From NCBI GenBank assembly GCA_002352465.1, contig DEIN01000012.1, positions 17,484 through 81,483 of the forward strand: a DNA stretch of 64,000 nucleotides. Direction: 5' to 3'. The first letter of the stretch is position 1, and the number at the start of each line of letters is the position of its first letter. The notes beneath the pieces were generated by a model. That model was not told the DNA's origin and did not search any database. It worked only from the letters and a program-made list of their open reading frames with translations. The position numbers were made by a program, and so were the translations under genes. The DNA comes from Patescibacteria group bacterium UBA2773. Lineage in GTDB: Bacteria > Patescibacteriota > Minisyncoccia > Moranbacterales > DUUL01. Below are positions 1 to 64,000 of the stretch, piece by piece.

Positions 1-61
1 TAAGTCATTGAAAATTTATTATAAATTATAAATTGATTTATTGTAAATTTGAAGATAAATT

Positions 62-979
62 ATGAAAAAAACTATTTTATATTCTAGCTTAAAGCAACAA
101 AGACTAGACAAACACGTTTGTTCTTTTTTTCCCGACATTTCCCGTCGATTTTTTCAAATTGCCATCAAAGATGGTCAAATCAAAGTTAACAAAAAAACGG
201 TCACTCCTAGCTATAGATTAAAGCCAAAAGACCAAATCGAGATTGATATAAAAAAAACACCCAACCTTGAAATTAAAGTTTTACCAGAAAAAAATATTAA
301 ATTTGAAATTATTTTTGAAAACGCAGAATTTTTGATTATCAATAAACCCGCTGGTATTAGCGTTCATCTTTGCGAAAATGAAACTACCGGAACTTTAGTT
401 AATGGTTTATTGGCAAGATTTCCTAAAATTGAAAAGATCGGCGAAGATCAATTGCGCCCTGGGGTTGTTCATCGACTCGACAAAGAAACCTCTGGTCTAC
501 TAATTATCCCCAAAACCCAAACTGCCTTTCAATATTTCAAAACTCTTTTTAAAAATCGCCAAATTCAAAAAACTTATTTGGCTTGGGCTTGGGGAATTCT
601 CAAAAATAAAACTGGTGAAATCAAAGACTTCACTGGCAAATCCAGTCAAAATCCGACCAAGCAAGCCGTCAGTCACAATCCTGAAAAACTTATTAATCCC
701 AAAAAAGCCTTAACTTATTATAAAGTCATTCGAGAATTAAAAGATCGTTCTCTGATTGAGTTAGAACTAAAAACTGGCCGAAAACATCAACTTCGTCTTC
801 ACCTTCACTCAATTGGACATCCTATTTTAGGCGACAAAAAATATTTTAATAAAACTATTAGAAAAGCCAATCAACCATTCAATCGTCATCTTCTCCACGC
901 CGGAAAAATTGAGTTTGAATATTCAAATGGAGAAAAATTTTGCTTTGAAGTTGCTCCGCCAAAAGATTTCAAATTTTAA
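62..979 (+). CDS. rluD: RluA-family 23S rRNA pseudouridine synthase (RluD-like), with N-terminal S4 domain
   Basis: Conserved catalytic motif HRLDKETSGLL and an S4-like N-terminus; 305 aa, typical length. Confidence 0.85.
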   Translation: MKKTILYSSLKQQRLDKHVCSFFPDISRRFFQIAIKDGQIKVNKKTVTPSYRLKPKDQIEIDIKKTPNLEIKVLPEKNIKFEIIFENAEFLIINKPAGISVHLCENETTGTLVNGLLARFPKIEKIGEDQLRPGVVHRLDKETSGLLIIPKTQTAFQYFKTLFKNRQIQKTYLAWAWGILKNKTGEIKDFTGKSSQNPTKQAVSHNPEKLINPKKALTYYKVIRELKDRSLIELELKTGRKHQLRLHLHSIGHPILGDKKYFNKTIRKANQPFNRHLLHAGKIEFEYSNGEKFCFEVAPPKDFKF

Positions 980-1187
980 CCATATATATTTTAAAAATAA
1001 ATTTTATAATTTTTAATTTTGCCTACTGGCCGGTAAACGTTTTCAAAACGTTTTATTTAAAAAATTTAAAAATTTTAATTTAGAATTTATTTAAAAATTA
1101 CAAAATTAGAATCAATCTATACAGATTTCTAATTCTAAACTATAGTAAAGAAACAAACATTAATAATAAAATATTTAAAAAATAAAA

Positions 1188-2831
1188 ATGAATAAATTTT
1201 TAGAGAATTTTCAAGCTAAGAAATTTTGGTTTTTTTTCGCGTTAATTGCAATTTTGGCTTTCGGCTCGTTGATTAGATTATGGAATTTAGATACCAATCC
1301 TCCAGGGCTTCAATATGACGAAGCCTATAACGGCCTAGACGCCATTAAGGCTTTCGAAAATAATGATTATAAAGTTTTTTATACTGAAAATAATGGTCGG
1401 GAAGGTTTATACATCAATACTATTGCCCTTTCTTTAAAATTTCTAGGAGTCAATAACTTTTCCGTTCGTTTAGCTAGCGCTCTTTTCGGAATTTTTACTT
1501 TACTTGGTTTTTATTTCTTATTAAAAGAATTGAAATTTTCCAAACTATCAATTTTAATGGGAGTTTTCATGCTAACTACTTCTTTTTGGCACCTGAATTT
1601 TTCTCACACTGTCTACCGCGCTATTATGGTTCCCTTTCTTTTAGTTTGGTTATTTTATTTTTTCTTTAAAGGCATTCGAAAACAAAATAATTGGCTTTTA
1701 GCTTTAGCAGGAATTTTATTAGGAATTGGTTTTCATACCTACATTTCTTTCCGTGTCGCTCCTCTAATTTTAGTTTTATTAATGCCTTTCTTCTTGTTTT
1801 ATAAAACTAAATTTTTTAAAAAATATTGGCTCGGAGCTTTAATTTTTATTACAACCGCTCTAATGGCCGCTGGCCCACTCCTTTTTTATTTCTATCAACA
1901 TACCGATGACTTAGTCGGCCGAAGCAACGCTGTTTCTGTTTTCAACGCACCCAACCTCTCTTTCCCGCAAGCCCTAACGAAAAGCACATTAGCCCACATC
2001 AACGCTTTTTATTTCTACGGTGACCCCAACCAACGGCATAATCACGCCGGTTCTCCCTTGATTCCACCCGCTTGGACTGTTTTATTTACTATCGGTTTTG
2101 CCTTCAGTATTAAAGATATTGTAATTCATTTATTTCATTACAAAAAAAAGAAAATTCTAGACCCCTTATTTCGAATTTCCCTTCTAGCTCAAGGAATTTT
2201 TTGGGTAATGCTAATTCCTGGCATTTTAAGCATTGAAGGCATTCCTCATTCTCTCAGGATAATCGGAGTCATTCCGGCCGTAATGATTTTTATGATAATT
2301 CCGTTTGAATATATATTAAGACTTCGAGAAAATCTTCAAAAATCGACCAATTTCGAATTAAAACCTTGGCGATGGAAAATGCTCAATGTTTCTCTAGGTG
2401 GATTAATTGCTATTGTTTTTTTAGCGGGCTTAATGGAAACCTACACCTACCATTTCATTTGGAGTAAAGAAGCTAAAACTTTAGAAGCCTTTGAAGGCAA
2501 ATTATTTGACTTTGGAAAACTAGCCAAACAAACCAATTTAACGACTAATAATATTTTAATTATTCCAGACAATGTTCATATCGGAGATAACCATAGAAGC
2601 TCTGCTTTCAAAACCACTGCCTTTTCCGGCTATCCAGAAATCAAAGAATTTCGCTTTGAACACCCAATGGATGCCCTAAAGAATCTAAAAAATTGTCAAA
2701 ACAACAACTATCTTTTCTTTGAAGCCGATAAATGGTTGCTAAATCAATTCCAAATAATTTGTCCTAATCTCAAAGTTCAAAAAGAAAACTCCGCCCATGG
2801 CTACTATGAATTTTGGACGCTAAAAGATTAA
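1188..2831 (+). CDS. GT-C fold membrane glycosyltransferase (PMT/ArnT-like, protein O-mannosyltransferase/4-amino-arabinose transferase family)
   Basis: At least 10 predicted TM helices; first-loop motif LQYDEAYNG resembles the DE-containing catalytic loop of GT39/GT83 enzymes; 547 aa. Confidence 0.5.
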   Translation: MNKFLENFQAKKFWFFFALIAILAFGSLIRLWNLDTNPPGLQYDEAYNGLDAIKAFENNDYKVFYTENNGREGLYINTIALSLKFLGVNNFSVRLASALFGIFTLLGFYFLLKELKFSKLSILMGVFMLTTSFWHLNFSHTVYRAIMVPFLLVWLFYFFFKGIRKQNNWLLALAGILLGIGFHTYISFRVAPLILVLLMPFFLFYKTKFFKKYWLGALIFITTALMAAGPLLFYFYQHTDDLVGRSNAVSVFNAPNLSFPQALTKSTLAHINAFYFYGDPNQRHNHAGSPLIPPAWTVLFTIGFAFSIKDIVIHLFHYKKKKILDPLFRISLLAQGIFWVMLIPGILSIEGIPHSLRIIGVIPAVMIFMIIPFEYILRLRENLQKSTNFELKPWRWKMLNVSLGGLIAIVFLAGLMETYTYHFIWSKEAKTLEAFEGKLFDFGKLAKQTNLTTNNILIIPDNVHIGDNHRSSAFKTTAFSGYPEIKEFRFEHPMDALKNLKNCQNNNYLFFEADKWLLNQFQIICPNLKVQKENSAHGYYEFWTLKD

Positions 2832-3037
2832 AAACTTCTCATTTAAAAAATAAGTCCCTACTAAATAAAAAATTTCAAACTGTTTAATTGAAACTTTTTA
2901 TTTTACATTTTTTTTAAATTATCAACAACTAATGATTATGCGGAGTTAAAAAACGGATCTTCCCTTTCAATTTTCATCAAAACGCGCTAAGCTGAAAACT
3001 CAATATTTTTTTATTATTTAAACTTGTTGATCTATTT

Positions 3038-4489
3038 ATGTCTAAAAATGATGTGGCAGTTAAATTCAAAGAAGTTTCTTTTGAATACAGTTGGGATAAA
3101 GTCATTCTAAACGAAGCGTCTTTTTCTCTACGAAAAGGTTCTAAATTTACTTTAATGGGCCAGAATGGAGCTGGAAAAAGCACTTTGCTTAATATTATTA
3201 CTGGTTATTTGCAACCTAATGACGGAAAAATCTATCTTAATTCTGGCATGACCATTGCCTATGCTAAACAAGTTATTCCTCAAGACCAACTCGACTTAAC
3301 TTTACGAGAATTTTTCGAAAATTGTTTTTCTGAAAAATTTTATGACATTGATCGAAAAATTGAAGACATCTTAAAAATTGTTAATCTTAGAGCTGATTAC
3401 GATAAAAAAATCCGACTTTTTTCCGGTGGACAACAAGCTCGATTATTAATGGCCTCGGCGCTTATTCAAAATCCTGATCTTTTGATTCTCGATGAACCAA
3501 CCAACAATCTCGACCAAGAAGGGATTGACCACTTGACCGGTTTTTTAATGAACTATGAAAAAACTTGCATCGTCATTTCTCATGATGCTAACTTTTTAAA
3601 CTGCTTTACTGACGGAGTTCTTTATCTTGATATTTTTACTAAAAAAATTCATCAATATGTCGGAGATTACTACACAGTAGTAACTGAAATCGAAGAACAA
3701 ATAGAAAAAGATAAACGAAAAAATGCTCAATACGAAAAAGAGATTTTAGCCAACAAAGAAAAAGCCAATTTCTTTGCCAACAAAGGAGGTAAAATGCGAT
3801 TAGTAGCCAGAAAAATGCGATTAAAGGCCCAAGAAATGGAAGTTTCAAAAGTCAACGTTCGGCGAGAAGATCAAGCTATTCGAGACTTTGATATTCCAAT
3901 TCAAGAAGGCTTAAGCGGTGAAGTGATTAATATTTCCTCTTTGACCGTAATGAAAAATCACAAACCAACTGAAAAAAAAGTTCGAGTTTCTCTTAATAAA
4001 AATCGGCATTTATTACTCTCTGGTCCCAATGGCATCGGAAAAACTACTTTACTAGAATCACTGGCGAATGGAAAAGCCAAGGATGCTCAAATTTCCGAAG
4101 GAATTAAAATCGGCTATTATCGCCAAGATTTTTCCAATCTTGATTTTGAAAGCACCGTTTTTGACACTTTGCTCGAAGCGATGACCGAGAAAAAAGAAGA
4201 GCGTCTTCGAAGCGTGGCAGCTGGATTTTTGCTCACTCGAGAAATGGTTTATTCCAAAATTGTCGCTCTTTCTGAGGGTCAAAAAGGATTAGTAGCTTTT
4301 GCTCGTTTGATGTTAGAAGAACCTGGCTTGTTAATTCTTGATGAACCAACCAATCACATCAATTTCCGTCACCTGCCAGTTATTGCTAAAGCCCTAGACA
4401 ACTACAAAGGCGCTATGATTTTAGTTAGCCACACCCCCGAATTTGTAGAACAAATTCGAATTGACGAAACCCTCGACCTAGCCAATTAA
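3038..4489 (+). CDS. ABC-F family ATPase (two tandem ABC nucleotide-binding domains, no TM domain)
   Basis: Two Walker A motifs (GQNGAGKST; GPNGIGKTT), two ABC signatures (FSGGQQARL; LSEGQKGLV) and two Walker B motifs (LILDEPTN) separated by a charged linker. Confidence 0.8.
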   Translation: MSKNDVAVKFKEVSFEYSWDKVILNEASFSLRKGSKFTLMGQNGAGKSTLLNIITGYLQPNDGKIYLNSGMTIAYAKQVIPQDQLDLTLREFFENCFSEKFYDIDRKIEDILKIVNLRADYDKKIRLFSGGQQARLLMASALIQNPDLLILDEPTNNLDQEGIDHLTGFLMNYEKTCIVISHDANFLNCFTDGVLYLDIFTKKIHQYVGDYYTVVTEIEEQIEKDKRKNAQYEKEILANKEKANFFANKGGKMRLVARKMRLKAQEMEVSKVNVRREDQAIRDFDIPIQEGLSGEVINISSLTVMKNHKPTEKKVRVSLNKNRHLLLSGPNGIGKTTLLESLANGKAKDAQISEGIKIGYYRQDFSNLDFESTVFDTLLEAMTEKKEERLRSVAAGFLLTREMVYSKIVALSEGQKGLVAFARLMLEEPGLLILDEPTNHINFRHLPVIAKALDNYKGAMILVSHTPEFVEQIRIDETLDLAN

Positions 4490-4514
4490 TTTTTCTTCAA
4501 GCAATAAATTTCAA

Positions 4515-4552
4515 AAAAATCTCCAAAGGTTCAACCTCTAGAGATTTTTATT
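4515..4552 (+). terminator. Intrinsic terminator-like hairpin after the ABC-F gene
   Basis: AAAAATCTC...GAGATTTTT 9-bp inverted repeat with an inner AGG/CCT stem, followed by a T-run. Confidence 0.5.
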
Positions 4553-5111
4553 AAAGTTCCTGCTTCCCACTGAGACCGAGTAGTAATAATCTGAGATTCT
4601 GGGGCACCTAGAGATTTTGGAGTAATTGAATAAACAATCACTAAAAGTATTACAAATTTAGCAGTTCGAAAAGAAAAACTTTTTAAGATACTAATACTTC
4701 TATTTAAAAATCGACTACAAAAATCTATAAAAATTGACAATACTTTAAAGCAAAAATATCCTTTGCCAAGCATTTTTCTTTTTAATTGTTTTTCTTTTTT
4801 CAATTTATTTTTTTTCTTTTAATTTCACAATCAAGACAAACCGAAAAAACTCTTTTCTCAAAAGTTTGCTTTTTCCTTTTTTTCTTAAGAATCCAATCCA
4901 AAAAAGACTTTTTTTCTTTTGTTTCTAAAAGATTTTTCTTCAATTTATTTTTATTTTTTAATTTCATTCTTAGAATATATTTGAAAAATATTTTTTCAAA
5001 ATATCGTTAAAATTATCCAATCAAATTATACCATTTTTATTAAAAATATCAAACGGAAGAATAACCTTAAAACAGTTCTTTTTAAAATCAAAAACATCAT
5101 CTAATTACCAA

Positions 5112-5145
5112 ATAAAAAAACGCATTAAACACTAATACGTTTTTA
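5112..5145 (-). terminator. Intrinsic terminator downstream of the DEAD-box helicase (palindromic, could act in both directions)
   Basis: ACGCATTA-aacac-TAATACGT stem (one G-U pair in the RNA) flanked by an A7 run on one side and T5 on the other. Confidence 0.5.
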
Positions 5146-5163
5146 AAAAAATTTCTATTAAAT

Positions 5164-6366
5164 TTAACCAACAAAAGTCAGGGCAATTCCAGCCTTATCG
5201 GCTCGTCCAGTTCGACCAATTCGATGAACATAATCATCATAAGTCGCTGGGATATCAAAATTAATCACATGACTTACATTTGGAATATCCAAACCTCGAG
5301 CCGCCACATCAGTCGCCACCAAAATATCAATTGAATTTCGTTTAAAATTTTGCAGTACTCTTTGTCTTTTGTTGTGAGGTTTGTTGCCATGAATAGCATC
5401 TGATTTTAAACCTTTTTGTTGTAATTTTTTCGAAAGCTTATCGGCCCCATGCTTAGTTCGAGAAAACACCAATACTTTTTCAAATTGAGTTTGAATAAGA
5501 AGTTTATAAAGAACTTCAATTTTATCTTCGTTCTTAATTCTGATAATATCCTGGTCAATTTGATTAGAAGTTTCTCTAGTTTTTAATGAAATCCGCTCTG
5601 GATTTTTCAAAAAATCTTTCACTAACTTTTCAATCTCTCGAGAAAAAGTAGCCGAGAATAACATTGTTTGTCGTTCTTTTTTTAACAAAGCCAAAAGTTG
5701 CTTGACATCATTGATAAATCCCATATCCAACATTCGATCGGCTTCATCTAAAACAACATTATTGAATTTTGATAAATCAAGAGTTTTCCGAGAAATTAAA
5801 TCCTTTAATCTTCCTGGCGTTCCAATTACCAAGTTATGACGTCTTCGTAATTCTCGAACTTGTCCGTGAATATTAGCTCCGCCGACAACCACCACTGAAT
5901 AAATCCCCATCTTTTGAGCCAAAGCTCTAAATTCTTCTTGAATTTGAATTGCCAATTCCCTAACTGGCACCACAATTAAAACCTTTTCTTGAGGATTATT
6001 CAAAATTTTATTCAACAGTGGAATTAAAAAAGCCGCTGTTTTTCCGGTTCCAGTATTAGCTAATCCAATTACATCTTTTCCAGCTAAAACAACTGGAATA
6101 GCTTTTTCTTGAATTGGAGTTGGGTCAACAAATCCCCGACTTTTAATTGCCTGTTTTAATTTATAATCAATTTCTAAATCGTCAAAAGAATACTGAGGTT
6201 TGAAAACTTCAGCGGGCTTTATTGGTTCAGCTTTATTAATGAAACGATTGACATTAATTGAATCACCCGAAAAACCTCGTTTTCCGCCAAAACGTGAACT
6301 GCCTCTAGCCTTTTTTTTCCAACCATTATTAGCACGTAGTTGTCGCGTTTTTCCATTATTATACAT
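5164..6366 (-). CDS. DEAD-box ATP-dependent RNA helicase with Arg/Gly-rich basic N-terminal extension
   Basis: Q-motif region, Walker A TGTGKTAAF, DEAD box VVLDEADRM, SAT and HRIGRTGRA motifs. Confidence 0.9.
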   Translation of the reverse strand: MYNNGKTRQLRANNGWKKKARGSSRFGGKRGFSGDSINVNRFINKAEPIKPAEVFKPQYSFDDLEIDYKLKQAIKSRGFVDPTPIQEKAIPVVLAGKDVIGLANTGTGKTAAFLIPLLNKILNNPQEKVLIVVPVRELAIQIQEEFRALAQKMGIYSVVVVGGANIHGQVRELRRRHNLVIGTPGRLKDLISRKTLDLSKFNNVVLDEADRMLDMGFINDVKQLLALLKKERQTMLFSATFSREIEKLVKDFLKNPERISLKTRETSNQIDQDIIRIKNEDKIEVLYKLLIQTQFEKVLVFSRTKHGADKLSKKLQQKGLKSDAIHGNKPHNKRQRVLQNFKRNSIDILVATDVAARGLDIPNVSHVINFDIPATYDDYVHRIGRTGRADKAGIALTFVG

Positions 6367-6584
6367 TGTGTATCTAACATAAAAATTAAATTCTTTTTAT
6401 GTTTAGATACTCAATTACACAATCAGAAGTATTAACATAAAAAATAATAATACAATTTTATTTAAGTTTTGTCAAGAGAAGTTCTCTTCTTTTTGCTTTT
6501 TAAAGGCAAATTTTAAAAAATAATCAAGCACCCAAAGACTCAAAAACCTTAGCTAATTTTTAAATCTTTATCAACAAAACAAAA

Positions 6585-6800
6585 TTAAATTTCAATTTTA
6601 AATTTAGTAAATTTTTTAATTTTTCCCGCTACCACCAAAGCCCCAATTCCTCCAATAATTAACAACATTCCTACTAAAATTCCCAGCAAATCAGGATAAA
6701 TAACAATTAAAATTCCGGTCAAAATTGACAAAAATCCTTCCAGTAAAATCATCCAAAAAATATTTTGCATAAACTTAAACACAAATTCAACTTTGCTCAT
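6585..6800 (-). CDS. Small two-TM membrane protein (hypothetical)
   Basis: 71 aa with two hydrophobic helices and GxxxG-like repeats; no recognisable family. Confidence 0.3.
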   Translation of the reverse strand: MSKVEFVFKFMQNIFWMILLEGFLSILTGILIVIYPDLLGILVGMLLIIGGIGALVVAGKIKKFTKFKIEI

Positions 6801-6939
6801 TTTTTTAATTAATTTTTATATTTAACCTTTATTTTTATTTTACACTCTTTACCTATTATCTCCAAATAAAAAACTTTTTTATTTTCCAAAAAATGTTATA
6901 GTTTGAATAAATCTTTAGATTATTTTTAAAAACAAAAAA

Positions 6940-7140
6940 ATGGAAGAATTAATTCAAAAATTAGAACAGCAAGAACAACAACTCAACGAAATTCACGCCA
7001 CCGTCAAAAAATTAAAAAAATATTTTCTAACCACTATTATTATTTCTATTCTAACCTTTTTATTACCTTTGATTGGAGTAGTCGTCTCTTTACCTTGGAT
7101 CATCAAAACCCTCACCGCTTCTATGCAGAGTTTGTTATAA
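6940..7140 (+). CDS. Small protein with coiled-coil N-terminus and C-terminal TM helix (hypothetical)
   Basis: 66 aa; charged helical N-terminus and one TM segment; a possible terminator hairpin follows at about 7159-7200. Confidence 0.3.
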   Translation: MEELIQKLEQQEQQLNEIHATVKKLKKYFLTTIIISILTFLLPLIGVVVSLPWIIKTLTASMQSLL

Positions 7141-7267
7141 GAAATTTCAACCAAGCAAAAAGATCGGAAATTTTTATTAAAATCACCGGTCTTTTTAATT
7201 TAAAGAATCCTAGTATTTTTTATTAAAACCTGCTATAATAGATTAACTTAATTATTAACTAAAAATT

Positions 7268-7834
7268 ATGAACCAAACAATTATCAATCTAGCCAAAGCT
7301 TTTGTTGGTGAATCTCAAGCTAGAAATCGTTATACTTTTTACGCCAAAATTGCCAAAAAAGAAGGTTATGAAGAAATTTCAGCCAATTTTGAATTAACCG
7401 CCACCCAAGAAAACGAACACGCCAAATGGTTAATGCGATTAATCAATGACTTAAAAGAAAATAATGAGGATCTAAAAATTGAAACTGAAATTCCGACTAC
7501 ACTTGGCACTACTCAAGAGAATTTAAAATCTGCCATCGCTGGAGAAAATCACGAACACAGTTCAATGTATCCTAAATTTGCCGACACCGCCGAAAAAGAA
7601 AGCTTGCCAGAAATAGCTAATCGACTACGATCCATTGCTAAAGCCGAAGCTAATCACGAAAAACGTTTCAAAAAATTTCTATCAAATTTAGAAAATAACT
7701 CCGTTTTCAAAAAAGATATTGAGGCTGAGTGGCAATGTCGAAAATGCGGTTATATTCACACCAGCAAAGAAGCTATCGAAAAATGTCCTTCTTGCGGTCA
7801 TCCTCAAGCTTATTTTGAAGCAATTAGTAAGTAA
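7268..7834 (+). CDS. rbr: Rubrerythrin (ferritin-like diiron domain plus C-terminal rubredoxin-like CxxC...CxxC domain)
   Basis: E...EH diiron ligand pattern and C-terminal CRKCGYIH...CPSCGHP. Confidence 0.85.
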   Translation: MNQTIINLAKAFVGESQARNRYTFYAKIAKKEGYEEISANFELTATQENEHAKWLMRLINDLKENNEDLKIETEIPTTLGTTQENLKSAIAGENHEHSSMYPKFADTAEKESLPEIANRLRSIAKAEANHEKRFKKFLSNLENNSVFKKDIEAEWQCRKCGYIHTSKEAIEKCPSCGHPQAYFEAISK

Positions 7835-7854
7835 TCGATTACGTAATCAATTAC
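7831..7854. promoter_or_regulatory. Tandem 12-mer palindrome GTAATCGATTAC GTAATCAATTAC in the rbr-dfx intergenic region (candidate operator)
   Basis: Seen directly; the first copy is a perfect palindrome overlapping the rbr stop codon; the second differs by one base. Confidence 0.3.
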
Positions 7855-7881
7855 GGACTTTTTAAAAAATAAACTAAAAAA

Positions 7882-8286
7882 ATGACCGAAAAAAATCAAA
7901 TTTACAAATGTAATATTTGCGGTAATATTATTGAAATTTTGCATACTGGAGCGGGAGAATTAGTCTGCTGTGGCGAACCTATGAATTTATTAGAAGAAAA
8001 AAATCAAGAAAAAGGACAAGAAAAACATTTACCCGTAATAGAAAAATTACCAGAAAATGTTTGCAAGGGAAGCGACGGCTATAAGATAAAAGTAGGAGAA
8101 ATTGCTCATCCGATGGAAGAAAACCATTTCATCGAATGGATTGAAATTCAAACCGAAGACGGTAAAATTGGGAAAAAATATCTAAAACCTGGAAATACCA
8201 CCGAAGCTGAATTCTACACCAAAAAAGAAATTCTTGAAATCAGAATCTATTGCAACATTCACGGCCTTTGGAAGATCACTCTTTAA
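7882..8286 (+). CDS. dfx: Desulfoferrodoxin-type superoxide reductase (2Fe-SOR)
   Basis: N-terminal desulforedoxin-like CxxC...CC motif (CNICGNIIE...LVCCGEPM) plus a C-terminal neelaredoxin-like domain with His/Cys ligands; 134 aa. Confidence 0.85.
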   Translation: MTEKNQIYKCNICGNIIEILHTGAGELVCCGEPMNLLEEKNQEKGQEKHLPVIEKLPENVCKGSDGYKIKVGEIAHPMEENHFIEWIEIQTEDGKIGKKYLKPGNTTEAEFYTKKEILEIRIYCNIHGLWKITL

Positions 8287-8320
8287 AAATCAGAAACCAG
8301 CAGTCTCTATCAAATAAATT

Positions 8321-8349
8321 AAAAACACCTCTCGAGGTGTTTTTAATTT
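8321..8349 (+). terminator. Intrinsic terminator after dfx
   Basis: AAAAACACCTC-tcga-GAGGTGTTTTT perfect palindrome followed by a T-run. Confidence 0.6.
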
Positions 8350-8383
8350 TATGGATTTTTAACTTTATAAACTAATCATAACT

Positions 8384-8408
8384 AAAATCACCATGAATTG
8401 GTGATTTT
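8384..8408 (-). terminator. Second palindromic terminator in the convergent intergenic region (likely serves minus-strand gene 8473..8970)
   Basis: AAAATCACCA-tgaat-TGGTGATTTT perfect 10-bp inverted repeat. Confidence 0.5.
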
Positions 8409-8472
8409 TAGTTAGAAGTTTTAATTTCGACTTTTATTTAAAATTTCCTATTCTATAATTCATTTTATTCCC

Positions 8473-8970
8473 TTATCCCGCTCTTCGACCTAAGCCAATT
8501 AATGTCGCGTCAATTCCATTGTCTTCAGCCCATTGTTTCATTTCTTCTCGATAATTTTCCATTTTTTCTCGTCTAGCTTCTCGCTTTTCGCTCCAACCAT
8601 AAACCTCTTCATTAATTTTATTTTGCATTTCCACTCTCTTGGCTAAAACCAAAGTTCTTTGATCGCTGGTAATTTTTCCATCCGTCACCGCTTGATTCAA
8701 CTTTTCTTCTAATTTAATTTTCATTTCAGCTTGTTTTTCTGCTTGATTTTCCAATTGGTGTTGCTTTAAAACTTTTTCAACTTCCTTTTCATCAAGATTA
8801 AATTTACTAGATAACATTTCAACCAAGCCTTCTCGGCTTCCTAGATTTGAACTAGCCATCGTCACACTAGCACCATAAAGTCCTGTCAATAAACAAATAC
8901 TAGCCGCAGCGATCATCAACTTATTTTTAGTTTCAGCTTTAATAATAATTTTTTGTTTCTTTTTTTTCAT
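8473..8970 (-). CDS. Secreted or membrane-anchored coiled-coil protein (hypothetical)
   Basis: N-terminal Lys-rich segment plus a hydrophobic signal/anchor; charged helical remainder. Confidence 0.4.
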   Translation of the reverse strand: MKKKKQKIIIKAETKNKLMIAAASICLLTGLYGASVTMASSNLGSREGLVEMLSSKFNLDEKEVEKVLKQHQLENQAEKQAEMKIKLEEKLNQAVTDGKITSDQRTLVLAKRVEMQNKINEEVYGWSEKREARREKMENYREEMKQWAEDNGIDATLIGLGRRAG

Positions 8971-9056
8971 CTTAAATTTTTATTTATTAAACCCTCGTTT
9001 AACTTTCACTAATAATATACGTTCACAAGATTAAAAGTTTGCAAAAAATATTAACT

Positions 9057-9084
9057 AAAAAAATCCTAATTAAAGGATTTTTTT
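9057..9084 (-). terminator. Palindromic intrinsic terminator downstream of typA
   Basis: AAAAAATCCT-aattaa-AGGATTTTTTT. Confidence 0.55.
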
Positions 9085-9108
9085 AGTTTCTATCAAATTC
9101 TAACAATT

Positions 9109-10908
9109 TTATTTCTTCCTTCTATTAGCAATCGTTCTTTGGTTTTCAGTCAAACACTGCTTTCTTAATCGAACATTCTTAGGAGTCACTTCTAAATATT
9201 CATCCCTCGACATAATTTCCATTCCTCGTTCAATTGTCAGCTCAACTGGAGGAACTAATTGAATCGCCTCATCCGTTCCAGATGCTCGAACATTGGTTAA
9301 TTGCTTACCCTTAATCGGATTGACAGTGATGTCTTCACCTCTAGATGTATTACCAATTACCATTCCTTCATAAACTTGAATTCCCGCCCCAACATATAAA
9401 GAGCCTCTTTGTTGTAAATTAAACAAAGAATATCCTAAAACCTTGCCACCAATCATTGAGATCATTGATCCAATTTCTCTTTTCTCAATCACTCCAGCAT
9501 ACGATCGCATTTCCAAAAAACGACTGCAAAAAATTCCCTCACCCTTGGTGTCCACAATAAATTGCCCTCGATAACCCAATAAACCTCTAGTTGGAATTTC
9601 AAAAATCATTCTAACCATTCCGTTAACTGGTTTCATTTCAGTCATCACGCCTTTTCTTTTACCCAGTTTTTTGATGACAGTCCCTGTATTTTCCTCTTTC
9701 ACGTCAATCGTCACTTCTTCAAAAGGCTCCATTTTTTGACCATCAATTTCGATTTCTATGGCTTCCGGTTGAGAAACTTGAAGTTCATATCCTTCCCTTC
9801 GCATATTTTCAATTAAGATAGCAATATGAAGCTCTCCTCGCCCAGAAATCTTAAAGTGATCATTAGCTGAAAAATCAACTTTTAATCCAACATTAACTTC
9901 TAATTCTTTTTCTAATCGTTCTCTGATTTGAATACCTGTCACTAAGTCTCCATCTTGACCAGCAAAAGGAGAATTATTAACCAAAAAATTCAAAGTAATC
10001 GTTGGCTGATCAATTTCGATACTAGGCAGTTTCTCTTGATCTAAATTTTTACAAATTGTTTGTCCAATATAAACGTCTGGCAAACCAGCAATAATTACAA
10101 TCTCTCCAGAAACGGCGCTATCAACCTCTTGCCGTTGAGTTCCAAAAAAGATAAACATTTTAGTAATCTTGGCTTTAGAAATTTTATCTCCTTCTTTCTT
10201 AATATAAACTTCATCACCAACTTTCACTACTCCTTCATAAATTCTCGCTACTGCCAATCTCCCTAAAAAATTATCGTAAGCCAAATTAAAAGGTTGCAAC
10301 CGAAATTTTTCACTTTCTTCTTCGCCTTCCTTAATTGAGACCGATTCAACTCTAGCTAGAATAACGTCCAACAAAGGAAATAAATTTCCAGTTTGATTAT
10401 TCAAATCCAAAGTCGCCATTCCGCTCTTAGCATTAGCATAGATAACTGGAAAATCCAACTGATCATCATTAGCACTCAAATCTAAAAATAATTCGTAAAC
10501 CATTTCCTCTACCACGTCTGGTCGAGAAGCTGGTTTATCAATTTTATTCAAAACCACAATTGGTTTTAAACCTAAATCCAAAGATTTTTTCAAAACAAAT
10601 CGAGTCTGAGGCATTGGACCTTCTTGAGCATCCACTACTAAAACTACTGAATTAACCACCCGCAAAACTCGTTCCACCTCCGAACCAAAATCAGCATGTC
10701 CCGGAGTATCCACAATATTAATTTTAGTATCTTTATAATTCAAAGAAGCATTTTTGGAATAAATTGTTATTCCTCGCTCTTGTTCTATCGCGTCAGTATC
10801 CATTGAAGAATCATCAGAAACCATCCCTGTTTGACGCATCAAAGCATCCGTTAAAGTCGTTTTACCGTGATCAACGTGAGCCACAATTGCAATATTTCTA
10901 ATTTCCAT
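9109..10908 (-). CDS. typA: Translational GTPase TypA/BipA
   Basis: N-terminal IRNIAIVAHVDHGKTTL G1 motif, DTPGHADF, NKIDK; about 600 aa with EF-G-like domain order. Confidence 0.9.
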   Translation of the reverse strand: MEIRNIAIVAHVDHGKTTLTDALMRQTGMVSDDSSMDTDAIEQERGITIYSKNASLNYKDTKINIVDTPGHADFGSEVERVLRVVNSVVLVVDAQEGPMPQTRFVLKKSLDLGLKPIVVLNKIDKPASRPDVVEEMVYELFLDLSANDDQLDFPVIYANAKSGMATLDLNNQTGNLFPLLDVILARVESVSIKEGEEESEKFRLQPFNLAYDNFLGRLAVARIYEGVVKVGDEVYIKKEGDKISKAKITKMFIFFGTQRQEVDSAVSGEIVIIAGLPDVYIGQTICKNLDQEKLPSIEIDQPTITLNFLVNNSPFAGQDGDLVTGIQIRERLEKELEVNVGLKVDFSANDHFKISGRGELHIAILIENMRREGYELQVSQPEAIEIEIDGQKMEPFEEVTIDVKEENTGTVIKKLGKRKGVMTEMKPVNGMVRMIFEIPTRGLLGYRGQFIVDTKGEGIFCSRFLEMRSYAGVIEKREIGSMISMIGGKVLGYSLFNLQQRGSLYVGAGIQVYEGMVIGNTSRGEDITVNPIKGKQLTNVRASGTDEAIQLVPPVELTIERGMEIMSRDEYLEVTPKNVRLRKQCLTENQRTIANRRKK

Positions 10909-11124
10909 AAAATTGTAAAAATTAATAAGTCACCAAAAAATGACTCTTTAAAAGCCTAACTAGAAAAATCTTTAAATATCATCTAAACAGACACCTAACT
11001 CTACATCAAAAAAACCACTTTGTCAAAGGCTCACTACCTTTAAATTTTATTTATAAAAAAATGATTCAAAATCAACGCGGTTTACCTTTTTTTAAATGCA
11101 AAAAATCAAATTTATCTTAAACCG

Positions 11125-13563
11125 CTAACTACTCGCTCTGTTTTTAATTTCGTTCTCTATAATATCTCGATCTCGACCATAAGTATAACGAGAATATTGC
11201 TTGAAAGCCTCTCTTAATTCCGCACTACCCGATTGAGGCGGATAAGTTTTCATATCGAATGGATCAGATGATTCATTGTTAATTAAAAGTTTAGTAAAAC
11301 ACTGAAAGTTATTGATATTAATCAAGTCATTAGCGTCAAATACTGGCGTCAATTGTTTTTGTAAAAAATCAGCATCTTCAGCCCCAACTCTGAAAGCGCT
11401 CATTGAACCAACATTTCCAAAAACCGCCTTGGAAATATCATCAGAAAGCTGCCCAATATATTGATGGGCGATAGTTAAACACAATCGATATTTTCGAGCC
11501 TCCGCCAAAATTTGAGAAATTGAATCCGTGGTAAAATTTTGAAATTCATCAATGTAAAGATAAAAATCGTTCCGCTCATCTTCAGGAATATCAGTTCGAG
11601 ACAAAGCCGCCATCAACAATTTTCCCACAATAATCATCCCCAATAAATGACTATTAATTTCCCCAATTTTCCCTTTGGACAAATTCACCAATAAAATCTT
11701 TTTTTCATCCATTATTTTCCTGAAATCCAAAGTGCTTTCTTGTTGAGCAATAATTGGACGCATCATATCATTGGAAATAAAGCTGGTTAGCTTGGAATTA
11801 ATATAAGGTGAAATATTCTCCAAAGAAGCATCACCCCCGGCTTTTTCCGCTTCTTTTTCCCAAAAATCAACCACCGTTCGATCCTTGCAAAGTTTCAATT
11901 TTTCCTTCCGAAATTCAGCATCTCGAAAAACTCGCGGAATTTCCATTAAAGTCGAACCCGTCTCGGGACTGTCCATAATTAAAAGCAAAGCATTTCGCAT
12001 ATACTGTTCAAACATTGGACCACCAGTTTTGCTTAAATCATAAAGTTTATCAAAAATATTAATGATTTCATTAATCACAAACGTTTTTTGTTCTGGTCGT
12101 TTCTCATCATATTGAAGCATATTAAGACCAAATGGTCGTTCTGTATCCGCTGGATCAAAATAAATCACGTCTTCTGCTCGTTCCTTAGGAATACACTCCA
12201 AAACATGATCAATTAAATCACCGTGCGGATCAACAATACACATTCCCTCCTTGCCAATCGCGTCTTGTTTAGCCATTTCTTCAATAAAACCTGACTTACC
12301 CGTTCCAGTTTGTCCAATAATATAGAGATGTCTTCTTCGAGCATCTCGATCCAACCGAATTTCTGTTTTTGTCCCTCTGAAATCACTGAAACCCAATTTA
12401 AGCCCTTTTTTAGGAATATCAATTGGAGGCGGAGCTGATTTAGAACGCAACCAATTCAACTTTGGTGTTTCAGTCGTAGAAATTGGAAAATGAAAAACAC
12501 TAGCCAATTCTTCCACATCCAAAGTAATCTTTCGAGAAGGCATAAAATATCGAAAAATAAAATTAAAGGCTATTTTTTTGGCGTTTTTGCTCTTATCTCG
12601 AACTGTCACTAACTTATTCAAATTAACATCCTCAAATTGAGTAAAAGAATTTTCCAATTGACTTAAAATTTCTTCCGCACGCTGTTCAGTTTGAGCTGAA
12701 GCCATAAGCCTAATATTAACGTCAAATCTAGTTTTATTAATTTTATTTTCAATTTGTTTAATAACGTCATTCTCTTCTGGTGTCAAACTGACCAGTTCTT
12801 CTTCTTTTTTTTTATTCCCTGTCAAAATTCCACCAACTAAATCACCAAAGACTCCCTTGCTAGCCTCACTCAACCGCTTTCCTTTTTGCATTTCTCGCGT
12901 TATTTTTTCCCCTCGACGTTTAAGCGAACTATCAGTTGATTTTCTAAAAACCACCTGAAAACAGGCTCCCTCTTCAACATTTTCTAATTTAGAAAATGTA
13001 TTAGCAATATTATGTAAAGGATCTGATTCTAAATGTTGATAAGTTTTAATTGGAAAAATATGTTCCTTTTTTAATCGAACAAAACTACCCTTGGTCACTC
13101 CTTCTGGGCGAAAAATTGTATAATCCTCTACTCTTTCAATAAACGCGCTCGGATAAAAACTATGAATTTGTTTTTCCACCAGTTCTTTGATTTGTCTTGG
13201 CATTGAAACATAGAAAGAAATTTGTTCATTGTCTGAGGGAACTCCCATTTCCATTGTTATTTGAGGTGTTCCATAAAAAAAATCCATAATAAAATTTCTT
13301 TTTATCTTGGTTTCAGAAAAAGTCGCTAATAATTGTTCCATTACCGAAATTTCCTCTTTCTCACTCTGCGTTCTTTTCTCAGCATCTAAGTTCTCAGCTT
13401 TTTTCGGTTTTACTACTCGAACAATGTCCAAAGTTGAATTTAAAGATCGACTAATTCGAATTTTAGCTAATAAAAAAGTTTCTAGCATAAACCAACCGGC
13501 GCAAAAAATTGCTATGCCACCAATCAAAATCATTAAAACAAGAATTATGGTCGTTGTTTCCAT
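11125..13563 (-). CDS. Membrane-anchored VirD4/TraD(TrwB)-like P-loop ATPase (putative type IV coupling protein / VirB4-VirD4 superfamily)
   Basis: N-terminal TM helix; Walker A GQTGTGKSG; family motif IVDPHGDL (cf. DPKGE/D in TraG/VirD4/TrwB); Walker B YIDEFQNF; 812 aa. Confidence 0.5.
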   Translation of the reverse strand: METTTIILVLMILIGGIAIFCAGWFMLETFLLAKIRISRSLNSTLDIVRVVKPKKAENLDAEKRTQSEKEEISVMEQLLATFSETKIKRNFIMDFFYGTPQITMEMGVPSDNEQISFYVSMPRQIKELVEKQIHSFYPSAFIERVEDYTIFRPEGVTKGSFVRLKKEHIFPIKTYQHLESDPLHNIANTFSKLENVEEGACFQVVFRKSTDSSLKRRGEKITREMQKGKRLSEASKGVFGDLVGGILTGNKKKEEELVSLTPEENDVIKQIENKINKTRFDVNIRLMASAQTEQRAEEILSQLENSFTQFEDVNLNKLVTVRDKSKNAKKIAFNFIFRYFMPSRKITLDVEELASVFHFPISTTETPKLNWLRSKSAPPPIDIPKKGLKLGFSDFRGTKTEIRLDRDARRRHLYIIGQTGTGKSGFIEEMAKQDAIGKEGMCIVDPHGDLIDHVLECIPKERAEDVIYFDPADTERPFGLNMLQYDEKRPEQKTFVINEIINIFDKLYDLSKTGGPMFEQYMRNALLLIMDSPETGSTLMEIPRVFRDAEFRKEKLKLCKDRTVVDFWEKEAEKAGGDASLENISPYINSKLTSFISNDMMRPIIAQQESTLDFRKIMDEKKILLVNLSKGKIGEINSHLLGMIIVGKLLMAALSRTDIPEDERNDFYLYIDEFQNFTTDSISQILAEARKYRLCLTIAHQYIGQLSDDISKAVFGNVGSMSAFRVGAEDADFLQKQLTPVFDANDLININNFQCFTKLLINNESSDPFDMKTYPPQSGSAELREAFKQYSRYTYGRDRDIIENEIKNRASS

Positions 13564-13591
13564 TCGTTAAATTTCGATTAAATTTTTATTT

Positions 13592-14023
13592 TTAAATTTT
13601 TTCAATAAAACCTTTTTGAATCAAAACCTTTCGAAGTTCTTCTTCATTAATCAATCGATCATGCATTTGATCCAACGCATAATTATTATTTAAAGCCCGA
13701 GCCACTTTCAAAGCTGTTTTCAAACCACTTTGAACAGCAATCTCAGTTAATTTCTGAATTTGATCCTCCATTTTATCCAAACTGGCCACATCAGCTACTT
13801 GTTTCGTTAAGTCTTCATCGACTGGCTGATCCCCCGGACTAATTGTTTTAATTTGATCTTCAGCTTGCTTGATTTTTTCTTGAGCCTTATTTTCAGTTTG
13901 CTCAAAATTCGCTTCAACTGTCTCCGAAGAAGACTTTTCTACTACTTCGTTTTTTCCCTCCAACTGATTTTCAACAATGTCTTCTCCCTCTTCCAAAATC
14001 TTTTCTTTACTCATTTTTGTCAA
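13592..14023 (-). CDS. Acidic coiled-coil protein (hypothetical)
   Basis: 143 aa, Glu/Gln/Lys-rich; tightly linked upstream of the VirD4-like gene. Confidence 0.4.
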   Translation of the reverse strand: MTKMSKEKILEEGEDIVENQLEGKNEVVEKSSSETVEANFEQTENKAQEKIKQAEDQIKTISPGDQPVDEDLTKQVADVASLDKMEDQIQKLTEIAVQSGLKTALKVARALNNNYALDQMHDRLINEEELRKVLIQKGFIEKI

Positions 14024-14031
14024 ATTAATAA

Positions 14032-15108
14032 TTATTCTTTCTTTGCTTCTTCTTTGGAATCGCTTTCAGCCATCTTGCCAATTTCATTTGATAAATCCAA
14101 TTCTTCTCCTGCTACTTGCTTATTATCAATTTTATTTTCCTCTAAAATTTGAGCTTCCTGATCGGCTTGTTCTTGTTCTATTCCGGTTGAAACAACTGGT
14201 GCTTCAACTGCTTGAGTTTTTTCTATTGATACATCTGATTCGGTTTGAACTTTCTCAATTGGTTTAGCTCCAATTCTAAAATCAGATTGGTCATCAAGTT
14301 TAGCTAAATCATCATTTTCTTTTGAAATCTCGGACATCTCATCCACTTCTGCGACTTTCAAATTTTCAGAACTTGGTTTTTCTGCTTCAATTTCTTTTTT
14401 CGACACCTCCATTTCGATCTCTTTTTTCGGCACTTCAACTTCTTCCTTCTTCTCTGCTTCATTTTCTGGCTTAACCACTTCTATCAAATTCTCCCCAGCC
14501 GTCGCTTCTTCAGTTTTTATTTTTTCAATATTTTCTCTTAAAGCCTTCATTTCTTCAGTTTCTTCCAATCTATTAACAGCTTTTTCCTCAACCTCGGCTG
14601 TCACTAAGTTCTCCGTTGAAACTTCTGGTTTTAGCCCTGCTTCAACCTCCGCTGATTCTTCTACTGAAACTTCTGGCACTGTTTCTATTACTGGTTTTTC
14701 GGTTTCAACTTCAATTGCTGGAATGTCTGTTGCTGCCGCTACTTCTTTAGAAGCATCTTCTTTCCCTTCGTCATCAGCTTGAACTAAGGACTGTTTCATA
14801 AAATCACTAGCTCCTTGTTTATATTCTCCAATTTCCGCCAAAATCATTTCTTCCACCCCAGGAATATTTTCTTTTAAATATTGATCCAGTAAATCTGGAT
14901 TGTCCTGAGCTTTTTCTAAAATTCCCTTAAACTCATCTTGCTTTTCTTCCGGCAATTCCTCTACAATTCGCAACACAATTCTTTGTTGCAAAATCTCCCC
15001 AATTTGCAGTAATAATTCTTCTTTTTGTTTCGGTTCTAAAGTATCAATTCCCAATTCCTTGATTAAATCAATTTGAGCCGCTTGAATACTTGCTTTTAAA
15101 TTTGACAT
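14032..15108 (-). CDS. Hyper-acidic low-complexity protein (hypothetical)
   Basis: 358 aa, E/K/V-rich with long poly-acidic repeats; structured N-terminal about 100 aa. Confidence 0.4.
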   Translation of the reverse strand: MSNLKASIQAAQIDLIKELGIDTLEPKQKEELLLQIGEILQQRIVLRIVEELPEEKQDEFKGILEKAQDNPDLLDQYLKENIPGVEEMILAEIGEYKQGASDFMKQSLVQADDEGKEDASKEVAAATDIPAIEVETEKPVIETVPEVSVEESAEVEAGLKPEVSTENLVTAEVEEKAVNRLEETEEMKALRENIEKIKTEEATAGENLIEVVKPENEAEKKEEVEVPKKEIEMEVSKKEIEAEKPSSENLKVAEVDEMSEISKENDDLAKLDDQSDFRIGAKPIEKVQTESDVSIEKTQAVEAPVVSTGIEQEQADQEAQILEENKIDNKQVAGEELDLSNEIGKMAESDSKEEAKKE

Positions 15109-15143
15109 TAGTTTTGTTTAATTTTTATTTAAAAATTTATTAA

Positions 15144-17765
15144 TTAACCCCTAGAATGCAAAGCCTTTTCTGCTCTATAAAGAAAATCTCCCGCTTTTTC
15201 ACCTGGATTATAAGCAATATTAGCATCTCTTTGTAAATCCCTTAAACGATTTTGAAGTTGCACTCGATGATTTGTTTCAACACTATTAATACCTTCTCCG
15301 ATTGATTCTCCAAATTCACCAGGAAAAGTTGCCCCTGGACTACTTGTTCTAACACTATCAATATCGTTTTCACTTGGTTTTATAAATTTATCAGAATAAA
15401 TTTCCTCCATAGTTTTCTTTTTTACTTCATCCCATTCTTCTCTTCGATCCTCCCACCAATGCTCATAAATATCTTTAATATCTTTTTCAACCGCCTCTTT
15501 CGTAATCTCATCTATTTTAGCTTCATAATCAATTCGGGCCGCCTTTTCAGCTTCTGTTTCCTGACCACCTTCTCCGATTGATGTCTCCAATTCTGCTTCT
15601 CCTAAATTACCAGCTGATTTTTCAAGAGTTTCAACCTCTTCATTAATGCCATCTGTTTGTTCTGCTGATAGATTAGCCTCAACCGGAGCAGCTTCAACTG
15701 GTATTGCTATGTCCTCAACAATTCCCGTTCCGGCAGTCGAAGTTTCCGCGACTGGCTGATCTATCTTAATTTTTTCAATCATTTCATCATCAATAAATTT
15801 TGGAATTTCCAATTTTCCATCCTTCAACTCAAATTCAGTTCCAATCGCCATATCTCTATACCTATCCCCTATAAACTTCTTTGCTTGTGTTTCATTCATA
15901 TCATAATTTGCTACTAACTCTTTCACCGTCTTCTCTTTGAATTCCGCCAAAGATTCTACTACCTTATTCTTATCTCCATTAAAGTGCTCATCTAATTTAT
16001 CCCAAACACAATCGCCTTTTTCCAACTCAAACTTTTTATTTAAGAACTGCTCTTGTTGCTCAGCGACTTCTTCAATCGAACTAGCCCAAGGCTTTTCTAT
16101 GTCCTCATTCAATGCACCTTCCGTAAAACTAGACTTAAACTTTTCTGGATCAATCTCCTGAACTTCTTCGAGCTTCACTCCAGCTTTTTCAATATTATCA
16201 GCCACGTCAGCTTCACTAGTAGCAGAAACTTCTGTTTCCCCTATATCCCCCGAAACAATTTCCAAACCTCCTCCTCCTTGCCCTGGAACATTATTACTAC
16301 CACTCAAAACATCTTTAATTTCATCCAAATCAAACGACCCTAACGTTATTGCAGTTACACCAGCCAACCCACCAATTAAAAGTTTCTCTCTTCTCCCTTT
16401 CCACTTAACCTGACGATTATGTTTATCTAAAGCCTTGAAAATATCACCTTTTTCGGTTTCCAAACTTTCTATTGTATTTTTCTCAGCCTTATCTTTACTA
16501 TCTTCTTTAAATAAAGCTGTATCTTGTTTAAGAAGTCGATGAGCTCCTCCAACCACAGCACCCATTCCTGCCCACATTGCCACTTTTTTAATAAACTTAT
16601 CCTTTAAAACTTTATAACCCAAATAATAAGCTACACCGACACCCATCAAAGCACCAGCACCAGCACTAATTCCAGTCGAAGCCACAAAGCCCAAACCAAA
16701 TTTAGCTGCCTTTGGAAGACTGCTGTATTTATCTTTCATTTTTCCAAACAGTCCTCTCTGTTTTTCATCTAAATTTTCAATTCGCTCGGCTATAAGCCTG
16801 TCTTCGTTTTGTTTCATATGCTCAAATATAGTCATCTTTTCCAACTGACCCTCAAGATTTTTCTCTGTCCCTTCAACCAGTTTCTCGTTTGAAGCGATTC
16901 TTTTTGACTCGGGCCCTTCTTTTTTTTCAATTTCAACTTTTTTCTCGGCTATTATTTTATTAGCAAATTCTGTATACTTTTCTCGATAATCTGTTTGGGC
17001 TTTTTCAAAAGCTTCCTTTGCATCTTTAAACTCTTTATTGATATGTCCCTCTTTAGAGTCGCTACTTCCTAAAAAACTTTGAATTTTTTTAAGTGCCCCT
17101 CTATTTTTCTCAACCGATTGAAGTTTTTCCTTAGCCGCCAAAGCCGTTTCAAATAAAACATCCACTTCTTTTTTCATCTCTCCTGATGATTTTTCTTTTT
17201 CTTCTTGAGAATTTTCAACAGAATCATTGGTTTCTGGTACGATTGACTCATTTTTATTTACCGTTTCAGCTGTTCCTGTTTTCATTTTTTCTTTTCCTCC
17301 CTTCTTTTTCATCTCATCATAATACTCTGCTATATGATCTCTTTTTTTATCTTCAACCTTAATATCGACATCTTCTGAACCACCTTCTAACATCTGAGCT
17401 TTAACGGTTCCCTGCGCCACTGGTGCAATAAGTCCTTTTCGCGTCGCTTCAATTTCCGCTCTAGAAGGCATTTTTTTCTCTCCATTATTTTTCTGATCTT
17501 CTTCTTTTTTTTCCGATGGTGATTCCTCAACCATTTTCAAGGCTTCTTGCTCGACTTCGACTCGATCTTCACTAGTCTCGGTTGTTTTTTCTTTTGAATT
17601 TTCTTGTCCCACTTGAACATTGTCATATTCTTTATAAGCTATTGAATTTCTCATAACTGCTAGGCTTTCATCCATTTCACTTAAATCCTCCCGAACAGCC
17701 TCGGTTTTAGATTTAAGCTTATCTTCAGCAGACCCCGGAGAAAAAGTTGGCATTTTTTCGTTCAT
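15144..17765 (-). CDS. Large acidic membrane protein with central Gly-rich TM hairpin (hypothetical)
   Basis: 873 aa; highly charged N- and C-terminal halves separated by two Gly/Ala-rich hydrophobic helices (GLGFVASTGISAGAGALMGVGVAYYLGY...AGMGAVVGGA). Confidence 0.45.
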   Translation of the reverse strand: MNEKMPTFSPGSAEDKLKSKTEAVREDLSEMDESLAVMRNSIAYKEYDNVQVGQENSKEKTTETSEDRVEVEQEALKMVEESPSEKKEEDQKNNGEKKMPSRAEIEATRKGLIAPVAQGTVKAQMLEGGSEDVDIKVEDKKRDHIAEYYDEMKKKGGKEKMKTGTAETVNKNESIVPETNDSVENSQEEKEKSSGEMKKEVDVLFETALAAKEKLQSVEKNRGALKKIQSFLGSSDSKEGHINKEFKDAKEAFEKAQTDYREKYTEFANKIIAEKKVEIEKKEGPESKRIASNEKLVEGTEKNLEGQLEKMTIFEHMKQNEDRLIAERIENLDEKQRGLFGKMKDKYSSLPKAAKFGLGFVASTGISAGAGALMGVGVAYYLGYKVLKDKFIKKVAMWAGMGAVVGGAHRLLKQDTALFKEDSKDKAEKNTIESLETEKGDIFKALDKHNRQVKWKGRREKLLIGGLAGVTAITLGSFDLDEIKDVLSGSNNVPGQGGGGLEIVSGDIGETEVSATSEADVADNIEKAGVKLEEVQEIDPEKFKSSFTEGALNEDIEKPWASSIEEVAEQQEQFLNKKFELEKGDCVWDKLDEHFNGDKNKVVESLAEFKEKTVKELVANYDMNETQAKKFIGDRYRDMAIGTEFELKDGKLEIPKFIDDEMIEKIKIDQPVAETSTAGTGIVEDIAIPVEAAPVEANLSAEQTDGINEEVETLEKSAGNLGEAELETSIGEGGQETEAEKAARIDYEAKIDEITKEAVEKDIKDIYEHWWEDRREEWDEVKKKTMEEIYSDKFIKPSENDIDSVRTSSPGATFPGEFGESIGEGINSVETNHRVQLQNRLRDLQRDANIAYNPGEKAGDFLYRAEKALHSRG

Positions 17766-17788
17766 TTTTTTATAAATTAAGATTAAGT

Positions 17789-18775
17789 TTAGTTTTCTTT
17801 TAACTTTAAATAACTAATTACCTCAGTTTTTTTGTTCAAAGAGATGATATCAGCTAAGTCTTCTAGTTTTTTCGGTAATTCAACTGACCAAAAATTATCT
17901 AGATATTTACTTCTTTTGTTTTCAATAAATTCCGCTTCTTCAGACTGTTTTTGGCTTTTCAAAAAAGCCTCCAGATCATTTTTATAATCCGCCACGTATT
18001 CCACCAAAGCCTCTTGCAAAAAATCTTTTTCTTTTTTAGAAAACTTTTTTAACAATTTTCTTTCTTTTTCTCGAGAACTCAACTCAAAACTGCCTTCATT
18101 TAAAAAAGAATTTTCAAATAGTTCTTTAAATTCATTAAAGTTTAGGTCTTCTTGCGTCCATCGATTTTTATCATCAAGAAAAGAATGGGCTTTATTTTTT
18201 TCATCATAACAAGAGACTTGATAAACAGAAATTGAAACCCTCTGCTTCACAGGATTATACCCTAAAATCTTATATTCTTTACCAGTGTAAAAATTAGTAA
18301 ATCCTTTTTCTTGATTATATTTTTTGAAAAACTCTTGTTCTGTTTTTGGTGTTTCTTGTTTGTTGTTTTTCTCTGTTTTGCCTTTTAGCTCATCTATTTT
18401 TATTTCTTCTTTAAGCTGGGCTTTCTTAGTAATATGTTCACTTGACTTTTTGTTAAAATGATTCTTAATTGCTTTTACCAAAAGATTAGCATGCATCTCA
18501 CTATTCAAGATTTTTATTATCTCCGCCTTAATTTTTTCTTGATCCAATTCATCTTTATCAATTTTCCCTTGCTCAATTTTTTCTATTAAAAATTTCTCCA
18601 ACTGAGGAAGCAGTTCATTTTCGGCTTTTTTGTAATATTTCTGATATTTTTTATTTTTTCGCTTGATTTCATCAGCCTTTTTACTCTTTTCATAAGCCAA
18701 AGCATAAAAATCCAAAACCTCAAAAGGTAAAAATTTTTCAATCCATTGATTAATTATTTTTCTCTCAGCTTCCAT
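17789..18775 (-). CDS. Lys/Glu-rich cytoplasmic protein (hypothetical), first gene of the acidic-protein operon
   Basis: 328 aa, no TM helix, no recognisable motifs. Confidence 0.4.
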   Translation of the reverse strand: MEAERKIINQWIEKFLPFEVLDFYALAYEKSKKADEIKRKNKKYQKYYKKAENELLPQLEKFLIEKIEQGKIDKDELDQEKIKAEIIKILNSEMHANLLVKAIKNHFNKKSSEHITKKAQLKEEIKIDELKGKTEKNNKQETPKTEQEFFKKYNQEKGFTNFYTGKEYKILGYNPVKQRVSISVYQVSCYDEKNKAHSFLDDKNRWTQEDLNFNEFKELFENSFLNEGSFELSSREKERKLLKKFSKKEKDFLQEALVEYVADYKNDLEAFLKSQKQSEEAEFIENKRSKYLDNFWSVELPKKLEDLADIISLNKKTEVISYLKLKEN

Positions 18776-19108
18776 TTTTATTTTACCTAAATTATTGAGT
18801 TTTTTGTTTTAAACAAAGACTTTTAAGCAATTTTAATTTATTTTCTAATTTTATTTTTTTGATTTACTAATCTCAAATAATTCAACCCAAACAAGGTTTT
18901 ATAAGAAAAATCGTATTTCCATTAATCGTTAAATTTATTTTAACACATAAAAAAACAGTTGCAAAGTCAAGTTATGAACAATCAAGTCAAGAGCTTTTTA
19001 ATTTAAGTTTTTTAGCTTAAAATCTAGACATAATCAAATCTTCAAAATATACTTTTAAAAAGCAGAATTCTAATTCAAAAATACCTCAGTATAAAAACTT
19101 TAAAAACA

Positions 19109-19140
19109 AAAAAGACTTTCTCGTGAAAGAAAGTCTTTTT
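19109..19140 (-). terminator. Intrinsic terminator downstream of hup
   Basis: AAAAAGACTTTCT-cgtgaa-AGAAAGTCTTTTT perfect 13-bp stem; on the minus strand it is followed by a T-run. Confidence 0.6.
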
Positions 19141-19167
19141 AAGATTTATTAAAAATAATTTAAAAAA

Positions 19168-19443
19168 TTATTTTTTTACAGCTTCTTTTAAAGTTTTTCC
19201 AGCTTTAAATTTAGGTACTGTAGTGGCAGCGATTTGGATTTTTTCCTTAGTTAAAGGATTTACTCCAGCCCGAGCAGCTCGATCAGATGTTGAAAATGTT
19301 CCAAAACCTGTAAAAGCTACGGTTCCCCGTGATTGCAAAGTTTCAGTAACTACATCCAAGACTGCGTTGATGGCGCTATCAGTATCCTTTTTACTAAGTC
19401 CTGTTTTAGAAGCAACTGCATCTATTACGTCTTTCTTGTTCAT
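19168..19443 (-). CDS. hup: HU-family nucleoid-associated DNA-binding protein
   Basis: 91 aa; MNKKDVIDAVA...GFGTF...R.ARAGVNPLT..KI.I...VPKFKAGK signature of HU/IHF. Confidence 0.85.
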   Translation of the reverse strand: MNKKDVIDAVASKTGLSKKDTDSAINAVLDVVTETLQSRGTVAFTGFGTFSTSDRAARAGVNPLTKEKIQIAATTVPKFKAGKTLKEAVKK

Positions 19444-19679
19444 GTTGTCACCTCCCTGCTATTTTTCATTTATTTATTTTAATTTTTAGCCAAAGTTGTT
19501 TCTCTCTAAGTAATTTGCTTTTCAGAAATGTTCTTTTAATTCTTCAATAACTGCTTATTTAACAGTGCTATCATTCTAATACACTTTATACAAACAATGC
19601 AAGCTTTTATCCTTATTTTAAAGCTTTTATTTATTTTTAAAGCTTTTCTTGACTTTTTATAAACATTTGTTCTTTGGCT

Positions 19680-21221
19680 TTATCTAGCGTATTCTACTGA
19701 CCTCACCTCTCGTAAAACATTAACTTTTATTTCACCGGGATAATTCAAATCGTCTTCAATTTTGGTGGCAATCTGCTTGGCTAATTTCAAAGACTTTAAA
19801 TCGTCAACTTTTTCTGGATTAACAAAAACTCGAATTTCTCGTCCAGCCTGAATTGCATAACATTTTTCAATTTCGCTAAAAGACATCACTAAAGCTTCTA
19901 GTTCTTCCAACCGCTTAAGATATTTTTCCAAAGTATCCTTTCGAGCTCCTGGCCTAGAAGCGCTTAAAGCGTCTGCAGCCGCTACTAACAAGCCAATTCC
20001 ATCTTTAAAAGGATAATCCTCATGATGCGACTTCATTGCGTCTATTACTTCTTCTGGTTGATTAAACTTCTTTAAAATATTAATCCCCAATTCCACGTGA
20101 GTTCCTTTAATTTCATGGTCGACTGCTTTTCCAATGTCATGAAATAATCCAGCCTTTTTCGCTAAATTAACATCTAATCCTAATTCACCTGCTAAAGCAC
20201 CTGCCAAATGAGCCACTTCCAAAGAATGCAACAAAACATTTTGACCATAACTCGTTCGATATCTAAGCTTTCCCAAAAGATGCATCAAACTAGAATCAAC
20301 CCCAGTTAAACCAACATCATAAACCGCAGCTTCTCCAGCTTCTTTGATTTTTTTATTAATTTCACTTTTAGCCTTTTCAACCGCTTCTTCAATTTTAGTT
20401 GGATGAATTCGACCATCTTTAATCAAAAAATTAATTGCGTTCTTGGCAATTTCTCTTCGCATTGGATCAAAACTAGAAATCACAATCACTTCCGGAGTAT
20501 CATCCACGATAATTTCCGCTCCAATCAAATTTTCTAAAGCTTTAATATTTCGTCCTTCTCTTCCAATTATTCGACCCTTAACTTCATCACTCGGAATACT
20601 CAAGGTTGTCGCAGTGGTATCAACTACCTGAGAACCTGCGTAACGTTGCATTACCTCAGTCATAATATTTTTGGCTTCTTCTTCAATTTGGTCTCTTTTG
20701 GAACCTTCTAGTTTCGAAAGCGCCTTAACTATTTCATCTTTATTCTCTTTTTCAGCAATTTTTAAAAGTTCTTTCTTAGCTTCTTCTTTTTTTAATTTAG
20801 CAATTTTTTCCAATTCCTTTTCTCGCTGTTTTTTAATTTCCAAAATACCTTCTCTAATTTTACCAACTTCTTGGGCTTTCTGTTTAATGTGATTTTTCTC
20901 TTTTTCTAGTTGAGAACGTTGATTATCTAAATTTTTCTCTTTGTGATTAAGACGTTGCTCTGCTTGTCTCAAATCCTCTCTCCTGCTTTTTTCTTCTTTT
21001 TTCACTTCCTCTAAACCTTTAACTGCTTTATCTTTGGCGTCCAAAAGCAACTCTCTTGATTTGTTTTTGGCTTCTTCTAATTTTTTTTCTACTTTTGATT
21101 CAGCCGTATCAAGCTGATAACGAGCATAAAACTTTCTAGTCAAAAAACCAGCGCTTGATCCAAATGCAAAGGTTAATATTCCAATTAATAATGGACTCAT
21201 AATGCTAATAAAACCAAACAC
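19680..21221 (-). CDS. rny: Ribonuclease Y
   Basis: N-terminal TM anchor, long coiled coil, KH domain (IIGREGRNIKALE) and HD domain (HSLEVAHLAG...FHDIGK). Confidence 0.9.
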   Translation of the reverse strand: MFGFISIMSPLLIGILTFAFGSSAGFLTRKFYARYQLDTAESKVEKKLEEAKNKSRELLLDAKDKAVKGLEEVKKEEKSRREDLRQAEQRLNHKEKNLDNQRSQLEKEKNHIKQKAQEVGKIREGILEIKKQREKELEKIAKLKKEEAKKELLKIAEKENKDEIVKALSKLEGSKRDQIEEEAKNIMTEVMQRYAGSQVVDTTATTLSIPSDEVKGRIIGREGRNIKALENLIGAEIIVDDTPEVIVISSFDPMRREIAKNAINFLIKDGRIHPTKIEEAVEKAKSEINKKIKEAGEAAVYDVGLTGVDSSLMHLLGKLRYRTSYGQNVLLHSLEVAHLAGALAGELGLDVNLAKKAGLFHDIGKAVDHEIKGTHVELGINILKKFNQPEEVIDAMKSHHEDYPFKDGIGLLVAAADALSASRPGARKDTLEKYLKRLEELEALVMSFSEIEKCYAIQAGREIRVFVNPEKVDDLKSLKLAKQIATKIEDDLNYPGEIKVNVLREVRSVEYAR

Positions 21222-21444
21222 CCCAAAATAAGACTCTGGTTACTTTTTTCAAAATTATTTTTTATTCTTCTGAATAATTTTATTATATAAAGTCATTTTA
21301 TTTTTTTGCGATAATTGGTTTTTTAAAAAATTATTTTAAAAAACATCTTCATTAAACAACCTTTAAACGAAAATCTTCAATCAATCAAATTTTTATTCTA
21401 CTTAAAAACTAACCCTGGAATTAAATATTACTAAAAACACATAA

Positions 21445-21933
21445 CTATTTTTTGGGTTCTGTGTTTTTTTCTTTATTTAACTTTTTATTTTCAGAAGAAT
21501 CATTCTTAAGCGGTTCTCCTAGTTCTCGATAAACTGTACCTAAAACACCATTAATAAATTTTCCGGAACTCTCTCCTCCGTAAGCCTTCGCTAATTCTAT
21601 CGCCTCATTAATTGCCACTTTTGGAGGAACTTCATCATAATTACCAAACATTAATTCATATACACCAAGTCTAAGAACGTTTCGATCCACAATTGTTATT
21701 TGCTCCAAAGGCCACTCGGGAGCACATTTTTCAATAATAGGATCGATAGTTTCTTTTTTTTTCAAAACACCCTCTATTAGTTTTTGAACAAATTCATCGC
21801 CAGACATTTTTGGAGCAAACTCCTTGACGTTATCATCAATAATTTCATTTACATCTCGTTTTTTTTGTTCATTAAAATCCCACTCATATAAGCTTTTTAG
21901 GACAATTGATCTGGCTAAATGACGATTTCCCAT
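21445..21933 (-). CDS. nusB: Transcription antitermination factor NusB
   Basis: [21 protein letters not shown]-terminus and NusB length with Lys-rich C-terminal tail. Confidence 0.85.
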
Positions 21934-21945
21934 TTCAAAAATTGA

Positions 21946-22149
21946 CTATTTAGTTTTATTCTTTTTTAAATCAGTTCCTTTAATTACTTGTTCTCCTTTG
22001 TAAAAACCACAATGTGAACAAGCGTGATGAGGTAAAGAAGGCATTCCGCAATTGGAACACTTTACTACTAACTTTGTTTCTAATTTTTTTTGACCTCCTC
22101 TTCTTCTATCTCTCCGACTTTTGGTTTGTCGTTGCTTTGGTACAGCCAT
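21946..22149 (-). CDS. rpmF: 50S ribosomal protein L32
   Basis: MAVPKQRQTKSRRDRRR...C..CG.....H..C..CGFY; the true start is the internal Met (MAVPK) of the 73-aa ORF. Confidence 0.8.
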   Translation of the reverse strand: MAVPKQRQTKSRRDRRRGGQKKLETKLVVKCSNCGMPSLPHHACSHCGFYKGEQVIKGTDLKKNKTK

Positions 22150-22377
22150 AATACAGATTAATAACAATAAAATTCTTGAATATTTTTGACGAAAATCTTT
22201 TAATTCAGATTAGATCGCTCTCTCAGTCAAATAATAACTCAGAACAATTTATAATATAACAGAAAAAATATTTTTATGCAATAGGTAGGAGTTTTAAGGT
22301 TTTTAAATTTACAAAACTAATTTAAAAAACTATACTAATAACAGAATTATTCACAAATAAATCAATCTTTAACTATA

Positions 22378-23157
22378 ATGCAAATTTCAATTATCTTAGT
22401 CAATTTTAAAAGTCAAATTTTCCTCAAGAACTGCTTAAGATCAGTTAGTCAAAAACTCAAAAAAACTGCTTTGACTAAAAATTTTGAAGTTATTATTGTT
22501 AATAATGAACTAAAACCTCTAAAATTAAGGTTTTCTTTTGATTTAAAAATAAAAATTATCGAAAATCGAAAAAACCTAGGATTTGGAAATGCTTGTAATA
22601 TTGGGGCAAAAAACGCCAAAGGAGAATATCTTTTTTTTCTAAATCCCGATACCGAGCTTTTAATTACTAATTTTTCTTCTATTATAGAAAAATTTAAAAA
22701 AAATTCTCAACTAGGAATAATTGGAACTCAGATAATAGACAAAAACAGAAAAGCCTCTCAACCCTGGACTTGTGGTAAAAAAACTTCTTTTTTAAAAATT
22801 TTATTTAAAAATTCTATTAATCAACCCTGGAATAAAAAATTTCCAGTAGTAGTTGACTGGGTTTCTGGAACTTCTTTTTTTATTAGAAAAAAAGATTTTA
22901 AACAGCTTGGAGGTTTTGACGAAAAATTTTTTATGTATTTTGAAGATCAAGATTTATGCCTTAGAATTAAACAATTAAATAAACATTGTTTGTTTTATCC
23001 CTATTTTTCAGTCTTACATCACGATGGCAAAAGTTGGCCCAATAATGATCAAAAAAAACTTCACTACTATCAATCTCAAGATTATTTTTTCAAAAAACAT
23101 TTCGGTCGATTGAATCAATTAGCATTGCTTTTCAGTAAAAAATTATTAAACAAATGA
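22378..23157 (+). CDS. Family 2 glycosyltransferase
   Basis: GT2 hallmarks: ISIILVNFKS..., IIVNN, NPDTEL (DxD-like), FFIRKKDF; 259 aa. Confidence 0.7.
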   Translation: MQISIILVNFKSQIFLKNCLRSVSQKLKKTALTKNFEVIIVNNELKPLKLRFSFDLKIKIIENRKNLGFGNACNIGAKNAKGEYLFFLNPDTELLITNFSSIIEKFKKNSQLGIIGTQIIDKNRKASQPWTCGKKTSFLKILFKNSINQPWNKKFPVVVDWVSGTSFFIRKKDFKQLGGFDEKFFMYFEDQDLCLRIKQLNKHCLFYPYFSVLHHDGKSWPNNDQKKLHYYQSQDYFFKKHFGRLNQLALLFSKKLLNK

Positions 23158-24389
23158 TTACTAAACGTAAATTTTCAAAAACTGAACTAGCTTTATTTTT
23201 TTTAATCGGACTTATCCCGTTTAGTTTTGCTTTAAACCCGACTTTAACTATTGATTTAGCACTAATTAGGATTCTTATTCCAATTTTTTTCCTAAGCTGG
23301 TTATTTAGTAGTCTTTTTAAAAAAAGATTAATCATTGATTCTCGCTTTAGAGCTTGGCTTTTGATTTTTATTTTTTTACTAGCTATTTGTTCTTTATTTT
23401 GGGCGCCAAACTCTAGCAAAGCTTGGCGAAAAATCTTGTTTTTAGGCTCAATTTTTCCTTTTTATTGGATAATTTTTCCATTTTTAAAGAAAAAAACTAA
23501 TTTAAATTTAGTTTTAAAAATAATCTTTGGAACCGCCTTTGTCTCAGCCTTAATTGGATTATTTCAATTTTTTTCTCAATTTATTTTTGGAATAGATACC
23601 GTTTTTCAAGTTCAAGCCCACTTAACGCCCTTGTTTTTAGGCAAAAATTTTTCAAAAGTAGTTTTGGAATATAACAGCTGGCTAGTTAACATCAACGGAA
23701 AAACAGTTTTTAGAGCGCTTGGACTATTTCCCGACCCCCATCTTTTTAGTTTATTTTTAAACCTTTCGATCCCAATCGGTTTTTATTTGTTTTCCAAAAA
23801 TAAACAGTTTTTCTCTTTAATTGGAACACTCATTATTCTACTATCCAGCTTATTAACTTTTTCTCGAGCCGGTTATTTAAGTTTAATTTTGGCTTTTGCT
23901 TTCTTTTGGTTATTTCATTTAAACAAAAAAAGTTTTTGGAATATTTTATTAATTTTAATTTTTAGTTTATTTCTACTCATCCCCAATCCAATTAATCAAC
24001 GATTTTTTTCTATTTTTAATTTTCAAGATGGCTCAGTTTCCGAGCGACTAATTTTGTGGAAAACTGGATTAAAAGTGACCCAGAATAATTTTTGGACCGG
24101 TGTCGGAATTGGTAATTTATCAGAAGAACTTAGACCTCTTTCTAATCAAAGAATTCCGATTTATGCTCATAATCTATTTTTAGATTTTTCAACTGAACTT
24201 GGATTTTTTGGAGGGTTAGCTATTTTTCTAATTATAATTTCACCAATTATGGCTTTTTTCAGACAATCCACTCCTCAAAAAAATTTAATAGCGACAATTT
24301 TTATAATTATTTTGACTAATTCAATGTTTGAAACACCCTTTTATTCCGTTCAAATTCTCCCTTTAATTCTAATTCTGTTAGCAATATGA
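23154..24389 (+). CDS. O-antigen ligase/polymerase-like (Wzy_C-type) polytopic membrane protein
   Basis: At least 10 TM helices; periplasmic loop with conserved Arg/His (FSRAGYL...AHNLFLDF); 4-bp overlap with the GT2 gene. Confidence 0.55.
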   Translation: MITKRKFSKTELALFFLIGLIPFSFALNPTLTIDLALIRILIPIFFLSWLFSSLFKKRLIIDSRFRAWLLIFIFLLAICSLFWAPNSSKAWRKILFLGSIFPFYWIIFPFLKKKTNLNLVLKIIFGTAFVSALIGLFQFFSQFIFGIDTVFQVQAHLTPLFLGKNFSKVVLEYNSWLVNINGKTVFRALGLFPDPHLFSLFLNLSIPIGFYLFSKNKQFFSLIGTLIILLSSLLTFSRAGYLSLILAFAFFWLFHLNKKSFWNILLILIFSLFLLIPNPINQRFFSIFNFQDGSVSERLILWKTGLKVTQNNFWTGVGIGNLSEELRPLSNQRIPIYAHNLFLDFSTELGFFGGLAIFLIIISPIMAFFRQSTPQKNLIATIFIIILTNSMFETPFYSVQILPLILILLAI

Positions 24390-25549
24390 TTAAAAAAATA
24401 TTTTCAAAAATCATCTTGCTCCCTTTTTTAATTCCAATAATCTATCGGATTAAATTTCCGATTAAAAACTTTGGGAATATTAATTTATTAGATTTAGTTT
24501 TGTTATTATCAATAGTATTCGGATTAATCTTAATTTATCAAGAAAAAAATTGGCAAAATTTTAAAAAATATCTTTCCACCAACAAATTAATAACAACAAC
24601 TAGTTTCTTTTTATTTTTTGGATTATTTTCTTTAGCTATAAATTTTGAAACTAATGGTCTTGAAAACTTGAGTCTTTTTAAAAGTTATTTTATTTTACCT
24701 ATTTTTTTCGCAATAATTATTAGTTATTTTTTAAAAACAAATAAACTTAGCCACTGGTCATTTTTTTACTGCTATCTCATTTATTCCTCAACTCTCGCCT
24801 TTTTGACTATTGTTTTTCGATTAATCAACCAGCAAACTTACGATGGACGAATTCAATTATTTTTCGATTCACCCAATCAACTAGCCATCGCTCTCTCCTT
24901 AGGAATAATTTCCGGAGCTATTGTTTTTTTTCACAAAAATTCTAAAAAAGGCCTCTTTGTAATCTTACTAATATTATTAACCGCCCTATTATTAACAAAA
25001 TCCGCTGGAGCAACTCTAGCCGTTGTTTTGACTCTTCTTTTTATTTATAGCAAAAAAATCGCCTTAAAATCAAACTTTTTTTTAAAAATTATTATTTTTT
25101 TATCACTATTTTTAATTGGAATATCCTTTTTTCTTTCTCCTTTCTTGACCAAAATTGATTACAATCCATTTTTAAACCGAAATTCTCTAGACTCTCGTTT
25201 AGTAATTCAACTTTCTACTCAAAAAATTATCTCCGCTAATTTTTTAACTGGCATTGGATTAGCTAATTTTCAAACTAAATATCTCGAAAAACAAACCGAT
25301 TTTCCACCCTATCCTCAATGGGCTGTTCCTCATTCTCATAATTTATTCACTCAAATTTGGTTATCTTTCGGTTTCTTCGGTTTTTTAATTTGGCTTTATT
25401 TATTGTTCCAAAAAACAACTTTCTCTAAAAATCTTCCGAGCAAAATAACTCTTTATTTTCTTTTATATTTTTTAATTCACGGCCTAGTCGACGTTCCCAT
25501 CTGGAGCAATGACCAAGCCTTATTTTTCTGGTTTATATTTTTTCTATAG
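24386..25549 (+). CDS. O-antigen ligase/polymerase-like (Wzy_C-type) polytopic membrane protein, paralog of the preceding gene
   Basis: At least 10 TM helices; AVPHSHNLFTQIW motif typical of the Wzy_C/WaaL/PglL family. Confidence 0.6.
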   Translation: MIKKIFSKIILLPFLIPIIYRIKFPIKNFGNINLLDLVLLLSIVFGLILIYQEKNWQNFKKYLSTNKLITTTSFFLFFGLFSLAINFETNGLENLSLFKSYFILPIFFAIIISYFLKTNKLSHWSFFYCYLIYSSTLAFLTIVFRLINQQTYDGRIQLFFDSPNQLAIALSLGIISGAIVFFHKNSKKGLFVILLILLTALLLTKSAGATLAVVLTLLFIYSKKIALKSNFFLKIIIFLSLFLIGISFFLSPFLTKIDYNPFLNRNSLDSRLVIQLSTQKIISANFLTGIGLANFQTKYLEKQTDFPPYPQWAVPHSHNLFTQIWLSFGFFGFLIWLYLLFQKTTFSKNLPSKITLYFLLYFLIHGLVDVPIWSNDQALFFWFIFFL

Positions 25550-26656
25550 AGGCCTTTTAATCAAACTTCCTGAAATTTTATCAATAAAAACTAGTTTTTC
25601 TTTGGTTAATATTAAATTAAAAGCATCTACTGGAGGATATTTTTCCAAATCAGTAAATATTTTTTCTTTTTTATTTTCATTCAAATCAATTTTCCAAAAA
25701 ATATCTCGAGAAACAAATTTATCTGAATACCAATCTTCTAATTTAAATTCCTTAAGCACCTCGCTAGTCAAAACCGCACAATACAAAAAGTCAGCCTCTT
25801 CTGACCAAACACATTTTTGAGCCACACTTGGCACGCCAAGTTCAAACTGCTTTTTTTGTAATAAATCATAATATCCTAGTTGAACTCTTTTCGACGCAAC
25901 CGAATGATCATAAAAAGAAAATAAAATTTTATCTCCATCCGGTGACCATAAAACATCAATAATATCTTTTTCGACTATTTTATTATTTGCCTTTTGATCA
26001 ATTAAATTAGTTAAAAAAATGCCACTCTGTTCCTTGTTGGCTTGCCTAGAAAAATAAGCAACTAAATCTTCTTGCGGATTAACCGCTAAATCAAGATTCT
26101 CTCTTTTTATTTTTCTAACCAATCTCCAATTTTTACCTTCCAAATCTGAAATGTTTAATTCAAAAAATCCGTTCTCGGAAAATAAATAAATCAGACCATC
26201 TCCCAAGGAATTAAACCTAACTTGCTTTATCTTTTTTTCTAACTTAATATTTTGTTTTTTTTCAAGATTATAAACATTAAAATCATCCCCAGCTCTGACT
26301 AAACAAAAACTCCCAGTTTTTGAAAATTGAGCCGTCTTAAAATCATTAAAAGGATAAGAACCTAAATTATTCTTATAAGAACCATTTAAGTCTGTTTCTA
26401 AAAAATTATTTTGATTATAATAAATAATTTTATTAGCTTCTTTTCTAAAAGCCATTTTAATTTCCCCCCTTGCAATAATATCTTCTATTAGTAATTTTTC
26501 TTTCTCTGCTTTATCAACTAAAACTTCCCTTGGAGAATCATTTTTAATTACAATTTTTTCTGATTTCAAAAATAAATCAATTAATTGAATTTTAAAATAC
26601 CACAAAAAAAAGATAGCACAAAGAATACCTGAAATTATTCCAATTTTTTTAATCAT
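25544..26656 (-). CDS. N-terminally anchored periplasmic/extracellular beta-propeller-like protein (TolB/WD40-like, hypothetical)
   Basis: Single N-terminal TM helix; repeated beta-strand-rich segments (DVLWSPDGDKILFSF); last gene of the T4SS-like block. Confidence 0.35.
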   Translation of the reverse strand: MIKKIGIISGILCAIFFLWYFKIQLIDLFLKSEKIVIKNDSPREVLVDKAEKEKLLIEDIIARGEIKMAFRKEANKIIYYNQNNFLETDLNGSYKNNLGSYPFNDFKTAQFSKTGSFCLVRAGDDFNVYNLEKKQNIKLEKKIKQVRFNSLGDGLIYLFSENGFFELNISDLEGKNWRLVRKIKRENLDLAVNPQEDLVAYFSRQANKEQSGIFLTNLIDQKANNKIVEKDIIDVLWSPDGDKILFSFYDHSVASKRVQLGYYDLLQKKQFELGVPSVAQKCVWSEEADFLYCAVLTSEVLKEFKLEDWYSDKFVSRDIFWKIDLNENKKEKIFTDLEKYPPVDAFNLILTKEKLVFIDKISGSLIKRPL

Positions 26657-29501
26657 TTCTTTTTAAATTAATTTCCCGACTAAACCAATAATTAAAACCA
26701 AAAATAAAAAACCAGAAAAGAATAAAAACAATCGCAGTTCTTATTATAAAAACAAAATATTCGGGAGCGTTTGTCAAAGTTGAAGCCATAAACCTTTGGA
26801 TTGAATTACCTTTAACCACAACTCCCATTGAATCAATGTTAGTTTTCTTAATTGTAATAATTTTTTTACTTTCTAAATTTTTAAAATCTTTAACATTCCA
26901 ATTATCACTTAAAACAATTTGTTCTTCTATTGAAAATTCCTTAATAACCTCTACTAATAAATTAATTGTCTCACCTTCTTTTCCTGTTACTTTAAATTCA
27001 ATATTTTGACCATTTAAGGCTATTCCATAATCACTATTAGCACTAATGAATTCAGTATCGACTTTTTGACCATTTATGAACCAATTTAAAGAAATATTAT
27101 TTTGCTCTAAGTTATTATTTAAATAGCTTGGCACAAAATCTGCTTTAAAAGAGATAATTTCCCCAATTTTTCCAACAAAAACACTATCAGACTGACTACC
27201 AACAGAAGAACCGTCGTCCACTACCCAAGGCCAAGCCTTATTATAATCATTACTAACAATTCTCGCCATTGGTTCAACTACCGAAAGTAATCTCTCGCTA
27301 GTCACTTCTCCTCCTTCTTTCTTTTTAACTTTTGAAGAAACCCTTTGCAACTCAATTCCACTGTTTGACATTAGTAAATAAACAGTCTCTCCTAAATCAC
27401 AACCACCATTTCGAAAAGAGCAAATATTTGATCCTGATAAAGGAGCCATTATTTTTTGGCCATTTAATTCCCAAGAATAAGCTTCCGCTTTAGTTATTCC
27501 ATTTAAATCAACTTCAACATCTGATTGAACTGCAATTATTTGACCTGGATAAACTGGACAAATCTGACTATAAACCCCGCTCACACAAATTTCGTCCGAA
27601 GCTGGATCAAAACCATATTCTCCAGTAGCTTGCTGAGAAACTTTAAAAAATCTAATCGCATTATCGTTAACCACCACTGGAATATCCACACTAGAAATTC
27701 CAACCATTGAGTCATTTTTACTTTTTCTAGTTTTCAAAAAAACTTTTAAATAAAAATTATCAGAAGCCCCTTTTTTTATTAAAAAATTATCATCCAATTT
27801 AAACCTTATACTACTAATCCCAATCCCTTCGGCATATGAATTAGACTCAATTCTTTCAGCGCATTTTCCTAAAATATCTCCATCCCCGCAACTTAAAGGG
27901 GTAATCCTATTGTCAAGATTCGAAGTACAGGTGTCTAATTCTCCGTTTCCACAATAATAAATGTCCCAATCATAATAAATAAAATCATCTGCTATTCCAC
28001 TTTGAACAAAATTAGCATTAACTGTAATATAATCTGAATAATCATTGTTATCAACATTAAACTGAGGCGCTAAAGGAGTAAAATTTAATTTACTTTCCAA
28101 TAAACTTACTCCCTGCTCAAAAACATTTTTACTCGCCAAGTAAGTAAAACCATAATCAGAATTTCTATCGCATTCATCCTTTTTAGCTAAATCTTTTTTG
28201 CTTCCACCTTCAACTTCTTCTTTATCACAAGAATCTAAACCAGCCCAAAGAATTTTATAATAAGGGTTTAATGCTGTTTCTCTTTCAATGCCAACGACTT
28301 CTTCGGTCACCGGATAAGAAACACTTCCAGTAGAATTGGTTTCCGATGTAGAATCAGTACTAATACTGCCAGTACTATAAGCACCCTCAGTTCCATCATC
28401 ATTCACACTAACACCCCCATTCAAGCTAGCACTCCCGCCACTAGTCACAGTATCTGCAGTTTCTGATAAAACACCACTGGTATTTATAGATTGGCTTGTA
28501 ATGGAAGTACTAGCATTACCTTCACCTTCATTAATAACTACCAAGGAAGTTCCTTCTATTACAACCCCTACTCGATCGCCTGGGTTAAAAGTCCAAGTAA
28601 ATTGAGTTTGTCCCAAACCAGCTAAATCCTCTTCATCTTTAAAACCATCTCCATCAGTATCAGAACTATTGGGATTCAATCTCCAACAAGCCTCTTCATT
28701 AGTAGTAAATTCACCATCTCCCACTTCATGCCCACTCTTACATTCTATTATTACATTAGGATTAGCTGGATTCTCAAATGTTTCCCCCTTATTAGCTTCA
28801 GCAAATTTATGTTCGCATTCAATAATTAAATCTCCGCCCGGATGAGTAAGCTCATACTCTTCTGGGTCAGAAACCCCAAAATTATGTCTGTAACATCTAG
28901 AAATTTTATCAGTATCAACTATTTGTTTAGCCACGGGAGTAAGATAATGTTCAGATTCATAATCACCCTCTCCTCTTGGGATACCCCTTCGTCCACCCAC
29001 ACCATCATCCCCACCAAAAGAAGCATCATAGCCATCTTTGTCTGGATCAACATTACTATCAGAATAATCTATTTCGAACAAGGCTGGATCAAAATCTCCT
29101 CGAGCCACGATTCCCATTGCTCTTCTCTTTGCATTTTCCATTGCTTCGTCATCCTTTAAATCATCATCTGCTCGAAAAAGAAACCAGGTATAATACAAAT
29201 CATCACTAGCGTTTTTAAAATATTTAGGCATTGCAGTAGCCACCACTTTCTCCCCCCTTTTAGGAGCAGTTTTATCAAAAAATACTTCGGTTGTCGGATA
29301 ATTCGATTTTACTTGAGCTTTTCTTAAAAAATCCTTATCAAAACCATATTGATTTTCCACTTTATTCATAACTTCCTCAATTGACGGAACCTTAATACTA
29401 CTACCACCGAAAGCCTGAACACCTCCAACTAGATTCCAAAAAAGAAGATTTAAGATTATAAATGAATATAAAATTCTTGTTTTTATGGTATATTTTTTCA
29501 T
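26649..29501 (-). CDS. Large (950 aa) cell-surface protein: signal peptide, Asp-rich Ca-binding-like motifs, Ser/Thr-rich linker, C-terminal TM anchor
   Basis: N-terminal signal peptide; DTDGDGFKDEED thrombospondin-type-3-like motif; about 90-aa S/T/G-rich low-complexity stretch; C-terminal hydrophobic anchor followed by a basic tail. Confidence 0.5.
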   Translation of the reverse strand: MKKYTIKTRILYSFIILNLLFWNLVGGVQAFGGSSIKVPSIEEVMNKVENQYGFDKDFLRKAQVKSNYPTTEVFFDKTAPKRGEKVVATAMPKYFKNASDDLYYTWFLFRADDDLKDDEAMENAKRRAMGIVARGDFDPALFEIDYSDSNVDPDKDGYDASFGGDDGVGGRRGIPRGEGDYESEHYLTPVAKQIVDTDKISRCYRHNFGVSDPEEYELTHPGGDLIIECEHKFAEANKGETFENPANPNVIIECKSGHEVGDGEFTTNEEACWRLNPNSSDTDGDGFKDEEDLAGLGQTQFTWTFNPGDRVGVVIEGTSLVVINEGEGNASTSITSQSINTSGVLSETADTVTSGGSASLNGGVSVNDDGTEGAYSTGSISTDSTSETNSTGSVSYPVTEEVVGIERETALNPYYKILWAGLDSCDKEEVEGGSKKDLAKKDECDRNSDYGFTYLASKNVFEQGVSLLESKLNFTPLAPQFNVDNNDYSDYITVNANFVQSGIADDFIYYDWDIYYCGNGELDTCTSNLDNRITPLSCGDGDILGKCAERIESNSYAEGIGISSIRFKLDDNFLIKKGASDNFYLKVFLKTRKSKNDSMVGISSVDIPVVVNDNAIRFFKVSQQATGEYGFDPASDEICVSGVYSQICPVYPGQIIAVQSDVEVDLNGITKAEAYSWELNGQKIMAPLSGSNICSFRNGGCDLGETVYLLMSNSGIELQRVSSKVKKKEGGEVTSERLLSVVEPMARIVSNDYNKAWPWVVDDGSSVGSQSDSVFVGKIGEIISFKADFVPSYLNNNLEQNNISLNWFINGQKVDTEFISANSDYGIALNGQNIEFKVTGKEGETINLLVEVIKEFSIEEQIVLSDNWNVKDFKNLESKKIITIKKTNIDSMGVVVKGNSIQRFMASTLTNAPEYFVFIIRTAIVFILFWFFIFGFNYWFSREINLKRND

Positions 29502-29509
29502 AAAAATAA

Positions 29510-30178
29510 TTAAAGTTTAATATTTTGAATTTTATATAAAATTACTCCATCTAAAAGTAAAATTAAAATCCAACGAGTAAAAAAGGAATACCAAATTGAT
29601 TTTGTTTGTAGATAAAACCAACCTAAAAAAAGAGCTAGTATGTAATTAAATAAAATAAATTGCCAATTGAATATTTCAAAAAATAATATTTCGAAACCGA
29701 CAAATAAACTCGCCTGAACAATTAAAACCGCTTTATTGGATAAAATTATCGCCAATCGGTTGATTAAAAAATTTCGAAAGAAAAATTCTTGAGAAACTAA
29801 AATTATCGGCAATAAGACTAAGTCAATAAAAAATATTGCCCACCAATCATTCAAAAACCAATCCATTCTAGATAAATAATTTAATTTTAAAAATGGTAAA
29901 AAATTTATTGTTAAAACTAAAATCAAAACCAAAATTTGCACCCCCAAAATTTGCAAACAAATCTTACAATTAATTTTTGATAATACTAGCTGATCTTTTA
30001 GTCCTTGTTTTAAAATAATAATCGGAAAAACCAAAAAAAATAGCACATTTAAAAACACTGTTTCCCAAACCCCATCAGTCGTTAAATTATTTAACAAAAA
30101 CCAAAAACCTAAATAGATTGAAAAGACTTCTGTTAAAGTTATTGGCAAATTTTGAATTTTTGATAAATTTTTAAACAT
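29510..30178 (-). CDS. Polytopic membrane protein (hypothetical)
   Basis: About 6 TM helices; contains QEFFFR, reminiscent of the CPBP EExxxR motif, but the protein has no histidine at all. Confidence 0.35.
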   Translation of the reverse strand: MFKNLSKIQNLPITLTEVFSIYLGFWFLLNNLTTDGVWETVFLNVLFFLVFPIIILKQGLKDQLVLSKINCKICLQILGVQILVLILVLTINFLPFLKLNYLSRMDWFLNDWWAIFFIDLVLLPIILVSQEFFFRNFLINRLAIILSNKAVLIVQASLFVGFEILFFEIFNWQFILFNYILALFLGWFYLQTKSIWYSFFTRWILILLLDGVILYKIQNIKL

Positions 30179-30182
30179 TTTT

Positions 30183-30662
30183 TTAATTTAAAGCTTTTTT
30201 AATTTGTTGCATCTTATTATTAACTACTTCAATTTTTTTATAATAACCCTTTTTCAAAAAATAATAGTGCAGTAAAGCCATTATAGTAAAAAGAGGAAGC
30301 CAGCTAAAGCCAAAGCCAAAAACTTCTACTCCATAAAGAATTAATCTTAAAATCCATATTTTAAGTTGCTTCTTTATTTTATTGCGAAAAAAACCTCGCC
30401 CTAGTCCATCAAAAAAATATAATATTTCAAAAACCGCCGCGAAAAAACTACCTATTAAATTTCCGACAACTAGAATTAATCCAAATAAATCAGCCACAAT
30501 GGATAAAATTACTATAAATCGAGAAAGAATTGTGATTTCAGATTTTTCAACCCTCTTGATTGCCTTTAGTATTCCCGTTTCCTTGATAGTTTTTTTATAC
30601 TCCAATTCCCGCTGTCTTTCCAATTCTTGCTGATTTAAATATTCCTGACTAATTTTAACCAT
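30183..30662 (-). CDS. Small membrane protein (hypothetical, T4SS-like cluster)
   Basis: 159 aa, 3 predicted TM helices. Confidence 0.3.
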   Translation of the reverse strand: MVKISQEYLNQQELERQRELEYKKTIKETGILKAIKRVEKSEITILSRFIVILSIVADLFGLILVVGNLIGSFFAAVFEILYFFDGLGRGFFRNKIKKQLKIWILRLILYGVEVFGFGFSWLPLFTIMALLHYYFLKKGYYKKIEVVNNKMQQIKKALN

Positions 30663-30678
30663 CAGTTTTTTAAAAAAA

Positions 30679-32520
30679 TTAAGCCTCCCTTTTTTCCATT
30701 TTCATTCTTTGTGCTGGATTAGTAGTAATAATTTTATCTTCATTATAAGAAGCAACCACTTGAATAGCTGCTCGCTTATTACCAGCAAAAAATATTCCCT
30801 CTCCCACTTGAGTTTCCATTAGAAAATATTTTTCCTTGTCAGTTAAATAAAACGTATCAGCTACTACATCCACCGAAGATTTCGACTGTTTCATTAATAA
30901 CTGAATCGAGGAATTAGAAACAATCGCTTTTCCATGAGAAGACCCTAAAAAATCTGAAATATCTTGAGTAATAGTAGTCAGTCCTCCGTAATACTTTCTA
31001 ATTCGTTTTGCAATTGAAAATAAAAACTTAGCTCCATCTTCATGTTGCATCATCCACCAAGCTTCATCCACCGTAATTAATCTTTTTTTAACATTAAATC
31101 GAACTTCATTCCAAATATATTTTAAAATCAGATACATTGCAATTGGTCGAAGCTCATCTTCAAGATCCCGAATATTAAAAACAATTAATCGATTTTTCAA
31201 AATAATATTAGAAGGCTGATTTAAAAAACCCTTATAAACTCCTTGGGTATATTTTTCAACTCGCATCGCCAAGTTTTCTCCTCCTTGCATATTTTTTAAA
31301 ATCTCATGAAAATCTGTTAATAAAGGCATATTTTTATTTGGTAGTTCCTCTACTGCCGTTTCCTTGGTAATATCTCGAACTAAATAGGTTTCATGAATTG
31401 CTCGAGCTAAAACTGTGTCTTCTTCTGGAGTAATATTTCCTAACATTAACTTAAACAAACCAATCAAATCCACAGTGTTTGATCTTAAGATTTCCTCCAT
31501 ATTTTCTTCAGCATTAGCTTTTAAAGAAAAAGGATTAATATGATGAGAAGAATTCAAAGAAACTGAAATATAGCTTCCTCCGACTGCTTCAGCTAAATAA
31601 CGATATTCATCTTCTGGATCAATAATAATTGAATCTGTTCCCAGCATCAAAGACCGCAGAATTTCTAATTTTATCGTATAACTTTTTCCAGCTCCCGATT
31701 TAGCAAACACTACTGTATTAGCATTCTCCATCGAAAACCGATCAAATAAAATCAAAGAATTATTATGTTTATTAATTCCATACATAATCCCTTGATTAGA
31801 TGTTACATTAGAAGAAATAAAAGGAAAAGCCGTTGAAAGTGGAGCAGTATTAAGATCTGACCCAATCATCAACTTATCCGAACAAAGCGGAAGGCAAGAA
31901 TCAAACCCTTCTTTCATTCTAAATACGGCTTTTTTAGTAAAGATAGACATTGACTCTAAGGACGATTCTAAAATATCAGTATTTTTTTCTAAAACTTCTA
32001 AATCTTTAGCATAGATATTAACATATAGACCAAATTTAAAAACCTTTTCCACTCCTTCTTGTAGCTTGTCTCTTAATTCCTCCACATTGCGATAAGCCAT
32101 CTCTAATTCCGGACTTCGAACCAAGCCCTTCTCACTCTCAATATTAATTTGAGATTGAATTTGAGCTACTTTTTTCTTTAAAGTTTTCAAAACTTTATTC
32201 GTATTAATCGGATGAATGAAAAAAGCAATATCCATTGGTAAATCCAAAGTAATCATTCGATTAGACCAACCAATTGAAAGTATTCGAGGATAAGCTGAAA
32301 CAAAAATCGTCCGACAATAAACCTCTCCGATTTGCAAATAAGCGCTTGATACTCCAAAAGCAGCCGGCGCAATAAAATCCAAAACTCTCGTTAAGCCTTT
32401 TTGATAAACGTCTTCTTTATTTAGAATATCAATCACGCCATAATCCTGAGTTTTATTTTCTGGTTTTTTTGATATCAATTGTTTTTTCTTTTTTTCTTTT
32501 TTTTGAAATAATTTAAACAT
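30679..32520 (-). CDS. VirB4-like type IV secretion ATPase (Gram-positive TraE/PrgJ/TcpF-like)
   Basis: Walker A VVFAKSGAGKSYT, IIIDPEDEY (cf. VirB4 DPKGEY), Walker B LITVDEAWWMM; the N-terminal region resembles conjugative VirB4 proteins (IAPAAF...YCRTIFVSAYPR). Confidence 0.65.
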   Translation of the reverse strand: MFKLFQKKEKKKKQLISKKPENKTQDYGVIDILNKEDVYQKGLTRVLDFIAPAAFGVSSAYLQIGEVYCRTIFVSAYPRILSIGWSNRMITLDLPMDIAFFIHPINTNKVLKTLKKKVAQIQSQINIESEKGLVRSPELEMAYRNVEELRDKLQEGVEKVFKFGLYVNIYAKDLEVLEKNTDILESSLESMSIFTKKAVFRMKEGFDSCLPLCSDKLMIGSDLNTAPLSTAFPFISSNVTSNQGIMYGINKHNNSLILFDRFSMENANTVVFAKSGAGKSYTIKLEILRSLMLGTDSIIIDPEDEYRYLAEAVGGSYISVSLNSSHHINPFSLKANAEENMEEILRSNTVDLIGLFKLMLGNITPEEDTVLARAIHETYLVRDITKETAVEELPNKNMPLLTDFHEILKNMQGGENLAMRVEKYTQGVYKGFLNQPSNIILKNRLIVFNIRDLEDELRPIAMYLILKYIWNEVRFNVKKRLITVDEAWWMMQHEDGAKFLFSIAKRIRKYYGGLTTITQDISDFLGSSHGKAIVSNSSIQLLMKQSKSSVDVVADTFYLTDKEKYFLMETQVGEGIFFAGNKRAAIQVVASYNEDKIITTNPAQRMKMEKREA

Positions 32521-32537
32521 TTAAATTAATTATTTTA

Positions 32538-33197
32538 TTACTTTTCAAGATCAATTGACGAAATATTTTCTAAATTAACATATTCGAATTCAGATGGATT
32601 ATAGGAGTTATAATAAAGTTCGATTAATTCTTCAGTTTTAAGCATTATTCCATTCAAACCCATACCAGACAATGAAGAAGCCACTCTATCCACCCGTTGA
32701 AATAATTGACTCTTGTAAGTCTCAAAACTTTCATTATTTTGATATAAAACCTTTTTTTTATTGGCTACTGAAAATATTTTTTTAAAAACTCCTTGATTTT
32801 TAACTTCTATCATATAAAAGGGGATAACAATATAAAACATTTTAGACATCACATTTGACAAACCAATTAATTCCTCAATAAAATCTACATAATCTTTGAT
32901 TTGATTTTTCAACAAAATATTTTCTTCTAATCGAATCTTCTTTTTTAGTTGATCAACATAAGGATTAATATTAAACCGTCGAGAAGAAACCACAATTTGA
33001 AAACTAAAATCAAAAGTTGTTAAAAACTGTTGAAAATTGTAAATAATTGCTTGCTGTTCCTCTTCTGATTTCAAATCCATATTAATTGCTGTAGTCGCTA
33101 AAACCGCCCTCAAAGAACCGTCTTTCATTACGACTACGTCTTCTTTGATTTCAGCAATCTCCATTTTTTCTTGTAGTGAATTTTCACTCCCATTCAT
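32538..33197 (-). CDS. Hypothetical protein immediately upstream of the VirB4-like gene (possible separately encoded VirB4 N-terminal-like domain)
   Basis: 219 aa; VVMKDGSLRAVLATTAINMDLKSEEEQ...FDFSFQIV pattern is reminiscent of the VirB4/TrbE N-domain; 17-bp gap to the ATPase ORF. Confidence 0.3.
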   Translation of the reverse strand: MNGSENSLQEKMEIAEIKEDVVVMKDGSLRAVLATTAINMDLKSEEEQQAIIYNFQQFLTTFDFSFQIVVSSRRFNINPYVDQLKKKIRLEENILLKNQIKDYVDFIEELIGLSNVMSKMFYIVIPFYMIEVKNQGVFKKIFSVANKKKVLYQNNESFETYKSQLFQRVDRVASSLSGMGLNGIMLKTEELIELYYNSYNPSEFEYVNLENISSIDLEK

Positions 33198-33218
33198 AAT
33201 TTTATTTTTATTTATTGA

Positions 33219-33623
33219 CTATTCATAAATATCTAGAGATTGAATCGCCTTTTTAATCTCATTTGGATTAATTTTCTTTTTATTTTTTTTAACAATAATT
33301 TTTGGTTTTTTATCATCTTCTTCTAAAGGATTATTTTGATAACCTTTGCGCCAAATATAAATTTTGGGCTTAAAAGTGAAAAGAAAAGCGTTTTTGATAA
33401 AAACTGGCAAAGTCTGACCATAAGGTTTAACAAAAAGCACCGCCACTATAAAAATCGAAACAATTACCAGTATAATAATAAAATAAGTTTTTTCAAATAA
33501 AACCCAGGCAATAAAACTAAAAAAGCAACCCAAAGCAACCCAACCTAATTGCTTAGCAGTTAATTGAAACGCTATTTTATCTTCAATCCCAATAAATTGA
33601 GGTACTTCTCTTTGTCGACTCAT
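33219..33623 (-). CDS. Small two-TM membrane protein (candidate VirB3/PrgI-like)
   Basis: 134 aa; a hydrophobic hairpin near the N-terminus; position and size typical of VirB3/PrgI genes; no sequence motif to confirm. Confidence 0.3.
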   Translation of the reverse strand: MSRQREVPQFIGIEDKIAFQLTAKQLGWVALGCFFSFIAWVLFEKTYFIIILVIVSIFIVAVLFVKPYGQTLPVFIKNAFLFTFKPKIYIWRKGYQNNPLEEDDKKPKIIVKKNKKKINPNEIKKAIQSLDIYE

Positions 33624-33625
33624 TT

Positions 33626-34525
33626 TTAAATATAATTATTTAAATCTAAAACATTACTTCTTTTATCTTCCCTTTCATTTTCCTTTTTTTTGAAATTATT
33701 TTTTTTTACCGCCTTAATTTTAAAAGCTGACTTACTATCAACATCATGATAGGGCTTACTTTCAAATTTAGTAATATTAAAATTAGCTTTTGGTTTTTTG
33801 TTCTTTTCTAATAATTTTATTATTTCAAAATCAATTTGCTCAAACAACTTATTATAATAAGTAATTGCATTCCCCTCAAAAGCTTTTAAAATTATTGATA
33901 ACTCCTCTTTTTCTTCTGGATTTAATTGTTGAGCGTTTTTACTATTATACAAGTAATCACTGACATTTAAAATAGTGTTTTTCTGTTGGTCAGTTTTTCT
34001 TAAGCGATAATCAATAATCCAATTTTCAATCCAAGGTGCCTTACCTTCATTTTCTTTAGGAAAAAAAATTAATTGAACTCCAATTTCTTGTTGCCTAATT
34101 TCCGGAAATTTTTCTAAAAGTTCTTTAAAGTTCAAAACCACTAAATCTTCTTTAACTGCTTTAATTCCAATTTTTTTTATGGCTTCAATTAATTGTTTGA
34201 ATTCCACCAAAAAATCAATCGAAACAGTATTACTCAATTGAAATCTTTGGAAAATTTCTTTCTTCAATTGGTCTTCGCTCAGTTCCCCAGCCATAAAATT
34301 CCGAGTCAAAATCGCCACTCCCCCAATTTTCTCTGGAGAACTTAACTGATTTTTTTCCGCCAAAGTTTTTATTAAATTTTCCGTTTTTGTGCTAATCAAA
34401 CCATACCGAACATTCCGCGGTAATTTCTTTTTTTGCTTTTCCCAACGCTCTCGACTGTCTTCTTTTTTTAACAAGTCAACTGCCAAAGTCGGGTTAGCTT
34501 GATTAATTATTTTTAGCTCCTCCAT
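33626..34525 (-). CDS. Cytoplasmic hypothetical protein (T4SS-like cluster)
   Basis: 299 aa, no TM helix. Confidence 0.35.
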   Translation of the reverse strand: MEELKIINQANPTLAVDLLKKEDSRERWEKQKKKLPRNVRYGLISTKTENLIKTLAEKNQLSSPEKIGGVAILTRNFMAGELSEDQLKKEIFQRFQLSNTVSIDFLVEFKQLIEAIKKIGIKAVKEDLVVLNFKELLEKFPEIRQQEIGVQLIFFPKENEGKAPWIENWIIDYRLRKTDQQKNTILNVSDYLYNSKNAQQLNPEEKEELSIILKAFEGNAITYYNKLFEQIDFEIIKLLEKNKKPKANFNITKFESKPYHDVDSKSAFKIKAVKKNNFKKKENEREDKRSNVLDLNNYI

Positions 34526-34549
34526 TTTTTTATTATATCATCTTATAAT

Positions 34550-36637
34550 CTAAATAAATCCAGTTTTTTTCTTTTGTGCTTTAGGGGTTGTTTTTTGATT
34601 TAAATTAGTTGTATCTTTTTGACTTGCTAAAAAACCAGCCTTTATTTTTTTAGATTCAGGCGTTGTTTTTGAATCACTATTATTTTCGTCTTCTCCTAAT
34701 AAAAATTTACCCTTTCCTGTTTTTTCTGCTATTAAAAAATCACGCGCTTCGATATTTTTAATATTTTCAGCAAATTTTCTTCTTTCATTGATTTTTGTAT
34801 TTTGATTTTTTTCAAACAAATACTCTACCACACCAGGTTGTTCATAAAAACTTTTATTTTGATTTTTGATAATTGAACCAAGATTACCTTGAATATTTTT
34901 ATTGAAAATTTCTTTATCAACTCCTGCCATAGCACTAGCTTTATGATATTCCTTGCTTCCTCTTTTTAACCCATCAAAAGAATTATTCCCTTCTTTTATT
35001 TTTTCTTGAATTTTTTGATGTTTTTTATAATCAATAAAAGCCCCTAAATTTTCTCTTTTAGTTTCCCTAGTAATTTGTTCTTGAGCTGCTTTATCATCTT
35101 TTAGGTTCTCCATCGCTTTTTCATATTGATTATTTCCGCTAGCATCAACTCCTAATTTATTATTTTGAGATTTATACAAAGTTGCCGCCAAGTCTCCTTT
35201 TTCAAATAATTTATCCATCTCAACATCTGTAATTGGATCATCTTTCCATTTTTTAAGTTTCTCCTGAGCCTTACCTCTTTCATAACTTCTAGTTGCTGCA
35301 CCACCATCTCTTCCATATTTCTTTTTAGCATTAGCCACTCTTTGAGCTTGAAGATCGTCTCTTCCACTTTTAGTCAATCTTTTTGTTACAAAACTCCCTT
35401 TACCGTCATAATTTTTCACTCCGTGTTTAATTCCTTCTTTTACTGCCTCTCTTTGTTTTTTAAAAGTAGCAACAGAAGCAGCCCCATATCCAAACTTCTT
35501 AGCTGCTCTTCCAGTTTTATTTCCCCAAGCGCTAATTTTAGCACTCCCCGCTCCCAAAATCTTAGTAGCCATATCACTAGAAGTTTTTTTGGCTTGATCA
35601 TAACCATAAAATAATAAATAAATAACCGTAATATAAGGAATAAGCATTGAAAAAAGCTTAACCGCAAAACTTGACAATGCTCCCGAACCGGCTTTTATTT
35701 GTTCTGGGTTCATTGAAGAAAAAGGATCTATTCCCGCCTTCGTTGCTCCCACTAAAGCATCTAATAAAATTATCGCCAACCAGAAAAAAAACAACAAAAT
35801 CGGACCATAAAAACACCAACTCATTAAATTTTTTACCCAATCATCCTTCATTGAACCCAATTTAGTCCCCTCCATTGCAAAACCAAACATTGCCAAGGGT
35901 GATAAAATTATTAAAACCCAAAAAGAAATCATTCTAACAATCAAGCTAATCGCCAAATAAAACAACATTATTGCCATTATTATAGTCATTAAAATCACCA
36001 CTATAAGAATCACAAAATAAGCAAATTTATCACCAAGATTTCCGGGTGAAAGAATGTCATCAAAACTAATTAAATTTTGAAGTTGAGCCGTAAACGCCAT
36101 TTGTTGAATGGCATTAGCAAAAAAATGCATAAAAACTTGAGAAATATCAATCACAAATAAGGTCAAAGGTTTAGAGAAATTTATCAACATCGCCGCTATT
36201 ATCACTCTCATTAAGACCGTCTTGTCTTTAAATTTAGAAACCCCTAAAATTGTACTCAATCCCACTAAAACAATTATTAAAATAAAAAATAAATTAAAAA
36301 AATCCCGCACAAATGACCAAGCAGTGTTAATTCCCTCTTTAGCTACGGGTGAAAAAAAAACACCCGAAAACATCTCTGGTGAAATCATCGTATCCAACAA
36401 CCACATAGAACCTGCTAGTAACATTAAAGCTAACTTAAAAAATCCATATAAAATAGCATTAACCCCGGTTAATAAAGTATTACTAAAAAAACCACCTTCA
36501 CCACTACCACTTTTAAGTGTTTCTACAACATCACTTTGCGCTAAACAAAAATCACCAACTAAAAAACACCCTAAAAAAATTACTCCTAGGGAAAACAACC
36601 ATTTTTTGTTAATGTTTTTCTTTTTAAAAGCTACCAT
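34550..36637 (-). CDS. Polytopic membrane protein with signal peptide and long basic C-terminal tail (VirB6/TrbL-like)
   Basis: 695 aa; N-terminal signal, about 6-7 TM helices in the first 350 aa, then a Lys-rich disordered tail. Confidence 0.4.
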   Translation of the reverse strand: MVAFKKKNINKKWLFSLGVIFLGCFLVGDFCLAQSDVVETLKSGSGEGGFFSNTLLTGVNAILYGFFKLALMLLAGSMWLLDTMISPEMFSGVFFSPVAKEGINTAWSFVRDFFNLFFILIIVLVGLSTILGVSKFKDKTVLMRVIIAAMLINFSKPLTLFVIDISQVFMHFFANAIQQMAFTAQLQNLISFDDILSPGNLGDKFAYFVILIVVILMTIIMAIMLFYLAISLIVRMISFWVLIILSPLAMFGFAMEGTKLGSMKDDWVKNLMSWCFYGPILLFFFWLAIILLDALVGATKAGIDPFSSMNPEQIKAGSGALSSFAVKLFSMLIPYITVIYLLFYGYDQAKKTSSDMATKILGAGSAKISAWGNKTGRAAKKFGYGAASVATFKKQREAVKEGIKHGVKNYDGKGSFVTKRLTKSGRDDLQAQRVANAKKKYGRDGGAATRSYERGKAQEKLKKWKDDPITDVEMDKLFEKGDLAATLYKSQNNKLGVDASGNNQYEKAMENLKDDKAAQEQITRETKRENLGAFIDYKKHQKIQEKIKEGNNSFDGLKRGSKEYHKASAMAGVDKEIFNKNIQGNLGSIIKNQNKSFYEQPGVVEYLFEKNQNTKINERRKFAENIKNIEARDFLIAEKTGKGKFLLGEDENNSDSKTTPESKKIKAGFLASQKDTTNLNQKTTPKAQKKKTGFI

Positions 36638-36677
36638 TAAAGTTTATTTTTTATTTTTTTTATCAGAAAACTAAAAA

Positions 36678-37589
36678 TTATTTAGAAGTTCCAAATCCAC
36701 CATAAATCTTTTTTTGTAAACTATCCATTCCTTTATTATCATTAATAGTTCTTAGTTGGTTATCAATTGGTTTAGTCACATCAGCCACTCCTGTTTCTAT
36801 TGTCTTAGATAACATACCCGCTGCTACTGTCCCTATAATTTCCGCGGGTGATCGAGCTTGATTAATCATATCCATAAATAAAGTTTCTGTCTTAGTTGTA
36901 ATTCCAGCAATAACACTTCCTGGTAAATTAACTAGATTATTCTCAGAATCTTTTTTATTAATAAATCCCTGACCTACAATCGCTTCCACTTCTGCTTTTT
37001 TTTGAGCTTTAATCTCCTCTTCCTCTAAAATCATTTGGGCTCGCATTTGAACTCCAAAAGGATTATTCATATCATTAGTAGCCATCGCCATTACCGCTTG
37101 GCTTCCTCCTCCTTTGTTTTGATCAAAAACATTATCTATTCCGCCTTGAACATATTGATCAATCGTAGAAAGTTCACTTTCAGGTGATAAAAGTGCATCT
37201 TCAATATCATCATACATTGCCGCTGTATTATTATCTACTCCATCGCTTAAAGTTTTAAAAAAATCCCTAGTCTGTAGAGAAGCTTCCCTGTGAGCTGCTC
37301 CATAAATAAAATCATCATAATCCGTAATCACCAAAGGGTTTCCTTTTCCGGTTAATAAAACCCTTACCCGATCTCGAAGCAAATTATTAGCTTGTTGTTT
37401 TAAACTTTTTAACATTGCATCTAGAAAGGCCTGTCTAACTTCCACCCAAGCTTCATGCATAAGAATGGCTGGAAATTCACCCCAATAAGCTTGAGCTGGT
37501 TTATTAGAACTTAATACCCCTCCCAAACAAAACATAATTATTAAAACCAAGCTAAATACTTTTGTTTTTATTTTGTTTTTAATCAACAC
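36678..37589 (-). CDS. Secreted protein (hypothetical, T4SS-like cluster)
   Basis: 303 aa with N-terminal signal/anchor; no recognisable family. Confidence 0.35.
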   Translation of the reverse strand: MLIKNKIKTKVFSLVLIIMFCLGGVLSSNKPAQAYWGEFPAILMHEAWVEVRQAFLDAMLKSLKQQANNLLRDRVRVLLTGKGNPLVITDYDDFIYGAAHREASLQTRDFFKTLSDGVDNNTAAMYDDIEDALLSPESELSTIDQYVQGGIDNVFDQNKGGGSQAVMAMATNDMNNPFGVQMRAQMILEEEEIKAQKKAEVEAIVGQGFINKKDSENNLVNLPGSVIAGITTKTETLFMDMINQARSPAEIIGTVAAGMLSKTIETGVADVTKPIDNQLRTINDNKGMDSLQKKIYGGFGTSK

Positions 37590-37607
37590 TTTTATTTTTT
37601 TTATTTT

Positions 37608-38669
37608 TTAAGAAATGTTATCCAACATATCTTCACTAAAAACAGTAATTTCAAGTTCATCAACAAGACTTTCTATTTGATTTTTTACTTCTTCTCCTTC
37701 ATTTACAGCTGCTTGTAACTTACCAACATACAAAGCTATTGTCATTGGATCTTGTTGATCAATCAATTTCTCTTCATTAATGTTTTCAACTAAATATTTA
37801 ATAATCGACAACACTTTAATTTGAATATCTTTGGCTCTATAGGGAGTTTCTATCTCTAAACATTCTTCATATGTTTTTTCGGCATTTCTTTTTAAATCTG
37901 AGAGTTGTTCTATTTGTCCTGTTTGAACATTTTCATTTATTTCATTTATGTAAGCTACTGCTAATTGAGGAAGCAACTCTTGTTCTTCTATGGCGAAAGG
38001 TCTATTAGTGGCCATAATATAAAAAAGCTGAGTTAAATATTTTTCAACTTGTTCTTTTTCTTCTTTTTTTACTTTTTTCTCACTTCCGGTCACTTCTTCT
38101 AAAAGAATAATGTCATCTTCTGAGACTAAAGTCATTTCTTTTGCAAACTCTGAATCTTTATTGGTTTGATTAAGTATTTTCTCTAAATCCCCACTGGTTA
38201 ACGAGGTATTATTTAATATTTCTCTTTCTTCTTTGTTATTATATTTTTCTGGATTAGAATAATAATCATTCAACAATCCTAATTCATTGTTTTTTTCGCT
38301 TTGTAATTTTTCAAAAAAATCATCAGTTAAATTAGGTGTTTCTTCTTCGGTTTCAATTTGATTATTATCTTCCTCTGTTTTAAAAACAAGTTTATCACCA
38401 GGAGCTGGTTTCAAGGGATCAAAACCACTTTCAACTTCTATTCCGTCTCGATATCCATCTCCATCACTGTCTGCATTATTCACATCAGTTCCATACATAT
38501 ATTCCTCTTCATCTGTTAATTCATCTCCATCTCGATCGTGAAAAATATCAGATTTACTAAAATTAATATTACTTAAAAAAGACCACCAAAAAACCAAAAG
38601 GATCCCCAGAAAAACTAGGTTTTTATTTTCAATTAAACTAAAAAATTTTTTTTTGTTTATTTTTTTCAT
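37608..38669 (-). CDS. Secreted acidic protein with Asp-rich Ca-binding-like repeats (first gene of T4SS-like block)
   Basis: N-terminal TM/signal; DRDGDELTDEEE and DSDGDGYRDGIE repeats (thrombospondin-type-3/dockerin-like DxDxDG). Confidence 0.4.
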   Translation of the reverse strand: MKKINKKKFFSLIENKNLVFLGILLVFWWSFLSNINFSKSDIFHDRDGDELTDEEEYMYGTDVNNADSDGDGYRDGIEVESGFDPLKPAPGDKLVFKTEEDNNQIETEEETPNLTDDFFEKLQSEKNNELGLLNDYYSNPEKYNNKEEREILNNTSLTSGDLEKILNQTNKDSEFAKEMTLVSEDDIILLEEVTGSEKKVKKEEKEQVEKYLTQLFYIMATNRPFAIEEQELLPQLAVAYINEINENVQTGQIEQLSDLKRNAEKTYEECLEIETPYRAKDIQIKVLSIIKYLVENINEEKLIDQQDPMTIALYVGKLQAAVNEGEEVKNQIESLVDELEITVFSEDMLDNIS

Positions 38670-38781
38670 TTATTTCTCTAGAATAAATTTTTGAATATCT
38701 ACTTAAATTTAATATAAAACATTTTAGGTTTTTTAGCAACGGTTAAATAATGGAATTAAAGAATAACTTAAGTTAAACTTT

Positions 38782-40410
38782 TTATAAAAAAATAACTTTA
38801 ATTATCCACAAGCTATAAATAAAAACTAACCCTAAAACCCAACTATTTATTTTTTTTTCACCAATTTTATCACCACTAACAATAATAAAGTTCAAAATAC
38901 CAAAAAATAAAGCACTTAGAAACAACTCTTGTTCGTGTAAAATATAAACTGATAATAAATAAAAACTAAACAAAAAACTCGCAATAATTAAACGAGTTTT
39001 TTTCCTACCAACCAGAACTACTAAGTTATAAATCTTGTCCTTTTGATCACCTTCTAAATCTTTTAAATCCTTAAGTGGAATTATAAAAAAATAAGCAAAA
39101 AATAAAAACCAGTAAATTTTCCAAGGAAAAAATTCAAGAGTTTCGCTTCCAGAAAAAACAATAAAACCCATCACCAAAAACAATAAAGAAGAAAAAGCAA
39201 TTAAAATGTTAGATATAATTAAAATTCGTTTAAATCTAAAAGGCGAACAAGAATAAAACCAAGTAAGACAATAATACAAAGAGACAAAAACCACAAACAA
39301 AGGTTTAATTAAAAAGGCTCCAACAATCGAGAACAAAGCAATAATTATATTTATTTTTTTATATTCCTTGATTGTTATTTTTTTTGTAATTAAGGGTCGA
39401 GAAGAATTAGAAATTTTATCCACAACCAAATCACTAATATCATTAACCAAAACAGAAGAAACCCAACTACAAAAAACTACTATACATAAAACTAAAACAC
39501 TAGAAATATTAAAAAAATTAAACTGAAAATTTTCATTGTAATTCAAAAAACCTAAAGCTAAACCCAAAAAAAGCAAACCCAAGTTAAAAAAAACTTGAGG
39601 TAAACGAACATTTCTTATTAAGACTATGTATTTTTTTTTATTTTTTAAAAAATATATAAGATTAATATTAACAAAAATCATCAAATAATAGATAATAGAC
39701 ATTTTTTTAGCTAAAAAAGTCTCTATTTCATTGTTATTTATTCCAAAAATAGAAAGGGGTGACATAAAATAACCAACAACAGTTGTTTTAGAAACATTTA
39801 AAATATTACCATTTTTAATAAATTCTAATCCAAAGGTTATTAAACTAGGAAGACTATTGAGAATAAAAAAAATAAAATAAACCAAAAAAGCAAATCCCAC
39901 TGTTTTTAAGATTTTTCTCTTTTTTTGAAAATAATAACAAGATAATAAAAAAACACTCAAAAAAACAAGCACTCGTCCACCAATCGTAATTCCCCAATTT
40001 AAACTATCTCCATAAAACAAAAAAAACCTCTCAATTAATCCTTTAGCACTATCAAAAAGATAAAAATTTTTATATATTCCCTCTTTAAATATTATTTTAT
40101 CAATAATTGGTGGTAATAAAATCAACCAAACACCGTAAAACAAAAAGTTTTTAGATTTATTAAATTCTTTTTTTATTAAAAACATTAGAAATATTAAAAA
40201 TACTGAATAGACAAACATTACTAATAAAAAATCGTTTACAAAAAAAACCAAATAAATAAAACCTTCTTTAATTGGAATATTATCTAAAAATATTTCAATA
40301 AAAAATCTTAACAAAACTATTCCAAAGAAACCAAAAAGCCAGGTGTTAAAATTATTTTTTTGATTTTCAATAATTGTAATAATATTTTTTATATTCAATT
40401 TTACTTGCAT
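38782..40410 (-). CDS. UbiA-superfamily prenyltransferase domain fused to a roughly 260-aa N-terminal polytopic membrane domain
   Basis: First Asp-rich motif NDISDLVVD (NDxxDxxxD) followed by SRPL; second motif DLKDLEGD (DxxDxxxD) about 120 aa later; about 7 additional N-terminal TM helices. Confidence 0.6.
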   Translation of the reverse strand: MQVKLNIKNIITIIENQKNNFNTWLFGFFGIVLLRFFIEIFLDNIPIKEGFIYLVFFVNDFLLVMFVYSVFLIFLMFLIKKEFNKSKNFLFYGVWLILLPPIIDKIIFKEGIYKNFYLFDSAKGLIERFFLFYGDSLNWGITIGGRVLVFLSVFLLSCYYFQKKRKILKTVGFAFLVYFIFFILNSLPSLITFGLEFIKNGNILNVSKTTVVGYFMSPLSIFGINNNEIETFLAKKMSIIYYLMIFVNINLIYFLKNKKKYIVLIRNVRLPQVFFNLGLLFLGLALGFLNYNENFQFNFFNISSVLVLCIVVFCSWVSSVLVNDISDLVVDKISNSSRPLITKKITIKEYKKINIIIALFSIVGAFLIKPLFVVFVSLYYCLTWFYSCSPFRFKRILIISNILIAFSSLLFLVMGFIVFSGSETLEFFPWKIYWFLFFAYFFIIPLKDLKDLEGDQKDKIYNLVVLVGRKKTRLIIASFLFSFYLLSVYILHEQELFLSALFFGILNFIIVSGDKIGEKKINSWVLGLVFIYSLWIIKVIFL

Positions 40411-40697
40411 TAGATTATGATTATATTTTTTATTAAAACCTCGTTTAAATTTTTATTTATTTTTTTAATAATCATTTTTTCATTAAGCTTAAATTCATTC
40501 CGCCAAGTCGAGTTTTTTAATTCAATCCATAACCTTCCTTTTTTATAGTCTTTGACTTCAGTAAATTTTTTACTAAGTTCACCAAATAATTCTTGTAAAA
40601 CCATTTCACTAGTTGAAATAATTAAATATTTATCATTTTTAATAATCTTTTTATTATTAACTCTTTTTTCTAAAACTTTTTGAAAATCTTCCCACAT
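40410..40697 (-). CDS. DUF721-like small protein (DciA-like helicase-loader candidate) downstream of dnaN
   Basis: 95 aa; conserved position after dnaN; C-terminal RLWIELKNSTWRNEFKL pattern resembles DUF721. Confidence 0.4.
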   Translation of the reverse strand: MWEDFQKVLEKRVNNKKIIKNDKYLIISTSEMVLQELFGELSKKFTEVKDYKKGRLWIELKNSTWRNEFKLNEKMIIKKINKNLNEVLIKNIIII

Positions 40698-40700
40698 TTT

Positions 40701-41843
40701 CTAATTTTTAATAATTGGCATAATAATATAAGAAAATTTAAAATCTTCTTTTTCGTTTTCATCTAAACCTTTCATTAGAGCTGGTGACTTCTCTTTGTTT
40801 AATTTTAAAATAACCCATTCTTCTTTAATTACACTTAAACCATCAATTAAATAATTACAATTAAACAAAATCTCAAAATCATCACCTAAAATATTAGCGG
40901 CTATTTTAGAGATATTTTCCCCTGCTTCATTGGAATAAGAACTTATTTCTAATTCTTTTTTATTTTTAAGATTACTAATTTTTATTTCACTATTGTTATC
41001 TCGAGAAACTAAGGATGCTATTTTTAGAGCATTTATCAACTCATTTCTATTTATTTTAACTTCAATAGAGTATTTTTTAGGTAAAATTTGTTGATAATCA
41101 ATATAATTTCCATTAATTAATTTTGAAATAATCTTAGTCGAATTATTTCCTACGAATAATTGATTTTGTTTTATTATTAAGCTTATTTCACCTTCAGTAA
41201 GATTTTTTTGAATTTCACTAAAGGTTAAGGCAGGAATTATAATCGAAGGAGTATTTTCTATAAAAATAAAATATTCCTCAGTTAAATTGTTTTTATTCAA
41301 ACTTATAACTACCTCACTTAATCGATAACCATCAGTTGAAGCCAAGATTAACCTGTCTTTTTTAAAAAGAACATTCACTCCGTTTAATTCTTGTCTAGTA
41401 TCATTTCGAGCTACGGAAATTAAAATATTAGAAATATTCTCAATTAAATCTTTAGAATTTATTTTAATATAACTATCCTCGGGATTTTCTGGAATTATTG
41501 GATAATCATCTAAACTCATTCCTTTAATTTTAATTTGATGTTTTTCGGTTTTTACTTGAAATTCATCTTTAATTACAAATCCTTCAATAATATCATCTTT
41601 AATATTATTTAAAAATCCGCTAACAACTCTAATCGGAATTGTAATTCCTCCTTCTTTGTTTATTTTAGCCTTAACAAAAGTTTTTACTGCTATTTCAAGA
41701 TTTGTTGAAGCAATTACTAATCTATTTTTATCAGTTTTAATTAATATATTACTTAAAATTGGTAAACTTGGGTTTTTTAAAAGAACCCTTTCAATTTTAG
41801 ATATTGCATTTCTAAAATTATCTCGCTTAATTGAAAATTGCAT
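40701..41843 (-). CDS. dnaN: DNA polymerase III beta sliding clamp
   Basis: MQFSIKRDNF N-terminus, 380 aa, three-domain clamp organisation, directly downstream of dnaA. Confidence 0.9.
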   Translation of the reverse strand: MQFSIKRDNFRNAISKIERVLLKNPSLPILSNILIKTDKNRLVIASTNLEIAVKTFVKAKINKEGGITIPIRVVSGFLNNIKDDIIEGFVIKDEFQVKTEKHQIKIKGMSLDDYPIIPENPEDSYIKINSKDLIENISNILISVARNDTRQELNGVNVLFKKDRLILASTDGYRLSEVVISLNKNNLTEEYFIFIENTPSIIIPALTFSEIQKNLTEGEISLIIKQNQLFVGNNSTKIISKLINGNYIDYQQILPKKYSIEVKINRNELINALKIASLVSRDNNSEIKISNLKNKKELEISSYSNEAGENISKIAANILGDDFEILFNCNYLIDGLSVIKEEWVILKLNKEKSPALMKGLDENEKEDFKFSYIIMPIIKN

Positions 41844-42060
41844 ATATATAATTAATTATTATTATTTAAATATTATTACTATTTATTATAGAGTCCAAAA
41901 TAGTGGAAAAGTCGGTTTTATCTTTTATTAGAAAGAAAAAACGTGTCAATAACCTTGTTTAAAAAACTGTTTAAAAAATCAAAAAAGGTTGTTCATAAAA
42001 AGTTGATAAATAATATTTTTTTAAAAACCAACAACTTATTAACAACTTATTTAGGGGTTA

Positions 42061-43464
42061 TTAATAGTCATTGTATTTTTCCCGAATAAATTTAATTTGA
42101 TCTTGTAAAAATTTATTATCCCCCAATTCTTTAATAATTTTTTTATGAGCATACATCACCGTTGAATGATTTTTACCACCCAAAAATATTCCAATTTCCG
42201 TAAAAGAAAGAGTTAAATCCTCTCTTAATAAATAAAAAGTTAATTGACGAGGCTTAATTACTGTTTTTTTTCGGCAAGAACCTAGAATTTCAGTGGTTTT
42301 TATATTAAAAAAATCTGCTACTGCCTTAACAATGGTTGTAGCCGTCACTTTACTTTGTCTATTACTGGAAATTAAATCCTCGGTTAATTCCATAACATCT
42401 TTTAATGTGGGAAAAACATTGCGAAGTTGATATGTGACAATTATTTTATTCAAAGCTCCTTCTAGTTCTCGAACATTGTGATAAATATTTTTTGCTAAAT
42501 ATTCAATAATTTCTTCGCTGAGATCGAAATTTTTTTCTATTACCTTTTTTTTAATAATAGCCAACCTAGTTTCTAAATCGGGTTTGCTAATATCAGCCAT
42601 CATTCCTCCTTCAAATCTTGATTTAAGTCGATTTTCTAGGGTTGGAATTGATTTTGGCGGACGGTCAGCACTAATAATAATCTGTTTATTTAATTGATAT
42701 AAAGATTCAAAAACATGAAAAAATTCTTCCTGAGTCTTCTCTTTCTTAGATAAAAACTGAACATCATCAATTATTAACATATCTAATTGAATATATTCAT
42801 TTTTAAACTCTTTAGCTTTGGAGTTTTGAATAGCCCCAATTAATTCATTAGCAAATCGTTCCATACTTACATAACGAATTTTAAAATCAGGATTTTGGGC
42901 TTTAATAAAATTTCCAGTAGCTTGAATTAGATGAGTTTTACCCAAACCAACATCTCCATAAATAAATAAAGGATTATAAGATTGTCCTGGCTTTTTGGAA
43001 ACTGACTGACAAGCAGCGTAAGCCAATTCATTATTAGCACCGATTACGTAGGTTTCGAATTTGTAACGAGGGTTTAATCCCGAACTAATATGGTTAGAGT
43101 TGCGGTTAAAAGAAGGAGTTTCTCGAAGACTTTTTTTGATGCTTTTTTTGAGTTTTTCTTTTAATTTTGATTTAACAATGACTGAATCCATTGATTTTTG
43201 AGGAAAAGAGGTTTTGTTCTGAACCTCTAAAGAACAAATTACCCGATTGATTTTGGGGAAATGTTTTCGAATGGAGTCTAATATTGTTTTTTGATATTTT
43301 TTTTCTAACCACTCTTTAGCAAAAATATTAGGGACAATTATTATTAGAGTATCCTCGGTTAAATCTTTTATAGAGGTGTTTTTGAACCAGGTAGTAAAAC
43401 TGGCTTTTGACAAAGAAAGTTCCACTTCTCCTAAAATAGCCTCCCAGAGTTCCTGTTTGTTCAT
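42061..43464 (-). CDS. dnaA: Chromosomal replication initiator DnaA
   Basis: AAA+ Walker A GDVGLGKTHL, Walker B LIIDDVQF, sensor motifs, and C-terminal DnaA-box-binding HTH (TFTEIGIFLGGKNHSTVMYA). Confidence 0.95.
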   Translation of the reverse strand: MNKQELWEAILGEVELSLSKASFTTWFKNTSIKDLTEDTLIIIVPNIFAKEWLEKKYQKTILDSIRKHFPKINRVICSLEVQNKTSFPQKSMDSVIVKSKLKEKLKKSIKKSLRETPSFNRNSNHISSGLNPRYKFETYVIGANNELAYAACQSVSKKPGQSYNPLFIYGDVGLGKTHLIQATGNFIKAQNPDFKIRYVSMERFANELIGAIQNSKAKEFKNEYIQLDMLIIDDVQFLSKKEKTQEEFFHVFESLYQLNKQIIISADRPPKSIPTLENRLKSRFEGGMMADISKPDLETRLAIIKKKVIEKNFDLSEEIIEYLAKNIYHNVRELEGALNKIIVTYQLRNVFPTLKDVMELTEDLISSNRQSKVTATTIVKAVADFFNIKTTEILGSCRKKTVIKPRQLTFYLLREDLTLSFTEIGIFLGGKNHSTVMYAHKKIIKELGDNKFLQDQIKFIREKYNDY

Positions 43465-43481
43465 TCTTTTTGTTTATAAAT

Positions 43482-43490
43482 TGTTGATAA
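43482..43490. promoter_or_regulatory. DnaA box-like 9-mer TGTTGATAA (8/9 to TGTGGATAA) just upstream of dnaA
   Basis: Seen in sequence. Confidence 0.45.
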
Positions 43491-43547
43491 CCCAGGTTAC
43501 CTTTTGAATAATACCTAATAAAAGGCAAGTTCTCAATGTTTATATAT

Positions 43548-43556
43548 TGTGGATAA
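43548..43556. promoter_or_regulatory. Consensus DnaA box TGTGGATAA (reverse complement of TTATCCACA)
   Basis: Perfect 9/9 match about 85 bp upstream of the dnaA start. Confidence 0.6.
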
Positions 43557-43801
43557 ACTGTTTAAAAATGTTATATTAGCATTACATTAATAGGGAAATA
43601 AGGCAAATTTTTAAAAAATAAAAGGTTTTAATTTAAAATAAAAAACAAATATTTCTCTTTACATAAATAATAATATGTGTTATAATGTTTAAATTAATTT
43701 AAGATTGTTTTTTGGCGGTTGATTTTCTTTTTTAAATTAGTTGAATTATTGGTTTTAAAAATAAACCAAATTAGTTTTTAATATAAAAAGAGTTAATTTA
43801 A

Positions 43802-44650
43802 TGTTTCACGTGAAACAAAATATTTTTTAAATTTAATTTTTAGATTATTATTGATATGTTTCACGTGAAACATAGTAGTCGTTATAAAAATTAAGTCTTT
43901 TATTATTAACGACTTATTTTTAATCGCCTAAGACACTATTTTTAGAACTTTTTATTTTTTAAAAAGATTTATTAATTAAATGTTTCACGTGAAACATTTT
44001 TAAAAAATAGAAACTAATTAATAAAACGTTTATTTCGACTGTTTTTATTCAAAAAAGCTTCAAATAAAAACCCTCAGCGAAATAATTTATTAATGTTTCA
44101 CGTGAAACATTTAATTAGAAAGAAAAAGTTTTATTTACTAAAAGCTTTTTTAAACAAGACCTGCTTAGTCTTAGTTTTTTGAATTTTAAAGAAAGTAAAA
44201 TGTTTCACGTGAAACATTTAGTAAAAAAAACTTTTTACTTAAGGATTTTTTAAACGAAGTTCGGTTTAATTTAATAGCCTTTTTGTTTTTTTGAAAACAA
44301 AAAATTATTTAGTGAGTTAAAATATATGTTTCACGTGAAACATATTAATAATAATTTAGGCGTTAGAATGTTAAAGATTTTTTGTTTCACGTGAAACATC
44401 TTCTTAAAATAAAAAGCAATAAAAAAGAGAAGATGCTTTTATTTTTTATTAAGAGAATAAGGATTTTACGGGTTTTAAGAAAAGTTTTTTAATGTTTCAC
44501 GTGAAACGTTTTTTGTTATTAAAATTAAATTGTTAGAATTTTATTTAAAATTCAAGCCTTAAGGATTGAGATTATTTTCTTTTAAATAAAAAAATTAACT
44601 GAACTTTTTGATTTTAAGAAAATTTATTAGAAGATGTTTCACGTGAAACA
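43802..44650. repeat. parS: Array of nine parS-type centromere palindromes TGTTTCACGTGAAACA in the dnaA-upstream (oriC) intergenic region
   Basis: Copies start at about 43802, 43857, 43981, 44094, 44201, 44327, 44383, 44493 (variant ending ...AACG) and 44635; 8 perfect and 1 single-mismatch; spacing 55-142 bp with unique flanks; matches the chromosomal parS consensus TGTTNCACGTGAAACA. Confidence 0.75.
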
Positions 44651-44753
44651 TTCCAAGGAAAATAGTTGAGCTTGTCCTCTTTACAAAAAGGCTATAACAT
44701 TGTATAATAAATTGACTTTAATTTAAAACTATGTTAAAAATTCCCATAGAGAT

Positions 44754-44826
44754 GGGCCTGTAACTCAATTGGTAGAGTGTTTCCATGGCATGGAAAAAGT
44801 AGTCGGTTCGATCCCGGTCAGGTCCA
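44754..44826 (+). tRNA. tRNA-Ala (anticodon GGC)
   Basis: Manual cloverleaf: 7-bp acceptor stem with the G3:U70 Ala identity pair, D-arm ACTC/GAGT, anticodon loop AUGGCAU, T-loop TTCGATC; no encoded CCA. Confidence 0.75.
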
Positions 44827-44883
44827 CTTTTATTGAAAGTCAAGAGTTTTTATTTTAAAAAAAATAAACTAAGTATTTAAAAA

Positions 44884-44955
44884 AGTCCTCATAGTTCAAT
44901 GGATAGAACAAAAACCTCCTAAGTTTTAGATCTAGGTTCAACTCCTGGTGAGGAC
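44884..44955 (+). tRNA. tRNA-Arg (anticodon CCT)
   Basis: Manual cloverleaf: acceptor GTCCTCA/TGAGGAC, anticodon stem AAAAC/GTTTT with loop CUCCUAA, T-loop TTCAACT; no encoded CCA. Confidence 0.75.
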
Positions 44956-45066
44956 ACATTTAAGGTAAAGGTTTAAAAAACTTACAAAGTGAAAGGCTTT
45001 TATTGAGCAAAAATCTTACTTTAAAAACTCTGAGGACTTTTTAGTTTTATAAATTAGAGCAATATT

Positions 45067-46602
45067 ATGAAATTTTTAATTCCTTTAAATTTATTAAAAA
45101 TTATAGAAAAACTTGAAGCTAAAAAATTCGAGGTTTTTGTGGTGGGTGGATCGGTGAGAGATTTGTTGTTAAAAAAACAGCCCAATGATTGGGATTTAAC
45201 TACCAGTGCTCAACCAGAAGACATTTTAGCAATTTTTCCTAATGCTAAATACAAAAATGACTTTGGAACGGTTTTAATTCCAGAGAAATATTTAGAAGAA
45301 AAATCAATTGAAAAACAAAAGGGTTTTTTTGAAATTACAACCTATCGAAAAGAAAGCCAATATCGAGACAAGAGAAGGCCAGATCAGGTAATTTTTACTG
45401 ATAAACTAGAAGATGACTTAAAAAGACGAGACTTTACTATAAATGCCCTAGCTATCGGAATAAAAGGTGTGGATAAGTTGTTGAAAAAGTCAATTAAAAC
45501 TGAAAAAATAAGCGTTGAGCTAGAAAAAAGTCAAATTGTTTTAATAGATAAATATCAAGGACAAGAAGATTTAAAAAACAAGCTAATTAAAACTGTTGGT
45601 TCGGCTAAAAATCGAATTGAAGAAGATGCTTTAAGAATGATGCGTGCAATTCGTTTGGCAGTACAATTGGAATTTAAAATAGAAGCAAAAACTTTTCAAG
45701 CCATAAAAGACAAGGCTGAAAATTTAGAATATATTTCCCAAGAAAGAATTAGAGACGAATTTGAAAAAATAATTTTAGCGGAAAAACCAGCCAATGGAAT
45801 AGAATTATTAATTGAAACAGGTTTAATGAAATGGATAATTCCTGAATTAAAAGAAACAATCAAGACTGAGCAAAATTATCATCATTACTACGGGCCATAC
45901 AACACTGTCTATAAACATTTGATGGCTAGTTTGAATAAATGTCCTTCAAAAAAGTTAGAAGTTCGTTTGGCATCGTTTTTTCACGACATAGGCAAACCGG
46001 AGACCAAGCAAGGAAGGGGTTACAAGTCTTCTTTCCACAATCATGAATATGCGGGGGCTCGAATTACTAAAAAAATAATGGAACGATTAAAGTTTTCTCG
46101 AGAAGTTATTGATAAAACGGTGCTTTTAGTTAAAAACCATATGTTTTATTATAATGTAGATGAAGTTGGAGAAGCAGGAGTGCGAAAAGTTATTCGAAAA
46201 GTAGGATTAGAAAATATTAATGATTTAATTGATGTTCGAGTGGCGGATCGTTTGGGTTCGGGGGTTCCGAAGGCAATTCCTTATAAATTGCGTCACTTTA
46301 AATATATGGTCGAGAAGGTGAGTTGTGATCCAATCTCGGTTAAGCAATTGAAAATTAACGGAAAAGATTTAATGGAAAAATTAAAAATTAAACCAGGTCC
46401 TCAAATTGGTGCTATTTTAGAAATTTTATTAGCAGAAGTAATTGAAAATCCGAAGTTAAATAATTTTGAAAATTTATTAAATCGAGCCAAAGGGTTAATA
46501 AAAAAAGATTTAAAAGTAACAAAAAAAGAAGCCAAAGAAAAAATAAAGAAAATTCAAAAAAGAGAAGATCAAAAAATAAAAAAACAGTATTTTGTGCAGT
46601 AA
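45067..46602 (+). CDS. cca: CCA-adding tRNA nucleotidyltransferase (PolA-family head domain plus HD domain)
   Basis: VVGGSVRDLLL...DWDL nucleotidyltransferase motif and FFHDIGKPETK HD motif; located between tRNA genes. Confidence 0.8.
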   Translation: MKFLIPLNLLKIIEKLEAKKFEVFVVGGSVRDLLLKKQPNDWDLTTSAQPEDILAIFPNAKYKNDFGTVLIPEKYLEEKSIEKQKGFFEITTYRKESQYRDKRRPDQVIFTDKLEDDLKRRDFTINALAIGIKGVDKLLKKSIKTEKISVELEKSQIVLIDKYQGQEDLKNKLIKTVGSAKNRIEEDALRMMRAIRLAVQLEFKIEAKTFQAIKDKAENLEYISQERIRDEFEKIILAEKPANGIELLIETGLMKWIIPELKETIKTEQNYHHYYGPYNTVYKHLMASLNKCPSKKLEVRLASFFHDIGKPETKQGRGYKSSFHNHEYAGARITKKIMERLKFSREVIDKTVLLVKNHMFYYNVDEVGEAGVRKVIRKVGLENINDLIDVRVADRLGSGVPKAIPYKLRHFKYMVEKVSCDPISVKQLKINGKDLMEKLKIKPGPQIGAILEILLAEVIENPKLNNFENLLNRAKGLIKKDLKVTKKEAKEKIKKIQKREDQKIKKQYFVQ

Positions 46603-46679
46603 GAAGTTGACTTTTGGTTTAAATTGGTTATATTTAGATTAAAGGAAAAGTCTAGAAACTATTAAGAGAGTTTTTAGTT

Positions 46680-46754
46680 GGGACCGTAGCTCAGCGGTAG
46701 AGCCGTCGGCTCATAACCGATTGGTCACAGGTTCGAATCCTGTCGGTCCCACCA
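46680..46754 (+). tRNA. tRNA-Met (anticodon CAT; elongator-type, could alternatively be lysidine-modified tRNA-Ile2)
   Basis: Manual cloverleaf: GGGACCG/CGGTCCC acceptor (G1:C72 paired, so not an initiator), anticodon loop CUCAUAA, T-loop TTCGAAT, encoded 3' CCA. Confidence 0.75.
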
Positions 46755-46921
46755 AAATAAGAATTCAAAGACGTTTTTTAACGAAACTTGAATATCGTAT
46801 GCATTAATATCTTTGATTAGCATTAATTTAGTGAGTTGACTCCGAATTCTATCGGTTCTACTATAAAGAGGTTTTTAACTTCAATGGGATTCTAAAAACA
46901 GAGCTAGTGTGTTTTGAACTT

Positions 46922-46952
46922 GGTAAGTTAGCACTAAGTCTTACCGTTTTTA
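46922..46952 (+). terminator. Terminator-like hairpin after tRNA-Met
   Basis: GGTAAG...CTTACC stem followed by GTTTTTAC. Confidence 0.35.
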
Positions 46953-46980
46953 CTTAAAATTAAATAAAAATAAAAAAACT

Positions 46981-48198
46981 ATGGAGCATTTTGAATTATC
47001 ACAAGAAAAACATTTTAGAAAGGCTCATTATTTTGAAGAAAACCTTTCAGCTGGTTTTAGGTGTTTGATCGCCAATCGAGCCATTACTAACATTGCCACT
47101 GGTCTTTTTTCAGTTTTTTTACCAATTTTTCTTTATATTACATTAGGAGAAAATATTAGATATCTAGCTCTTTATTATTTAGCTACTTATCTTTCGTCTT
47201 TGTTTCTAACTAGCACTATTCACAAAAGTTTAAATAAGTTCGGATTTAAAAAAGCAATTGGGCTTAGCACTTTAATCGGCGCTTTTTATTATTTAGCAAT
47301 TTTTTTATTAAAAGCTGATAATTTCTTGATTATTATGCCGATTATGATTTTTTTGATTGCTTTTTGGCGATTTCTTTACTGGATTCCTTATAATATTGAT
47401 TTTGCCAAATTCACAACCAAAAAAGATCGAGGTAAAGGGGTTGGTTTAATTGAAGCAATATTGAGTTTTGTTGGTATTTTAACGCCTATTTTAGCTGGTT
47501 TTATTATTGCTAAATTTGGTTTTAATTGGCTTTTTCTGATAGGCATTTTAATTTTTGGATTATCTTATATTCCGTTAGCTAAGTTGCCACAAACTAAAGA
47601 GCGCTTTTCTTGGAATACTGGTCAATTTTTTAAAAAAATAATAGCACCTAAAAATAGAAAATTAACTTATTTTTTCTTTTTAGATGGAGCAGAGGCGATT
47701 TTAGCCTCTTTTGTTTGGCCTGTCTTTATTTATAAACTTTTAAAAGGGAATTATTTGGAAATTGGAATTATTTCATCTTTAGTTGTTCTGACTACGGCCT
47801 TTTTGCAATTAGTAGCCGGTAAAATTGTTGATAAAAAAAGAGGTCAGATGATTAAAACTGGTGGATTCTTTTATGCCCTAGGTTGGTTGCTGAAAGTTTT
47901 TACTATTACCGCTTTTCATGTTTTTATTTTTGATGCTTTTCATCGATTCATGAAGGTTTTTTATCGAATTCCGCTAGATACCGTGATATTCGAAACGGCT
48001 TTTCAACAAAAACATTTTATTGATGAATTTAATGTTTTCCGTCAATTTTGCTTGTTTTTAGGGGGTTCTGTAATGGCACTTTTAATAATCTTAATTTCCT
48101 TTTTTACTACTTCTATTAATTGGATTTTTTTAGCGGGAACGATAATTGTGTTTTTGATTAGTATTTTTTACAAGAAAATTCAAGATTCTTTAATTTAA
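46981..48198 (+). CDS. Polytopic membrane transporter-like protein (MFS-like, about 11-12 TM)
   Basis: 405 aa; hydrophobic throughout with short basic loops (KKDRGKGVG between TM helices). Confidence 0.4.
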   Translation: MEHFELSQEKHFRKAHYFEENLSAGFRCLIANRAITNIATGLFSVFLPIFLYITLGENIRYLALYYLATYLSSLFLTSTIHKSLNKFGFKKAIGLSTLIGAFYYLAIFLLKADNFLIIMPIMIFLIAFWRFLYWIPYNIDFAKFTTKKDRGKGVGLIEAILSFVGILTPILAGFIIAKFGFNWLFLIGILIFGLSYIPLAKLPQTKERFSWNTGQFFKKIIAPKNRKLTYFFFLDGAEAILASFVWPVFIYKLLKGNYLEIGIISSLVVLTTAFLQLVAGKIVDKKRGQMIKTGGFFYALGWLLKVFTITAFHVFIFDAFHRFMKVFYRIPLDTVIFETAFQQKHFIDEFNVFRQFCLFLGGSVMALLIILISFFTTSINWIFLAGTIIVFLISIFYKKIQDSLI

Positions 48199-48223
48199 GG
48201 AGATTTATTAATTATTTTTCAAT

Positions 48224-49429
48224 TTGATGCATAATCATTTTCAACACCATAAATATTTTAAAAAGAAAATTCCTCAAGGATTGAAGGCTTTGTTTGTTAA
48301 TTATGTAATTATTGATTTAGCCGCCAGTTTATTCACAATGTTTTTGCCGATTTTTTTGTTCGAATTTTTCAATAAAAATATTCAGGCTGTTTTTTGTTAT
48401 TATTTATTGGTTTATTTATTAACCCTTTTAATTATTATTTTTTGGTCTCGTAAATTAAATAAATTTGGATTTAGGAGGGCTTTAAAAATCAGCATTTTTA
48501 TTTCAGTTTTGTTTTATCTTGGTTTTTATTATTTAAATCAAGATAATTTATTTTATATAATTCCCGTCTCGATTATTTTATTTGCATTGAGAAATTTTTT
48601 GTATTGGATTCCTTTTAATGTTGATTTTGCTAAATTTGCTGATGATCAAGATCGAGGTAAGACCATGGGCTTATTGGAAATTGTTTTGAGTATCACTGGG
48701 ACAATTGCTCCTTTAGTTGCTGGTTTTATAATTGGAAAACTAGGTTTTAATTTTTTATTTTTGTTAGGTGCAATAATTTTTGTGATGTCTTTCATTCCTT
48801 TGTTTAAATTGCCAAGAACTAAAGAAAAATTTTCTTGGAGCGTTTCAAAAACTATCAGAAAAATTTTTGATAAAAAAAACAAAACAGCCGCTTTAACCTT
48901 TTTTTCTGAAGGGGCCGAAGGTGTTATTTTTGTAGTAGTTTGGCCAATTTTTGTTTTTCAAATTTTAAAGGGGAATTATTTGGAAGTTGGTTTTATTTCA
49001 ACCGTAACAGTTTTAATTGTTATTATTGCTCAATTTTTTGTTGGTAAGAAATCTGATGGAAGTGCAAAAAGCAAAAAGAATTTAGTGAAATATGGGGGTT
49101 TCTCTTATGCATTGGCTTGGTTTTTGAAAGCCTTTATCTTAACGGCTTTACATATTTTTGTGATTGATATTTTTCACAAATTAACTCAAATTTTTTATAA
49201 AATTCCGCTTAATACTTTGATTTTTGAAAAAGCGGCGAAACAAAAACACTTAATTGATGAGTTTACGGTTTTTCGAGAAATTTGTTTAAATGCTGGTAAA
49301 ATAGTAATGTTGTTGGCGATTTTAGGATGCTCTTTTTATTTGTCTTTGAATTGGTTATTTATTTTTGGTGCCTTATTTTCTTTGTTTGAGGTTTTTTGTC
49401 ATCGCAATTTCTATTGTTCATTACGGTAA
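48224..49429 (+). CDS. Paralog of the preceding MFS-like membrane protein (tandem duplicate)
   Basis: 401 aa; collinear similarity with 46981..48198 (e.g. FLYWIPYNIDFAKFT.KKDRGKG vs FLYWIPFNVDFAKFADDQDRGKT; KLPQTKERFSW vs KLPRTKEKFSW). Confidence 0.4.
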   Translation: MMHNHFQHHKYFKKKIPQGLKALFVNYVIIDLAASLFTMFLPIFLFEFFNKNIQAVFCYYLLVYLLTLLIIIFWSRKLNKFGFRRALKISIFISVLFYLGFYYLNQDNLFYIIPVSIILFALRNFLYWIPFNVDFAKFADDQDRGKTMGLLEIVLSITGTIAPLVAGFIIGKLGFNFLFLLGAIIFVMSFIPLFKLPRTKEKFSWSVSKTIRKIFDKKNKTAALTFFSEGAEGVIFVVVWPIFVFQILKGNYLEVGFISTVTVLIVIIAQFFVGKKSDGSAKSKKNLVKYGGFSYALAWFLKAFILTALHIFVIDIFHKLTQIFYKIPLNTLIFEKAAKQKHLIDEFTVFREICLNAGKIVMLLAILGCSFYLSLNWLFIFGALFSLFEVFCHRNFYCSLR

Positions 49430-49459
49430 ATAAAAATTAAATTTAAAGATTATTTTTTA

Positions 49460-49489
49460 AAACAAAGTTTTCAAACTTTGTTTTTTTTA
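49460..49489 (+). terminator. Intrinsic terminator after the MFS-like gene pair
   Basis: AAACAAAGTTT...AAACTTTGTTT inverted repeat followed by T8. Confidence 0.65.
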
Positions 49490-49523
49490 TGTTAAACTTC
49501 TTATAATTAATAATTTTAAAGAT

Positions 49524-50699
49524 ATGCAACCTTTAGCTGATTTAGTGCGACCAATTAATTTTGATGAATTTGTTGGTCAAGAAAAAATAGTTGGTTCGGG
49601 CAGTTTTTTGCGTCGAATGATTGAAAATGAGAATTTATCCTCGATGATTTTTTGGGGTCCGCCAGGAACGGGAAAAACCACTTTAGCTGGAATTATTGCT
49701 AAGCAAACCAAGGCTGAATTTATTAAACTTAGTGCTGTTAGTAGTGGAAAAAAGGATTTGTTAGCGGTAATTAAAACTGCGCAGGGAAATTCAATTTGGA
49801 AGAAAAAAACTATTTTATTTTTAGATGAAATTCATCGTTGGAATAAGGTTCAACAAGATGCTCTGCTTCCTTATGTGGAAAATGGGCAGCTTGTTTTAAT
49901 TGGAGCAACGACTGAAAATCCTAGTTTTGAGGTTAATTCGGCTTTGATTTCTCGAACCCGAGTATTGGTTTTAGATAAATTAACTGAGCAAAATTTAGAA
50001 AAAATTCTCAAACAAGCCTTAAAAAAAGTTTTAATAAAAAAAGAAGTTCAGGTTAAACCAGAAATTATTAAAATAATTGCTGAACTTTCCAATGGAGATG
50101 CTCGAATGGCCTTGAATACCTTGGAAATTAGTTTAAATCAAAATAAAAAAATAACCCCAAAGTTAATTAGAGAAATTTTGCAAAAATCGCATTTGTATTA
50201 TGATAAAAAAGGAGAAGATCACTATAATATTATTTCTGCTTTACATAAATCGATGCGAGGAGGCGATGCTCATGCGGCGGTTTATTGGCTAGTGCGAATG
50301 TTGGAAGGAGGAGAAGATCCGCTTTATATTGCTAGACGGTTGGTGCGATTTGCTTCAGAAGACGTCGGATTAGCGGATAATCACGCTTTGGTTTTGACTA
50401 ATACCGTTTTTGAAGCTTGCCATAAAATTGGAATGCCAGAGTGTGGTGTTAGCTTAACTCAATGTGTTATCTACTTAGCTAAAACCAAAAAGAGCATTTT
50501 GGCTTATGAAGCCTATAATCAAGCTCAGCAAGATGTTAAAAAATTTGGTAATCTTCCGGTTCCCTTGGCTATTCGCAACGCTCCGACTAAATTAATGAAA
50601 GATTTGGGCTATGGAAAAAATTATCAGTATACTCCTAAAGAAGATAGTTCCAGCCAGCAATATTTGCCGGATCAACTTAAGAATAAAAAATACTTTTAA
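49524..50699 (+). CDS. rarA: Replication-associated recombination protein A (AAA+ ATPase RarA/MgsA)
   Basis: FVGQEKIVG...WGPPGTGKTTLA Walker A, LFLDEIHRWNK Walker B/sensor, and C-terminal MgsA helical domain. Confidence 0.9.
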   Translation: MQPLADLVRPINFDEFVGQEKIVGSGSFLRRMIENENLSSMIFWGPPGTGKTTLAGIIAKQTKAEFIKLSAVSSGKKDLLAVIKTAQGNSIWKKKTILFLDEIHRWNKVQQDALLPYVENGQLVLIGATTENPSFEVNSALISRTRVLVLDKLTEQNLEKILKQALKKVLIKKEVQVKPEIIKIIAELSNGDARMALNTLEISLNQNKKITPKLIREILQKSHLYYDKKGEDHYNIISALHKSMRGGDAHAAVYWLVRMLEGGEDPLYIARRLVRFASEDVGLADNHALVLTNTVFEACHKIGMPECGVSLTQCVIYLAKTKKSILAYEAYNQAQQDVKKFGNLPVPLAIRNAPTKLMKDLGYGKNYQYTPKEDSSSQQYLPDQLKNKKYF

Positions 50700-50719
50700 A
50701 AATACTTTTATAAAAAGTT

Positions 50720-50755
50720 AAAGAGGCCTTACAGATTAATCCGTAAGGCCTCTTT
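50720..50755. terminator. Bidirectional intrinsic terminator between convergent rarA and the 50771..51946 gene
   Basis: AAAGAGGCCTTAC-(10-nt loop)-GTAAGGCCTCTTT perfect 13-bp stem flanked by A/T runs. Confidence 0.7.
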
Positions 50756-50770
50756 TGATTAGAAAATTTT

Positions 50771-51946
50771 CTAATCTTTTTTATATACTTTTACTTTAGA
50801 AGCCTTGATTGTTCGGATGATATTATCCGGATTAGGGCTAATAGCAAAGCTCTCTAGTCGACTGGCGCCTTCATTTTGAAAGTAAAGTCGTGGGTTTAAA
50901 AAACGGATTTGAGCTAAATCGGTTTTTTTGATGCCGACAGATGCTCCGAAGCCGCCTCCGACAAAAAGACTGTCTTTCCCCCAGGATTTTCCGGTTTCTA
51001 AATTTAGTTCTGGTGTCACTCGCACTCCAGAAACATTTAGATCATAAAGACCAGTTTTTCCTCGAACACTCAAGGTGCTCTCATCATATTCCTCGGCTCC
51101 TCCCGAAGTTTTAGCACTCAGCTGATGTTGATATTCAGCTGAAATGTTTTGAATTGGAAGAACTTTTTCGCCTCGAGCTCGTCGTTGTTCATTTTCATAG
51201 TTGGCTCGAGCGTGAAGACTCAAGGTTTTTTGACCCTTGGGACTTCCTCCTTGACTAGTGGTCTGTTTAGAAACTCCCAGGCCGAGTCCTGTTGTTTGGT
51301 CATTCTTGAATTTTTCAGTAGCTAAGCCTCCTTCAAAGCGATGATATTTATAAGTCGCTTGATAACCGGGTTTTTTCATTCTTCCTTTTCCGGCATTGCC
51401 ACGGAGTTCTAGGCCAATTTTCCAATCTTGAACTTTCCAGGGGAAAACAGAAACCATCCCATTCCAGTTGTAGCCTTTCCATTTAGTTTTGTCTTTTTTT
51501 CCAGCATTTAAGTCTCTGTCTTGAGAATAACCCAAATTGCCGCTCCAATCTTTTATCCCTTTTTTAAAATCAGTTTTAATAAAAGATCGGTTAGTCTTTT
51601 TAGGTGAGTCCCTTGTTTTTCTTTGCTCGGTTGGCGAAGTTGAAACTGCTACTATCAAAGGAGCAGTTTTTGCCGAAACTTTACTAGTAATTTGCGTCGG
51701 AAGATATAAAGTATCTCCGACTGAAATCCTAGTTTTATTCGTTACTTTTTGCATCTTTCCTTTTTCTAGTTTGTACCACTTTAGGCAATTCCTCCAATTG
51801 CCAGTGGTTCTGTAAGCTAAATTTAAAGCATAGCCAGATTTCTTAACCTGAAAAGGCTCATAACCATTTGGAATCGAAATTTGTCTAGCTTCAACATTAG
51901 AAAAAAACAATAAGACAAAACTTGTTACTATTAGTAATTTTTTCAT
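50771..51946 (-). CDS. Secreted Gly/Lys-rich beta-rich protein (hypothetical)
   Basis: N-terminal signal peptide; alternating-polarity stretches suggest beta structure; no family recognised. Confidence 0.35.
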   Translation of the reverse strand: MKKLLIVTSFVLLFFSNVEARQISIPNGYEPFQVKKSGYALNLAYRTTGNWRNCLKWYKLEKGKMQKVTNKTRISVGDTLYLPTQITSKVSAKTAPLIVAVSTSPTEQRKTRDSPKKTNRSFIKTDFKKGIKDWSGNLGYSQDRDLNAGKKDKTKWKGYNWNGMVSVFPWKVQDWKIGLELRGNAGKGRMKKPGYQATYKYHRFEGGLATEKFKNDQTTGLGLGVSKQTTSQGGSPKGQKTLSLHARANYENEQRRARGEKVLPIQNISAEYQHQLSAKTSGGAEEYDESTLSVRGKTGLYDLNVSGVRVTPELNLETGKSWGKDSLFVGGGFGASVGIKKTDLAQIRFLNPRLYFQNEGASRLESFAISPNPDNIIRTIKASKVKVYKKD

Positions 51947-51955
51947 AACTACCCC

Positions 51956-52918
51956 CTATTTTTTTTGATTAAATTGTTCAACTAAAAATTCAAATTGAGC
52001 TGAGAGCTCTTTTCGAGTGATGGTTGAATTGGCGGAGTTGGCTTTATAAACTGGGTCAGCTGTTAGTTCTTGAATCCCGTGATTTAAAATAGTTGAAATT
52101 CCAGCAAACACCAAAACTTCAACGCTAGTGGCAACTGGAATATATAATCTTTCCATAATACGTTGCCACCCATTTAGGTGTGGATTAGTTCTAACTAATT
52201 CTTGAATACGTTCTTTACTAGCAGAGCTTCCAACAATTTTGCCACTAGCTAGCGTGAAGCTATTTCCTAGGCTGGCCTGGAAATCTTTTTCAAAAAGATC
52301 CCATTCTGGAGAATCAATTTTAATCTCGCCAAGCGAAATTTTTTCAATCAATCCTAGTTTTAACCAAGCCTGAAAAATTTCCTCTAAATTCATTCCGAAT
52401 TCTTGAAAAACTGCTGTTCGGTAATCCAAGTCTTTTTCTAGTCGTTGGGAATCGTAGCCTTCTTTTTGTGGATAAGACCTTCCCATTGGAGAAAAAAGCC
52501 AGATCATTCCATCTCGATTAGCCAGAAGAAAGCGGTGATATTTAAGGTCTTCTAATTTTCCTAAAGAAACTGTCTCTAGCAGAGGAAGTCCCCAAGGAGT
52601 TTTTTCATAAGAGCCTTTCTTAAAATAGGCAAAGTCCTCCTGAATTTTTCTTGTTGGGTCTCGCTGGTCAACTGAGATTACTTTCCAAGTGCCATTAAAA
52701 CCTATCCCGACGCATTCTACTAAGAGTTTGGGCGGGAAGATTAAAGGAAAAATAACTATAGTGTTTCCATCTTTTCGGATTTGATCTGGATGAGGAGCAG
52801 AAACGCTATTCTCCAGTTCTGTAATCCCAAACTTGGGTACTTTAGTCGCACAGCCTGTTAAAACAAATAAACTTAGAAAGGTTATTAAAACCAATCGAAA
52901 AAAAGTTTTTGGGTTCAT
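51956..52918 (-). CDS. Lipoprotein (hypothetical)
   Basis: Signal peptide with lipobox LTGC. Confidence 0.5.
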   Translation of the reverse strand: MNPKTFFRLVLITFLSLFVLTGCATKVPKFGITELENSVSAPHPDQIRKDGNTIVIFPLIFPPKLLVECVGIGFNGTWKVISVDQRDPTRKIQEDFAYFKKGSYEKTPWGLPLLETVSLGKLEDLKYHRFLLANRDGMIWLFSPMGRSYPQKEGYDSQRLEKDLDYRTAVFQEFGMNLEEIFQAWLKLGLIEKISLGEIKIDSPEWDLFEKDFQASLGNSFTLASGKIVGSSASKERIQELVRTNPHLNGWQRIMERLYIPVATSVEVLVFAGISTILNHGIQELTADPVYKANSANSTITRKELSAQFEFLVEQFNQKK

Positions 52919-53176
52919 AATAACCCTCCTTTATTCATAAAATTTTCAAAGAACCAAATGGCTCTTTAGTATTTAGTTAGCCAAATCAGAATCTTTCTAA
53001 AAACTTAGTTTTTAAAAAGACCTCTTAAATTAACACTTTTTATTAAATTTGTCAAGCGTTTGTAGGTTGAAAAACGTAGACTAGAGTTTGATTTTTAAAA
53101 AATAGTTAATTTAAAATAAAAAACGCTTTCTGCGTAGAGAAAACGTTTTTTTAATTTAATTTTTTTTAAAAGAATT

Positions 53177-53413
53177 TTATAGATTATCTAAATCTTTCAT
53201 GGCGGTGTCGATGTCGTCTAGAAGTTCATCGGGAGAGCTGTAGGAGTCTAAACTATCAACGGAAGTTTCGATTTCAAGTGGAAGTTCGGGCGGAATAGCC
53301 GCATTTTTAGGGATATCATTAATAGGACTCGGTGGGCGCTCAACTGGTTTATTGCAACCAGAAAAAGCGAGAATTCCTAAGATAGCGAAACTTAAAAAGG
53401 TTATTTTTTTCAT
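53177..53413 (-). CDS. Small acidic lipoprotein (hypothetical)
   Basis: 78 aa; lipobox FSGC. Confidence 0.4.
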   Translation of the reverse strand: MKKITFLSFAILGILAFSGCNKPVERPPSPINDIPKNAAIPPELPLEIETSVDSLDSYSSPDELLDDIDTAMKDLDNL

Positions 53414-53438
53414 CAGATTTATTTTAAATTTTTATAAA

Positions 53439-54011
53439 TTATTCAGTTAAATCAGGTCGAGCTTCTAGAATAGCGACTTTTATTGCCGGTCGCAAAGTGT
53501 TGTGGTAATAATCTCGAAGATCTTTAACGACTGTTTTGAGATCTTCCCGTTCTTCTTTTATTAGTTCTGCTTCTTCTGCGTCATAGGCAGCGTCTAAAGA
53601 AGAAGCGACTTTTTCAACTAGATCATTTTTAACCTTTAATTCAGTTAAATAGGTCTCTATATTTGAAGTGTCAATCCCAGCTTTTTCTAATTTAACGGTG
53701 ATGTTTTCGATTTTAGTGGTCACTCCAGTGGCAATTTTTTGAAAACGTTCTTGTCGTCTTGCTCGCATCTCAGTTCGTTTTTGTTGCATTTCCTCTTTTT
53801 TTTCCTCAATTCGTTCTTTGTTCGCGGTTCTTTTAGCATCCATCGTTTCTTTTTTTTCAGTAATGTTTTTTTGCCTTTCTGCTGTTTTGGTTTGGATAGC
53901 CGTTCGATTAGCAGTTCTTTCCTCAGTTGTTAGTGCTTGGGCCGATTGCCAAAGGCCAACTAATCCTAAAATCCCCATCACCATCAAAGCAATTTTTTGA
54001 TTTTGTTTCAT
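53439..54011 (-). CDS. Secreted helical repeat protein (hypothetical)
   Basis: Signal peptide; repeated K/E/R/T-rich helical heptads (TANRTAIQTKTAERQKN...). Confidence 0.4.
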   Translation of the reverse strand: MKQNQKIALMVMGILGLVGLWQSAQALTTEERTANRTAIQTKTAERQKNITEKKETMDAKRTANKERIEEKKEEMQQKRTEMRARRQERFQKIATGVTTKIENITVKLEKAGIDTSNIETYLTELKVKNDLVEKVASSLDAAYDAEEAELIKEEREDLKTVVKDLRDYYHNTLRPAIKVAILEARPDLTE

Positions 54012-54111
54012 TTTTTATTTTAAATAATTAAAATCTATTATTACTATATCATATATACGGATAATAAAAATGAAATTTGCAAAAATTTAAAATAAAGTTA
54101 TTAATAAATTT

Positions 54112-54387
54112 TTATTTGGTTATTTTTATGGCGGAGCCTTTGATTAAAGCTAGTGTGATTTTTTGGTAGGCAGAAGCTAGAATTCGTTGAAAAGTGCTTT
54201 GAGAAGTTTTCATTAGTTGAGCAGCTTGATTTTGATTTAGATTTTTTAGATTTTTTAAACGAAGAGCTTCTAGTTCTTCGGTGGTGATTTCAACTTCTTT
54301 TAAAAGACACAAAGGTACTCCTTGGGGTTTAAAATAAGTGATTCCAGGTTTAAAATTGATTTCTCGAAATAGTTTGGGTCTAGACAT
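54112..54387 (-). CDS. DUF134/UPF0251-family predicted DNA-binding protein (sigma-70 region-4-like HTH)
   Basis: MSRPK..R.I.FKPGITYFKPQG.PL..L.EV..T.EELEALRLK.L..L.Q..AA..M..SQSTF.RIL..A..K...AL..G.AI.I matches the family pattern as recalled. Confidence 0.6.
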   Translation of the reverse strand: MSRPKLFREINFKPGITYFKPQGVPLCLLKEVEITTEELEALRLKNLKNLNQNQAAQLMKTSQSTFQRILASAYQKITLALIKGSAIKITK

Positions 54388-54455
54388 AATAAAACAATTA
54401 AAGGGTTTTTTAAAAAAATGTAAATCCCGCTTTTAAACGGGATTTACTGACAAAA

Positions 54456-54644
54456 TTATTTGGAATTAATCCTTTGAAGACGATTGCCTGCAGAAGTATT
54501 TCTTCGATTTTGTCCAAGACCTCGTCTTGGAGGATTGTTTTTAGCTGTTTCTTCGGTGTTAGCTTTATTTCCATTACATTTACCTAATACTCTGCCTGTT
54601 TTTGGACCTTTTCCTCTTGGTCCTGTTCGGTCTAAGTTTGGCAT
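54456..54644 (-). CDS. DUF5320-like small basic Gly/Pro/Arg-rich protein
   Basis: N-terminus MPNLDRTGPRGKGPKTGRVLGKC resembles the MPR.DGTGP.G.GP.TGRG.G.C signature of DUF5320. Confidence 0.45.
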   Translation of the reverse strand: MPNLDRTGPRGKGPKTGRVLGKCNGNKANTEETAKNNPPRRGLGQNRRNTSAGNRLQRINSK

Positions 54645-54705
54645 AAATTTAAATTAATAATTAATTCTATTATAAGTATATACCCAAAACAATAATAAGT
54701 CAAGA

Positions 54706-55200
54706 CTATTTTGATTTAAATTTAAAATTGATTATAAAAAAGAAAAAACCCAGACTAATAAAAGTGTCAGCTAGGTTAAAAATGGGAAAATTCCAAATTG
54801 AAATATAATCAATAACGCAACCAATTAGTAATCGATCAATCAGGTTAGATAAAGTTCCGGCCAAAACTAACAATAAAAAAAAGTTTTTAAATCTATAGAT
54901 TAAGAAAAACAAAATTATCAAAGAGCATAACCAACCAAACCAAAAAAGAATAGGATTAATAGTTAAGCTCAAAGATAGATTGGGATTGCAGATGGTATTT
55001 AAAAAAATTTTCCAATTAGGCAGATTTTTTTGAGAAGCTAGATATTTAAAAAATTGATCTAAGGCAATAAGTAGACCAATTAAAACAATACTAAAACTTG
55101 TTTTATTGGCATTCCACGCAGTTTTGAGCAGCTGGATAAATTTCCAAACGCTTGATGGGAATATCTTTTTTACATTTTTCACATTTTCCGTAGGAACCAT
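54706..55200 (-). CDS. lspA: Lipoprotein signal peptidase II
   Basis: NLIDR...GCVIDY and FNLAD motifs and 4 TM helices; the annotated ATG start overlaps the upstream DksA-like ORF by about 98 bp (a GTG at about 55182 would still overlap by about 80 bp), so the true start is uncertain. Confidence 0.75.
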
Positions 55201-55444
55201 TTTCTATTTTTTTAAGAGCTAAGACTATTTTTTCTAATTCCGTTTCTAGTGATTCGGTGATGCCAAGGCTGGCGGTGTAGTTTTCAACTTCACTGGCATT
55301 GTCCTCTCGTTCTCGGCCATAATCTTCAAATTCTGTTTTGTAATCACCTTCAGCGTCTTGGCTGGCGATTTTTCTTAGTTCCATTTCAATCCGATTTTTT
55401 TCTTCGATTAATTTTTCTTTGAAAAAGTCTAAATTTTTTAACAT
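55103..55444 (-). CDS. DksA/TraR-family C4 zinc-finger protein
   Basis: Coiled-coil N-terminus and C-terminal CEKC...(17 aa)...CVEC zinc finger. Confidence 0.65.
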
Positions 55445-55763
55445 TTTGTGAATTTTATTTTTTTAAATAATCTTTTTAATAATAAAATTTTAACACATTT
55501 AAACAGAGCAGGTCAATTCATCTTGTTTACAAAATCTAAGTTTTGGTTTAAAATAGAGTTATTAAAATTATTTAAAAACTTTGATGAGGTTATCACCTCG
55601 GAGTTGCGAAAAGAAAGCTTGAATTTCAAGTGATTAGAATTTGTCGGATTGATCCGTAAAAATCAATAATGAAGAACTGTTTATTTGAACAGTCAAAATG
55701 AGGTGGTACCACGGCAAGCGTCGTCCTTAATGAAATTATTTTAAGTAATTTCCATTAGATCGC

Positions 55764-58733
55764 TTGTTTTTTTATTTGCTTAATAAAATGATTATGTTTA
55801 AAAAAGTTAGTCCTCAACAAAATTATGCCGAGATGGAAAAAGGAATTTTGAATTTTTGGAAAAAGAAAAAAGTTTTTCAAAAATCAATTACTAGTCGGCC
55901 AGCTGATAAAATCTATAGTTTTTATGATGGGCCTCCTTTTATTACTGGAGTGCCTCATTATGGAACGTTGCTTTCGTCAATTGTAAAAGATTGTATTCCT
56001 CGTTTTTGGACAATGAAAGGCTATCGAGTGGATCGAAGGTGGGGTTGGGATTGTCATGGATTGCCAGCCGAGAATATGGTGGAAAAAAAATTAGGAATTA
56101 AAAGTAAAAAAGAAATTGAAGATGTGGTAGGAATTGATAAATTTAATCAGGCTTGTTTTACAGAAACTTCCAAGATTGCTGATGAATGGGAAAATGTAAT
56201 TGACCGAATTGGTCGTTGGGTGGAGTTTAAGGGTGCTTATAAAACCATGGATAATAGTTATATGGAATCTGTTTGGTGGGCTTTTAGTCAACTTTATAAA
56301 AAAGATTTGATTTATGAAGATGTTCGAGTTTCTTTGTATTGTCCTCGTTGTTCTACTCCGTTGAGCAATTTTGAGATTGCGATGGATAATAGTTACCAAG
56401 AAGACAAGGATCCCTCAGTTTATGTTAAATTAAAATTAGAGGGAACGGAAAATAAATATTTACTAGCTTGGACGACTACTCCTTGGACTTTGCTTGGAAA
56501 TGTGGCTTTAGCAGTTAATAAAACTGTCGATTATGTTGAAGTTCAAGTTAAAAAGCAAAATCAAGAAAATATTAAAAGTAAACCAGCAATTTTTTTCGCG
56601 GTGGAGGAAATTTATATTGTCGCTAAAGACCTTTTGAAATCATTAGATGCGGAATATGAAGTTTTAAAAACTTTTAAAGGAAGCGAATTGGTCAGTAAAA
56701 AATATCAACCGTTGTTTAAAAGTGAGATTGAAAATGGTTATCGCATTATTGAGGCGGATTTTGTGGGGACTGAAGATGGAACGGGAATAGTTCACATTGC
56801 TCCAGCTTTTGGGGAAGACGACTTTAATGTTCGTAAAGTAAATGAATTACCAATAATTATCAATGTTGACGAAGAGGGCAAATTTAAGGACGGAGAATGG
56901 AAAGGTGAGCAAGTTTGGGATGCTAATTTAAAGGTGATTGGTTGGCTCAAGGAGCATGATTTACTTTATCGCAAAGAAAACATTATCCATAGTTATCCGC
57001 ATTGTCATCGCTGTGGCACTAAATTGATTTATAAAGCGCAACCAGCTTGGTTTGTGAATATTGATAAAATTCGTCAAGAATTAATTGCAAAAAATCAAAA
57101 TGTTAATTGGTATCCAGAGTATTTAAAAGAAGGTCGGTTTGGAAAGGGATTAGAAAGTGCTCCAGATTGGAATATATCTAGGGATCGTTATTGGGGAACG
57201 GCGATGCCGATTTGGAAATGCGAAGACAAAGAATGCGGAGAAGTTCAAGTGGTTGGATCTTATGAAGAATTGGAGACACTTTCGGGAAAGCAATTGGATA
57301 ATTATCATCGGCCAGAAATTGATAAAGTGAGTTTTTCTTGTTCAAAATGTGGTAAAAAAATGCAAAGAATTCCTCAGGTATTCGATTGTTGGGTGGAATC
57401 AGGCTCAATGTCTTTTGCTCAATTTCATTATCCTTTTGAAAATAAGGAAAAATTTGAAAAAAGTTTTCCAACTAATTTTATTTCAGAATATATCGGTCAA
57501 ACTAGAGCTTGGTTTTATGTGATGCACGTGATGGCGGTTGGAGTTTTCGGTTCAGAGGCTTATCAAAATGTTTTAACTTCGGGGGTAATTGCTGGAGAAG
57601 ACGGACGAAAAATGTCGAAATCTTTGGGTAATTACACTGATCCGGGAATAATCTTGGAAAAATATTCGGCTGATGCTTTGAGATTTTATTTATTATCTTC
57701 ACCTTTATTAAACGCTCAAAACCTAAATTTTTCCGAGGAAGCAGTGGGCGATATTCAAAGACGGTTTTTAGGAACACTTTGGAATAGTTATTCATTTTTT
57801 GTCTTGTATGCCAATGTTGACAAATGGCAGTCCAAAAAAATTAATTTAGAGGAAATTTTGCTTAAAGGTAATGTTTTGGATAAATGGCTATTGTCTGAAT
57901 TGAATCAATTAATCAAAGAGGTCAATCAAGGTTTTGATAATTATTCGATTATCAAACCGGCTAAAAAAATTGAAAAATTTGTGGATAATTTATCTAATTG
58001 GTATATTCGAAGATCTAGAAGACGTTTTTGGAAAAGTGAGGGAGATGACGATAAAAATATGGCCTATCAAACTTTGTGGTTGGTTTTAACTGAATTTTCA
58101 AAAGTGATTGCGCCTTATTGCCCTTTTGTGGCTGATGAAATTTTTAAGAATTTAACTGGTAAGGAATCAGTTCATTTAGAAAGTTTTCCAGAAAGCAATG
58201 AGAAGTTAATAGATCTTAAAATTAGCCAAGAAATGGCGAGAGTTCGAAAGATGATTGAACTGGGATTGTCATTGAGGGCTGAAAATGGAATTAAAGTTCG
58301 ACAGCCATTAAGCGAATTGATTATTGAAGGTGAAAAATTAAGAGCTGAATTAGAAAAACTTTTAGTAGAAGAAGTCAATGTTAAAAATCTTTCTTATGAT
58401 AATCTTTCCGAAACTGAGTTGGTTTGGAAGGAAGTCGAGGGAATTAAAATCGGCTTAAACTTGGTTCTTAACAAAGAGCTTGAAGCAGAGGGTGATATGC
58501 GAGATTTAATTCGACAACTGCAACAAGCCCGAAAAGAAGCTGATTTTAAGATTGATGATCGGATTAGTTTAAGTTATCAAAAACATTCGTTGTTTAATCA
58601 GTTTTCTTTAATTATTAAAAATGAGGTTTTAATTGAAAAATTTCAAGAAGTTTCTGAAAAACCAGATGGATTTGATTACGAAAAAGAAGTTAAAATTAAT
58701 GGAGAAAAAATTAAAGTTTGGCTCAAAAATTAG
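55764..58733 (+). CDS. ileS: Isoleucyl-tRNA synthetase (type-2, eukaryote-like form)
   Basis: Class I motifs PPFITGVPHYGT (HxGH region, type-2-like 'HYG') and KMSKSLGN; editing domain and C-terminal Cys cluster; 989 aa; the ORF begins with TTG and the true start is probably the ATG at about 55794 (MFKKVSP...). Confidence 0.85.
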   Translation: MFFYLLNKMIMFKKVSPQQNYAEMEKGILNFWKKKKVFQKSITSRPADKIYSFYDGPPFITGVPHYGTLLSSIVKDCIPRFWTMKGYRVDRRWGWDCHGLPAENMVEKKLGIKSKKEIEDVVGIDKFNQACFTETSKIADEWENVIDRIGRWVEFKGAYKTMDNSYMESVWWAFSQLYKKDLIYEDVRVSLYCPRCSTPLSNFEIAMDNSYQEDKDPSVYVKLKLEGTENKYLLAWTTTPWTLLGNVALAVNKTVDYVEVQVKKQNQENIKSKPAIFFAVEEIYIVAKDLLKSLDAEYEVLKTFKGSELVSKKYQPLFKSEIENGYRIIEADFVGTEDGTGIVHIAPAFGEDDFNVRKVNELPIIINVDEEGKFKDGEWKGEQVWDANLKVIGWLKEHDLLYRKENIIHSYPHCHRCGTKLIYKAQPAWFVNIDKIRQELIAKNQNVNWYPEYLKEGRFGKGLESAPDWNISRDRYWGTAMPIWKCEDKECGEVQVVGSYEELETLSGKQLDNYHRPEIDKVSFSCSKCGKKMQRIPQVFDCWVESGSMSFAQFHYPFENKEKFEKSFPTNFISEYIGQTRAWFYVMHVMAVGVFGSEAYQNVLTSGVIAGEDGRKMSKSLGNYTDPGIILEKYSADALRFYLLSSPLLNAQNLNFSEEAVGDIQRRFLGTLWNSYSFFVLYANVDKWQSKKINLEEILLKGNVLDKWLLSELNQLIKEVNQGFDNYSIIKPAKKIEKFVDNLSNWYIRRSRRRFWKSEGDDDKNMAYQTLWLVLTEFSKVIAPYCPFVADEIFKNLTGKESVHLESFPESNEKLIDLKISQEMARVRKMIELGLSLRAENGIKVRQPLSELIIEGEKLRAELEKLLVEEVNVKNLSYDNLSETELVWKEVEGIKIGLNLVLNKELEAEGDMRDLIRQLQQARKEADFKIDDRISLSYQKHSLFNQFSLIIKNEVLIEKFQEVSEKPDGFDYEKEVKINGEKIKVWLKN

Positions 58734-58762
58734 ATAAAAAATTAATTAATTTTTAAAAAAAT

Positions 58763-58791
58763 AAAGTGTCGCAGAGGCGCTTTGTTTTTTT
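58763..58791 (+). terminator. Intrinsic terminator of ileS
   Basis: AAAGUGUC-gcaga-GGCGCUUU (8-bp stem, two G-U pairs) followed by GTTTTTTT. Confidence 0.5.
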
Positions 58792-58867
58792 GCAGAATAA
58801 GCTTTTTACGAATTAGATTATTTAGAAAGAGCTTTATTTGAGTAGGTTTTTTAATAATAAAAAAATA

Positions 58868-58893
58868 CCCCGTCTGGGGGTTTTGATTTTTTT
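58868..58893 (+). terminator. Second terminator-like hairpin, CCCC-gtct-GGGG followed by a T-run
   Basis: Seen directly; short GC stem followed by TTTTGATTTTTTT. Confidence 0.4.
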
Positions 58894-59080
58894 CCGGTGT
58901 TGGTTATTGGATTGATAACCGGGGCGCTGGAAGCCCTTGTTTTATTAGTGGCTCAGCGCCACCGGAGTACCGACTTCAACTCATTTTATTATAATTAAAG
59001 CCGATGATTTATGCTTCGTTGAGCATATTTTTTTCTTCTACCGTCTTATGGATTTATTTTTTAAATCCTTTTTTGTTGTT
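58894..59080 (+). ncRNA. Candidate small structured RNA: GC-rich three-helix element (58894-58965) followed by its own terminator hairpin GGATTTA-ttttt-TAAATCC and T-run (59050-59080)
   Basis: Local GC-rich island in an AT-rich genome; nested inverted repeats CCGGTG/CACCGG, GGTTAT/ATAACC, GGCGCTG/CAGCGCC; bounded by terminators on both sides; no ORF. Confidence 0.35.
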
Positions 59081-59118
59081 GTTTTTGTGATTCTTTCTTC
59101 TTTTGTTTTTGTTTTGGT

Positions 59119-59244
59119 TTGGGATTGCTTTCAAATATTCTTTTTATAACAGTGAAAAAATATTTAAAAGCAATCCCAGGTTAGACAGCTAGAAGGTTTC
59201 AATCGTGAATAGGGGGACATCACGATTGAAACTTTCTAGCTGTC
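59119..59244. repeat. Two adjacent long hairpins: imperfect, about 27 bp (59119-59179), and near-perfect 25 bp (59184-59244, loop ATAGGGGGACA)
   Basis: GGGATTGCTTT...AAAGCAATCCC with inner AAATATT/AATATTT; GACAGCTAGAAGGTTTCAATCGTGA pairs with TCACGATTGAAACTTTCTAGCTGTC (one G-U). Confidence 0.6.
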
Positions 59245-59374
59245 AATTAAGACAGTAAAAATTTTGTTTTAAAAAGAACTAAACTTTTGTAATTTCTTGA
59301 TTACAATACTATTATAGCATTTTTTTAGCTGTTGGTCAATCAGAGAGTCTATCGGCTAAGCAGAGGTAAAAAAC

Positions 59375-60511
59375 TTAATTTATAGGAGTATTTTCGACAT
59401 TTTTTTCGGAATTATCAGACAAGTTAGCGTTGATTCTTAAGTCTTTCGTAATTTTTAAAGCAGTTTCTTTGGATGTTGTTAGTATTAAATAGTTGTTATC
59501 TGTAATTCCCCAATCAATAGCTTTGCTAAAATCTGCTTCTACAAAATTGTAATATCTAATGTTTTTCAAGTCTTTGCTTTTTGCGAAGATAATTAGTTCA
59601 TCTTTTAAAATAAAAGATTCATCTATAAATAAAGGTTTTAAAAGTTCAGGTAAACGAGATTCGTTTTTGTTAAAAAAAGTTTTAATGAGTTCTTGATTTT
59701 CTGTGGTTTTTAAAACTAAACTCATCTTCAGGGTATCTTCTAAAGGATAAATAAAAACCCAAGCCTGGTTAAGTTCATTAGAAATTTCTTTAGGTAATTG
59801 AATTTCTAATAAATTTAATAATTCGGAAGAATTTAAAATAGTATCGGCTTGTTTAATCTGATAGTAAGTTCCTAAACTGTTTGAGATTAATGCTTTTTTT
59901 CCTAGTAATAAAGTTACTAAACTAGTTTCTTTCGGGTTAAAAGAAAGAGTTTCGCTGTTTTTCAATTTTTCTGGAATTTTTTCCATAGAAGTAGTTGGTT
60001 CTGGCGTAATTAGTGATGGTCCTTCTACAGTGGGTTTTTTTATGAAATAAAGATAGTAAATACTAGCTCCGATTGCAATTAAGGAAACCAATAGCAGTAC
60101 TAATAAGAGCTTACTATCAATTGAAGTTGTTTTTTTAGGGGATTTTTTTGGATTTGAAATATCGGGAACTATTGGTGTGATTGATTTATTTTTGAAAGAT
60201 GAGACATTCAGTGGTTTATTTTCTTTTTCTTTTGGAGTACCAGTAAAAACGTTAGTTGGGGTTGGTTTCCCGATATTTTCTAGAAAAGGATTGGAAGATT
60301 CTTTTCCTCGAATCACTTTTTTGGGTTCTTTTGTTTTTTTTATTATTTTTGTTTCATCGATTTTTGGTTTAGGAGTTGTTTTTTGAGAAAAATCAAAAGA
60401 AGAATTTTTTGGTTTTTCATTTTTAAGATCAGTCTCCATCGTTTGCATAACGTAATCGATTTTTTTAGGAGAATTTTCAGAAAGGGTTGTCTTTTTGTTT
60501 TCAGTTGGCAT
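59375..60511 (-). CDS. Single-pass membrane protein with Lys/Thr/Pro-rich N-terminal region (hypothetical)
   Basis: 378 aa; central TM helix LLLVLLLVSLIAIGASIYYLYF. Confidence 0.4.
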   Translation of the reverse strand: MPTENKKTTLSENSPKKIDYVMQTMETDLKNEKPKNSSFDFSQKTTPKPKIDETKIIKKTKEPKKVIRGKESSNPFLENIGKPTPTNVFTGTPKEKENKPLNVSSFKNKSITPIVPDISNPKKSPKKTTSIDSKLLLVLLLVSLIAIGASIYYLYFIKKPTVEGPSLITPEPTTSMEKIPEKLKNSETLSFNPKETSLVTLLLGKKALISNSLGTYYQIKQADTILNSSELLNLLEIQLPKEISNELNQAWVFIYPLEDTLKMSLVLKTTENQELIKTFFNKNESRLPELLKPLFIDESFILKDELIIFAKSKDLKNIRYYNFVEADFSKAIDWGITDNNYLILTTSKETALKITKDLRINANLSDNSEKNVENTPIN

Positions 60512-60772
60512 TTTTATGAGGAATTTTCAAGTCTTTTAAAGAATAAAATGAGAAGTCAAAAGACTGCAAAATAGTTCCTGATTATTTTTTATATTTAGGA
60601 ATTGCTTCTAATTGTTCTTTCTACTGCTTGTCTCGCTAAGGTTTGTTGATGCAGGTAAAATTATAACTAGGAACAATTTCCCTTTAAAATTGCATTAAAA
60701 TTATTAATAACAATTTTATTTAAAATAATTATAACATAAATTTGTCAGAAAAAAAGTTTATTTTTTTTGAGT

Positions 60773-62836
60773 CTATTCTCTAATTAAACTTACTCGGCCT
60801 TGTTTGTCGATTTCTTTAACTTTAACTTTAATTACATCGTCTATTTTTAGATATTTGTTGATGTCTGTTACCCGTTCTTTAGCGATTTGAGAAATATGAA
60901 GAAGACCGTCTTGTCCTGGCAATAGTGAAATAAAAGCTCCAAAATCTAAAATTTTAATTACTTTTCCTTCGAAAACCTCACCAGCTTGAATTTCTCGAGT
61001 TAAATCCTCAATCCATTTCCGAGCTTCTTCTCCAGAATTTTGATCAACAGCGGTAATGAAAATATTCCCATCGTCTTCAATGTCAATTTCTGCTCCAGTT
61101 TCTTCAATAATTTTATTGATAATTTTTCCGCCAGCTCCAATCACGTCTCGGATTTTATCTGGATTAATTTTAATAGTAATAATAGCTGGAGCAAAAGAAG
61201 AAAGTTTTTTATTAGGCTTGGCAATAACTTTTTCCATCTCAGCTAAAATGTCTAAACGGTTCTTTTTTGATTGAACCAAAACTTCTTTGGTAATAGCCAA
61301 GTTTATTCCATTAATTTTAACATCTAATTGAATCGCATTAATTCCATCTTTAGTTCCAGCAATTTTGAAATCCATATCGCCCCAATGATCTTCGGGTCCT
61401 TGGATATCGGAAAGAATTTTATAAATAGAGTCATCTTTTGTTACGATTCCGATTGCTAATCCAGCTACTGGTTTTTTAAGAGGAACACCCGCATTCATCA
61501 AGGCTAAGGTTGAACCACAAGTAGAAGCCATCGAAGAAGATCCATTGGAAGATAAGACTTCACTGACTACTCGAATAGTGTAGGGAAAAGTTTCTCTAGA
61601 AGGAAGCATTGGAAGGATAGCTTTTTCAGCTAAAGCACCATGACCAATTTCTCTTCGACCTGGTCCTCGTAAAAATCGAACTTCACCGACACTGTAAGGA
61701 GGAAAGTTGTAATGATGCATATAATATTTTTTGCTCTCTCTTTCCATTGTGTCAATGAGTTGTGCGGCTCCAGGAGCAGCCAAAGTAGCAATACTCAAAG
61801 CTTGAGTTTCTCCTCGATTGAATAATCCAGAACCGTGAGTTCGAGGAAGCAATCCAACTTGGCAACTAATTTTTCGAACTTCATCTAAAGCTCTGCCATC
61901 TGGTCGTTGGTTATCTTCTAGGACTTTATCGTGAAAAACATCGTTTAAATATTCGTCTAAAATAAAATTAATTTCGGCTTTTTTTGTTTTTAATTCTTCA
62001 ACGTTTTCAAATTTTTCTTGAGCGTGCTGATTCAAAATTTCTTTAATTTCTGACATTTTTTTCTTGCCAGCTTCTTTATTAGAAGTATACAAAGCTTTAA
62101 AGGCTTCATTTTTATTTAATAAAGCCACTATTTCTTGGGTAAATTCAGGCGTAGCGGTAGTAATAGCGACTGCTTGTTTTTCTTTGCCGACTTTTTCTAT
62201 GATTTCTTTTTCAAAACGAGCTATTTCTTGAATTTGTTTTTGAGCCATTTCAAAAATAGTTTGAGCATCGTTTTCGGAACATTCGTTAGCATCAGCTTCA
62301 ATCATATTGATTTTATCTTCGGTTCCAGCTACTAAAAAATTAACTGAATTTTCGGGATTATTAGGATTTTCAGTTATTTTTACCGCGGCTACTGGACCAT
62401 CCCAGGGAATATCAGAAATTCCCAAAGCCAAAGAAGCAGCGATTACGGCTAGATTAGCTGGATTATGGGTTTCGTCGTAGGAAAGAACAGTCGTTATTAC
62501 TTGAACTTCATTTCGCATCGTTTGATTAAAAAGTGGTCGAATAGTTCGATCGATTAAACGAGAAGTTAAAATTGCGTCGTCGGATGGTCGAGCTTCTCTT
62601 TTGATAAAGCGAGAACCATTAATTTTTCCACTGGCATAAAATTTTTCTTCATATTCCACCATTAAAGGGAAATAATCAATTCCCACTGCTTTATTACTGC
62701 TCAGGGTAGCATTAGCCATTATTACTGTGTCACCACATTGAACTGTTACGCTTCCACTTGCTTGTTGAGCAAAAGTTCCAGTTTCAACGATTAAATCTTG
62801 ACCGTTGATTTTTTTTACAAATCTTTGTTCTTGCAT
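60773..62836 (-). CDS. pnp: Polynucleotide phosphorylase
   Basis: Two RNase PH domains, KH (IGAGGKIINKI) and C-terminal S1 domain; 687 aa. Confidence 0.95.
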   Translation of the reverse strand: MQEQRFVKKINGQDLIVETGTFAQQASGSVTVQCGDTVIMANATLSSNKAVGIDYFPLMVEYEEKFYASGKINGSRFIKREARPSDDAILTSRLIDRTIRPLFNQTMRNEVQVITTVLSYDETHNPANLAVIAASLALGISDIPWDGPVAAVKITENPNNPENSVNFLVAGTEDKINMIEADANECSENDAQTIFEMAQKQIQEIARFEKEIIEKVGKEKQAVAITTATPEFTQEIVALLNKNEAFKALYTSNKEAGKKKMSEIKEILNQHAQEKFENVEELKTKKAEINFILDEYLNDVFHDKVLEDNQRPDGRALDEVRKISCQVGLLPRTHGSGLFNRGETQALSIATLAAPGAAQLIDTMERESKKYYMHHYNFPPYSVGEVRFLRGPGRREIGHGALAEKAILPMLPSRETFPYTIRVVSEVLSSNGSSSMASTCGSTLALMNAGVPLKKPVAGLAIGIVTKDDSIYKILSDIQGPEDHWGDMDFKIAGTKDGINAIQLDVKINGINLAITKEVLVQSKKNRLDILAEMEKVIAKPNKKLSSFAPAIITIKINPDKIRDVIGAGGKIINKIIEETGAEIDIEDDGNIFITAVDQNSGEEARKWIEDLTREIQAGEVFEGKVIKILDFGAFISLLPGQDGLLHISQIAKERVTDINKYLKIDDVIKVKVKEIDKQGRVSLIRE

Positions 62837-62867
62837 AAATTTGGTTTTGGTTTGCAGACCATAAGCT

Positions 62868-62923
62868 TAGAATTCTTTTTCTATTGAAGAATTCTACAGA
62901 GATTGTTTTTAAGCAATCTTCAA
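62868..62923 (-). promoter_or_regulatory. pnp 5'-leader hairpins (TAGAATTCTT-9 nt-AAGAATTCTA and AGATTG-8 nt-CAATCT)
   Basis: Perfect 10-bp and 6-bp inverted repeats 30-90 nt upstream of the pnp start codon. Confidence 0.35.
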
Positions 62924-63390
62924 CTTAGCCGTCTACAAAACAAAAATTATATTATTAAAACAGCTTAACCCTATCATTTTAAACTTTTAAAGTCAATTCA
63001 AGAATAATCAGAAATAGGTTTTTTCTGGCAAATTTAATTTTTTAAAAAATATTAAGATTTATTTTAAAAAGTTTATTTAATGAGTTTAAAAAGCCTTATT
63101 TGAAAGTAAAACTCTTTACAGCGATAAATAATTATGTTATTTTATTTTAAGTTATTGTAAATTAATTACGAAATTGTTTCTAAATTATAATTTTGTCTGC
63201 CTTGGCAAGCTTTAGTGAGGCGGGCAGTAAAAAAATAATTAAAAATAATTTCCTTACAAGACGTTTTTATAAATCACTCATATTTAAATTTCAGCTTTCC
63301 TGTTTATTGAAAGTTTTTAGCTTTTTAAATAAATTTAGCTGGGTCAGGATTTAAATAGAGGAATTAAGGTAAACATTAATAATTTTAAAA

Positions 63391-64000
63391 ATGACAAAAA
63401 AGGAAATAAAGGAAGATATTAAAGAAGAAGTTGAGAAAGAAGCAGTGAAAAGTGACAAAGTGACAAAGAAAGAAGTTGTGCAGACTTTATCAATAACGTC
63501 GTTATTGGAAAACGGAGTGCATTTTGGTCATAAAAAAGCTACTAGAAATCCCAAAATGGATCCTTATATATTTGGGGTTCGAAAAGGGGTTAATATTATT
63601 AATTTAGAAAAAACTATTCAAAAATTTCAAGAAGCGTTGGATTTTGTGGAGCAACTAGTGGAAAAAAATGGTAAAATAATTTTAGTTGGAACCAAAAAAC
63701 AGGCCAAAACTTTAATTGGCGAGGCGGCTGAAAAAACTGGAATGGCTTATGTTAATGAACGTTGGATTGGTGGGACTTTTACTAATTTTAAGGTTATTTT
63801 AAAAAGATTAAAGTATCTAAAAGAGCAGAAAGAAGCTATTAAGGAAGATAAATTAGCTTATTTAACAAAATTAGAAAAAGGTCGTTTGAATAAAGAAATC
63901 AAAAATATGGAGACTCGAATGGGTGGATTAGCGGAGATGACTCGGTTGCCAGAAGCAATTTTTGTTTTAGATATAGATAAGGACTTAACGGCGGTAAAAG
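63391..64000 (+). CDS. rpsB: 30S ribosomal protein S2 (5' partial; runs off the window end)
   Basis: Not in the ORF track because there is no stop codon in the window; translation gives LENGVHFGHKKATRNPKMDPYIFGVRKGVNIINLEKT... a canonical S2 signature. Confidence 0.8.
   Translation, partial: MTKKEIKEDIKEEVEKEAVKSDKVTKKEVVQTLSITSLLENGVHFGHKKATRNPKMDPYIFGVRKGVNIINLEKTIQKFQEALDFVEQLVEKNGKIILVGTKKQAKTLIGEAAEKTGMAYVNERWIGGTFTNFKVILKRLKYLKEQKEAIKEDKLAYLTKLEKGRLNKEIKNMETRMGGLAEMTRLPEAIFVLDIDKDLTAVK

Follow-up and report, generated by a model that had tools for sequence, protein, structure and literature searches.

How much of a compact run of eleven minus-strand genes in a Patescibacteria genome belongs to a type IV secretion system (T4SS), and is that system a conjugation machine? 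The original prediction treated all eleven genes, at 25544-38669 of the window (the whole stretch of DNA analysed, 64,000 nucleotides), as a T4SS or surface-appendage system. The preferred reading, held here at a probability of about 0.85, is a chromosomal, origin-proximal T4SS of the Patescibacteria type in a Candidatus Moraniibacteriota genome, derived from the MPF-FATA class and carrying no recognisable DNA-processing genes. The T4SS core is real, but T4SS homology or T4SS-wide conservation extends to only 5 of the 11 genes. The block is a further example of a kind of T4SS described in 2023-2025 rather than a new system, and as a class it has already been published (PMC12102498).

Organization and genomic setting of the block

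All eleven open reading frames (ORFs) are found exactly where predicted (Table 1), and 98.9% of the block is coding. Related genomes hold homologues of every one of them, arranged in the same sequence; they are not chance ORFs. Intergenic gaps measure 2-40 bp, the widest lying between g10 and g09 and others including 24 and 21 bp, and the sole internal overlap is one of 8 bp between g02 and g01. Gaps of 0-20 bp and two overlaps had been proposed; the second overlap actually falls outside the block, where the plus-strand Wzy-like gene 24386-25549 runs convergently 6 bp into its end.

Table 1. Genes of the block, in order of transcription, and other features of the window
Feature	Description	Coordinates	Strand	Basis or remark
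g11	353-aa protein, N-terminal membrane anchor, thrombospondin-type-3 calcium-binding repeat	37608..38669	-	Pfam TSP3_bac; first block gene
g10	303-aa acidic protein (pI 5.1), N-terminal signal/anchor	36678..37589	-	no known family
g09	695-aa extended VirB6-like polytopic membrane protein	34550..36637	-	predicted VirB6 fold
g08	299-aa basic soluble protein, no TM segment	33626..34525	-	family without Pfam model
g07	134-aa two-TM PrgI/VirB3-like protein	33219..33623	-	Pfam PrgI and TM hairpin
g06	219-aa soluble TrsD/TraD-like protein, equivalent to VirB4 N-domain	32538..33197	-	NCBIfam below cut-off, and position
g05	613-aa VirB4 ATPase (middle and C-terminal P-loop domains)	30679..32520	-	NCBIfam, Pfam, PrgJ identity
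g04	159-aa basic membrane protein, charged N-terminus, 3-4 hydrophobic helices	30183..30662	-	no family
g03	222-aa polytopic CPBP/Rce1-like (CAAX protease family) membrane protein	29510..30178	-	Pfam Rce1-like
g02	950-aa acidic protein (pI 4.5), signal peptide, 14 Cys, C-terminal TM anchor	26649..29501	-	translation, TM prediction
g01	370-aa TolB-like (PD40) beta-propeller, N-terminal anchor	25544..26656	-	family profile against PDB; last block gene
VirD4-like	divergent 812-aa VirD4/T4CP-like ATPase, N-terminal TM helix, GQTGTGKS and DEFQNF	11125..13563	-	possible unlinked partner
dnaN		40701-41843		
dnaA		42061-43464		

The genes dnaA, dnaN and dciA lie directly upstream of the block, with dnaA at a distance of 3.4 kb. 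GC skew turns at ~42-44 kb of the window and DnaA boxes are modestly enriched (30 counted versus 16 expected); a promoter and terminator scan (110 sites versus 96 expected) is uninformative in this AT-rich DNA. Other flanking genes in the window encode RNase Y, NusB, HU, IleRS and PNPase, and the envelope-related neighbours of the block are GT2, two Wzy_C and UbiA genes. GC content is 0.305 within the block and 0.311 outside it.

Most of the 80 VirB4 relatives listed, which share 49-93% identity with the protein here (against 26% for the enterococcal prototype), are from Patescibacteria-labelled MAGs of several lineages, with many other records bearing generic labels or those of other phyla; this identity listing serves as a proxy for placement in the Patescibacteria VirB4 clade, not as a tree. 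The closest genomes among the matches listed are Candidatus Moraniibacteriota MAGs, and the early guess of an ultra-small episymbiont was right. A synteny check in related genomes recovers the whole eleven-gene block: the Moraniibacteriota relatives (L001-L007) retain it together with dnaA-dnaN-dciA-UbiA and the convergent Wzy/GT2 genes, and synteny of the origin region persists in relatives whose VirB4 is as little as 76% identical. The gene order VirB6-like, g08, PrgI, TrsD, VirB4 is kept across the 80 loci.

The five-gene translocon

By homology or fold, five adjacent genes encode a cytoplasmic-membrane translocon composed of the VirB6-like protein, PrgI/VirB3, a two-polypeptide VirB4 motor and g08. 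The ATPase g05 matches the NCBIfam VirB4-like CD1110 family at 1e-109 (367.9 bits; curated cut-off 325), ahead of the mycoplasma ICE VirB4 (1.7e-86), TraC F-type (4.6e-58) and VirB4_CagE (8.5e-38) models. It is assigned to the MPF-FATA class by this ranking of family models and not by a tree, its best sequence match being a prototype family of the class, CD1110. Pfam adds TraG P-loop (1.6e-30) and CagE_TrbE_VirB (1.5e-7) matches, and residues 215-772 of pCF10 PrgJ align at 26% identity (E 6e-39). A VirB4-like ATPase had been correctly predicted here from the motifs Walker A GAGKS, IIIDPEDEY and Walker B DEAWW, all present in the translation. When all block proteins are compared by phmmer with 17 pCF10 transfer proteins (reference sequence NC_006827), VirB4-PrgJ is the sole match.

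Immediately upstream of virB4, in 78 of the 80 loci, stands a TrsD-like gene that the original prediction overlooked. Its product, g06, matches NCBIfam TrsD at 1.7e-8, far below the curated cut-off, and aligns with residues 107-281 of the VirB4 model for mycoplasma ICEs (3.3e-8, again below the curated cut-off); BLASTP finds no significant similarity to the PrgJ N-terminus. Together g06 and g05 measure 832 aa, whereas PrgJ has 796 aa. PrgI precedes the TrsD-like gene directly in 73 of the 80 loci, and the small two-TM protein expected in the VirB3/PrgI position is confirmed in g07 by Pfam PrgI (6.8e-10; 39.8 bits with a cut-off of 27, above the gathering score).

The VirB6-like assignment of g09 rests on predicted structure. 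Pfam and NCBIfam return no direct match, and the family profile yields only a weak match to pCF10 PrgH (probability 8%). One hydrophobic segment is N-terminal and several more lie between residues 55 and 346; the TM domain covers residues ~50-380. The polytopic VirB6/TrbL-like protein of the original prediction agrees with this predicted fold, but its long basic tail does not: residues ~420-650 are predicted to form a folded basic helical-repeat domain (pLDDT mostly 84-95) and not a disordered region.

Across Patescibacteria, members of the g08 family are encoded between the VirB6-like gene and PrgI, and 55 of 65 informative loci have one. The family counts ~3,400 cluster representatives at 50% identity and has no Pfam model; g08 itself matches nothing in Pfam or NCBIfam. 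In one lineage the VirB6 C-terminus carries the N-terminal subdomain as a fusion, and the family profile was built from domain-restricted alignments, since the fusion protein otherwise pulls in VirB6 TM domains. A relationship of g08 to the VirB6 C-terminal domain was considered and dropped, BLASTP showing none. The protein is a candidate cytoplasmic subunit or adaptor. A bolder proposal, tentative and somewhat short of even odds, is that the family constitutes an unrecognised, near-universal cytoplasmic T4SS core subunit docking on the VirB6 C-terminus and forms, with the TolB-like propeller described below, a Patescibacteria-specific architecture. If true, the combination of this family and the recurrent propeller would be unlike every structurally characterised T4SS. 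A term search of the main text and two supplements of PMC12102498 finds neither.

Accessory proteins and undetected components

Three of the block proteins had been expected to carry Asp-rich calcium-type motifs or Ser/Thr-rich linkers. The motif is found in g11, whose repeat matches Pfam TSP3_bac at 3.4e-7 (above cut-off), and g02 has both motif and linker, but g10, although anchored and acidic, has neither. g11 (pI 4.3, D+E 22%) has one domain in common with g02, and 10 of the 50 informative loci have a homologue upstream of the gene for the VirB6-like protein. Searches with g10 against Pfam, NCBIfam and PDB sequences give no match; it is a lineage-restricted accessory protein whose homologues, found in 7 loci, are flanked in every case by the g11-like and VirB6-like genes and are longer (575-689 aa) in L024 and L031-L033. 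The calcium-type motif of g02, DxDGDGxxDE, reads DTDGDGFKDEED and is invariant in 8 orthologues (columns D281, D283, G284, D285, G286, D289 and E290). Eight members of the g02 family find no match in Pfam or among PDB sequences, and full-length orthologues are restricted to the 6 closest loci and two paralogues in L025. g02 is a candidate adhesin or envelope-spanning component.

The last gene, g01, was rightly predicted to encode a membrane-anchored beta-propeller: its family profile matches TolB structures in the PDB at 3.7e-18, and 7 of 26 family members match Pfam PD40. In 26 of the 58 loci that extend at least 5 kb downstream, from several classes, it follows virB4 in the same orientation; in several distant loci it adjoins Wzy-like genes.

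The membrane proteins g04 and g03 are both order-specific and occur in 6 loci only, the closest ones, with g04 always directly after virB4. No Pfam or NCBIfam family matches g04, and TM analysis gives it a layout that is not VirB2-like. The original prediction passed over g03, which matches Pfam Rce1-like above cut-off (2.1e-7). From the CPBP/Rce1 catalytic motif set (EExxxR, FxxxH, HxxxB) it retains only QEFFFR; being without any histidine, like 5 of its 6 orthologues, it is probably non-catalytic. Four of the five proteins g09, g08, g10, g02 and g04 were also searched against PDB sequences, singly or as profiles, and returned nothing. Operon structure is what suggests the participation of g02, g03, g04 and g10 in the system; these make up 4 of the 6 accessory genes and have a narrow distribution, in close relatives or in few loci.

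Family scans of the block and the other window ORFs bear out the prediction that no relaxase, lytic transglycosylase, pilin, prepilin peptidase or VirB11 is recognisable. Among window ORFs of at least 90 aa, several of which matched no family at all, there is no Pfam or NCBIfam match for relaxase, integrase, VirB1, VirB2, VirB8 or VirB11, and no excisionase or replication gene is detected. Lytic transglycosylase, pilin and prepilin peptidase find no family match among the scanned ORFs of the block and the rest of the window, nor do the outer-membrane core proteins VirB7, VirB9 and VirB10 in block or window. For a VirB2-like pilin, there is no TrbC/VirB2 or T4SS_pilin match, and neither the block nor the intergenic gaps of the window hold a suitable small membrane ORF. 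Sequence searches give no VirB8-like (NTF2-like fold) match in any ORF; monoderm VirB8-like proteins are usually recognisable by structure alone.

A divergent VirD4-like ATPase, also overlooked at first, is encoded 12 kb from the block. It matches Pfam TrwB_AAD_bind (1.5e-7) and T4SS-DNA_transf (4.1e-6), and NCBIfam CD1115 VirD4-like at 2.7e-8, far below cut-off. Its homologues lie within 10 kb of virB4 in 0 of 80 loci, and its membership of the block's secretion system is uncertain.

Likeness to known systems and alternative readings

The Patescibacteria T4SS clade, defined by Quinonero-Coronel et al. in 2025 (PMC12102498), resembles the block in its chromosomal virB4, with adjacent TrsD-like, PrgI/VirB3-like and VirB6-like genes, no relaxase, no outer-membrane core and a T4CP homologue encoded elsewhere. 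Paceibacteria in particular, like the block, have VirB4, TrsD, PrgI and VirB6 close to dnaA/dnaN without a relaxase, and they have VirB1 linked to virB4; VirB2-like pilin genes near virB4 are frequent in the clade, though not universal (PMC12102498). The block, in contrast, has no recognisable VirB2-like pilin gene or array and no VirB1-like hydrolase, and instead contains the order-specific g02, g10, His-less CPBP-like and small membrane proteins.

With MPF-FATA systems (pCF10 prgD-pcfC, pGO1 trs and the CTn2 CD1110 family) the block has in common a CD1110 VirB4 related to PrgJ, a PrgI-type VirB3, TrsD as in pGO1, and anchored surface proteins within the operon. A further likeness is that in pCF10 (prgH-prgI-prgJ) a VirB6-like polytopic protein stands directly upstream of VirB3. 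Unlike these systems, the block has a split VirB4 whose N-domain is a separate protein, and is without a PrgK/TrsG-type cell-wall hydrolase, a PrgL/TraM VirB8-like protein, LPXTG adhesins, a relaxase, accessory DNA-processing genes and a linked coupling protein; nor does the block sit on a mobile element. Sequence identity of g09 to R388 TrwI/VirB6 and the extended VirB6 of Gram-negative T4SSs is 11%. It also differs from R388 TrwI/VirB6 in its C-terminal domain, a basic helical repeat for which no relative was identified, and no VirB5 partner was detected.

Read as a Patescibacteria-type T4SS, the block would place g09 as an extended VirB6-like channel or scaffold, with g08 docked to VirB6 and VirB4 from the cytoplasmic side. 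The anchored proteins g11, g10 and g02 and the TolB-like g01 may form a wall-spanning or host-contacting part, replacing the adhesins or VirB2-like pili of other lineages. Such a machine would move protein or nucleic-acid cargo between epibiont and host cell rather than conjugate.

A narrower reading, rather unlikely here, limits the secretion system to the five-gene core (34550-36637 through 30679-32520) and regards the other six as unrelated envelope genes sharing the operon. It fits the narrow distribution of g03 and g04 (six closest loci), g10 (seven) and full-length g02 (six and L025), the lack of any T4SS family match among these four, the envelope-related neighbours, and the Wzy-like genes, which g01 adjoins in several distant loci and with which it may belong instead. 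However, spacing is tight throughout the block, g01 follows virB4 in several classes, the g11-g10-VirB6 order appears again in a second lineage (L024, L027, L031-L033), and monoderm T4SS operons normally include lineage-specific surface proteins (PMC12102498). The direction of transport raises another alternative, a Ced-like or ComB-like importer through which an organism unable to make nucleotides would obtain DNA, RNA or further macromolecules from its host. DNA or other macromolecules are the imported cargo proposed in PMC12102498, a 2026 preprint ties the phylum's monophyletic VirB4 to macromolecule transfer in an RNA-feeding parasite, no relaxase is detected among window ORFs of at least 90 aa, and VirB4 and the VirD4-like protein weakly match CedB (6.7e-11) and CedD (1.4e-3), respectively. 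This reading is nonetheless rather unlikely: the Ced matches are far weaker than those to conjugative families such as CD1110, Ced-specific membrane components were not found, and Wang et al. draw the machine as delivering DNA or protein and suggest that it exports protein or has an alternative capacity (PMC10633639); moreover, transport direction cannot be shown by sequence alone.

The conjugation-derived VirB4, PrgI, TrsD and VirB6, with a VirD4-like gene in the same window, could also be taken as the mating-pair-formation module of an integrated conjugative element or its degraded remnant. That interpretation is highly improbable and was rejected because no integrase or relaxase match was found among window ORFs of at least 90 aa and origin-proximal synteny is conserved. 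Excisionase and replication genes are likewise undetected, the flanks hold dnaA, dnaN and dciA as well as genes such as those for RNase Y and PNPase, block GC matches its surroundings, and inheritance within classes is mostly vertical according to the published VirB4 tree (PMC12102498). A secretion apparatus without a classical conjugation module, as first predicted, is supported by these negative scans together with a VirB4 match above cut-off.

Epibiotic growth of Southlakia epibionticum requires the T4SS (Wang et al. 2023, PMC10633639; PMC12857230). The original prediction called such systems reportedly essential for host attachment, which the same papers ascribe to type IV pili and not to the T4SS. 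Patescibacteria T4SSs are thought to be central to the life of ultra-small bacteria on other cells, and are essential in the single species tested. The present locus is a compact Moraniibacteriota case with a clean gene list and no recognisable pilin, in which an unannotated polytopic protein is VirB6-like by predicted structure. It leaves the current picture of the system unchanged; what it adds is the 299-aa family and the recurrent beta-propeller, two conserved, unnamed partners that offer targets for structural and genetic work.

Architecture and core components of the block

The eleven-gene block at 25544-38669, read as a type IV secretion system (T4SS) locus, is confirmed as an observation, with all eleven minus-strand ORFs at the coordinates originally given and a coding share of 98.9%. 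The genes had been described as separated by 0-20 bp with two overlaps. This spacing was slightly off, since the gaps measure 2-40 bp and there is a single internal overlap of 8 bp, but the description is otherwise sound. A further 6-bp overlap joins the last gene of the block (g01) to the convergent Wzy-like gene. The T4SS interpretation is likewise supported, with minor corrections.

The ATPase motifs attributed to VirB4 (GAGKS, IIIDPEDEY and DEAWW) are found in its translation, and HMM searches place both VirB4 (NCBIfam) and PrgI (Pfam) above cut-offs. The VirB4 match to the CD1110 family scores 367.9 bits (cut-off 325) and is followed by the NCBIfam models for mycoplasma ICE VirB4, F-type TraC and VirB4/CagE. 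Its Pfam matches are TraG P-loop and CagE_TrbE_VirB, and it shares 26% identity with residues 215-772 of pCF10 PrgJ (E 6e-39). In 78 of 80 loci from listed VirB4-bearing relatives (numbered L001 onwards), the TrsD-like gene directly precedes virB4. Its product also matches the mycoplasma VirB4 model over residues 107-281, below the curated cut-off (3.3e-8); it is the separate N-domain piece named TrsD in the literature. Homology or fold is established for VirB6 (g09, through its predicted structure), VirB3 and the split VirB4. Also established, at the level of the locus, are conserved gene order, a chromosomal origin-proximal position and the lack of detectable DNA-processing genes.

Table. 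Features of the T4SS block and its surroundings
Feature	Position	Strand	Description
VirD4/T4CP-like ATPase	11125-13563	-	divergent, 812 aa; N-terminal TM helix, large pre-ATPase domain
Four co-directional genes	13592-18775	-	directly upstream of T4CP-like gene
GT2 glycosyltransferase and two tandem Wzy_C genes	22378-25549	+	O-antigen-ligase-like (Wzy_C); convergent with block
g01	25544-26656	-	anchored TolB-like beta-propeller
g02	26649-29501	-	signal peptide, C-terminal anchor, Ser/Thr-rich linker, invariant DxDGDGxxDE motif
g03	29510-30178	-	CPBP/Rce1-like
g04	30183-30662	-	small membrane protein, no family
g05, VirB4	30679-32520	-	NCBIfam "VirB4-like conjugal transfer ATPase, CD1110 family", 1e-109
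g06, TrsD-like piece	32538-33197	-	NCBIfam TrsD/TraD 1.7e-8, below curated cut-off
g07, PrgI/VirB3	33219-33623	-	PrgI family, two TM, above Pfam gathering score
g08, 299-aa protein	33626-34525	-	soluble, basic; between VirB6 and PrgI
g10	36678-37589	-	acidic, anchored
g11	37608-38669	-	anchored, very acidic, TSP3 calcium-binding repeat
UbiA-family prenyltransferase	38782-40410	-	between dciA and T4SS block
Probable replication origin	42061-44753		dnaA, 1.29-kb intergenic region upstream of dnaA, GC-skew sign change

Genomic setting and unlinked components

Immediately upstream of the block and on the same strand lie dnaA (42061-43464), dnaN, dciA and the UbiA-family gene. The GC skew switches sign at ~42-44 kb and a perfect DnaA box occurs at 43548, while DnaA-box-like sites are modestly enriched over the whole window (30 against 16 expected); this region is the probable replication origin. 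The UbiA-family protein bears an additional polytopic N-terminal extension of ~270 residues, and its synteny is kept in L002, L005 and L006. Conserved synteny of the block itself was borne out: L001-L007 retain the eleven-gene order, flanked by the origin genes and, at the opposite end, by the convergent Wzy/Wzy/GT2 genes. The pairing of beta-propeller and Wzy-like genes persists in the distant loci L019, L024, L027, L031, L032 and L035. GC content is equal in the block (0.305) and its surroundings (0.311). The remaining window is housekeeping in nature (IleRS, PNPase, LspA, RNase Y, NusB, HU, BipA, DEAD helicase, CCA-adding enzyme and tRNAs). Four ORFs of 391, 320, 378 and 190 aa in the minus-strand intervals 50771-52918, 59375-60511 and 53439-54011 have no significant Pfam/NCBIfam family. 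Neighbouring rubrerythrin and desulfoferrodoxin genes (7268-8286, plus strand) form an oxidative-stress pair typical of anaerobes.

Among the matches listed, the nearest VirB4 relatives belong to Candidatus Moraniibacteriota MAGs (76-93% identity). At 49-59% identity, the source MAGs bear the labels Doudna-, Falkow-, Magasanik-, Specht-, Portnoy- and Berkelbacteria, Saccharibacteria and "Patescibacteria group". The titles of several TPA records, Bdellovibrionales and Gammaproteobacteria among them, are implausible. Many TPA MAGs with this Patescibacteria-type locus (L001, L005, L007, L044, L047, L049 and others) are named "uncultured Bdellovibrionales", "Gammaproteobacteria" or "Candidatus Saccharibacteria" and are apparently CPR genomes filed under the wrong taxon.

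As originally noted for relaxase, VirB11 and prepilin peptidase, family searches of the window ORFs detected none of these, nor any VirB1-, VirB2- or VirB8-like gene. No scanned window ORF matched an integrase or relaxase family, some ORFs matching no family at all. The divergent VirD4-like ATPase lies 12 kb away from the block, and none of the 80 loci has a homologue of it less than 10 kb from virB4, which makes it no more than a possible partner. The adjoining four-gene group encodes three Glu-rich proteins (143 aa; 358 aa with DUF5663; 873 aa with central hydrophobic hairpins) and then a 328-aa protein. DUF5663 is the sole family found among them, and GC and AT skew are strongly negative across these genes.

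The 299-aa family and the accessory proteins

The 299-aa protein has no Pfam family and no PDB sequence relative. A domain-restricted iterated HMM recovers its family in 58 of the 80 loci, or 55 of the 65 with sufficient upstream sequence, and some loci hold two paralogues. At E<=1e-3 the family numbers 3,386 cluster representatives (50% identity), and it conserves the motifs P-x-I-x-N-W-[IL]-K-D-[YF] and Y-L-x-S-x-N. In L014, a Spechtbacteria MAG, a 957-aa VirB6-like ORF (6014-8887, plus strand) immediately before PrgI is fused at its C-terminus to the N-terminal subdomain of the family. This Rosetta-stone arrangement hints at a physical association between VirB6 and the 299-aa family.

Besides the five genes of the T4SS core (g05-g09), the block holds six accessory genes. 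Searches for known domains matched none in g02 or g10, and g02 and g11 cross-match in HMM searches. Full-length g02 occurs in the six closest loci and L025, g10 in seven loci, and g03 and g04 are restricted to the six closest. The g03 product contains no histidine, as do five of six orthologues, and therefore lacks the canonical catalytic His motifs while retaining QEFFFR; its sequence suggests a non-proteolytic role. Searched as a family profile, g01 matches structures of TolB (3.7e-18), and 26 of 58 informative loci have it downstream of virB4.

Relation to described systems and proposed function

The system encoded by the block has already been described by Quinonero-Coronel et al. 2025 (PMC12102498), and its novelty is low. 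The searched text of that study reports that the Patescibacteria VirB4 proteins are monophyletic and fall inside MPF-FATA, with TrsD, PrgI/VirB3 and VirB6 near virB4, a mostly unlinked T4CP, relaxases almost absent and, in Paceibacteria, a T4SS locus near dnaA/dnaN. Wang et al. 2023 (PMC10633639) found the T4SS cluster SEML1_0006-0019 of Southlakia epibionticum, in which they recognised no coupling and relaxase proteins, to be essential for epibiotic growth, as restated in a 2025 review. In light of both descriptions, the block is thus a further example of a known system. It departs from the Patescibacteria generalisation (PMC12102498) in having neither a recognisable VirB2-like pilin nor VirB1, and in possessing its own surface-protein set; TolB, propeller, CAAX/Rce1, Wzy, TSP3 and UbiA are not mentioned in the searched text and supplements of that study.

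In the mechanism proposed here, the 299-aa protein would partner VirB6 and VirB4 on the cytoplasmic side, and the anchored calcium-motif proteins together with the propeller would make up the extracellular part that faces the host. The system may serve host interaction, moving protein or nucleic acid, rather than conjugation.

Follow-up and report, generated by a model that had tools for sequence, protein, structure and literature searches.

A UbiA-type prenyltransferase fused to a conserved N-terminal membrane domain in Patescibacteria, and its possible role in envelope lipid synthesis

Introduction

Patescibacteria obtain and shape their membranes without making fatty acids or phospholipids, which poses the problem of how they do so. 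In a 64,000-nucleotide stretch of DNA from Patescibacteria group bacterium UBA2773 (hereafter the window), the genes dnaA, dnaN and dciA are followed by a gene which the first-pass annotation had described as a UbiA-type prenyltransferase carrying an extra N-terminal membrane domain. Both the fusion and the location of the gene had been regarded as non-standard. The locus therefore raises the question of whether this is a genuine two-domain enzyme, whether its location has a functional meaning, and what such an enzyme might produce.

Results

The reading frame and its boundaries

The gene and those preceding it are arranged as follows:

38782..40410, minus strand: ORF of 542 aa, six-helix N-terminal domain plus UbiA prenyltransferase (ORF list)
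40410..40697, minus strand: DciA (DUF721; PF05258, 35.4 bits), upstream ORF of 95 aa (Pfam)
40701..41843, minus strand: dnaN (Pfam)
42061..43464, minus strand: dnaA (Pfam)

The frame is initiated by ATG and contains no internal stops. The TAA of dciA and the ATG of the 542-aa ORF share one A, as read directly in the sequence (...ATC TAATG CAA...). This overlap, together with the Pfam matches, bears out the earlier description of a 1-nt overlap with the DUF721 gene and of a place after dnaA-dnaN-DUF721. The 542-aa ORF is translationally coupled to dciA.

The N-terminal part might have been a separate ORF that an error in the sequence or an overlooked stop codon had joined to its neighbor, or the gene might be a decaying pseudogene. 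We found no support for an artefact of this kind, though some relatives are split (a frameshift in locus L091, and ORFs of 154 and 387 aa in L058). The frame is uninterrupted, the identical protein (P0001 of public collections) is present on several independent contigs, more than 150 divergent representatives have the same length and domain order, and conservation is strong in both halves. Because of these observations we consider this reading already refuted, with a negligible residual probability. The comparison of ortholog architecture proposed in the first-pass annotation led to the same result: in essentially all relatives a single ORF of ~540 aa encodes both domains, which rules out a missed stop or merged genes.

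Promoter-like sites around the ORF were at background level (49 found, 45 expected), and a terminator scan from dciA to the 542-aa ORF revealed nothing convincing. DnaA boxes gave 30 matches against ~16 expected, without a clear cluster; two perfect boxes lie within the 542-aa ORF and were judged to be there by chance.

The C-terminal half has the fold and motifs of the UbiA superfamily

38782..39639, minus strand: prenyltransferase domain of the UbiA superfamily with nine TM helices, aa 258-542 (PF01040, Foldseek, profile against PDB)
39391..39444, minus strand: Asp-rich motif 1, NDISDLVVDKISNSSRPL, aa 323-340 (N323, D324, D327, D331, R338-P339-L340)
39229..39255, minus strand: motif 2, Y386-x5-R392-x-K394 (YSCSPFRFK), aa 386-394 (conservation, DGGGPS correspondence)
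39046..39072, minus strand: Asp-rich motif 3, KDLKDLEGD (D448, D451, D455), aa 447-455 (alignment, conservation)

The C-terminal domain, whose start is marked by a conserved junction motif (N267-x-R269-x-P), matched PF01040 with 88.6 bits over aa 299-510 (Pfam gathering threshold 34.2), and the same Pfam domain was present in 33 of the 34 homologues retrieved by a word-indexed protein search. Motif 1 (N-D-x2-D-x3-D, then R-P-L) lies in the cytoplasmic loop after TM2 and aligns with NDIFDIEIDRINKPSRPL of the digeranylgeranylglyceryl phosphate (DGGGP) synthase of M. jannaschii (MjDGGGPS), including residues N62, D66 and D70, the roles of which have been reviewed (PMC9385802); its conservation among 152 family representatives is 91-97%. 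Motif 2, the DGGGPS counterpart of which is Y125-x5-K130 (PMC9385802), is likewise well conserved in these representatives (Y386 95%, P390 97%, K394 84%). Motif 3 (D-x2-D-x3-D, after TM6) aligns with KDFEDMEGD of MjDGGGPS and is conserved at 93-95%. The match to PF01040 and the presence of all three motifs confirm the original assignment to UbiA-type enzymes with both Asp-rich signatures. The doubt raised at the time, that the Asp-rich motifs might not be conserved in orthologs, is removed by values of 93-97% across the 152 representatives.

The AlphaFold2 model of the complete protein (pLDDT 88.7, pTM 0.88) agrees with this assignment. In Foldseek comparisons with solved structures, the C-terminal half matched 6m31, 4tq3-6, 4od5, 8j8j and 8djk with a probability of 1.0, and the target-normalised TM scores to 6m31, 4tq3-6 and 4od5 (0.58-0.75) identify it as a nine-helix UbiA fold. 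The profile scored 70.5 bits against DGGGPS, 69.2 against AfUbiA and 52.2 against ChlG among PDB sequences, and none of the curated NCBIfam subfamily models reached its cut-off with this domain (the best gave 74 bits, cut-off 269). The module is thus nearest to the DGGGPS / AfUbiA / chlorophyll-synthase group and is an ortholog of none of them. As judged from the alignment, it has lost none of the residues by which DGGGP synthase is known to bind Mg2+ and prenyl diphosphate, and established UbiA topology together with the charge distribution places its active site on the cytoplasmic side.

At three positions that are conserved in the family, the protein encoded in the window has a different residue (N59, N462 and V464 in place of H, T and P, respectively), and it has RPL-I-K-K after motif 1, where RPL-P-S-G is usual.

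The N-terminal half is a conserved membrane domain without a detectable relative

39640..40410, minus strand: N-terminal membrane domain, aa 1-257, without known family
39973..40113, minus strand: best-conserved stretch of this domain, aa 100-146 (PPIID...FY.FD...G.....GIT.G.R)
40294..40308, minus strand: membrane-embedded charged pair R35/E39 in TM1 (model helix 21-43)

The structure prediction suggested for this part was carried out. The AlphaFold model contains an amphipathic helix (2-15) followed by six TM helices (approx. 21-43, 50-79, 83-108, 143-164, 167-200 and 229-256); the earlier description as a polytopic membrane domain therefore stands, with the count corrected from about seven helices to six. 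For the whole protein 15 TM helices are predicted, with the N-terminus inside and the C-terminus outside. The K+R counts per loop in 152 relatives fit this orientation, with the long conserved loops outside.

The best-conserved stretch runs from the end of TM3 across a long loop on the outside to the beginning of TM4, and the loop is poor in net positive charge, which is consistent with an outside location. Among the 152 representatives, conservation reaches 97% for P101, 99% for D104, 98% for Y117 and 99% for G144, with Y178 and P188 also in the 98-99% range; R35 and E39 are conserved at 95% and 89%. In the aligned sequences, the N-terminal module is thus conserved as strongly as the catalytic site. 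The invariant polar residues R35, E39, H59 (present in most members), D104 and Y117 are predicted to lie in the outer half of the membrane and in the outside loop, a placement that rests on the model and on the positive-inside rule.

The original statement that the N-terminal part has no recognizable motif was supported, since searches against Pfam and NCBIfam at permissive thresholds returned only scattered single-member noise (EpsG, GtrII, DUF6962, DUF7649). The domain is neither a degenerate duplicate of the UbiA fold nor akin to the Lycopene_cyc proteins encoded next to some relatives (hhalign probability 0.3% in both cases). Candidate stand-alone forms were also rejected: P0057 is truncated where its contig ends, and P0041, the one inspected candidate that lies inside its contig, proved to be a full-length gene with a frameshift. 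The module was found solely in fusion with this type of UbiA domain and has no detectable relative, solved structures being the basis of the fold comparison.

The fusion is the normal form of a large family

A search with the N-domain profile retrieved 1450 clusters at 50% identity, the best 150 of which are nearly all 520-560 aa long. In the word-indexed protein search the same profile gave a single match, as hydrophobic words saturate the candidate list. A locus search with a narrower alignment (A3) identified 130 relatives in GTDB species genomes. Most members of the family are from Patescibacteria (here Moraniibacteriota), and others come from Omnitrophota, Cloacimonadota, Eisenbacteria and DPANN-labelled bins. 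Because of the number of clusters and the nearly constant length of the top matches, we conclude that ultra-small (CPR) bacteria have a large and hitherto undescribed protein family, the members of which are normally two-domain fusions of ~540 aa. The view that the fusion is not standard fails accordingly: this architecture is essentially invariant in a family for which 1450 clusters and 130 GTDB relatives were retrieved. In the literature searched we found no description of the fusion protein.

The location behind dnaA-dnaN-dciA is clade-specific

GC skew in the window stays below zero as far as 42 kb and is above zero from 44 kb onward, and this change of sign, together with the switch of gene strand, places the origin just beyond dnaA. 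DciA is encoded directly upstream of the family gene in ~10 of the 77 related loci, all from close relatives, with overlaps of 1, 4 or 8 nt in seven of these ten. More distant relatives (31-34% identity) adjoin ksgA, UvrD or a type IV secretion block, and ksgA (44 of the 77 loci) and the TSP3/type IV secretion block (38-42) are both commoner neighbors than DciA. According to a published study, dnaA, dnaN, ksgA and the type IV secretion cluster generally lie close together in the origin region of Patescibacteria (PMC12102498).

The linkage to dnaA, dnaN and dciA is limited to close relatives and therefore does not indicate functional membership in a replication operon. The location noted in the first-pass annotation was correct, while a functional significance of it was not upheld. 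The arrangement is clade-specific and belongs to a conserved block close to the origin, in which ksgA and the type IV secretion genes are found as well; with its start/stop overlap, it probably gives co-expression but no role in replication. A false lead is thereby removed, as the placement behind dnaA-dnaN represents origin-proximal gene order.

The type IV secretion neighborhood

Downstream of the family gene lies a co-directional block:

30679..38669, minus strand: type IV secretion system (T4SS) block (Pfam matches, comparison with loci L003/L004)
37608-38669, minus strand: TSP3-repeat protein (Pfam)
after the TSP3 gene, minus strand: proteins of 303, 695 and 299 aa
33219-33623, minus strand: 134-aa protein, relatives of which carry PrgI (matching gene in L003/L004)
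32538-33197, minus strand: 219-aa protein, relatives of which carry a TraC-like domain (matching gene in L003/L004)
30679-32520, minus strand: VirB4 (Pfam)

This block is the patescibacterial (MPF-FATA-like) T4SS cluster, and it is a recurrent neighbor of the family.

Isoprenoid genes around relatives

Pfam analysis of the 38 largest ORFs, and tblastn with polyprenyl synthase, Lycopene_cyc and geranylgeranyl-reductase-like (GGR-like) queries, detected no partner isoprenoid genes in the 64-kb window. Neighbors of this type occur in only ~10 of 80 loci, and take several forms: (i) a polyprenyl synthase, which is the divergent neighbor in a Doudnabacteria (L061) and a Saccharibacteria (L063) locus and is accompanied by IspH in an Omnitrophota locus (L073), (ii) Lycopene_cyc (PF18916) pairs or fusions directly downstream of the gene in three Moraniibacteriota loci (L022, L041, L056), (iii) GGR-like flavoproteins (L027, L054), and (iv) a CMAS/UbiE-type methyltransferase encoded after the family gene (L004/L012). 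In addition, a CrtC/AttH lipocalin (P0139) or TPR domains (P0178, L066) are fused at the predicted outside C-terminus of some members. The isoprenoid neighbors and the CrtC-like fusion, scattered as they are among relatives, point to an isoprenoid-lipid role for the family. In view of CPR metabolism, quinone, haem or chlorophyll roles are unlikely in a Patescibacterium.

Discussion

The reading that we favor, and hold to be rather probable, is that the gene encodes a single-chain, 15-helix membrane prenyltransferase of an undescribed UbiA subfamily, in which the N-terminal module handles the lipid product and the enzyme as a whole serves the envelope lipids. A polyprenyl synthase would supply an all-trans prenyl chain, which the UbiA module would transfer, at the inner face of the membrane, to a lipid-like acceptor (probably an isoprenoid or a glycerolipid). 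The N-terminal module could then bind, process or hand over the prenylated lipid at the outer face, the final product being an envelope lipid of these host-dependent bacteria.

Alternatively, the protein could act in the manner of DGGGP synthase. A glycerol-phosphate lipid or a scavenged lysolipid would receive a geranylgeranyl-type chain, giving an archaeal-type or mixed membrane lipid in bacteria unable to make fatty acids. MjDGGGPS is the best match among solved structures (E 9e-9 with the single sequence, 70.5 bits with the profile), all three DGGGPS motifs are present, and GGR-like reductases (L027, L054) or trans-polyprenyl synthases (L061, L063, L073) adjoin the gene in some relatives; moreover, FCB bacteria and one Parcubacteria genome are reported to contain DGGGPS homologues (PMC7852524). 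However, the equivalog models are far from reached (NF009521 43.1 bits, cut-off 296; NF009522 29.9, cut-off 353), comparable scores were obtained for AfUbiA (69 bits) and chlorophyll synthase (52 bits), and true DGGGPS enzymes have ~280 aa and no extra domain. In the Pfam families of 128 neighbor proteins, the 25 commonest include neither GGGPS/PcrB nor a G1P dehydrogenase, and neither was found in the 64-kb window. We regard this identity as possible but unlikely. An activity like that of lycopene elongases is more doubtful: as in the pathways to C50 carotenoids, an acyclic isoprenoid chain would acquire a new C-C bond at its terminal double bond, and the end group would then be completed by partner cyclases or hydratases. 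It would account for the Lycopene_cyc pairs, or their fused form, immediately downstream in three Moraniibacteriota loci, and for the C-terminal lipocalin of one member, which has the fold of carotenoid 1,2-hydratase. Yet Lycopene_cyc occurs in just three of 80 loci and is absent from the window, no phytoene synthase or desaturase (crtB/crtI) was seen among the neighbors, and no curated lycopene-elongase model is among the NCBIfam matches; Patescibacteria are not known to make carotenoids.

Two further proposals concern the cell surface. As a T4SS accessory, the enzyme would make a lipid for assembly of the apparatus or lipidate a surface component, e.g. the adjacent TSP3-repeat protein. T4SS genes are found within the fetched flanks of 42 of the 77 loci, TSP3 is a direct neighbor in two orientations (10 co-directional downstream, 25 divergent upstream), and the block also adjoins the family gene in Doudnabacteria (L061) and Parcubacteria (L075). 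Both gene sets belong to the generally conserved origin-proximal region, though, and the linkage may therefore be inherited gene order (PMC12102498). The same T4SS survey does not mention UbiA (PMC12102498), the Omnitrophota, Cloacimonadota and Eisenbacteria loci lack this T4SS in their fetched flanks, and in ~11 Moraniibacteriota loci UvrD and other genes lie in between. We consider such a function improbable. In our opinion very improbable is a glycan-carrier enzyme of the DPPR-synthase type. Inside the cell, its UbiA module would link polyprenyl phosphate with a sugar-phosphate donor, and the N-terminal domain would use or flip the lipid-linked sugar outside. The predicted topology, with a conserved Asp/aromatic loop facing outside and a membrane-embedded Arg/Glu pair, would suit it; proteins that use lipid-linked sugars are encoded in the window (a PMT_2 GT-C enzyme, a GT2 and two Wzy_C proteins), and Foldseek matched the DPPR synthase fold.

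The favored reading, an envelope-lipid prenyltransferase, can be extended further. The N-terminal module might be a new lipid-processing or translocating domain of the outer leaflet, obligately coupled to a prenyltransferase at the cytoplasmic face, so that the protein would constitute a self-contained "make and present" machine, the product of which would be a prenylated envelope lipid. With this lipid, lipid-auxotrophic Patescibacteria, and also some Omnitrophota, FCB bacteria and DPANN archaea, could reshape membranes that they scavenge or construct the cell-surface interface that serves their origin-proximal T4SS. We offer this extension as a speculation that is distinctly unlikely to hold in full.

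The family defined here is a large, strongly conserved and unannotated group of membrane enzymes, in which a UbiA module with intact catalytic motifs, nearest to the archaeal ether-lipid synthase, is combined with a fused domain without known relative. With it, Patescibacteria have a concrete candidate, amenable to cloning, for a pathway to isoprenoid-based envelope lipids, and its N-terminal domain can be added to family databases as new.

Comparison with known systems

The DGGGP synthase of M. jannaschii (PDB 6m31/7bpu) shares with the family the nine-helix UbiA fold and the aligned motifs N-D-x2-D-x3-D, Y-x5-K/R and D-x2-D-x3-D. Identity is only ~20%, however, and the protein described here has RPL-IKK in place of RPL-PSG and an additional six-helix domain of 257 aa. 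AfUbiA of Archaeoglobus fulgidus (PDB 4tq3-4tq6) is similar in profile score (69.2 bits) and in fold over the whole C-terminal half, but is a single-domain protein of ~300 aa; its own substrate is unknown, so no function can be transferred from it. ChlG/BchG (PDB 9sau) gave the second-best NCBIfam match (61 bits) and has a motif 3 of the same K-D-x-x-D-x-E-G-D type, whereas the scores remain below the cut-offs (NF005742 61 bits, cut-off 313; TIGR01476 47.9, cut-off 212.3) and ChlG lacks the N-terminal six-helix domain. Patescibacteria are not known to have a tetrapyrrole pigment pathway. Decaprenyl-phosphate phosphoribosyltransferase (Rv3806c type; PDB 8j8j) also has the UbiA fold and Asp-rich motifs, but its profile score is 33 bits, its donor is a sugar diphosphate and not a prenyl diphosphate, and it carries no extra domain.

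The lycopene elongase systems differ from the family in that the N-terminal domain has no homology to the Lycopene_cyc neighbors (hhalign 0.3%) and the association is rare. In these systems (CrtEb with CrtYe/Yf, LyeJ with CruF, and the LbtBC fusion of Dietzia), small membrane proteins of the Lycopene_cyc domain type are the partners of a UbiA-type enzyme. The gene arrangement of crtEb with crtYe/Yf is mirrored by the Lycopene_cyc loci of three relatives, and the systems provide a precedent for the fusion of a UbiA-type enzyme to its membrane partner.

Location of the ORF and the putative replication origin

The 542-aa ORF encoding the two-domain UbiA protein is a single open frame, and its upstream neighbours (listed below) could be named with Pfam. 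The first-pass annotation had placed it behind dnaA, dnaN and the DUF721 gene (dciA) with a 1-nt overlap, and this was confirmed: in the sequence TAATG, one base is common to the dciA stop codon and the ORF start codon.

Genes and sites around the ORF and in the T4SS-like block (window coordinates, strand)
44754-44957: tRNA-Ala and tRNA-Arg
43482 and 43548: two DnaA-box-like sites near dnaA
42061..43464, minus: dnaA (Bac_DnaA, 228.8 bits), upstream of the ORF
40701..41843, minus: dnaN (three beta-clamp domains), upstream of the ORF
40410..40697, minus: dciA/DUF721, 95 aa (PF05258, 35.4 bits), upstream of the ORF
38782..40410, minus: the 542-aa ORF (ATG start, no interruption)
37608-38669, minus: TSP3-repeat protein, T4SS-like block
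34550-36637, minus: 695-aa polytopic protein, T4SS-like block
33219-33623, minus: PrgI-like, named after its counterpart in loci L003/L004
32538-33197, minus: TraC-like, named after its counterpart in L003/L004
30679-32520, minus: VirB4, T4SS-like block
29510-30178, minus: CPBP/Rce1-like protease, T4SS-like block
11125-13563, minus: VirD4-type coupling protein, T4SS-like block

The GC skew turns from negative (up to ~42 kb) to positive (from ~44 kb), and the coding strand, mostly minus to the left of dnaA, is plus just to its right. Given these two changes at dnaA, the chromosomal origin likely lies just beyond this gene, within 42000-44750, which would place the ORF 3-5 kb away from it. The ORF itself contains two perfect matches to the DnaA-box consensus TTATCCACA (38802-38810 and 39416-39424); only six occur in the entire 64 kb, and the two inside the gene are probably there by chance.

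The G+C content of the window is 22-36%; this composition and the nearest relatives assign it to the Moraniibacteriota within the Patescibacteria. Its co-directional minus-strand block (11125-38669) resembles a patescibacterial type IV secretion system (T4SS), and several large ORFs of this block (950, 873 and 370 aa) gave no Pfam match. The window is also predicted to encode a GT2 glycosyltransferase with two Wzy_C (O-antigen-ligase-like) membrane proteins in tandem behind it (22378-25549, plus) and, elsewhere, a PMT_2-type GT-C enzyme (1188-2831, plus); together these indicate surface glycan assembly that relies on lipid-linked sugars. Behind the gene of a CCA-adding enzyme lie two MFS transporter genes in tandem (46981-49429, plus), an arrangement that also flanks dnaA in L001 and L003.

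Gene order in relatives

ORFs were called in 80 loci of relatives, and four neighbours on each side were clustered, which revealed three dominant arrangements. Type A, that of the window (dnaA-dnaN-dciA-ORF-TSP3-T4SS), is represented by L007-L014; these eight loci all belong to relatives with 36-70% identity. In type B (~25 loci), the same T4SS block, whose first gene encodes the TSP3-repeat protein, lies upstream in divergent orientation, and ksgA and the genes of a G5/DPBB protein and ComM lie downstream in convergent orientation. Type C (~11 loci) has UvrD upstream and ksgA downstream. Two further loci (L029 and L054) carry dciA directly upstream with different genes downstream; where dciA is in this position, start and stop overlap by 1, 4 or 8 nt in 7 of the 10 loci. 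The most frequent neighbour is KsgA (44 loci), and T4SS genes were present inside the examined flanks of 42 of 77 loci, including one of Doudnabacteria and one of Parcubacteria.

According to a 2025 survey (PMC12102498), the patescibacterial T4SS cluster is commonly origin-proximal, in the vicinity of dnaA, dnaN and ksgA; neither the text of the survey nor the supplements available mention a UbiA gene. A link to replication, as the position at the tail of the dnaA-dnaN operon might imply, is not borne out, since dciA is upstream in 10 loci, other arrangements are common and the surveyed block is origin-proximal. On the most parsimonious reading, the ORF is part of this conserved block and became attached to dciA through a rearrangement specific to one clade. 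A functional connection with the T4SS may exist, but the gene order can be explained without it.

Size, architecture and distribution of the family

A profile of the N-domain only (aa 1-257), searched against 1.84 billion cluster representatives, matched 1450 proteins at E<=1e-3, of which 1086 passed E<=1e-10. Almost all of the best 150 of the 1450 are 520-560 aa long, and no true stand-alone N-domain was seen among the shorter matches inspected: P0057 is cut by a contig end and P0041 is a frameshifted full-length gene. The fusion, which had initially been taken for unusual, is therefore the rule, and the ORF represents a large, conserved, unannotated family of two-module membrane enzymes centred on Patescibacteria. 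Some members carry additions at the predicted outside C-terminus, namely a CrtC/AttH-type lipocalin (P0139) or TPR repeats (P0178 and L066).

A GTDB scan, with one genome for each species, yielded 130 confirmed relatives and 80 loci, both lower bounds, since the scan relied on two peptide patterns. The loci are mostly from Moraniibacteriota, which also include the nearest relatives of the window protein; other labels are Parcubacteria/Paceibacterota, Doudnabacteria, Saccharibacteria, Omnitrophota, Cloacimonadota, Eisenbacteria and Edwardsbacteria, besides two archaeal-labelled bins (Woesearchaeota included). Many records titled "uncultured Bdellovibrionales bacterium" (L007, L012, L015, L019, L020 and others), as well as individual records under the names Micavibrio, Undibacterium or Acidobacteriaceae, nevertheless hold typical Patescibacteria loci with dciA, the two-domain UbiA family and a CPR-type T4SS; these MAG taxon labels look wrong.

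Paralogues of the same length and with the same N-domain, from which all Asp-rich motifs and the PF01040 match have been lost, were found in tandem with an intact gene in L054 (3263-4891, plus) and as P0033. Such copies could act as non-catalytic partners or be in the course of decay. Tandem paralogues with C-terminal TPR domains occur in Omnitrophota/Cloacimonadota (L062:7807-10002 and L066:11698-14160). In the complete Moraniibacteriota chromosome CP064994.1 (L058, ~10000-11645) the family gene reads as two pieces (154 aa and 387 aa); the gene is truly disrupted, or else the break comes from a frameshift error.

The N-terminal domain

The AlphaFold2 model of the ORF product, built with 27 homologues as input, is confident (pLDDT 88.7, pTM 0.88). 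It places an amphipathic helix (aa 2-15) before six TM helices (aa ~21-43, 50-79, 83-108, 143-164, 167-200 and 229-256) with two long loops (aa 109-142 and 201-228). Sixteen N-domains matched no Pfam/NCBIfam family even at E<=10, and Foldseek gave no match below E=1. Comparison with the UbiA half by hhalign gave a probability of 0.3%, so the N-domain is not a divergent duplicate of it. Conservation, computed from 152 full-length representatives aligned with MAFFT, is 95-99% at R35, P101, D104, Y117, G144, Y178 and P188, as high as that of the catalytic aspartates. The N-domain is thus a separate, strongly conserved membrane domain for which no method tried gave a relative.

Per-loop K+R counts in the 152 sequences obey the positive-inside rule for an N-in, C-out protein with 6 + 9 helices; loop 163-169 has 2.9 K+R versus 0.03 D+E over 7 residues. 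This topology agrees with the cytoplasmic position of the Asp-rich loops of UbiA proteins. With this topology, the model would put the invariant polar residues of the N-domain into the outer half of the bilayer or the outside loop 109-142, so that the extra domain appears to face the cell exterior.

The UbiA domain and its possible function

PF01040 matched aa 299-510 with 88.6 bits (cut-off 34.2), and the C-half of the model matched solved UbiA-superfamily structures with a Foldseek probability of 1.0. The conserved N267-x-R269-x-P junction is part of this domain, which therefore starts near residue 258. Three positions conserved in the family are altered in the window protein (aa 59, 462 and 464; window 39036-39038, 39030-39032 and 40234-40236): N59, N462 and V464 take the place of H, T and P, which 81%, 95% and 82% of the family have there, respectively. 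P0002, 70% identical, shares N59 and retains T-L-P.

The ORF product reached the cut-off of none of the NCBI curated subfamily models: the top match, archaeal prenyltransferase PRK12884, scored 74 bits (cut-off 269), ChlG 61 (313) and DGGGPS (NF009521) 43 (296). The UbiA assignment of the first-pass annotation, upheld by the Pfam match, the fold and the three motifs described below, therefore holds at the superfamily level, and the protein is not an orthologue of any characterised enzyme.

No obvious supplier or user of prenyl diphosphate was found within the 64-kb window. In about ten loci from various lineages the family gene has isoprenoid-chain enzymes encoded next to it. The divergent neighbour in L061 (Doudnabacteria) and L063 (Saccharibacteria) is a trans-polyprenyl synthase (PF00348), which also occurs with IspH, two to three genes off, in L073 (Omnitrophota). 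Geranylgeranyl-reductase-like flavoproteins are near the gene in L027 and L054, and a CMAS/UbiE-type methyltransferase in L004/L012. In three Moraniibacteriota loci, Lycopene_cyc-domain (PF18916) proteins, a pair of ~100-145 aa or a fused 242-aa form, are encoded immediately downstream, between the prenyltransferase gene and ksgA (L022:4017-4745, L041:11702-12496 and L056:11535-12294, all minus). These were unexpected in organisms that are not known to make carotenoids. Together with the CrtC-like fusion, this gene context suggests that the enzyme uses a prenyl diphosphate as donor and an isoprenoid or lipid as acceptor, and gives no hint of a quinone, haem or pigment role.

The only solved protein matched by sequence was the DGGGP synthase of M. 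jannaschii (MjDGGGPS; E 9e-9). The family profile scored highest against DGGGPS (70.5 bits), followed by the A. fulgidus UbiA homologue (69.2), chlorophyll synthase (52.2), DPPR synthase (33.2), ApUbiA (24.2) and UBIAD1 (19.7). Mutagenesis of MjDGGGPS has shown that three motifs matter (reviewed in PMC9385802), and all three have counterparts in the ORF product: N323-D324-x2-D327-x3-D331 followed by R338-P339-L340, Y386-x5-R392-x-K394, and D448-x2-D451-x3-D455. They are 84-97% conserved among the 152 representatives, and the active site of the UbiA half is, as judged from these residues, intact. Possible reactions are ether-lipid O-prenylation, as in DGGGPS, chain-end C-prenylation, as in lycopene elongase, or something new.

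Follow-up and report, generated by a model that had tools for sequence, protein, structure and literature searches.

The window (the whole stretch of DNA analysed, 64,000 nucleotides) carries nine closely set parS palindromes in the intergenic region upstream of dnaA. This region is 1,289 bp long and is bordered by dnaA/dnaN/dciA on one side and by the genes of tRNA-Ala, tRNA-Arg and the CCA-adding enzyme on the other; the parS array occupies most of it. Outward from the dnaA start codon, the DnaA box at 43482 is followed by a promoter-like site, the DnaA box at 43548, an A+T block, the nine parS sites and the promoter-like site of tRNA-Ala. The coordinates are as follows.

40410..40697, minus strand: dciA, 95 aa (PF05258)
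40701..41843, minus strand: dnaN, 380 aa
41844..42060, no strand: dnaA-dnaN spacer, A+T-rich, with five DnaA-box-like words at two mismatches
42061..43464, minus strand: dnaA, 467 aa (Pfam DnaA_N, Bac_DnaA, Bac_DnaA_C)
43482..43490, minus strand: DnaA box with one mismatch, TGTTGATAA (minus strand TTATCAACA), 26 nt upstream of the dnaA start
43508..43536, minus strand: sigma-70-like promoter facing dnaA, between both DnaA boxes, a consensus match only
43548..43556, minus strand: perfect DnaA box, TGTGGATAA (minus strand TTATCCACA), 92 nt upstream of the dnaA start
43561..43801, no strand: 241-bp block of 84.6% A+T reaching from the DnaA boxes to the first parS site
43802..44650, no strand: parS array, nine 16-bp palindromes with unique spacers of 83% A+T
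43802..43817, no strand: parS copy 1, exact, the nearest to dnaA, 338 bp from its start codon
44493..44508, no strand: parS copy 8, the sole variant, TGTTTCACGTGAAACG, with terminal A changed to G
44635..44650, no strand: parS copy 9, exact, at the far end from dnaA, with 104 bp between it and tRNA-Ala
44680..44708: promoter-like site of tRNA-Ala, conserved in the relative L164
44754..44827, plus strand: tRNA-Ala(GGC), at the outer edge of the intergenic region, conserved in L164
44885..44957, plus strand: tRNA-Arg(CCT)

A search of the 64-kb window with up to two mismatches returned nine matches to TGTTTCACGTGAAACA, eight of them exact and one with a terminal mismatch, starting at 43802, 43857, 43981, 44094, 44201, 44327, 44383, 44493 and 44635. 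The start-to-start spacings are 55, 124, 113, 107, 126, 56, 110 and 142 bp. The terminal-G variant seen in copy 8 is also present in L164. The number of matches expected by chance is 0.02, and nine or more were obtained in none of 100 dinucleotide-preserving shuffles. Across the 64 kb the half-sites GTTTCAC and GTGAAAC are confined to the nine parS places, and neither the rest of the window nor some 20 kb of additional flanking DNA yielded a further copy with up to two mismatches. Most copies read aTGTTTCACGTGAAACAt, beyond which the flanks are unrelated A+T-rich DNA; outside the 16-mer, repeat families are only 65–84% alike, in DNA of 83% A+T. Tandem Repeats Finder gave no repeat unit in the array, and there is no sign of recent duplication within it. 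Neither an ORF of at least 60 aa nor a called gene lies inside the array, and Rfam families are likewise absent from it, with only the two tRNAs matched nearby. The locus was found on six independently assembled contigs, the longest of 287,550 bp, and is therefore not an assembly artefact.

TGTTTCACGTGAAACA, a 16-bp inverted repeat, matches the chromosomal parS consensus TGTTNCACGTGAAACA, and PMC10197239 quotes exactly this sequence as the consensus of chromosomal parS. The initial annotation had reported nine palindromes at 43802–44650 (eight exact, one with a terminal mismatch), with unique flanks and a spacing of 55–142 bp, and had taken the motif for chromosomal parS; the search, the missing repeat unit and the exact consensus match bear out all of this. 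It was also right that the palindromes are neither CRISPR repeats nor copies of a mobile element. These two candidates, together with a tandem satellite, were rejected in view of the irregular 55–142 bp spacing, the lack of a unit, the unique flanks and the lack of an Rfam match. A cluster of DnaA boxes or oriC iterons was discarded as well: the palindrome has no similarity to the 9-mer TTATCCACA, and the real DnaA boxes lie separately at 43482 and 43548, as had been claimed. A structured RNA was dismissed, since Rfam gives tRNAs only. The palindrome bound by Noc (NBS) is ATTTCCCGGGAAAT. The core of the array sites is CACGTG, not CCCGGG, and they were accordingly not assigned to this class.

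The minimum of the cumulative G-C curve, calculated per base, falls at 42957, within dnaA, and the genes to the left of the origin lie overwhelmingly on the minus strand. The dnaA context and the position of the minimum identify the locus as the chromosomal replication origin and place it to within 1–2 kb. The parS sites lie 338–1186 bp upstream of dnaA and are thus origin-proximal; the earlier placement of the array immediately upstream of dnaA at oriC agrees with this intergenic position. Only two DnaA boxes are recognisable, so that the accompanying expression "directly on the origin" holds with a precision of no better than 1–2 kb. The A+T block at 43561..43801 is a candidate DNA-unwinding region, and the dnaA-dnaN spacer may represent an alternative or second part of oriC. 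The DnaA box at 43482 belongs to a block conserved with L164. A 27-nt direct repeat (43464–43490 and 43530–43556, 81% identity, 66 bp apart) was also observed, each copy of which ends in a DnaA box; the promoter-like site facing dnaA is situated between the two copies.

The surrounding genes are of the housekeeping type (IleRS, PNPase, rpsB, tsf, SecA, FtsW). The window also contains type IV secretion-like genes (PrgI, TraC-like, VirB4-like and a TraG-like ATPase) at 11125–13563 and 30183–36637. This set is syntenic across the clade, a few kb from dnaA-dnaN-dciA-UbiA, and in L247–L250 it lies downstream of dnaA. The cluster is of a type typical of Patescibacteria. Among DnaA relatives that bear a name, the nearest are labelled Candidatus Moranbacteria, and the placement in the order Moranbacterales follows these names given by submitters.

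The dnaA loci of relatives were gathered by a metagenome scan and exact-protein look-ups. A parS array of 4–22 sites was found just upstream of dnaA in all nine sampled genomes (9/9, the window included) whose DnaA is 60–100% identical to that of the window, so that the conservation at oriC for which a comparison had been proposed holds throughout this sample.

Window: DnaA 100% identical, 9 parS sites
L164: DnaA 85% identical, 12 parS sites
L165: DnaA 80% identical, 15 parS sites
L248: DnaA 75% identical, 17 parS sites
L247: DnaA 64% identical, 4 parS sites
L166: DnaA 63% identical, 7 parS sites
L249: DnaA 62% identical, 22 parS sites
L057: DnaA 60.6% identical, 7 parS sites
L250: DnaA 60% identical, 6 parS sites

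Synteny of the gene order CCA enzyme ... array, dnaA, dnaN, dciA, UbiA ... PrgI, TraC, VirB4 extends to genomes with a DnaA identity as low as 60%. L165 and L249 have arrays that start about 1.1 kb away from dnaA. Among 77 more distant Patescibacteria dnaA loci (L167–L243, DnaA 43–52% identical), none contains a 12–16-nt palindrome repeated three times or more, which makes the array a feature of the window's clade. Two of these 77 loci, L233 and L234, lack an array and have one parS pair only, about 2.7 kb upstream of dnaA. The locus L057 (CAYMRZ010000041.1, 34% G+C), labelled uncultured Bdellovibrionales, shows the same array-dnaA-dnaN layout. It is probably a Patescibacteria contig that was mis-binned or mislabelled in that MAG.

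A MAFFT alignment of the window with L164, the closest relative, gave 90% identity in parS columns vs. 41% in spacers, figures that are partly circular because the aligner anchors on the identical 16-mers. A quarter of the spacer positions face gaps, and indels are many. Identity is 77% on the tRNA side and 69% in the block next to dnaA, as in ordinary conserved non-coding DNA. Independently of any alignment, many exact copies of the palindrome are kept in every genome, whereas the rest of the interval is not preserved. Judged from these comparisons, the array is maintained by selection across the clade while its copy number (4–22) and its spacers change.

Two members of the clade are informative about how such arrays change. 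In L250 (8243–8559; GCA_018648465.1, JABGRC010000004.1) all six sites read TGTTCCACGTGGAACA, i.e., they differ from those of the other clade members by a symmetric T5C/A12G switch in both half-sites. Such a change is expected for a dimeric reader of a palindrome, and it suggests that the whole array and its reader changed together. L249 (6072–8885; ENA ERZ25039514, contig_47163) has 22 sites spread over 2.8 kb. Its spacer types recur, in units starting at 6795/7192/7677/8349, 6924/8476, 7067/8619, 7319/7803 and 7542/8214, which points to growth of this array via duplication of multi-unit blocks. The most repeated spacer of L249 holds a near-DnaA box, TTATCCAGA, and the word TGTGTTCCGGGATATA.

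Across the nine clade arrays the spacings are bimodal, with values of about 50–63 and about 100–130 bp and a minimum of 33 bp. As a cause of the 55/115-bp bimodality, decayed sites midway along the long spacers were considered and rejected, the best matches there being no better than in shuffles. Helical phasing at 10.5 bp is not convincing, with Rayleigh p values, uncorrected for the 33 periods tried, of 0.11 for 88 clade spacings and 0.03 for 565 genome-wide ones.

No ParA or ParB was detected in the 64-kb window, where 110 diverse ParA/ParB queries gave a best tblastn E of 0.08; the initial annotation had likewise noted the absence of both genes from it. None was found in the 10 kb beyond either window end (84 kb covered in all) or, in the clade members, at a distance of up to 10 kb from dnaA, and the typical arrangement with parAB near parS is not encountered over either range. 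A tblastn comparison of 110 ParA/ParB ORFs with the window and the Patescibacteria and viral loci returned only one unrelated match on a viral contig. L049 was rejected as a Patescibacteria ParB seed, its contig having a hybrid histidine kinase of the proteobacteria type. According to a 2025 parB survey of 64,060 bacterial genomes, 77% of chromosomal parB genes sit in parAB operons (PMC12704722). The same survey records chromosomal parB in 81 of 84 species of Moranbacterales (96%), 62 of 63 of Magasanikbacterales, 187 of 193 of Saccharimonadales and 26 of 135 (19%) of Paceibacterales (PMC12704722, Dataset S1). Because parB is present in 81 of the 84 Moranbacterales species, a ParB is very likely encoded elsewhere in this genome.

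Dense parS arrays turned out not to be limited to this clade. Species-representative genomes, one for each species, were scanned for three parS cores at distances of 85–115 bp. This gave at least 119 loci with three or more parS sites about 100 bp apart, which belong to at least nine phyla (Actinomycetota, Bacillota, Pseudomonadota, Bdellovibrionota, Spirochaetota, Chloroflexota, Acidobacteriota, Planctomycetota and Patescibacteria); the scan selects for a spacing of about 100 bp, and its figures are lower bounds, not frequencies. Patescibacteria contribute eight loci among the matches listed. In the best 850 bp of each of the at least 119 loci listed, the median is 6 sites and the maximum 17, with 14 loci having nine or more. 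Among the matches listed (L045–L163), mostly located beside parAB, rsmG or mnmG, L133 has the highest number, 18 sites in 860 bp, and L093 has 12 in 460 bp. Clustering of ORFs showed that the commonest neighbours of the arrays are ParB and ParA (51 loci each; either one at 55 of the at least 119 loci listed), which ties dense arrays to ParABS. The next commonest are RsmG, GyrA, HolB, YbaB, RecR, Jag and MnmG, i.e., the classic origin-proximal neighbourhood. The dense arrays of Patescibacteria are detached from parAB.

In this light, the earlier description of the array as unusual for its density is overstated, given the 22 parS sites in 3 kb of Myxococcus xanthus and the at least 119 dense loci listed. 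The comparatively rare feature is the position beside dnaA rather than the density of the array: dnaA occurs within the 8-kb block at 9 of the at least 119 loci listed. In the literature searched, to which the main parS survey (Livny et al. 2007) did not belong, parS arrays in Patescibacteria are undescribed, as are dense parS arrays as a general class.

Some further observations concern arrays outside the clade. In IMG/VR, 43 viral-classed contigs (L002–L044) have parS pairs 30–60 bp apart, among them L033 (30% G+C), with eight parS sites in about 300 bp at 6137–6460; a recognisable ParB was seen on L009 only. In two Parcubacteria genomes an 11-site parS array is directly adjoined by a 304-aa ORF (L141, 2018–2932; L162, 2898–3812). 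The two ORFs are 60% identical and have no Pfam match. They were tried as DNA-binding partners of the arrays and rejected, as they encode a secreted Ser/Thr-rich protein.

The sites of the window are canonical, origin-adjacent, confined to this locus within 84 kb and selected across the clade. Taken together, the data make it highly probable that the array is the chromosomal centromere, situated on the origin and acting as a multi-site platform for the loading of ParB-CTP. At each of the nine canonical parS sites, ParB dimers would be loaded as through a gate. If the ParABS systems studied are a guide, ParB would bind the palindrome, close to a CTP-bound sliding clamp and leave, with the next dimer taking its place. 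According to single-molecule work, the clamp-loading rate rises with the number of parS sites, and condensation becomes more force-resistant (PMC8299390). Nine gates in 850 bp would be expected to multiply the loading rate and to produce a dense ParB partition complex. Because no more than about 250 bp separate the DnaA boxes from the first site, this complex would sit over oriC, the dnaA promoter, dnaA-dnaN and both tRNA genes. We infer that the cognate ParB binds these sites and that its clamps spread over oriC. The complex would then mark newly replicated origins and segregate them via ParA and/or SMC, if the genome encodes these.

A bolder version of this model can be put forward only tentatively, and we consider it doubtful. 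In this clade the centromere may have moved onto the origin and become uncoupled from parAB, with complex assembly and initiation mechanically coupled. Clamps released from 4–22 gates would inevitably extend over the DnaA boxes, the unwinding region and the promoter of dnaA; ParB occupancy might then gate or time initiation, or replace missing origin-organising factors, and the fast turnover of copy number, including block duplications like those of L249, might tune the coupling. If true, this would mean that segregation and initiation are linked in a minimal-genome, episymbiotic bacterium.

It is unlikely that the ParB-bound array serves mainly for the control of replication initiation or dnaA expression and not for segregation. 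According to this proposal, ParB spreading from sites 250–340 bp away would cover the DnaA boxes, the A+T block and the dnaA promoter, and would throttle or time initiation. Repression of parS-adjacent promoters by ParB complexes is indeed possible in P. aeruginosa (review PMC7022226), and the array of the window is unusually near the DnaA boxes and the dnaA promoter-like site. Its position upstream of dnaA is kept in the clade, and only 9 of the at least 119 dense arrays listed share dnaA as a neighbour in the 8-kb block. However, a tight contact with the promoter is not conserved, as the distance of about 1.1 kb in L165 and L249 demonstrates. Moreover, one site is enough for local repression, so that 4–22 sites fit a loading platform better.

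Much less probable still is the view that the palindromes are read by a protein other than ParB, e.g., a lineage-specific origin-binding factor, after loss of parB. Bacteria of different phyla use this same 16-mer as their ParB site, and such arrays adjoin parAB at 55 of the at least 119 loci listed. That ParB was not found in the 84 kb or near the dnaA of relatives, and that some orders of Patescibacteria are largely devoid of parB (Paceibacterales, 19%), would agree with a different reader; the 96% of Moranbacterales species with chromosomal parB speak against it, as does the lack of a parS array at distant Patescibacteria dnaA loci, which makes the array a clade feature. The PrgI, TraC-like and VirB4-like genes downstream of dnaA-dnaN-dciA, and the fact that plasmid centromeres are often arrays, might point to a centromere remnant from an integrated plasmid or conjugative element. 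This notion can practically be dismissed, because the arrangement is syntenic to 60% DnaA identity and hence vertically inherited, the neighbours are housekeeping genes, the GC-skew switch marks a chromosomal origin, and no plasmid partition or replication genes adjoin the array.

The array is a confident marker of both centromere and origin in an uncultured, ultra-small bacterium, and it predicts canonical ParB-parS segregation in this Candidatus Moranbacteria organism. In a broader context, very dense parS arrays, with up to 17–18 sites per kb, are common across bacterial phyla. The textbook picture of parS, drawn from a few model species, is one of sparse, scattered sites. The contrast between dense and sparse sites bears on current models that derive the flux of ParB clamps and the stability of the partition complex from the number of parS gates. 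The clade offers a natural series for testing such clamp models, with 4 to 22 gates, one symmetric switch of the motif and growth by block duplication.

Comparison with known systems shows both common and distinct traits. P. aeruginosa (parS1-4), C. crescentus, C. glutamicum, B. subtilis and S. pneumoniae share with the window the same motif, the bias to the origin and the presence of several sites. B. subtilis has 10 parS sites (PMC7022226), and those of L. reuteri are located at -180, -17 and +206 kb (PMC10197239). A single parS suffices in model bacteria, and extra sites are thought to give robustness (PMC7022226; PMC4368675). The sites of model bacteria are distributed over kb to hundreds of kb and are often genic, whereas here nine sites are packed into 0.85 kb of intergenic DNA.

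The centromere sopC of the F plasmid consists of 12 tandem 43-bp repeats. Like the array of the window, it provides many close sites for a ParB-family protein, leading to one compact partition complex. Yet sopC is a true tandem repeat, in which the whole unit is conserved and the reader is a plasmid-type ParB (SopB), whereas in the window conservation is restricted to the 16-mer, each spacer is unique and the motif is of the chromosomal type. Shared traits are also seen with the dense arrays L045–L163, which have at least three and up to 17–18 canonical parS sites in less than 1 kb, placed in non-coding gaps with origin-proximal genes nearby. They differ from the window in that 55 of the at least 119 listed adjoin parAB, and in that dnaA is found in the 8-kb block at 9 of them.

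M. xanthus possesses 22–24 parS sites in a cluster of about 3 kb, situated about 4 kb upstream of parA (Iniesta 2014, PMC3899335). Its ParB was shown to bind both the whole parS cluster and a single site in EMSA (PMC3899335). As in the window, the cluster is a dense set of canonical 16-bp parS sites with non-repetitive spacers, chromosomal and near the origin; the average spacing is about 139 bp in M. xanthus, 104 bp here and about 127 bp in L249. The M. xanthus consensus core TGTTCCACGTGGAAC corresponds to the variant of the relative L250. In the 9.14-Mb genome of M. xanthus, the cluster is roughly 30 kb from dnaA. Unlike it, the array of the window abuts dnaA/oriC, and no parAB is encountered for at least 50 kb in one direction and 28 kb in the other. 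In general, the array is a new case of the multi-parS chromosomal centromere, which is best documented in M. xanthus, and it is distinguished by its contact with dnaA/oriC, its separation from parAB and the rapid turnover of copy number in the clade.

Follow-up and report, generated by a model that had tools for sequence, protein, structure and literature searches.

A likely new structured RNA gene of about 445 nt on the minus strand opposite ileS, conserved across uncultured Moranbacteria

The gap downstream of ileS in the window, by which we mean the whole 64-kb stretch of DNA that was analysed, is likely filled by a single new gene for a structured non-coding RNA of ~445 nt, encoded on the minus strand opposite ileS. 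Judged from comparative sequence analysis, the gene, its strand and its fold are, taken jointly, very likely to be as described here. The predicted RNA is conserved across uncultured Moranbacteria, and our best guess is that it would act as an abundant trans-acting regulator or as the scaffold of a ribonucleoprotein (RNP). The first-pass annotation had proposed that this non-coding gap harbours an unannotated RNA gene, and we indeed found a conserved, covarying RNA provided with a promoter and a terminator. The transcript itself had been drawn as one of ~190 nt on the plus strand, between the second and the third of three terminators; it is now replaced by one of ~445 nt that lies on the minus strand and takes up nearly the whole gap.

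The gap measures 640 bp, from the end of ileS at 58733 to the end of the next gene, located on the minus strand, at 59375. Just two ORFs are listed within it, both of 33 aa and both on the plus strand, in a region where many indels were observed among the homologues. When the plus strand was folded and compared with shuffles, the whole gap was far more structured than expected by chance (z -7.4), and a terminator scanner called three sites in it versus 0.6 expected. As to the earlier remark that the gap stands out, gaps of similar length between ORFs of at least 100 aa are also present elsewhere in the 64-kb window. Two of these (6367-7267 and 18776-19679) were checked, and both turned out to include ORFs of 66-91 aa.

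The RNA gene is preceded by a promoter, TTGACC-N17-TGCTATAAT, at 59339-59311 on the minus strand, which was present in 29/29 loci scanned with a regular expression; the first-pass annotation makes no mention of it. The -35 element reads TTGAC(C/T/G) in all 29, and the extended -10 element reads TGCTATAAT in 27 and TGTTATAAT in the remaining two. Only one other promoter of equal quality was found within the 64 kb. These data support a sigma-70 promoter that is close to consensus and extended at -10, with a predicted start near 59304, where we infer the 5' end of the RNA from the position of the -10 element. At the other end, the hairpin at 58867-58881 was called as a terminator on both strands by the scanner. 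The U-run of the RNA strand (an A-run on the plus strand) is invariant in seven syntenic loci whereas the plus-strand T-run is not, and hairpin and U-run were both found in those homologues whose 3' end is complete. A profile matched the RNA over its full length in all related loci, with lengths of 392-558 nt among the homologues, and the minus-strand RNA folds far better than shuffles (z = -13.7). The features of the locus are collected in Table 1.

Table 1. Predicted features of the RNA gene and of the end of ileS, with window coordinates.
Feature	Position	Strand	Remarks
-35 hexamer TTGACC	59334..59339	-	scanner 11/12 plus TG extension
Extended -10 TGCTATAAT	59311..59319	-	invariant columns in alignment A1
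Predicted ncRNA transcript	58859..59304	-	~446 nt; 3' end is the U7 run
P1 hairpin (GUAAU/AUUAC), 5'-terminal	59289..59304	-	variable; missing from some homologues
Conserved box AGUUCUUU	59273..59280	-	invariant columns G32, T34, C35, T37 and T38 in alignment A2
PB 5' strand UUUUUACUGUCUUA	59248..59261	-	partner strand 59035-59048; both sides changed in several pairs
PC, 25-bp hairpin	59184..59244	-	inverted repeat I1; 11-nt loop UGUCCCCCUAU at 59209-59219
PD, 24-bp hairpin, variable site	59120..59178	-	inverted repeat I2; sequence specific to the window's lineage
A/C-rich unpaired linker	59069..59119	-	two conserved (A5Y)n blocks, AAAAYAAAAAYAAAA and AAAAYAAAAA
PE hairpin (GGAUUUA/UAAAUCC)	59050..59068	-	in almost all homologues folded alone
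PB 3' strand UAAGACGGUAGAAG	59035..59048	-	partner of 59248-59261
PF hairpin (UAUGCU/AGCAUA)	59010..59027	-	in most homologues folded alone; stems covary
PG helix (AUCGGCUUUAAUU/AGUUGAAGUCGGU)	58969..59005	-	in most sequences folded singly
3' three-way element	58893..58966	-	P8, P9 and P10
P8	58961-58966 with 58893-58898	-	position 1 shows three pair types
P9	58923-58960	-	part of the 3' three-way element
P10, variable	58902-58920	-	part of the 3' three-way element
Intrinsic terminator of the RNA	58859..58881	-	ACCCC-CAGAC-GGGGU, then A and U7
ileS terminator	58763..58791	+	AAAGUGUC-GCAGA-GGCGCUUU, then G and U7; outside the RNA

Comparison of the homologues supports an RNA of two domains, in which the 14-bp long-range helix PB would close a 5' junction holding PC, PD, the (A5Y)n tract and PE. 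Every comparatively derived helix was reproduced in the minimum-free-energy fold of the window RNA. The covariation analysis across related genomes that had been advised at the outset was carried out, and the helices show compensatory changes, in 16 of 40 pairs by RNAalifold. The homologues are all metagenome-assembled genomes or contigs from a handful of clades of a single phylum, so counts of covarying cells overstate the number of independent events; alignment A3 was built from excised mini-constructs, and the structure of the model itself was used in fitting alignment A5. For PB and PC together, 87.5% of cells are paired versus 34-49% in slid controls, and 14 pairs changed on both sides, a number equalled by none of 500 shuffles. 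PB was recovered in most homologues by an unconstrained duplex search, and its strands and those of lower PC are alike, making an alternative pairing possible. In PC, 93.7% of cells pair, and both partners have changed in 9 of the 25 pairs; its apical stem is near-invariant, yet compensatory changes were observed there in L098. The PC loop reads U(U/G)UCCCCCUAU in 23 of 25 distinct sequences, the exceptions being L101 and L102. PD is missing from L020 and L082, and unrelated hairpins occupy its site elsewhere. The columns of the (A5Y)n blocks are invariant or nearly so across 25 sequences, and the PE stem recurs among homologues as GGGUUUA/UAAACCC, GGGA/UCCC, GGGAU/AUCCC or GGGC/GCCC. No consistent pairing partner of the box AGUUCUUU was found among the homologues, and in the divergent L101 and L102 it adjoins PE instead. 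A helix between the GUUCUUU box and AGAAGAA was considered and dropped, a continuous PB with the proximal U-rich strand being preferred.

In PG, the pairing is kept as CGACGAG/UUCGUCG in L010, L099 and L100, as CAGCCUU/AAGGCUG in L097 and as CGAUCU/AGAUCG in L104, and deeper clades carry a long PG insert with UCACCC loops. The nested repeats reported earlier at 58894-58965 (CCGGTG/CACCGG, GGTTAT/ATAACC and GGCGCTG/CAGCGCC) are all where they had been placed, and the GC-rich three-helix element that they build proved to be a genuine covarying structure that forms the 3' domain of the RNA. Among 25 homologues, 94.9% of the cells of this domain are paired versus 34-48% in slid controls, and 10 of its 18 pairs changed on both sides. 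The 5' CCGG of P8 has two alternative possible partners. A kissing interaction of the PC loop with UAGGG in P9 or PF was considered too and dropped, as it is not conserved. The covariance model of the 3' element (R1) matched 25/25 RNA loci and 0/16 other ileS loci.

Of 80 species genomes, six have the RNA downstream of ileS, and no copy was detected at the other ileS loci by profile or covariance-model search. A further 13 metagenome loci were recovered via the PC motif. When Moranbacteria loci were reached via pnp homologues (56-84% identity), the RNA was present in 12/12. At least some genomes without the RNA at ileS probably carry it next to pnp and a gene that we call C0. In 32/32 loci, the RNA gene is immediately preceded, on its own strand, by a C0 homologue, even where pnp or ileS moved away. 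Carriers of the RNA include complete genomes with contigs of 1.1-1.3 Mb (JAXHLG010000002, Ga0675942_0000013 and JBSHXF010000001), and lake and groundwater metagenomes (Ga0180430, Ga0307992, Ga0187647 and Ga0376525) are among the sources. Identity to the window is 48-84% for the RNA and just 25-47% for the adjacent C0 protein. The C0 protein spans the membrane once, and its N-terminal linker is long and charged; a Pfam search returned no match, and a word search found only eight close homologues. Its C-terminal domain gave a confident AF2 model, for which a fold search of the PDB returned no significant match and, in particular, no RNA-binding one. A guide RNA of the TnpB/IscB type, placed downstream of its nuclease, had also been considered and was dropped, as the 378-aa product of the upstream gene crosses the membrane once and has no Pfam match.

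A consensus promoter, such a size and strong conservation are typical of housekeeping RNAs, and 6S RNA is poorly conserved in sequence, so we looked at a very divergent 6S, RNase P, tmRNA or SRP RNA missed by Rfam models in an AT-rich lineage. This appears very improbable. With Rfam 15 at the gathering threshold, the whole 64-kb window yielded three tRNAs and nothing else. Under permissive settings (E up to 10 for the locus, up to 5 for the homologues L013 and L001), only chance-level miRNA and snoRNA matches on the long hairpins were obtained, and none of these four housekeeping families matched even at the laxest filters with E up to 10 and three divergent homologues. The Rfam/Infernal scan that the first-pass annotation had recommended thus gave no family match at the locus, and its statement that no SRP, 6S, tmRNA or RNase P signature could be seen agrees with our Rfam and ARAGORN negatives. 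The 6S RNA model (RF00013) gave no match with E cutoffs of 10 for the window and of 5 for L013 and L001. The new RNA resembles 6S in its consensus sigma-70 promoter, its one copy, its lineage-wide conservation and its probable abundance, but 6S is a rod of ~180 nt with a large central bubble whereas the new RNA has a multi-domain junction fold and is more than twice as long. With the same cutoffs, the RNase P models (RF00010, RF00011) were unmatched too. In RNase P RNA, the P4 pseudoknot is formed by the conserved regions GGAAAGUCC and ACAGAA..GGCUUA. An assignment to RNase P through GAAGUCGG and CGGCUU was rejected, since these are the two PG strands, whose order is the opposite of that required for P4 and whose sequence in L010 is CGACGA/UCGUCG. 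AGGGUGC..GGUAAC, also picked by eye as similar to RNase P motifs, was rejected with them, the order being wrong, the sequences unconserved and the room too small for the remaining RNA. For tmRNA (RF00023), ARAGORN found only the three tRNAs in the window and there was no Rfam match, and SRP RNA (RF00169, RF01854) had none at E up to 10, the loop and stem of P9 being devoid of the SRP domain IV motif, a helix that has a GNAR loop together with conserved symmetric and asymmetric loops. By eye and with Rfam, P4 and conserved-region motifs, a tRNA-like domain, a tag frame and SRP domain IV were not seen. The models of OLE, ROOL, GOLLD, HEARO and raiA were also unmatched in the window (gathering threshold), at the locus (E<=10) and in two homologues (E<=5). 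A literature search on structured RNAs of CPR bacteria, Moranbacteria and Parcubacteria found nothing relevant; to our knowledge, almost no ncRNAs have been described in the CPR, whose members have tiny genomes and are mostly uncultured.

The same region could also act in cis, either on the dksA-like and lspA genes, as their long 5' leader or attenuator, or between convergent genes, as a 3' UTR or insulator. In L091 and L104, a zf-dksA/traR gene and lspA directly follow the RNA terminator on the same strand, and in the window no obvious terminator lies between C0 and the RNA promoter. However, in most loci, the window included, the gene beyond the RNA (ileS, radical SAM or PMT_2) is convergent, and the RNA is equally conserved there. 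Moreover, the dksA-like operon of the window has its own promoter at 55516, and, whatever the context, the RNA comes with a consensus promoter and a strong terminator of its own. We therefore give the cis reading little credence and retain an independent RNA gene.

For that gene, the minus strand was called from the promoter, the terminator, PB and P9, PC and P8 being nearly strand-symmetric. PB forms standard pairs in 122 of 135 cells on the minus strand versus 97 of 135 on the plus strand; 25 of the former are G·U pairs, which would be mismatched if the plus strand were the RNA. In the L010 and L013 clades, folding P9 from the minus strand instead of the plus strand gains 3-4 kcal/mol in stability. 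PD has two minus-strand G·U pairs that would be C·A mismatches on the plus strand, and the apical stem of PC contains G·U pairs too. What speaks for the ~190-nt plus-strand sRNA around the GC-rich core is that 58894-58965 also folds better than shuffles on that strand (z -3.1, versus -4.5 on the minus strand; 0 of 200 as good) and that hairpins with T-runs are seen on the plus strand at 58867-58881 and 59050-59068. Yet it lacks a conserved plus-strand promoter, the conserved promoter and U-run being both on the minus strand; conservation and covarying helices reach ~350 nt past its proposed ends, and a long-range helix joins 59248-59261 to 59035-59048. All three hairpins described in series are present, but only the first and the second qualify as terminators. 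The second (58867-58881) terminates the minus-strand RNA, its U-run being conserved on that strand only. The third (59050-59068), an AT-rich 7-bp stem with two G-C pairs that the scanner did not call, is the covarying internal hairpin PE; the T-run behind it is the conserved A-rich tract seen from the opposite strand. Such a plus-strand transcript has hardly any chance of being the right one.

Hardly better placed is a DNA-level element, whether a protein-binding, recombination or replication site or inserted palindromic repeats. It would account for the two inverted repeats of 24-25 bp at 59120-59178 (I2) and 59184-59244 (I1), which go unmentioned in the first-pass annotation and have identical 11-nt spacers, and for PD, which is lineage-specific and nearly perfect and resembles a recent insertion. 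Against this, the pairing is kept up by G·U pairs, for which there would be no place in a DNA palindrome, the long-range PB and the three-way junction covary, and the whole is framed by a promoter and a terminator, is single copy in the 64-kb window and gave an empty scan in viral contigs. Small-protein genes can practically be discarded: the plus-strand 33-aa ORFs exist, one of them hydrophobic (59048-59149), and a 5-codon ORF (AUG-CUC-AAC-GAA-GCA-UAA) is found in PF of the window's clade, but these ORFs are not kept in other clades, have no apparent ribosome-binding site and face many indels that are not multiples of three, while base pairing is what persists.

The structured RNA on the minus strand was then set beside known large and regulatory RNAs. 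For OLE RNA (ornate, large, extremophilic), adjacency to a membrane-protein gene led to the discovery of a membrane RNP (PMC11332333, PMC12265935), of which the protein OapA has four transmembrane helices (PMC11332333). Both are large, intricate orphan ncRNAs of bacteria with highly conserved unpaired nucleotides, and both have a membrane-protein gene constantly adjacent, here C0 in the 32 loci. They differ in that the new RNA is shorter (~390-560 nt versus ~600 nt), that C0 is single-pass with an unrelated C-terminal domain versus the four helices of OapA, and that the new RNA occurs in CPR/Patescibacteria and OLE in Firmicutes; an RNP is proposed here from gene adjacency. As in RNAIII of S. 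aureus and in RsaE/RoxS, the apical loop bears a C-run, which is the best conserved unpaired element of the new RNA, several domains are closed by long-range helices, and the gene is equipped with a promoter and an intrinsic terminator of its own. The C-rich loops of the RNAIII/RsaE type pair with G-rich ribosome-binding sites. Unlike these RNAs, the new one has a nearly invariant stem below the loop, unusual for a simple seed region, encodes no peptide and has no Rfam match. Finally, repeated short single-stranded motifs between hairpins, here (A5Y)n, recall the sponge RNAs CrcZ and CsrB/RsmZ. CrcZ titrates Hfq/Crc via A-rich motifs. The CrcZ model scored the (A5Y)n tract at a chance-level 12.9 bits versus a gathering score of 95, and the new RNA differs from sponges in having only two motif blocks and, for the most part, an ornate fold in place of a series of like hairpins.

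A stable, abundant and trans-acting RNA is suggested by its consensus promoter and terminator, by the one copy found at each locus and by a conservation well above that of C0. It may be, and we put this forward tentatively, that its C-rich loops and (A5Y)n tract bind partners, to which the fold would present conserved unpaired segments. The C-rich loops (UCCCCCU, or UCACCC in deeper clades) would bind G-rich RNA, for instance the G-rich ribosome-binding sites that are rare in this genome, in which Shine-Dalgarno sequences are largely missing. The (A5Y)n tract is similar to the A-rich translation starts of these genomes and might be bound by a factor specific for single-stranded RNA, for example S1/30S, PNPase or a chaperone. 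In the window, the stretches upstream of genes are A-rich and in most cases devoid of a Shine-Dalgarno sequence, and AAAACAAAAA is seen in the start regions of pnp. A 9-nt complement to the PC loop is offered by AAUAGGGGGUAG, the ribosome-binding site of the ORF at 50771-51946, and in L010 an 11-nt complement lies upstream of ileS, which its relative L007 lacks. Such candidate target sites are suggestive, but few and unconserved among the little sequence available per genome, and the C-rich PC loop is missing from L101/L102 as the UCACCC loops are from the window's clade. On a bolder and rather doubtful reading, the RNA would represent a new large structured class specific to Moranbacteria, forming an RNP with C0 like OLE with OapA but evolutionarily unrelated to it, or else its (A5Y)n tract would mimic A-rich starts in a largely Shine-Dalgarno-less translation.

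Structured bacterial RNAs of more than ~300 nt are rare, and the well-understood ones are mostly ribozymes or essential RNP cores, such as rRNA, RNase P, tmRNA and the group I and II introns; OLE, ROOL, GOLLD and raiA are the remaining large orphans, actively studied for their rarity, and cryo-EM, for which the new RNA is of suitable size, has been applied to the first three. That a reduced genome keeps an RNA of ~450 nt under a consensus promoter and conserves it better than the neighbouring protein suggests an important function. The constant association with one membrane-protein gene provides a concrete, testable partner, and the sequences and the model permit a family search over all CPR genomes and a submission to Rfam.

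The first of the three hairpins lies outside the RNA. In the plus-strand fold, it forms an 8-bp stem at 58763-58783 followed by T7, and an equivalent hairpin with a T-run was observed after ileS in L020. This hairpin is real and plausibly the terminator of ileS.

Four observations place the RNA gene predicted in the gap after ileS on the minus strand. The promoter conserved among homologous loci is a minus-strand promoter, and the terminator U-run is conserved on that strand only. Read as minus strand, the long-range helix PB keeps standard pairs in 122 of 135 cells, G·U pairs making up 25 of these; read as plus strand, it keeps 97 of the 135. In the clades of the homologous loci L010 and L013, the minus-strand form of helix P9 exceeds the plus-strand form in stability by 3-4 kcal/mol. 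PC and P8 are close to symmetric and do not tell the strands apart. The longest ORF in the 641 bp after ileS is 33 aa. The first-pass annotation had proposed an unannotated RNA gene here, a plus-strand sRNA of about 190 nt with a GC-rich three-helix element; such a gene is present and the element is real, but the strand, the ends and the size were wrong. All the repeats it had named were found at the coordinates it gave, and the element folds better than shuffled sequences (z of -3.1 on the plus and -4.5 on the minus strand) with its pairing kept in 25 loci. It forms the 3' domain of the RNA, in which P8 and P9 are conserved; P10, the GGTTAT/ATAACC hairpin, varies and is missing in several clades. 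The three terminator-like hairpins read in series fared differently: the first (58763-58791) is a plausible ileS terminator lying outside the RNA, the second is a terminator that reads on both strands in the window but belongs to the minus-strand RNA, and the third is hairpin PE, its T-run being the complement of a conserved A-tract. The annotation had not mentioned a pair of inverted repeats, one of 24 bp at 59120-59178 and one of 25 bp at 59184-59244, each with an 11-nt spacer, and had missed a near-consensus minus-strand promoter, TTGACC-N17-TGCTATAAT at 59339-59311, directed towards ileS and away from C0, the membrane-protein gene upstream of the RNA. The whole gap is very structured: z is -7.4 when the plus strand is folded and -13.7 for the RNA on the minus strand.

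Features of the predicted RNA and its flanking genes, helices being given in RNA (minus-strand) orientation
Feature	Position	Strand	Remark
ileS	55764-58733	plus	
P1	59304-59289	minus	variable
box AGUUCUUU	59280-59273	minus	conserved; no consistent pairing partner
PB, long-range helix	59261-59248 with 59048-59035	minus	
PC, 25 bp	59244-59184	minus	loop U(U/G)UCCCCCUAU
PD hairpin	59178-59120	minus	often present, sequence and length wholly different; absent from L020 and L082
linker	59119-59069	minus	unpaired; two conserved (A5Y)n blocks
PE	59068-59050	minus	
PF	59027-59010	minus	
PG	59005-58969	minus	long insert in deeper clades
three-way element P8, P9, P10	58966-58893	minus	
RNA terminator	58881-58859	minus	
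C0, 378 aa	59375-60511	minus	no Pfam match
pnp	60773-62836	minus	

The window stems from a low-GC bacterium of Candidatus Moraniibacteriota (Moranbacteria), a CPR phylum whose name is borne by all the nearest ileS and pnp relatives. Species-representative genomes were scanned with IleS, giving 80 loci, in six of which (L001, L007, L010, L013, L014 and L020; IleS identity 52-78%) the DNA 3' of ileS aligns with nearly the full gap. Among the invariant blocks are the promoter hexamers, the apex and loop of the 25-bp hairpin, an A-rich tract, segments of the GC-rich element, and a plus-strand A7 run just before the 58867-58881 hairpin; read on the minus strand, this run is the U7 that comes after the hairpin. 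Scanning metagenome contigs for the exact pattern of the hairpin apex yielded 13 additional loci. TTGAC(C/T/G)-N17-TGCTATAAT was found opposite the ileS strand in 20 of 20 instances, and every instance with a complete 3' end terminates in a hairpin and a U-run. The contigs of 12 PNPase homologues (56-84% identity) were also fetched, and all 12 carry the RNA. In total, 25 distinct RNA sequences of 392-558 nt were collected, 48-84% identical overall with nearly invariant core motifs, while C0 identity between clades is just 25-47%. The window holds a single copy, and no copy was detected in the viral contigs scanned. A divergent subfamily with the same overall architecture (L101, 9700-10170; L102, 9800-10350) has the promoter TGTTATAAT, a PC loop that is not C-rich, the GUUCUUU box beside PE and an entirely different P8 sequence (AAACACC/GGUGUUU versus UCCGGUG/CACCGGA).

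The fold is supported by covariation. On a plain MAFFT alignment, RNAalifold predicted 40 pairs, 16 of which show compensatory changes. For PB and PC together, 87.5% of the cells are standard-paired, versus 34-49% with slid partners, and 14 pairs changed on both sides, a number equalled by none of 500 shuffles and lowered by three sequences misaligned in PB. PB was also recovered in most homologues when duplexes were sought over 315 nt without constraints. A covariance model of the 3' element matched 25 of 25 loci with the RNA and 0 of 16 other ileS loci; in the alignment made with it, which was fitted to the model's own structure and so leans towards it, 94.9% of the cells are paired (34-48% in slid controls) and 10 of 18 pairs changed on both sides; the outermost position of P8 shows three pair types. 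When sequences were folded singly, PE appeared in almost all of them and most gave PF and PG, with differing stems. Folded by itself, the window RNA has a minimum-free-energy structure that contains all these helices.

The 5' strand of PB (59248-59261) is similar to the 3' strand at the PC base (59184-59195), and its 3' strand (59035-59048) to the 5' strand there (59233-59244); in L091, UUCUGCUGUUCC is present twice. Because of this likeness, an alternative pairing is possible, with a local hairpin ACUGUC..GACAG and a different long-range helix, which may point to a switch or to an intermediate in folding. Likewise, the P8 5' strand CC(G/A)G (58961-58966) can pair with the distal CAC(C/U)GG (58893-58898), forming P8, or, alternatively, with C(C/U)GG right after P9 (58919-58922); in the L013 clade, it co-varies with both partners. 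The post-P9 segment CCGGUWAYCMAU has a conserved sequence. The 24-bp palindrome of PD, nearly perfect, is restricted to the window's own lineage; the close relatives L020 and L082 lack it and other clades have unrelated hairpins at the site. It resembles an insertion or expansion of recent date at a position that tolerates change.

No known family was matched. At gathering threshold, Rfam 15 detected only three tRNAs in the whole window; matches at the locus (E up to 10) and in two divergent homologues (E up to 5) were chance-level miRNA or snoRNA matches on hairpins only. ARAGORN found no tmRNA, and likenesses to RNase P motifs seen by eye disappear on comparison between homologues. Full-text literature searches on structured RNAs of CPR, Moranbacteria or Parcubacteria turned up nothing relevant. 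As judged from its sequence, the predicted RNA is a new family within the large, lineage-restricted structured bacterial ncRNAs.

The consensus promoter, strong terminator, single copy and tight conservation suggest a stable and abundant RNA that would act in trans, and its conserved unpaired elements are likely its working parts. Upstream of most window genes (44 ORFs covered), the sequence is A-rich and no Shine-Dalgarno sequence is present; the genome appears largely Shine-Dalgarno-less. The start regions of pnp (L094-L105, positions 5800-6003) carry, just before the AUG, a AAAACAAAAA tract of the same kind as the (A5Y)n linker of the RNA. A long conserved hairpin (..CUUAUGGUCUGCG..) is also found in these leaders. 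The C-rich loops of the RNA (UCCCCCU, and UCACCC in deeper clades) are similar to the anti-Shine-Dalgarno sequence. The PC loop is complementary over 9 nt to AAUAGGGGGUAGUUAUG at 51947-51965 (minus), upstream of the ORF at 50771-51946 and one of the few G-rich ribosome-binding sites of the window. At L010:3913-3925 (plus), some 90 nt before ileS, there is a perfect complement of 11 nt, AUAGGGGGAAA, which the close relative L007 lacks. In the limited sequence covered, sites of this kind are few and show no conservation, and these two may be targets or matches by chance. Our preferred, still tentative reading is that the RNA would act on translation initiation or RNA turnover, either as a regulator or as a decoy.

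Rather unlikely, in our view, is a membrane-tethered RNP of the RNA with C0, which would be analogous to OLE RNA and OapA. A C0 homologue is the directly upstream gene, on the same strand, in 32 of 32 loci; the OLE RNA-OapA link was first noticed through the same sort of adjacency (PMC11332333, PMC12265935). C0 is a fast-evolving single-pass membrane protein with a conserved N-terminal peptide, IDYxxQTMxxDLKN (residues ~17-30), a charged, low-complexity K/E/P-rich linker whose length varies widely (~100-700 aa), and a conserved, confidently modelled C-terminal domain of ~200 aa, for which no significant fold match was found in the PDB. A different or catalytic function of the RNA is conceivable too.

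The remaining neighbours of the RNA vary between loci. ileS is absent or replaced in seven (L081, L091, L096, L098, L101, L102 and L104); in L098, other genes lie between pnp and C0, and two C0 paralogues precede the RNA. In the window, pnp and C0 are separated by 260 bp (60512-60772). Two further long gaps between ORFs of at least 100 aa (6367-7267 and 18776-19679) hold ORFs of 66-91 aa and gave no Rfam match at gathering threshold. The sole other TTGACN-N17/18-TGnTAnAAT promoter in the 64 kb, at 55487-55516 (minus), is upstream of a dksA/traR-type zinc-finger gene (55103-55444) and lspA (54706-55200). In L091 and L104, the zinc-finger gene and lspA directly follow the RNA on the same strand, with no intervening ileS.
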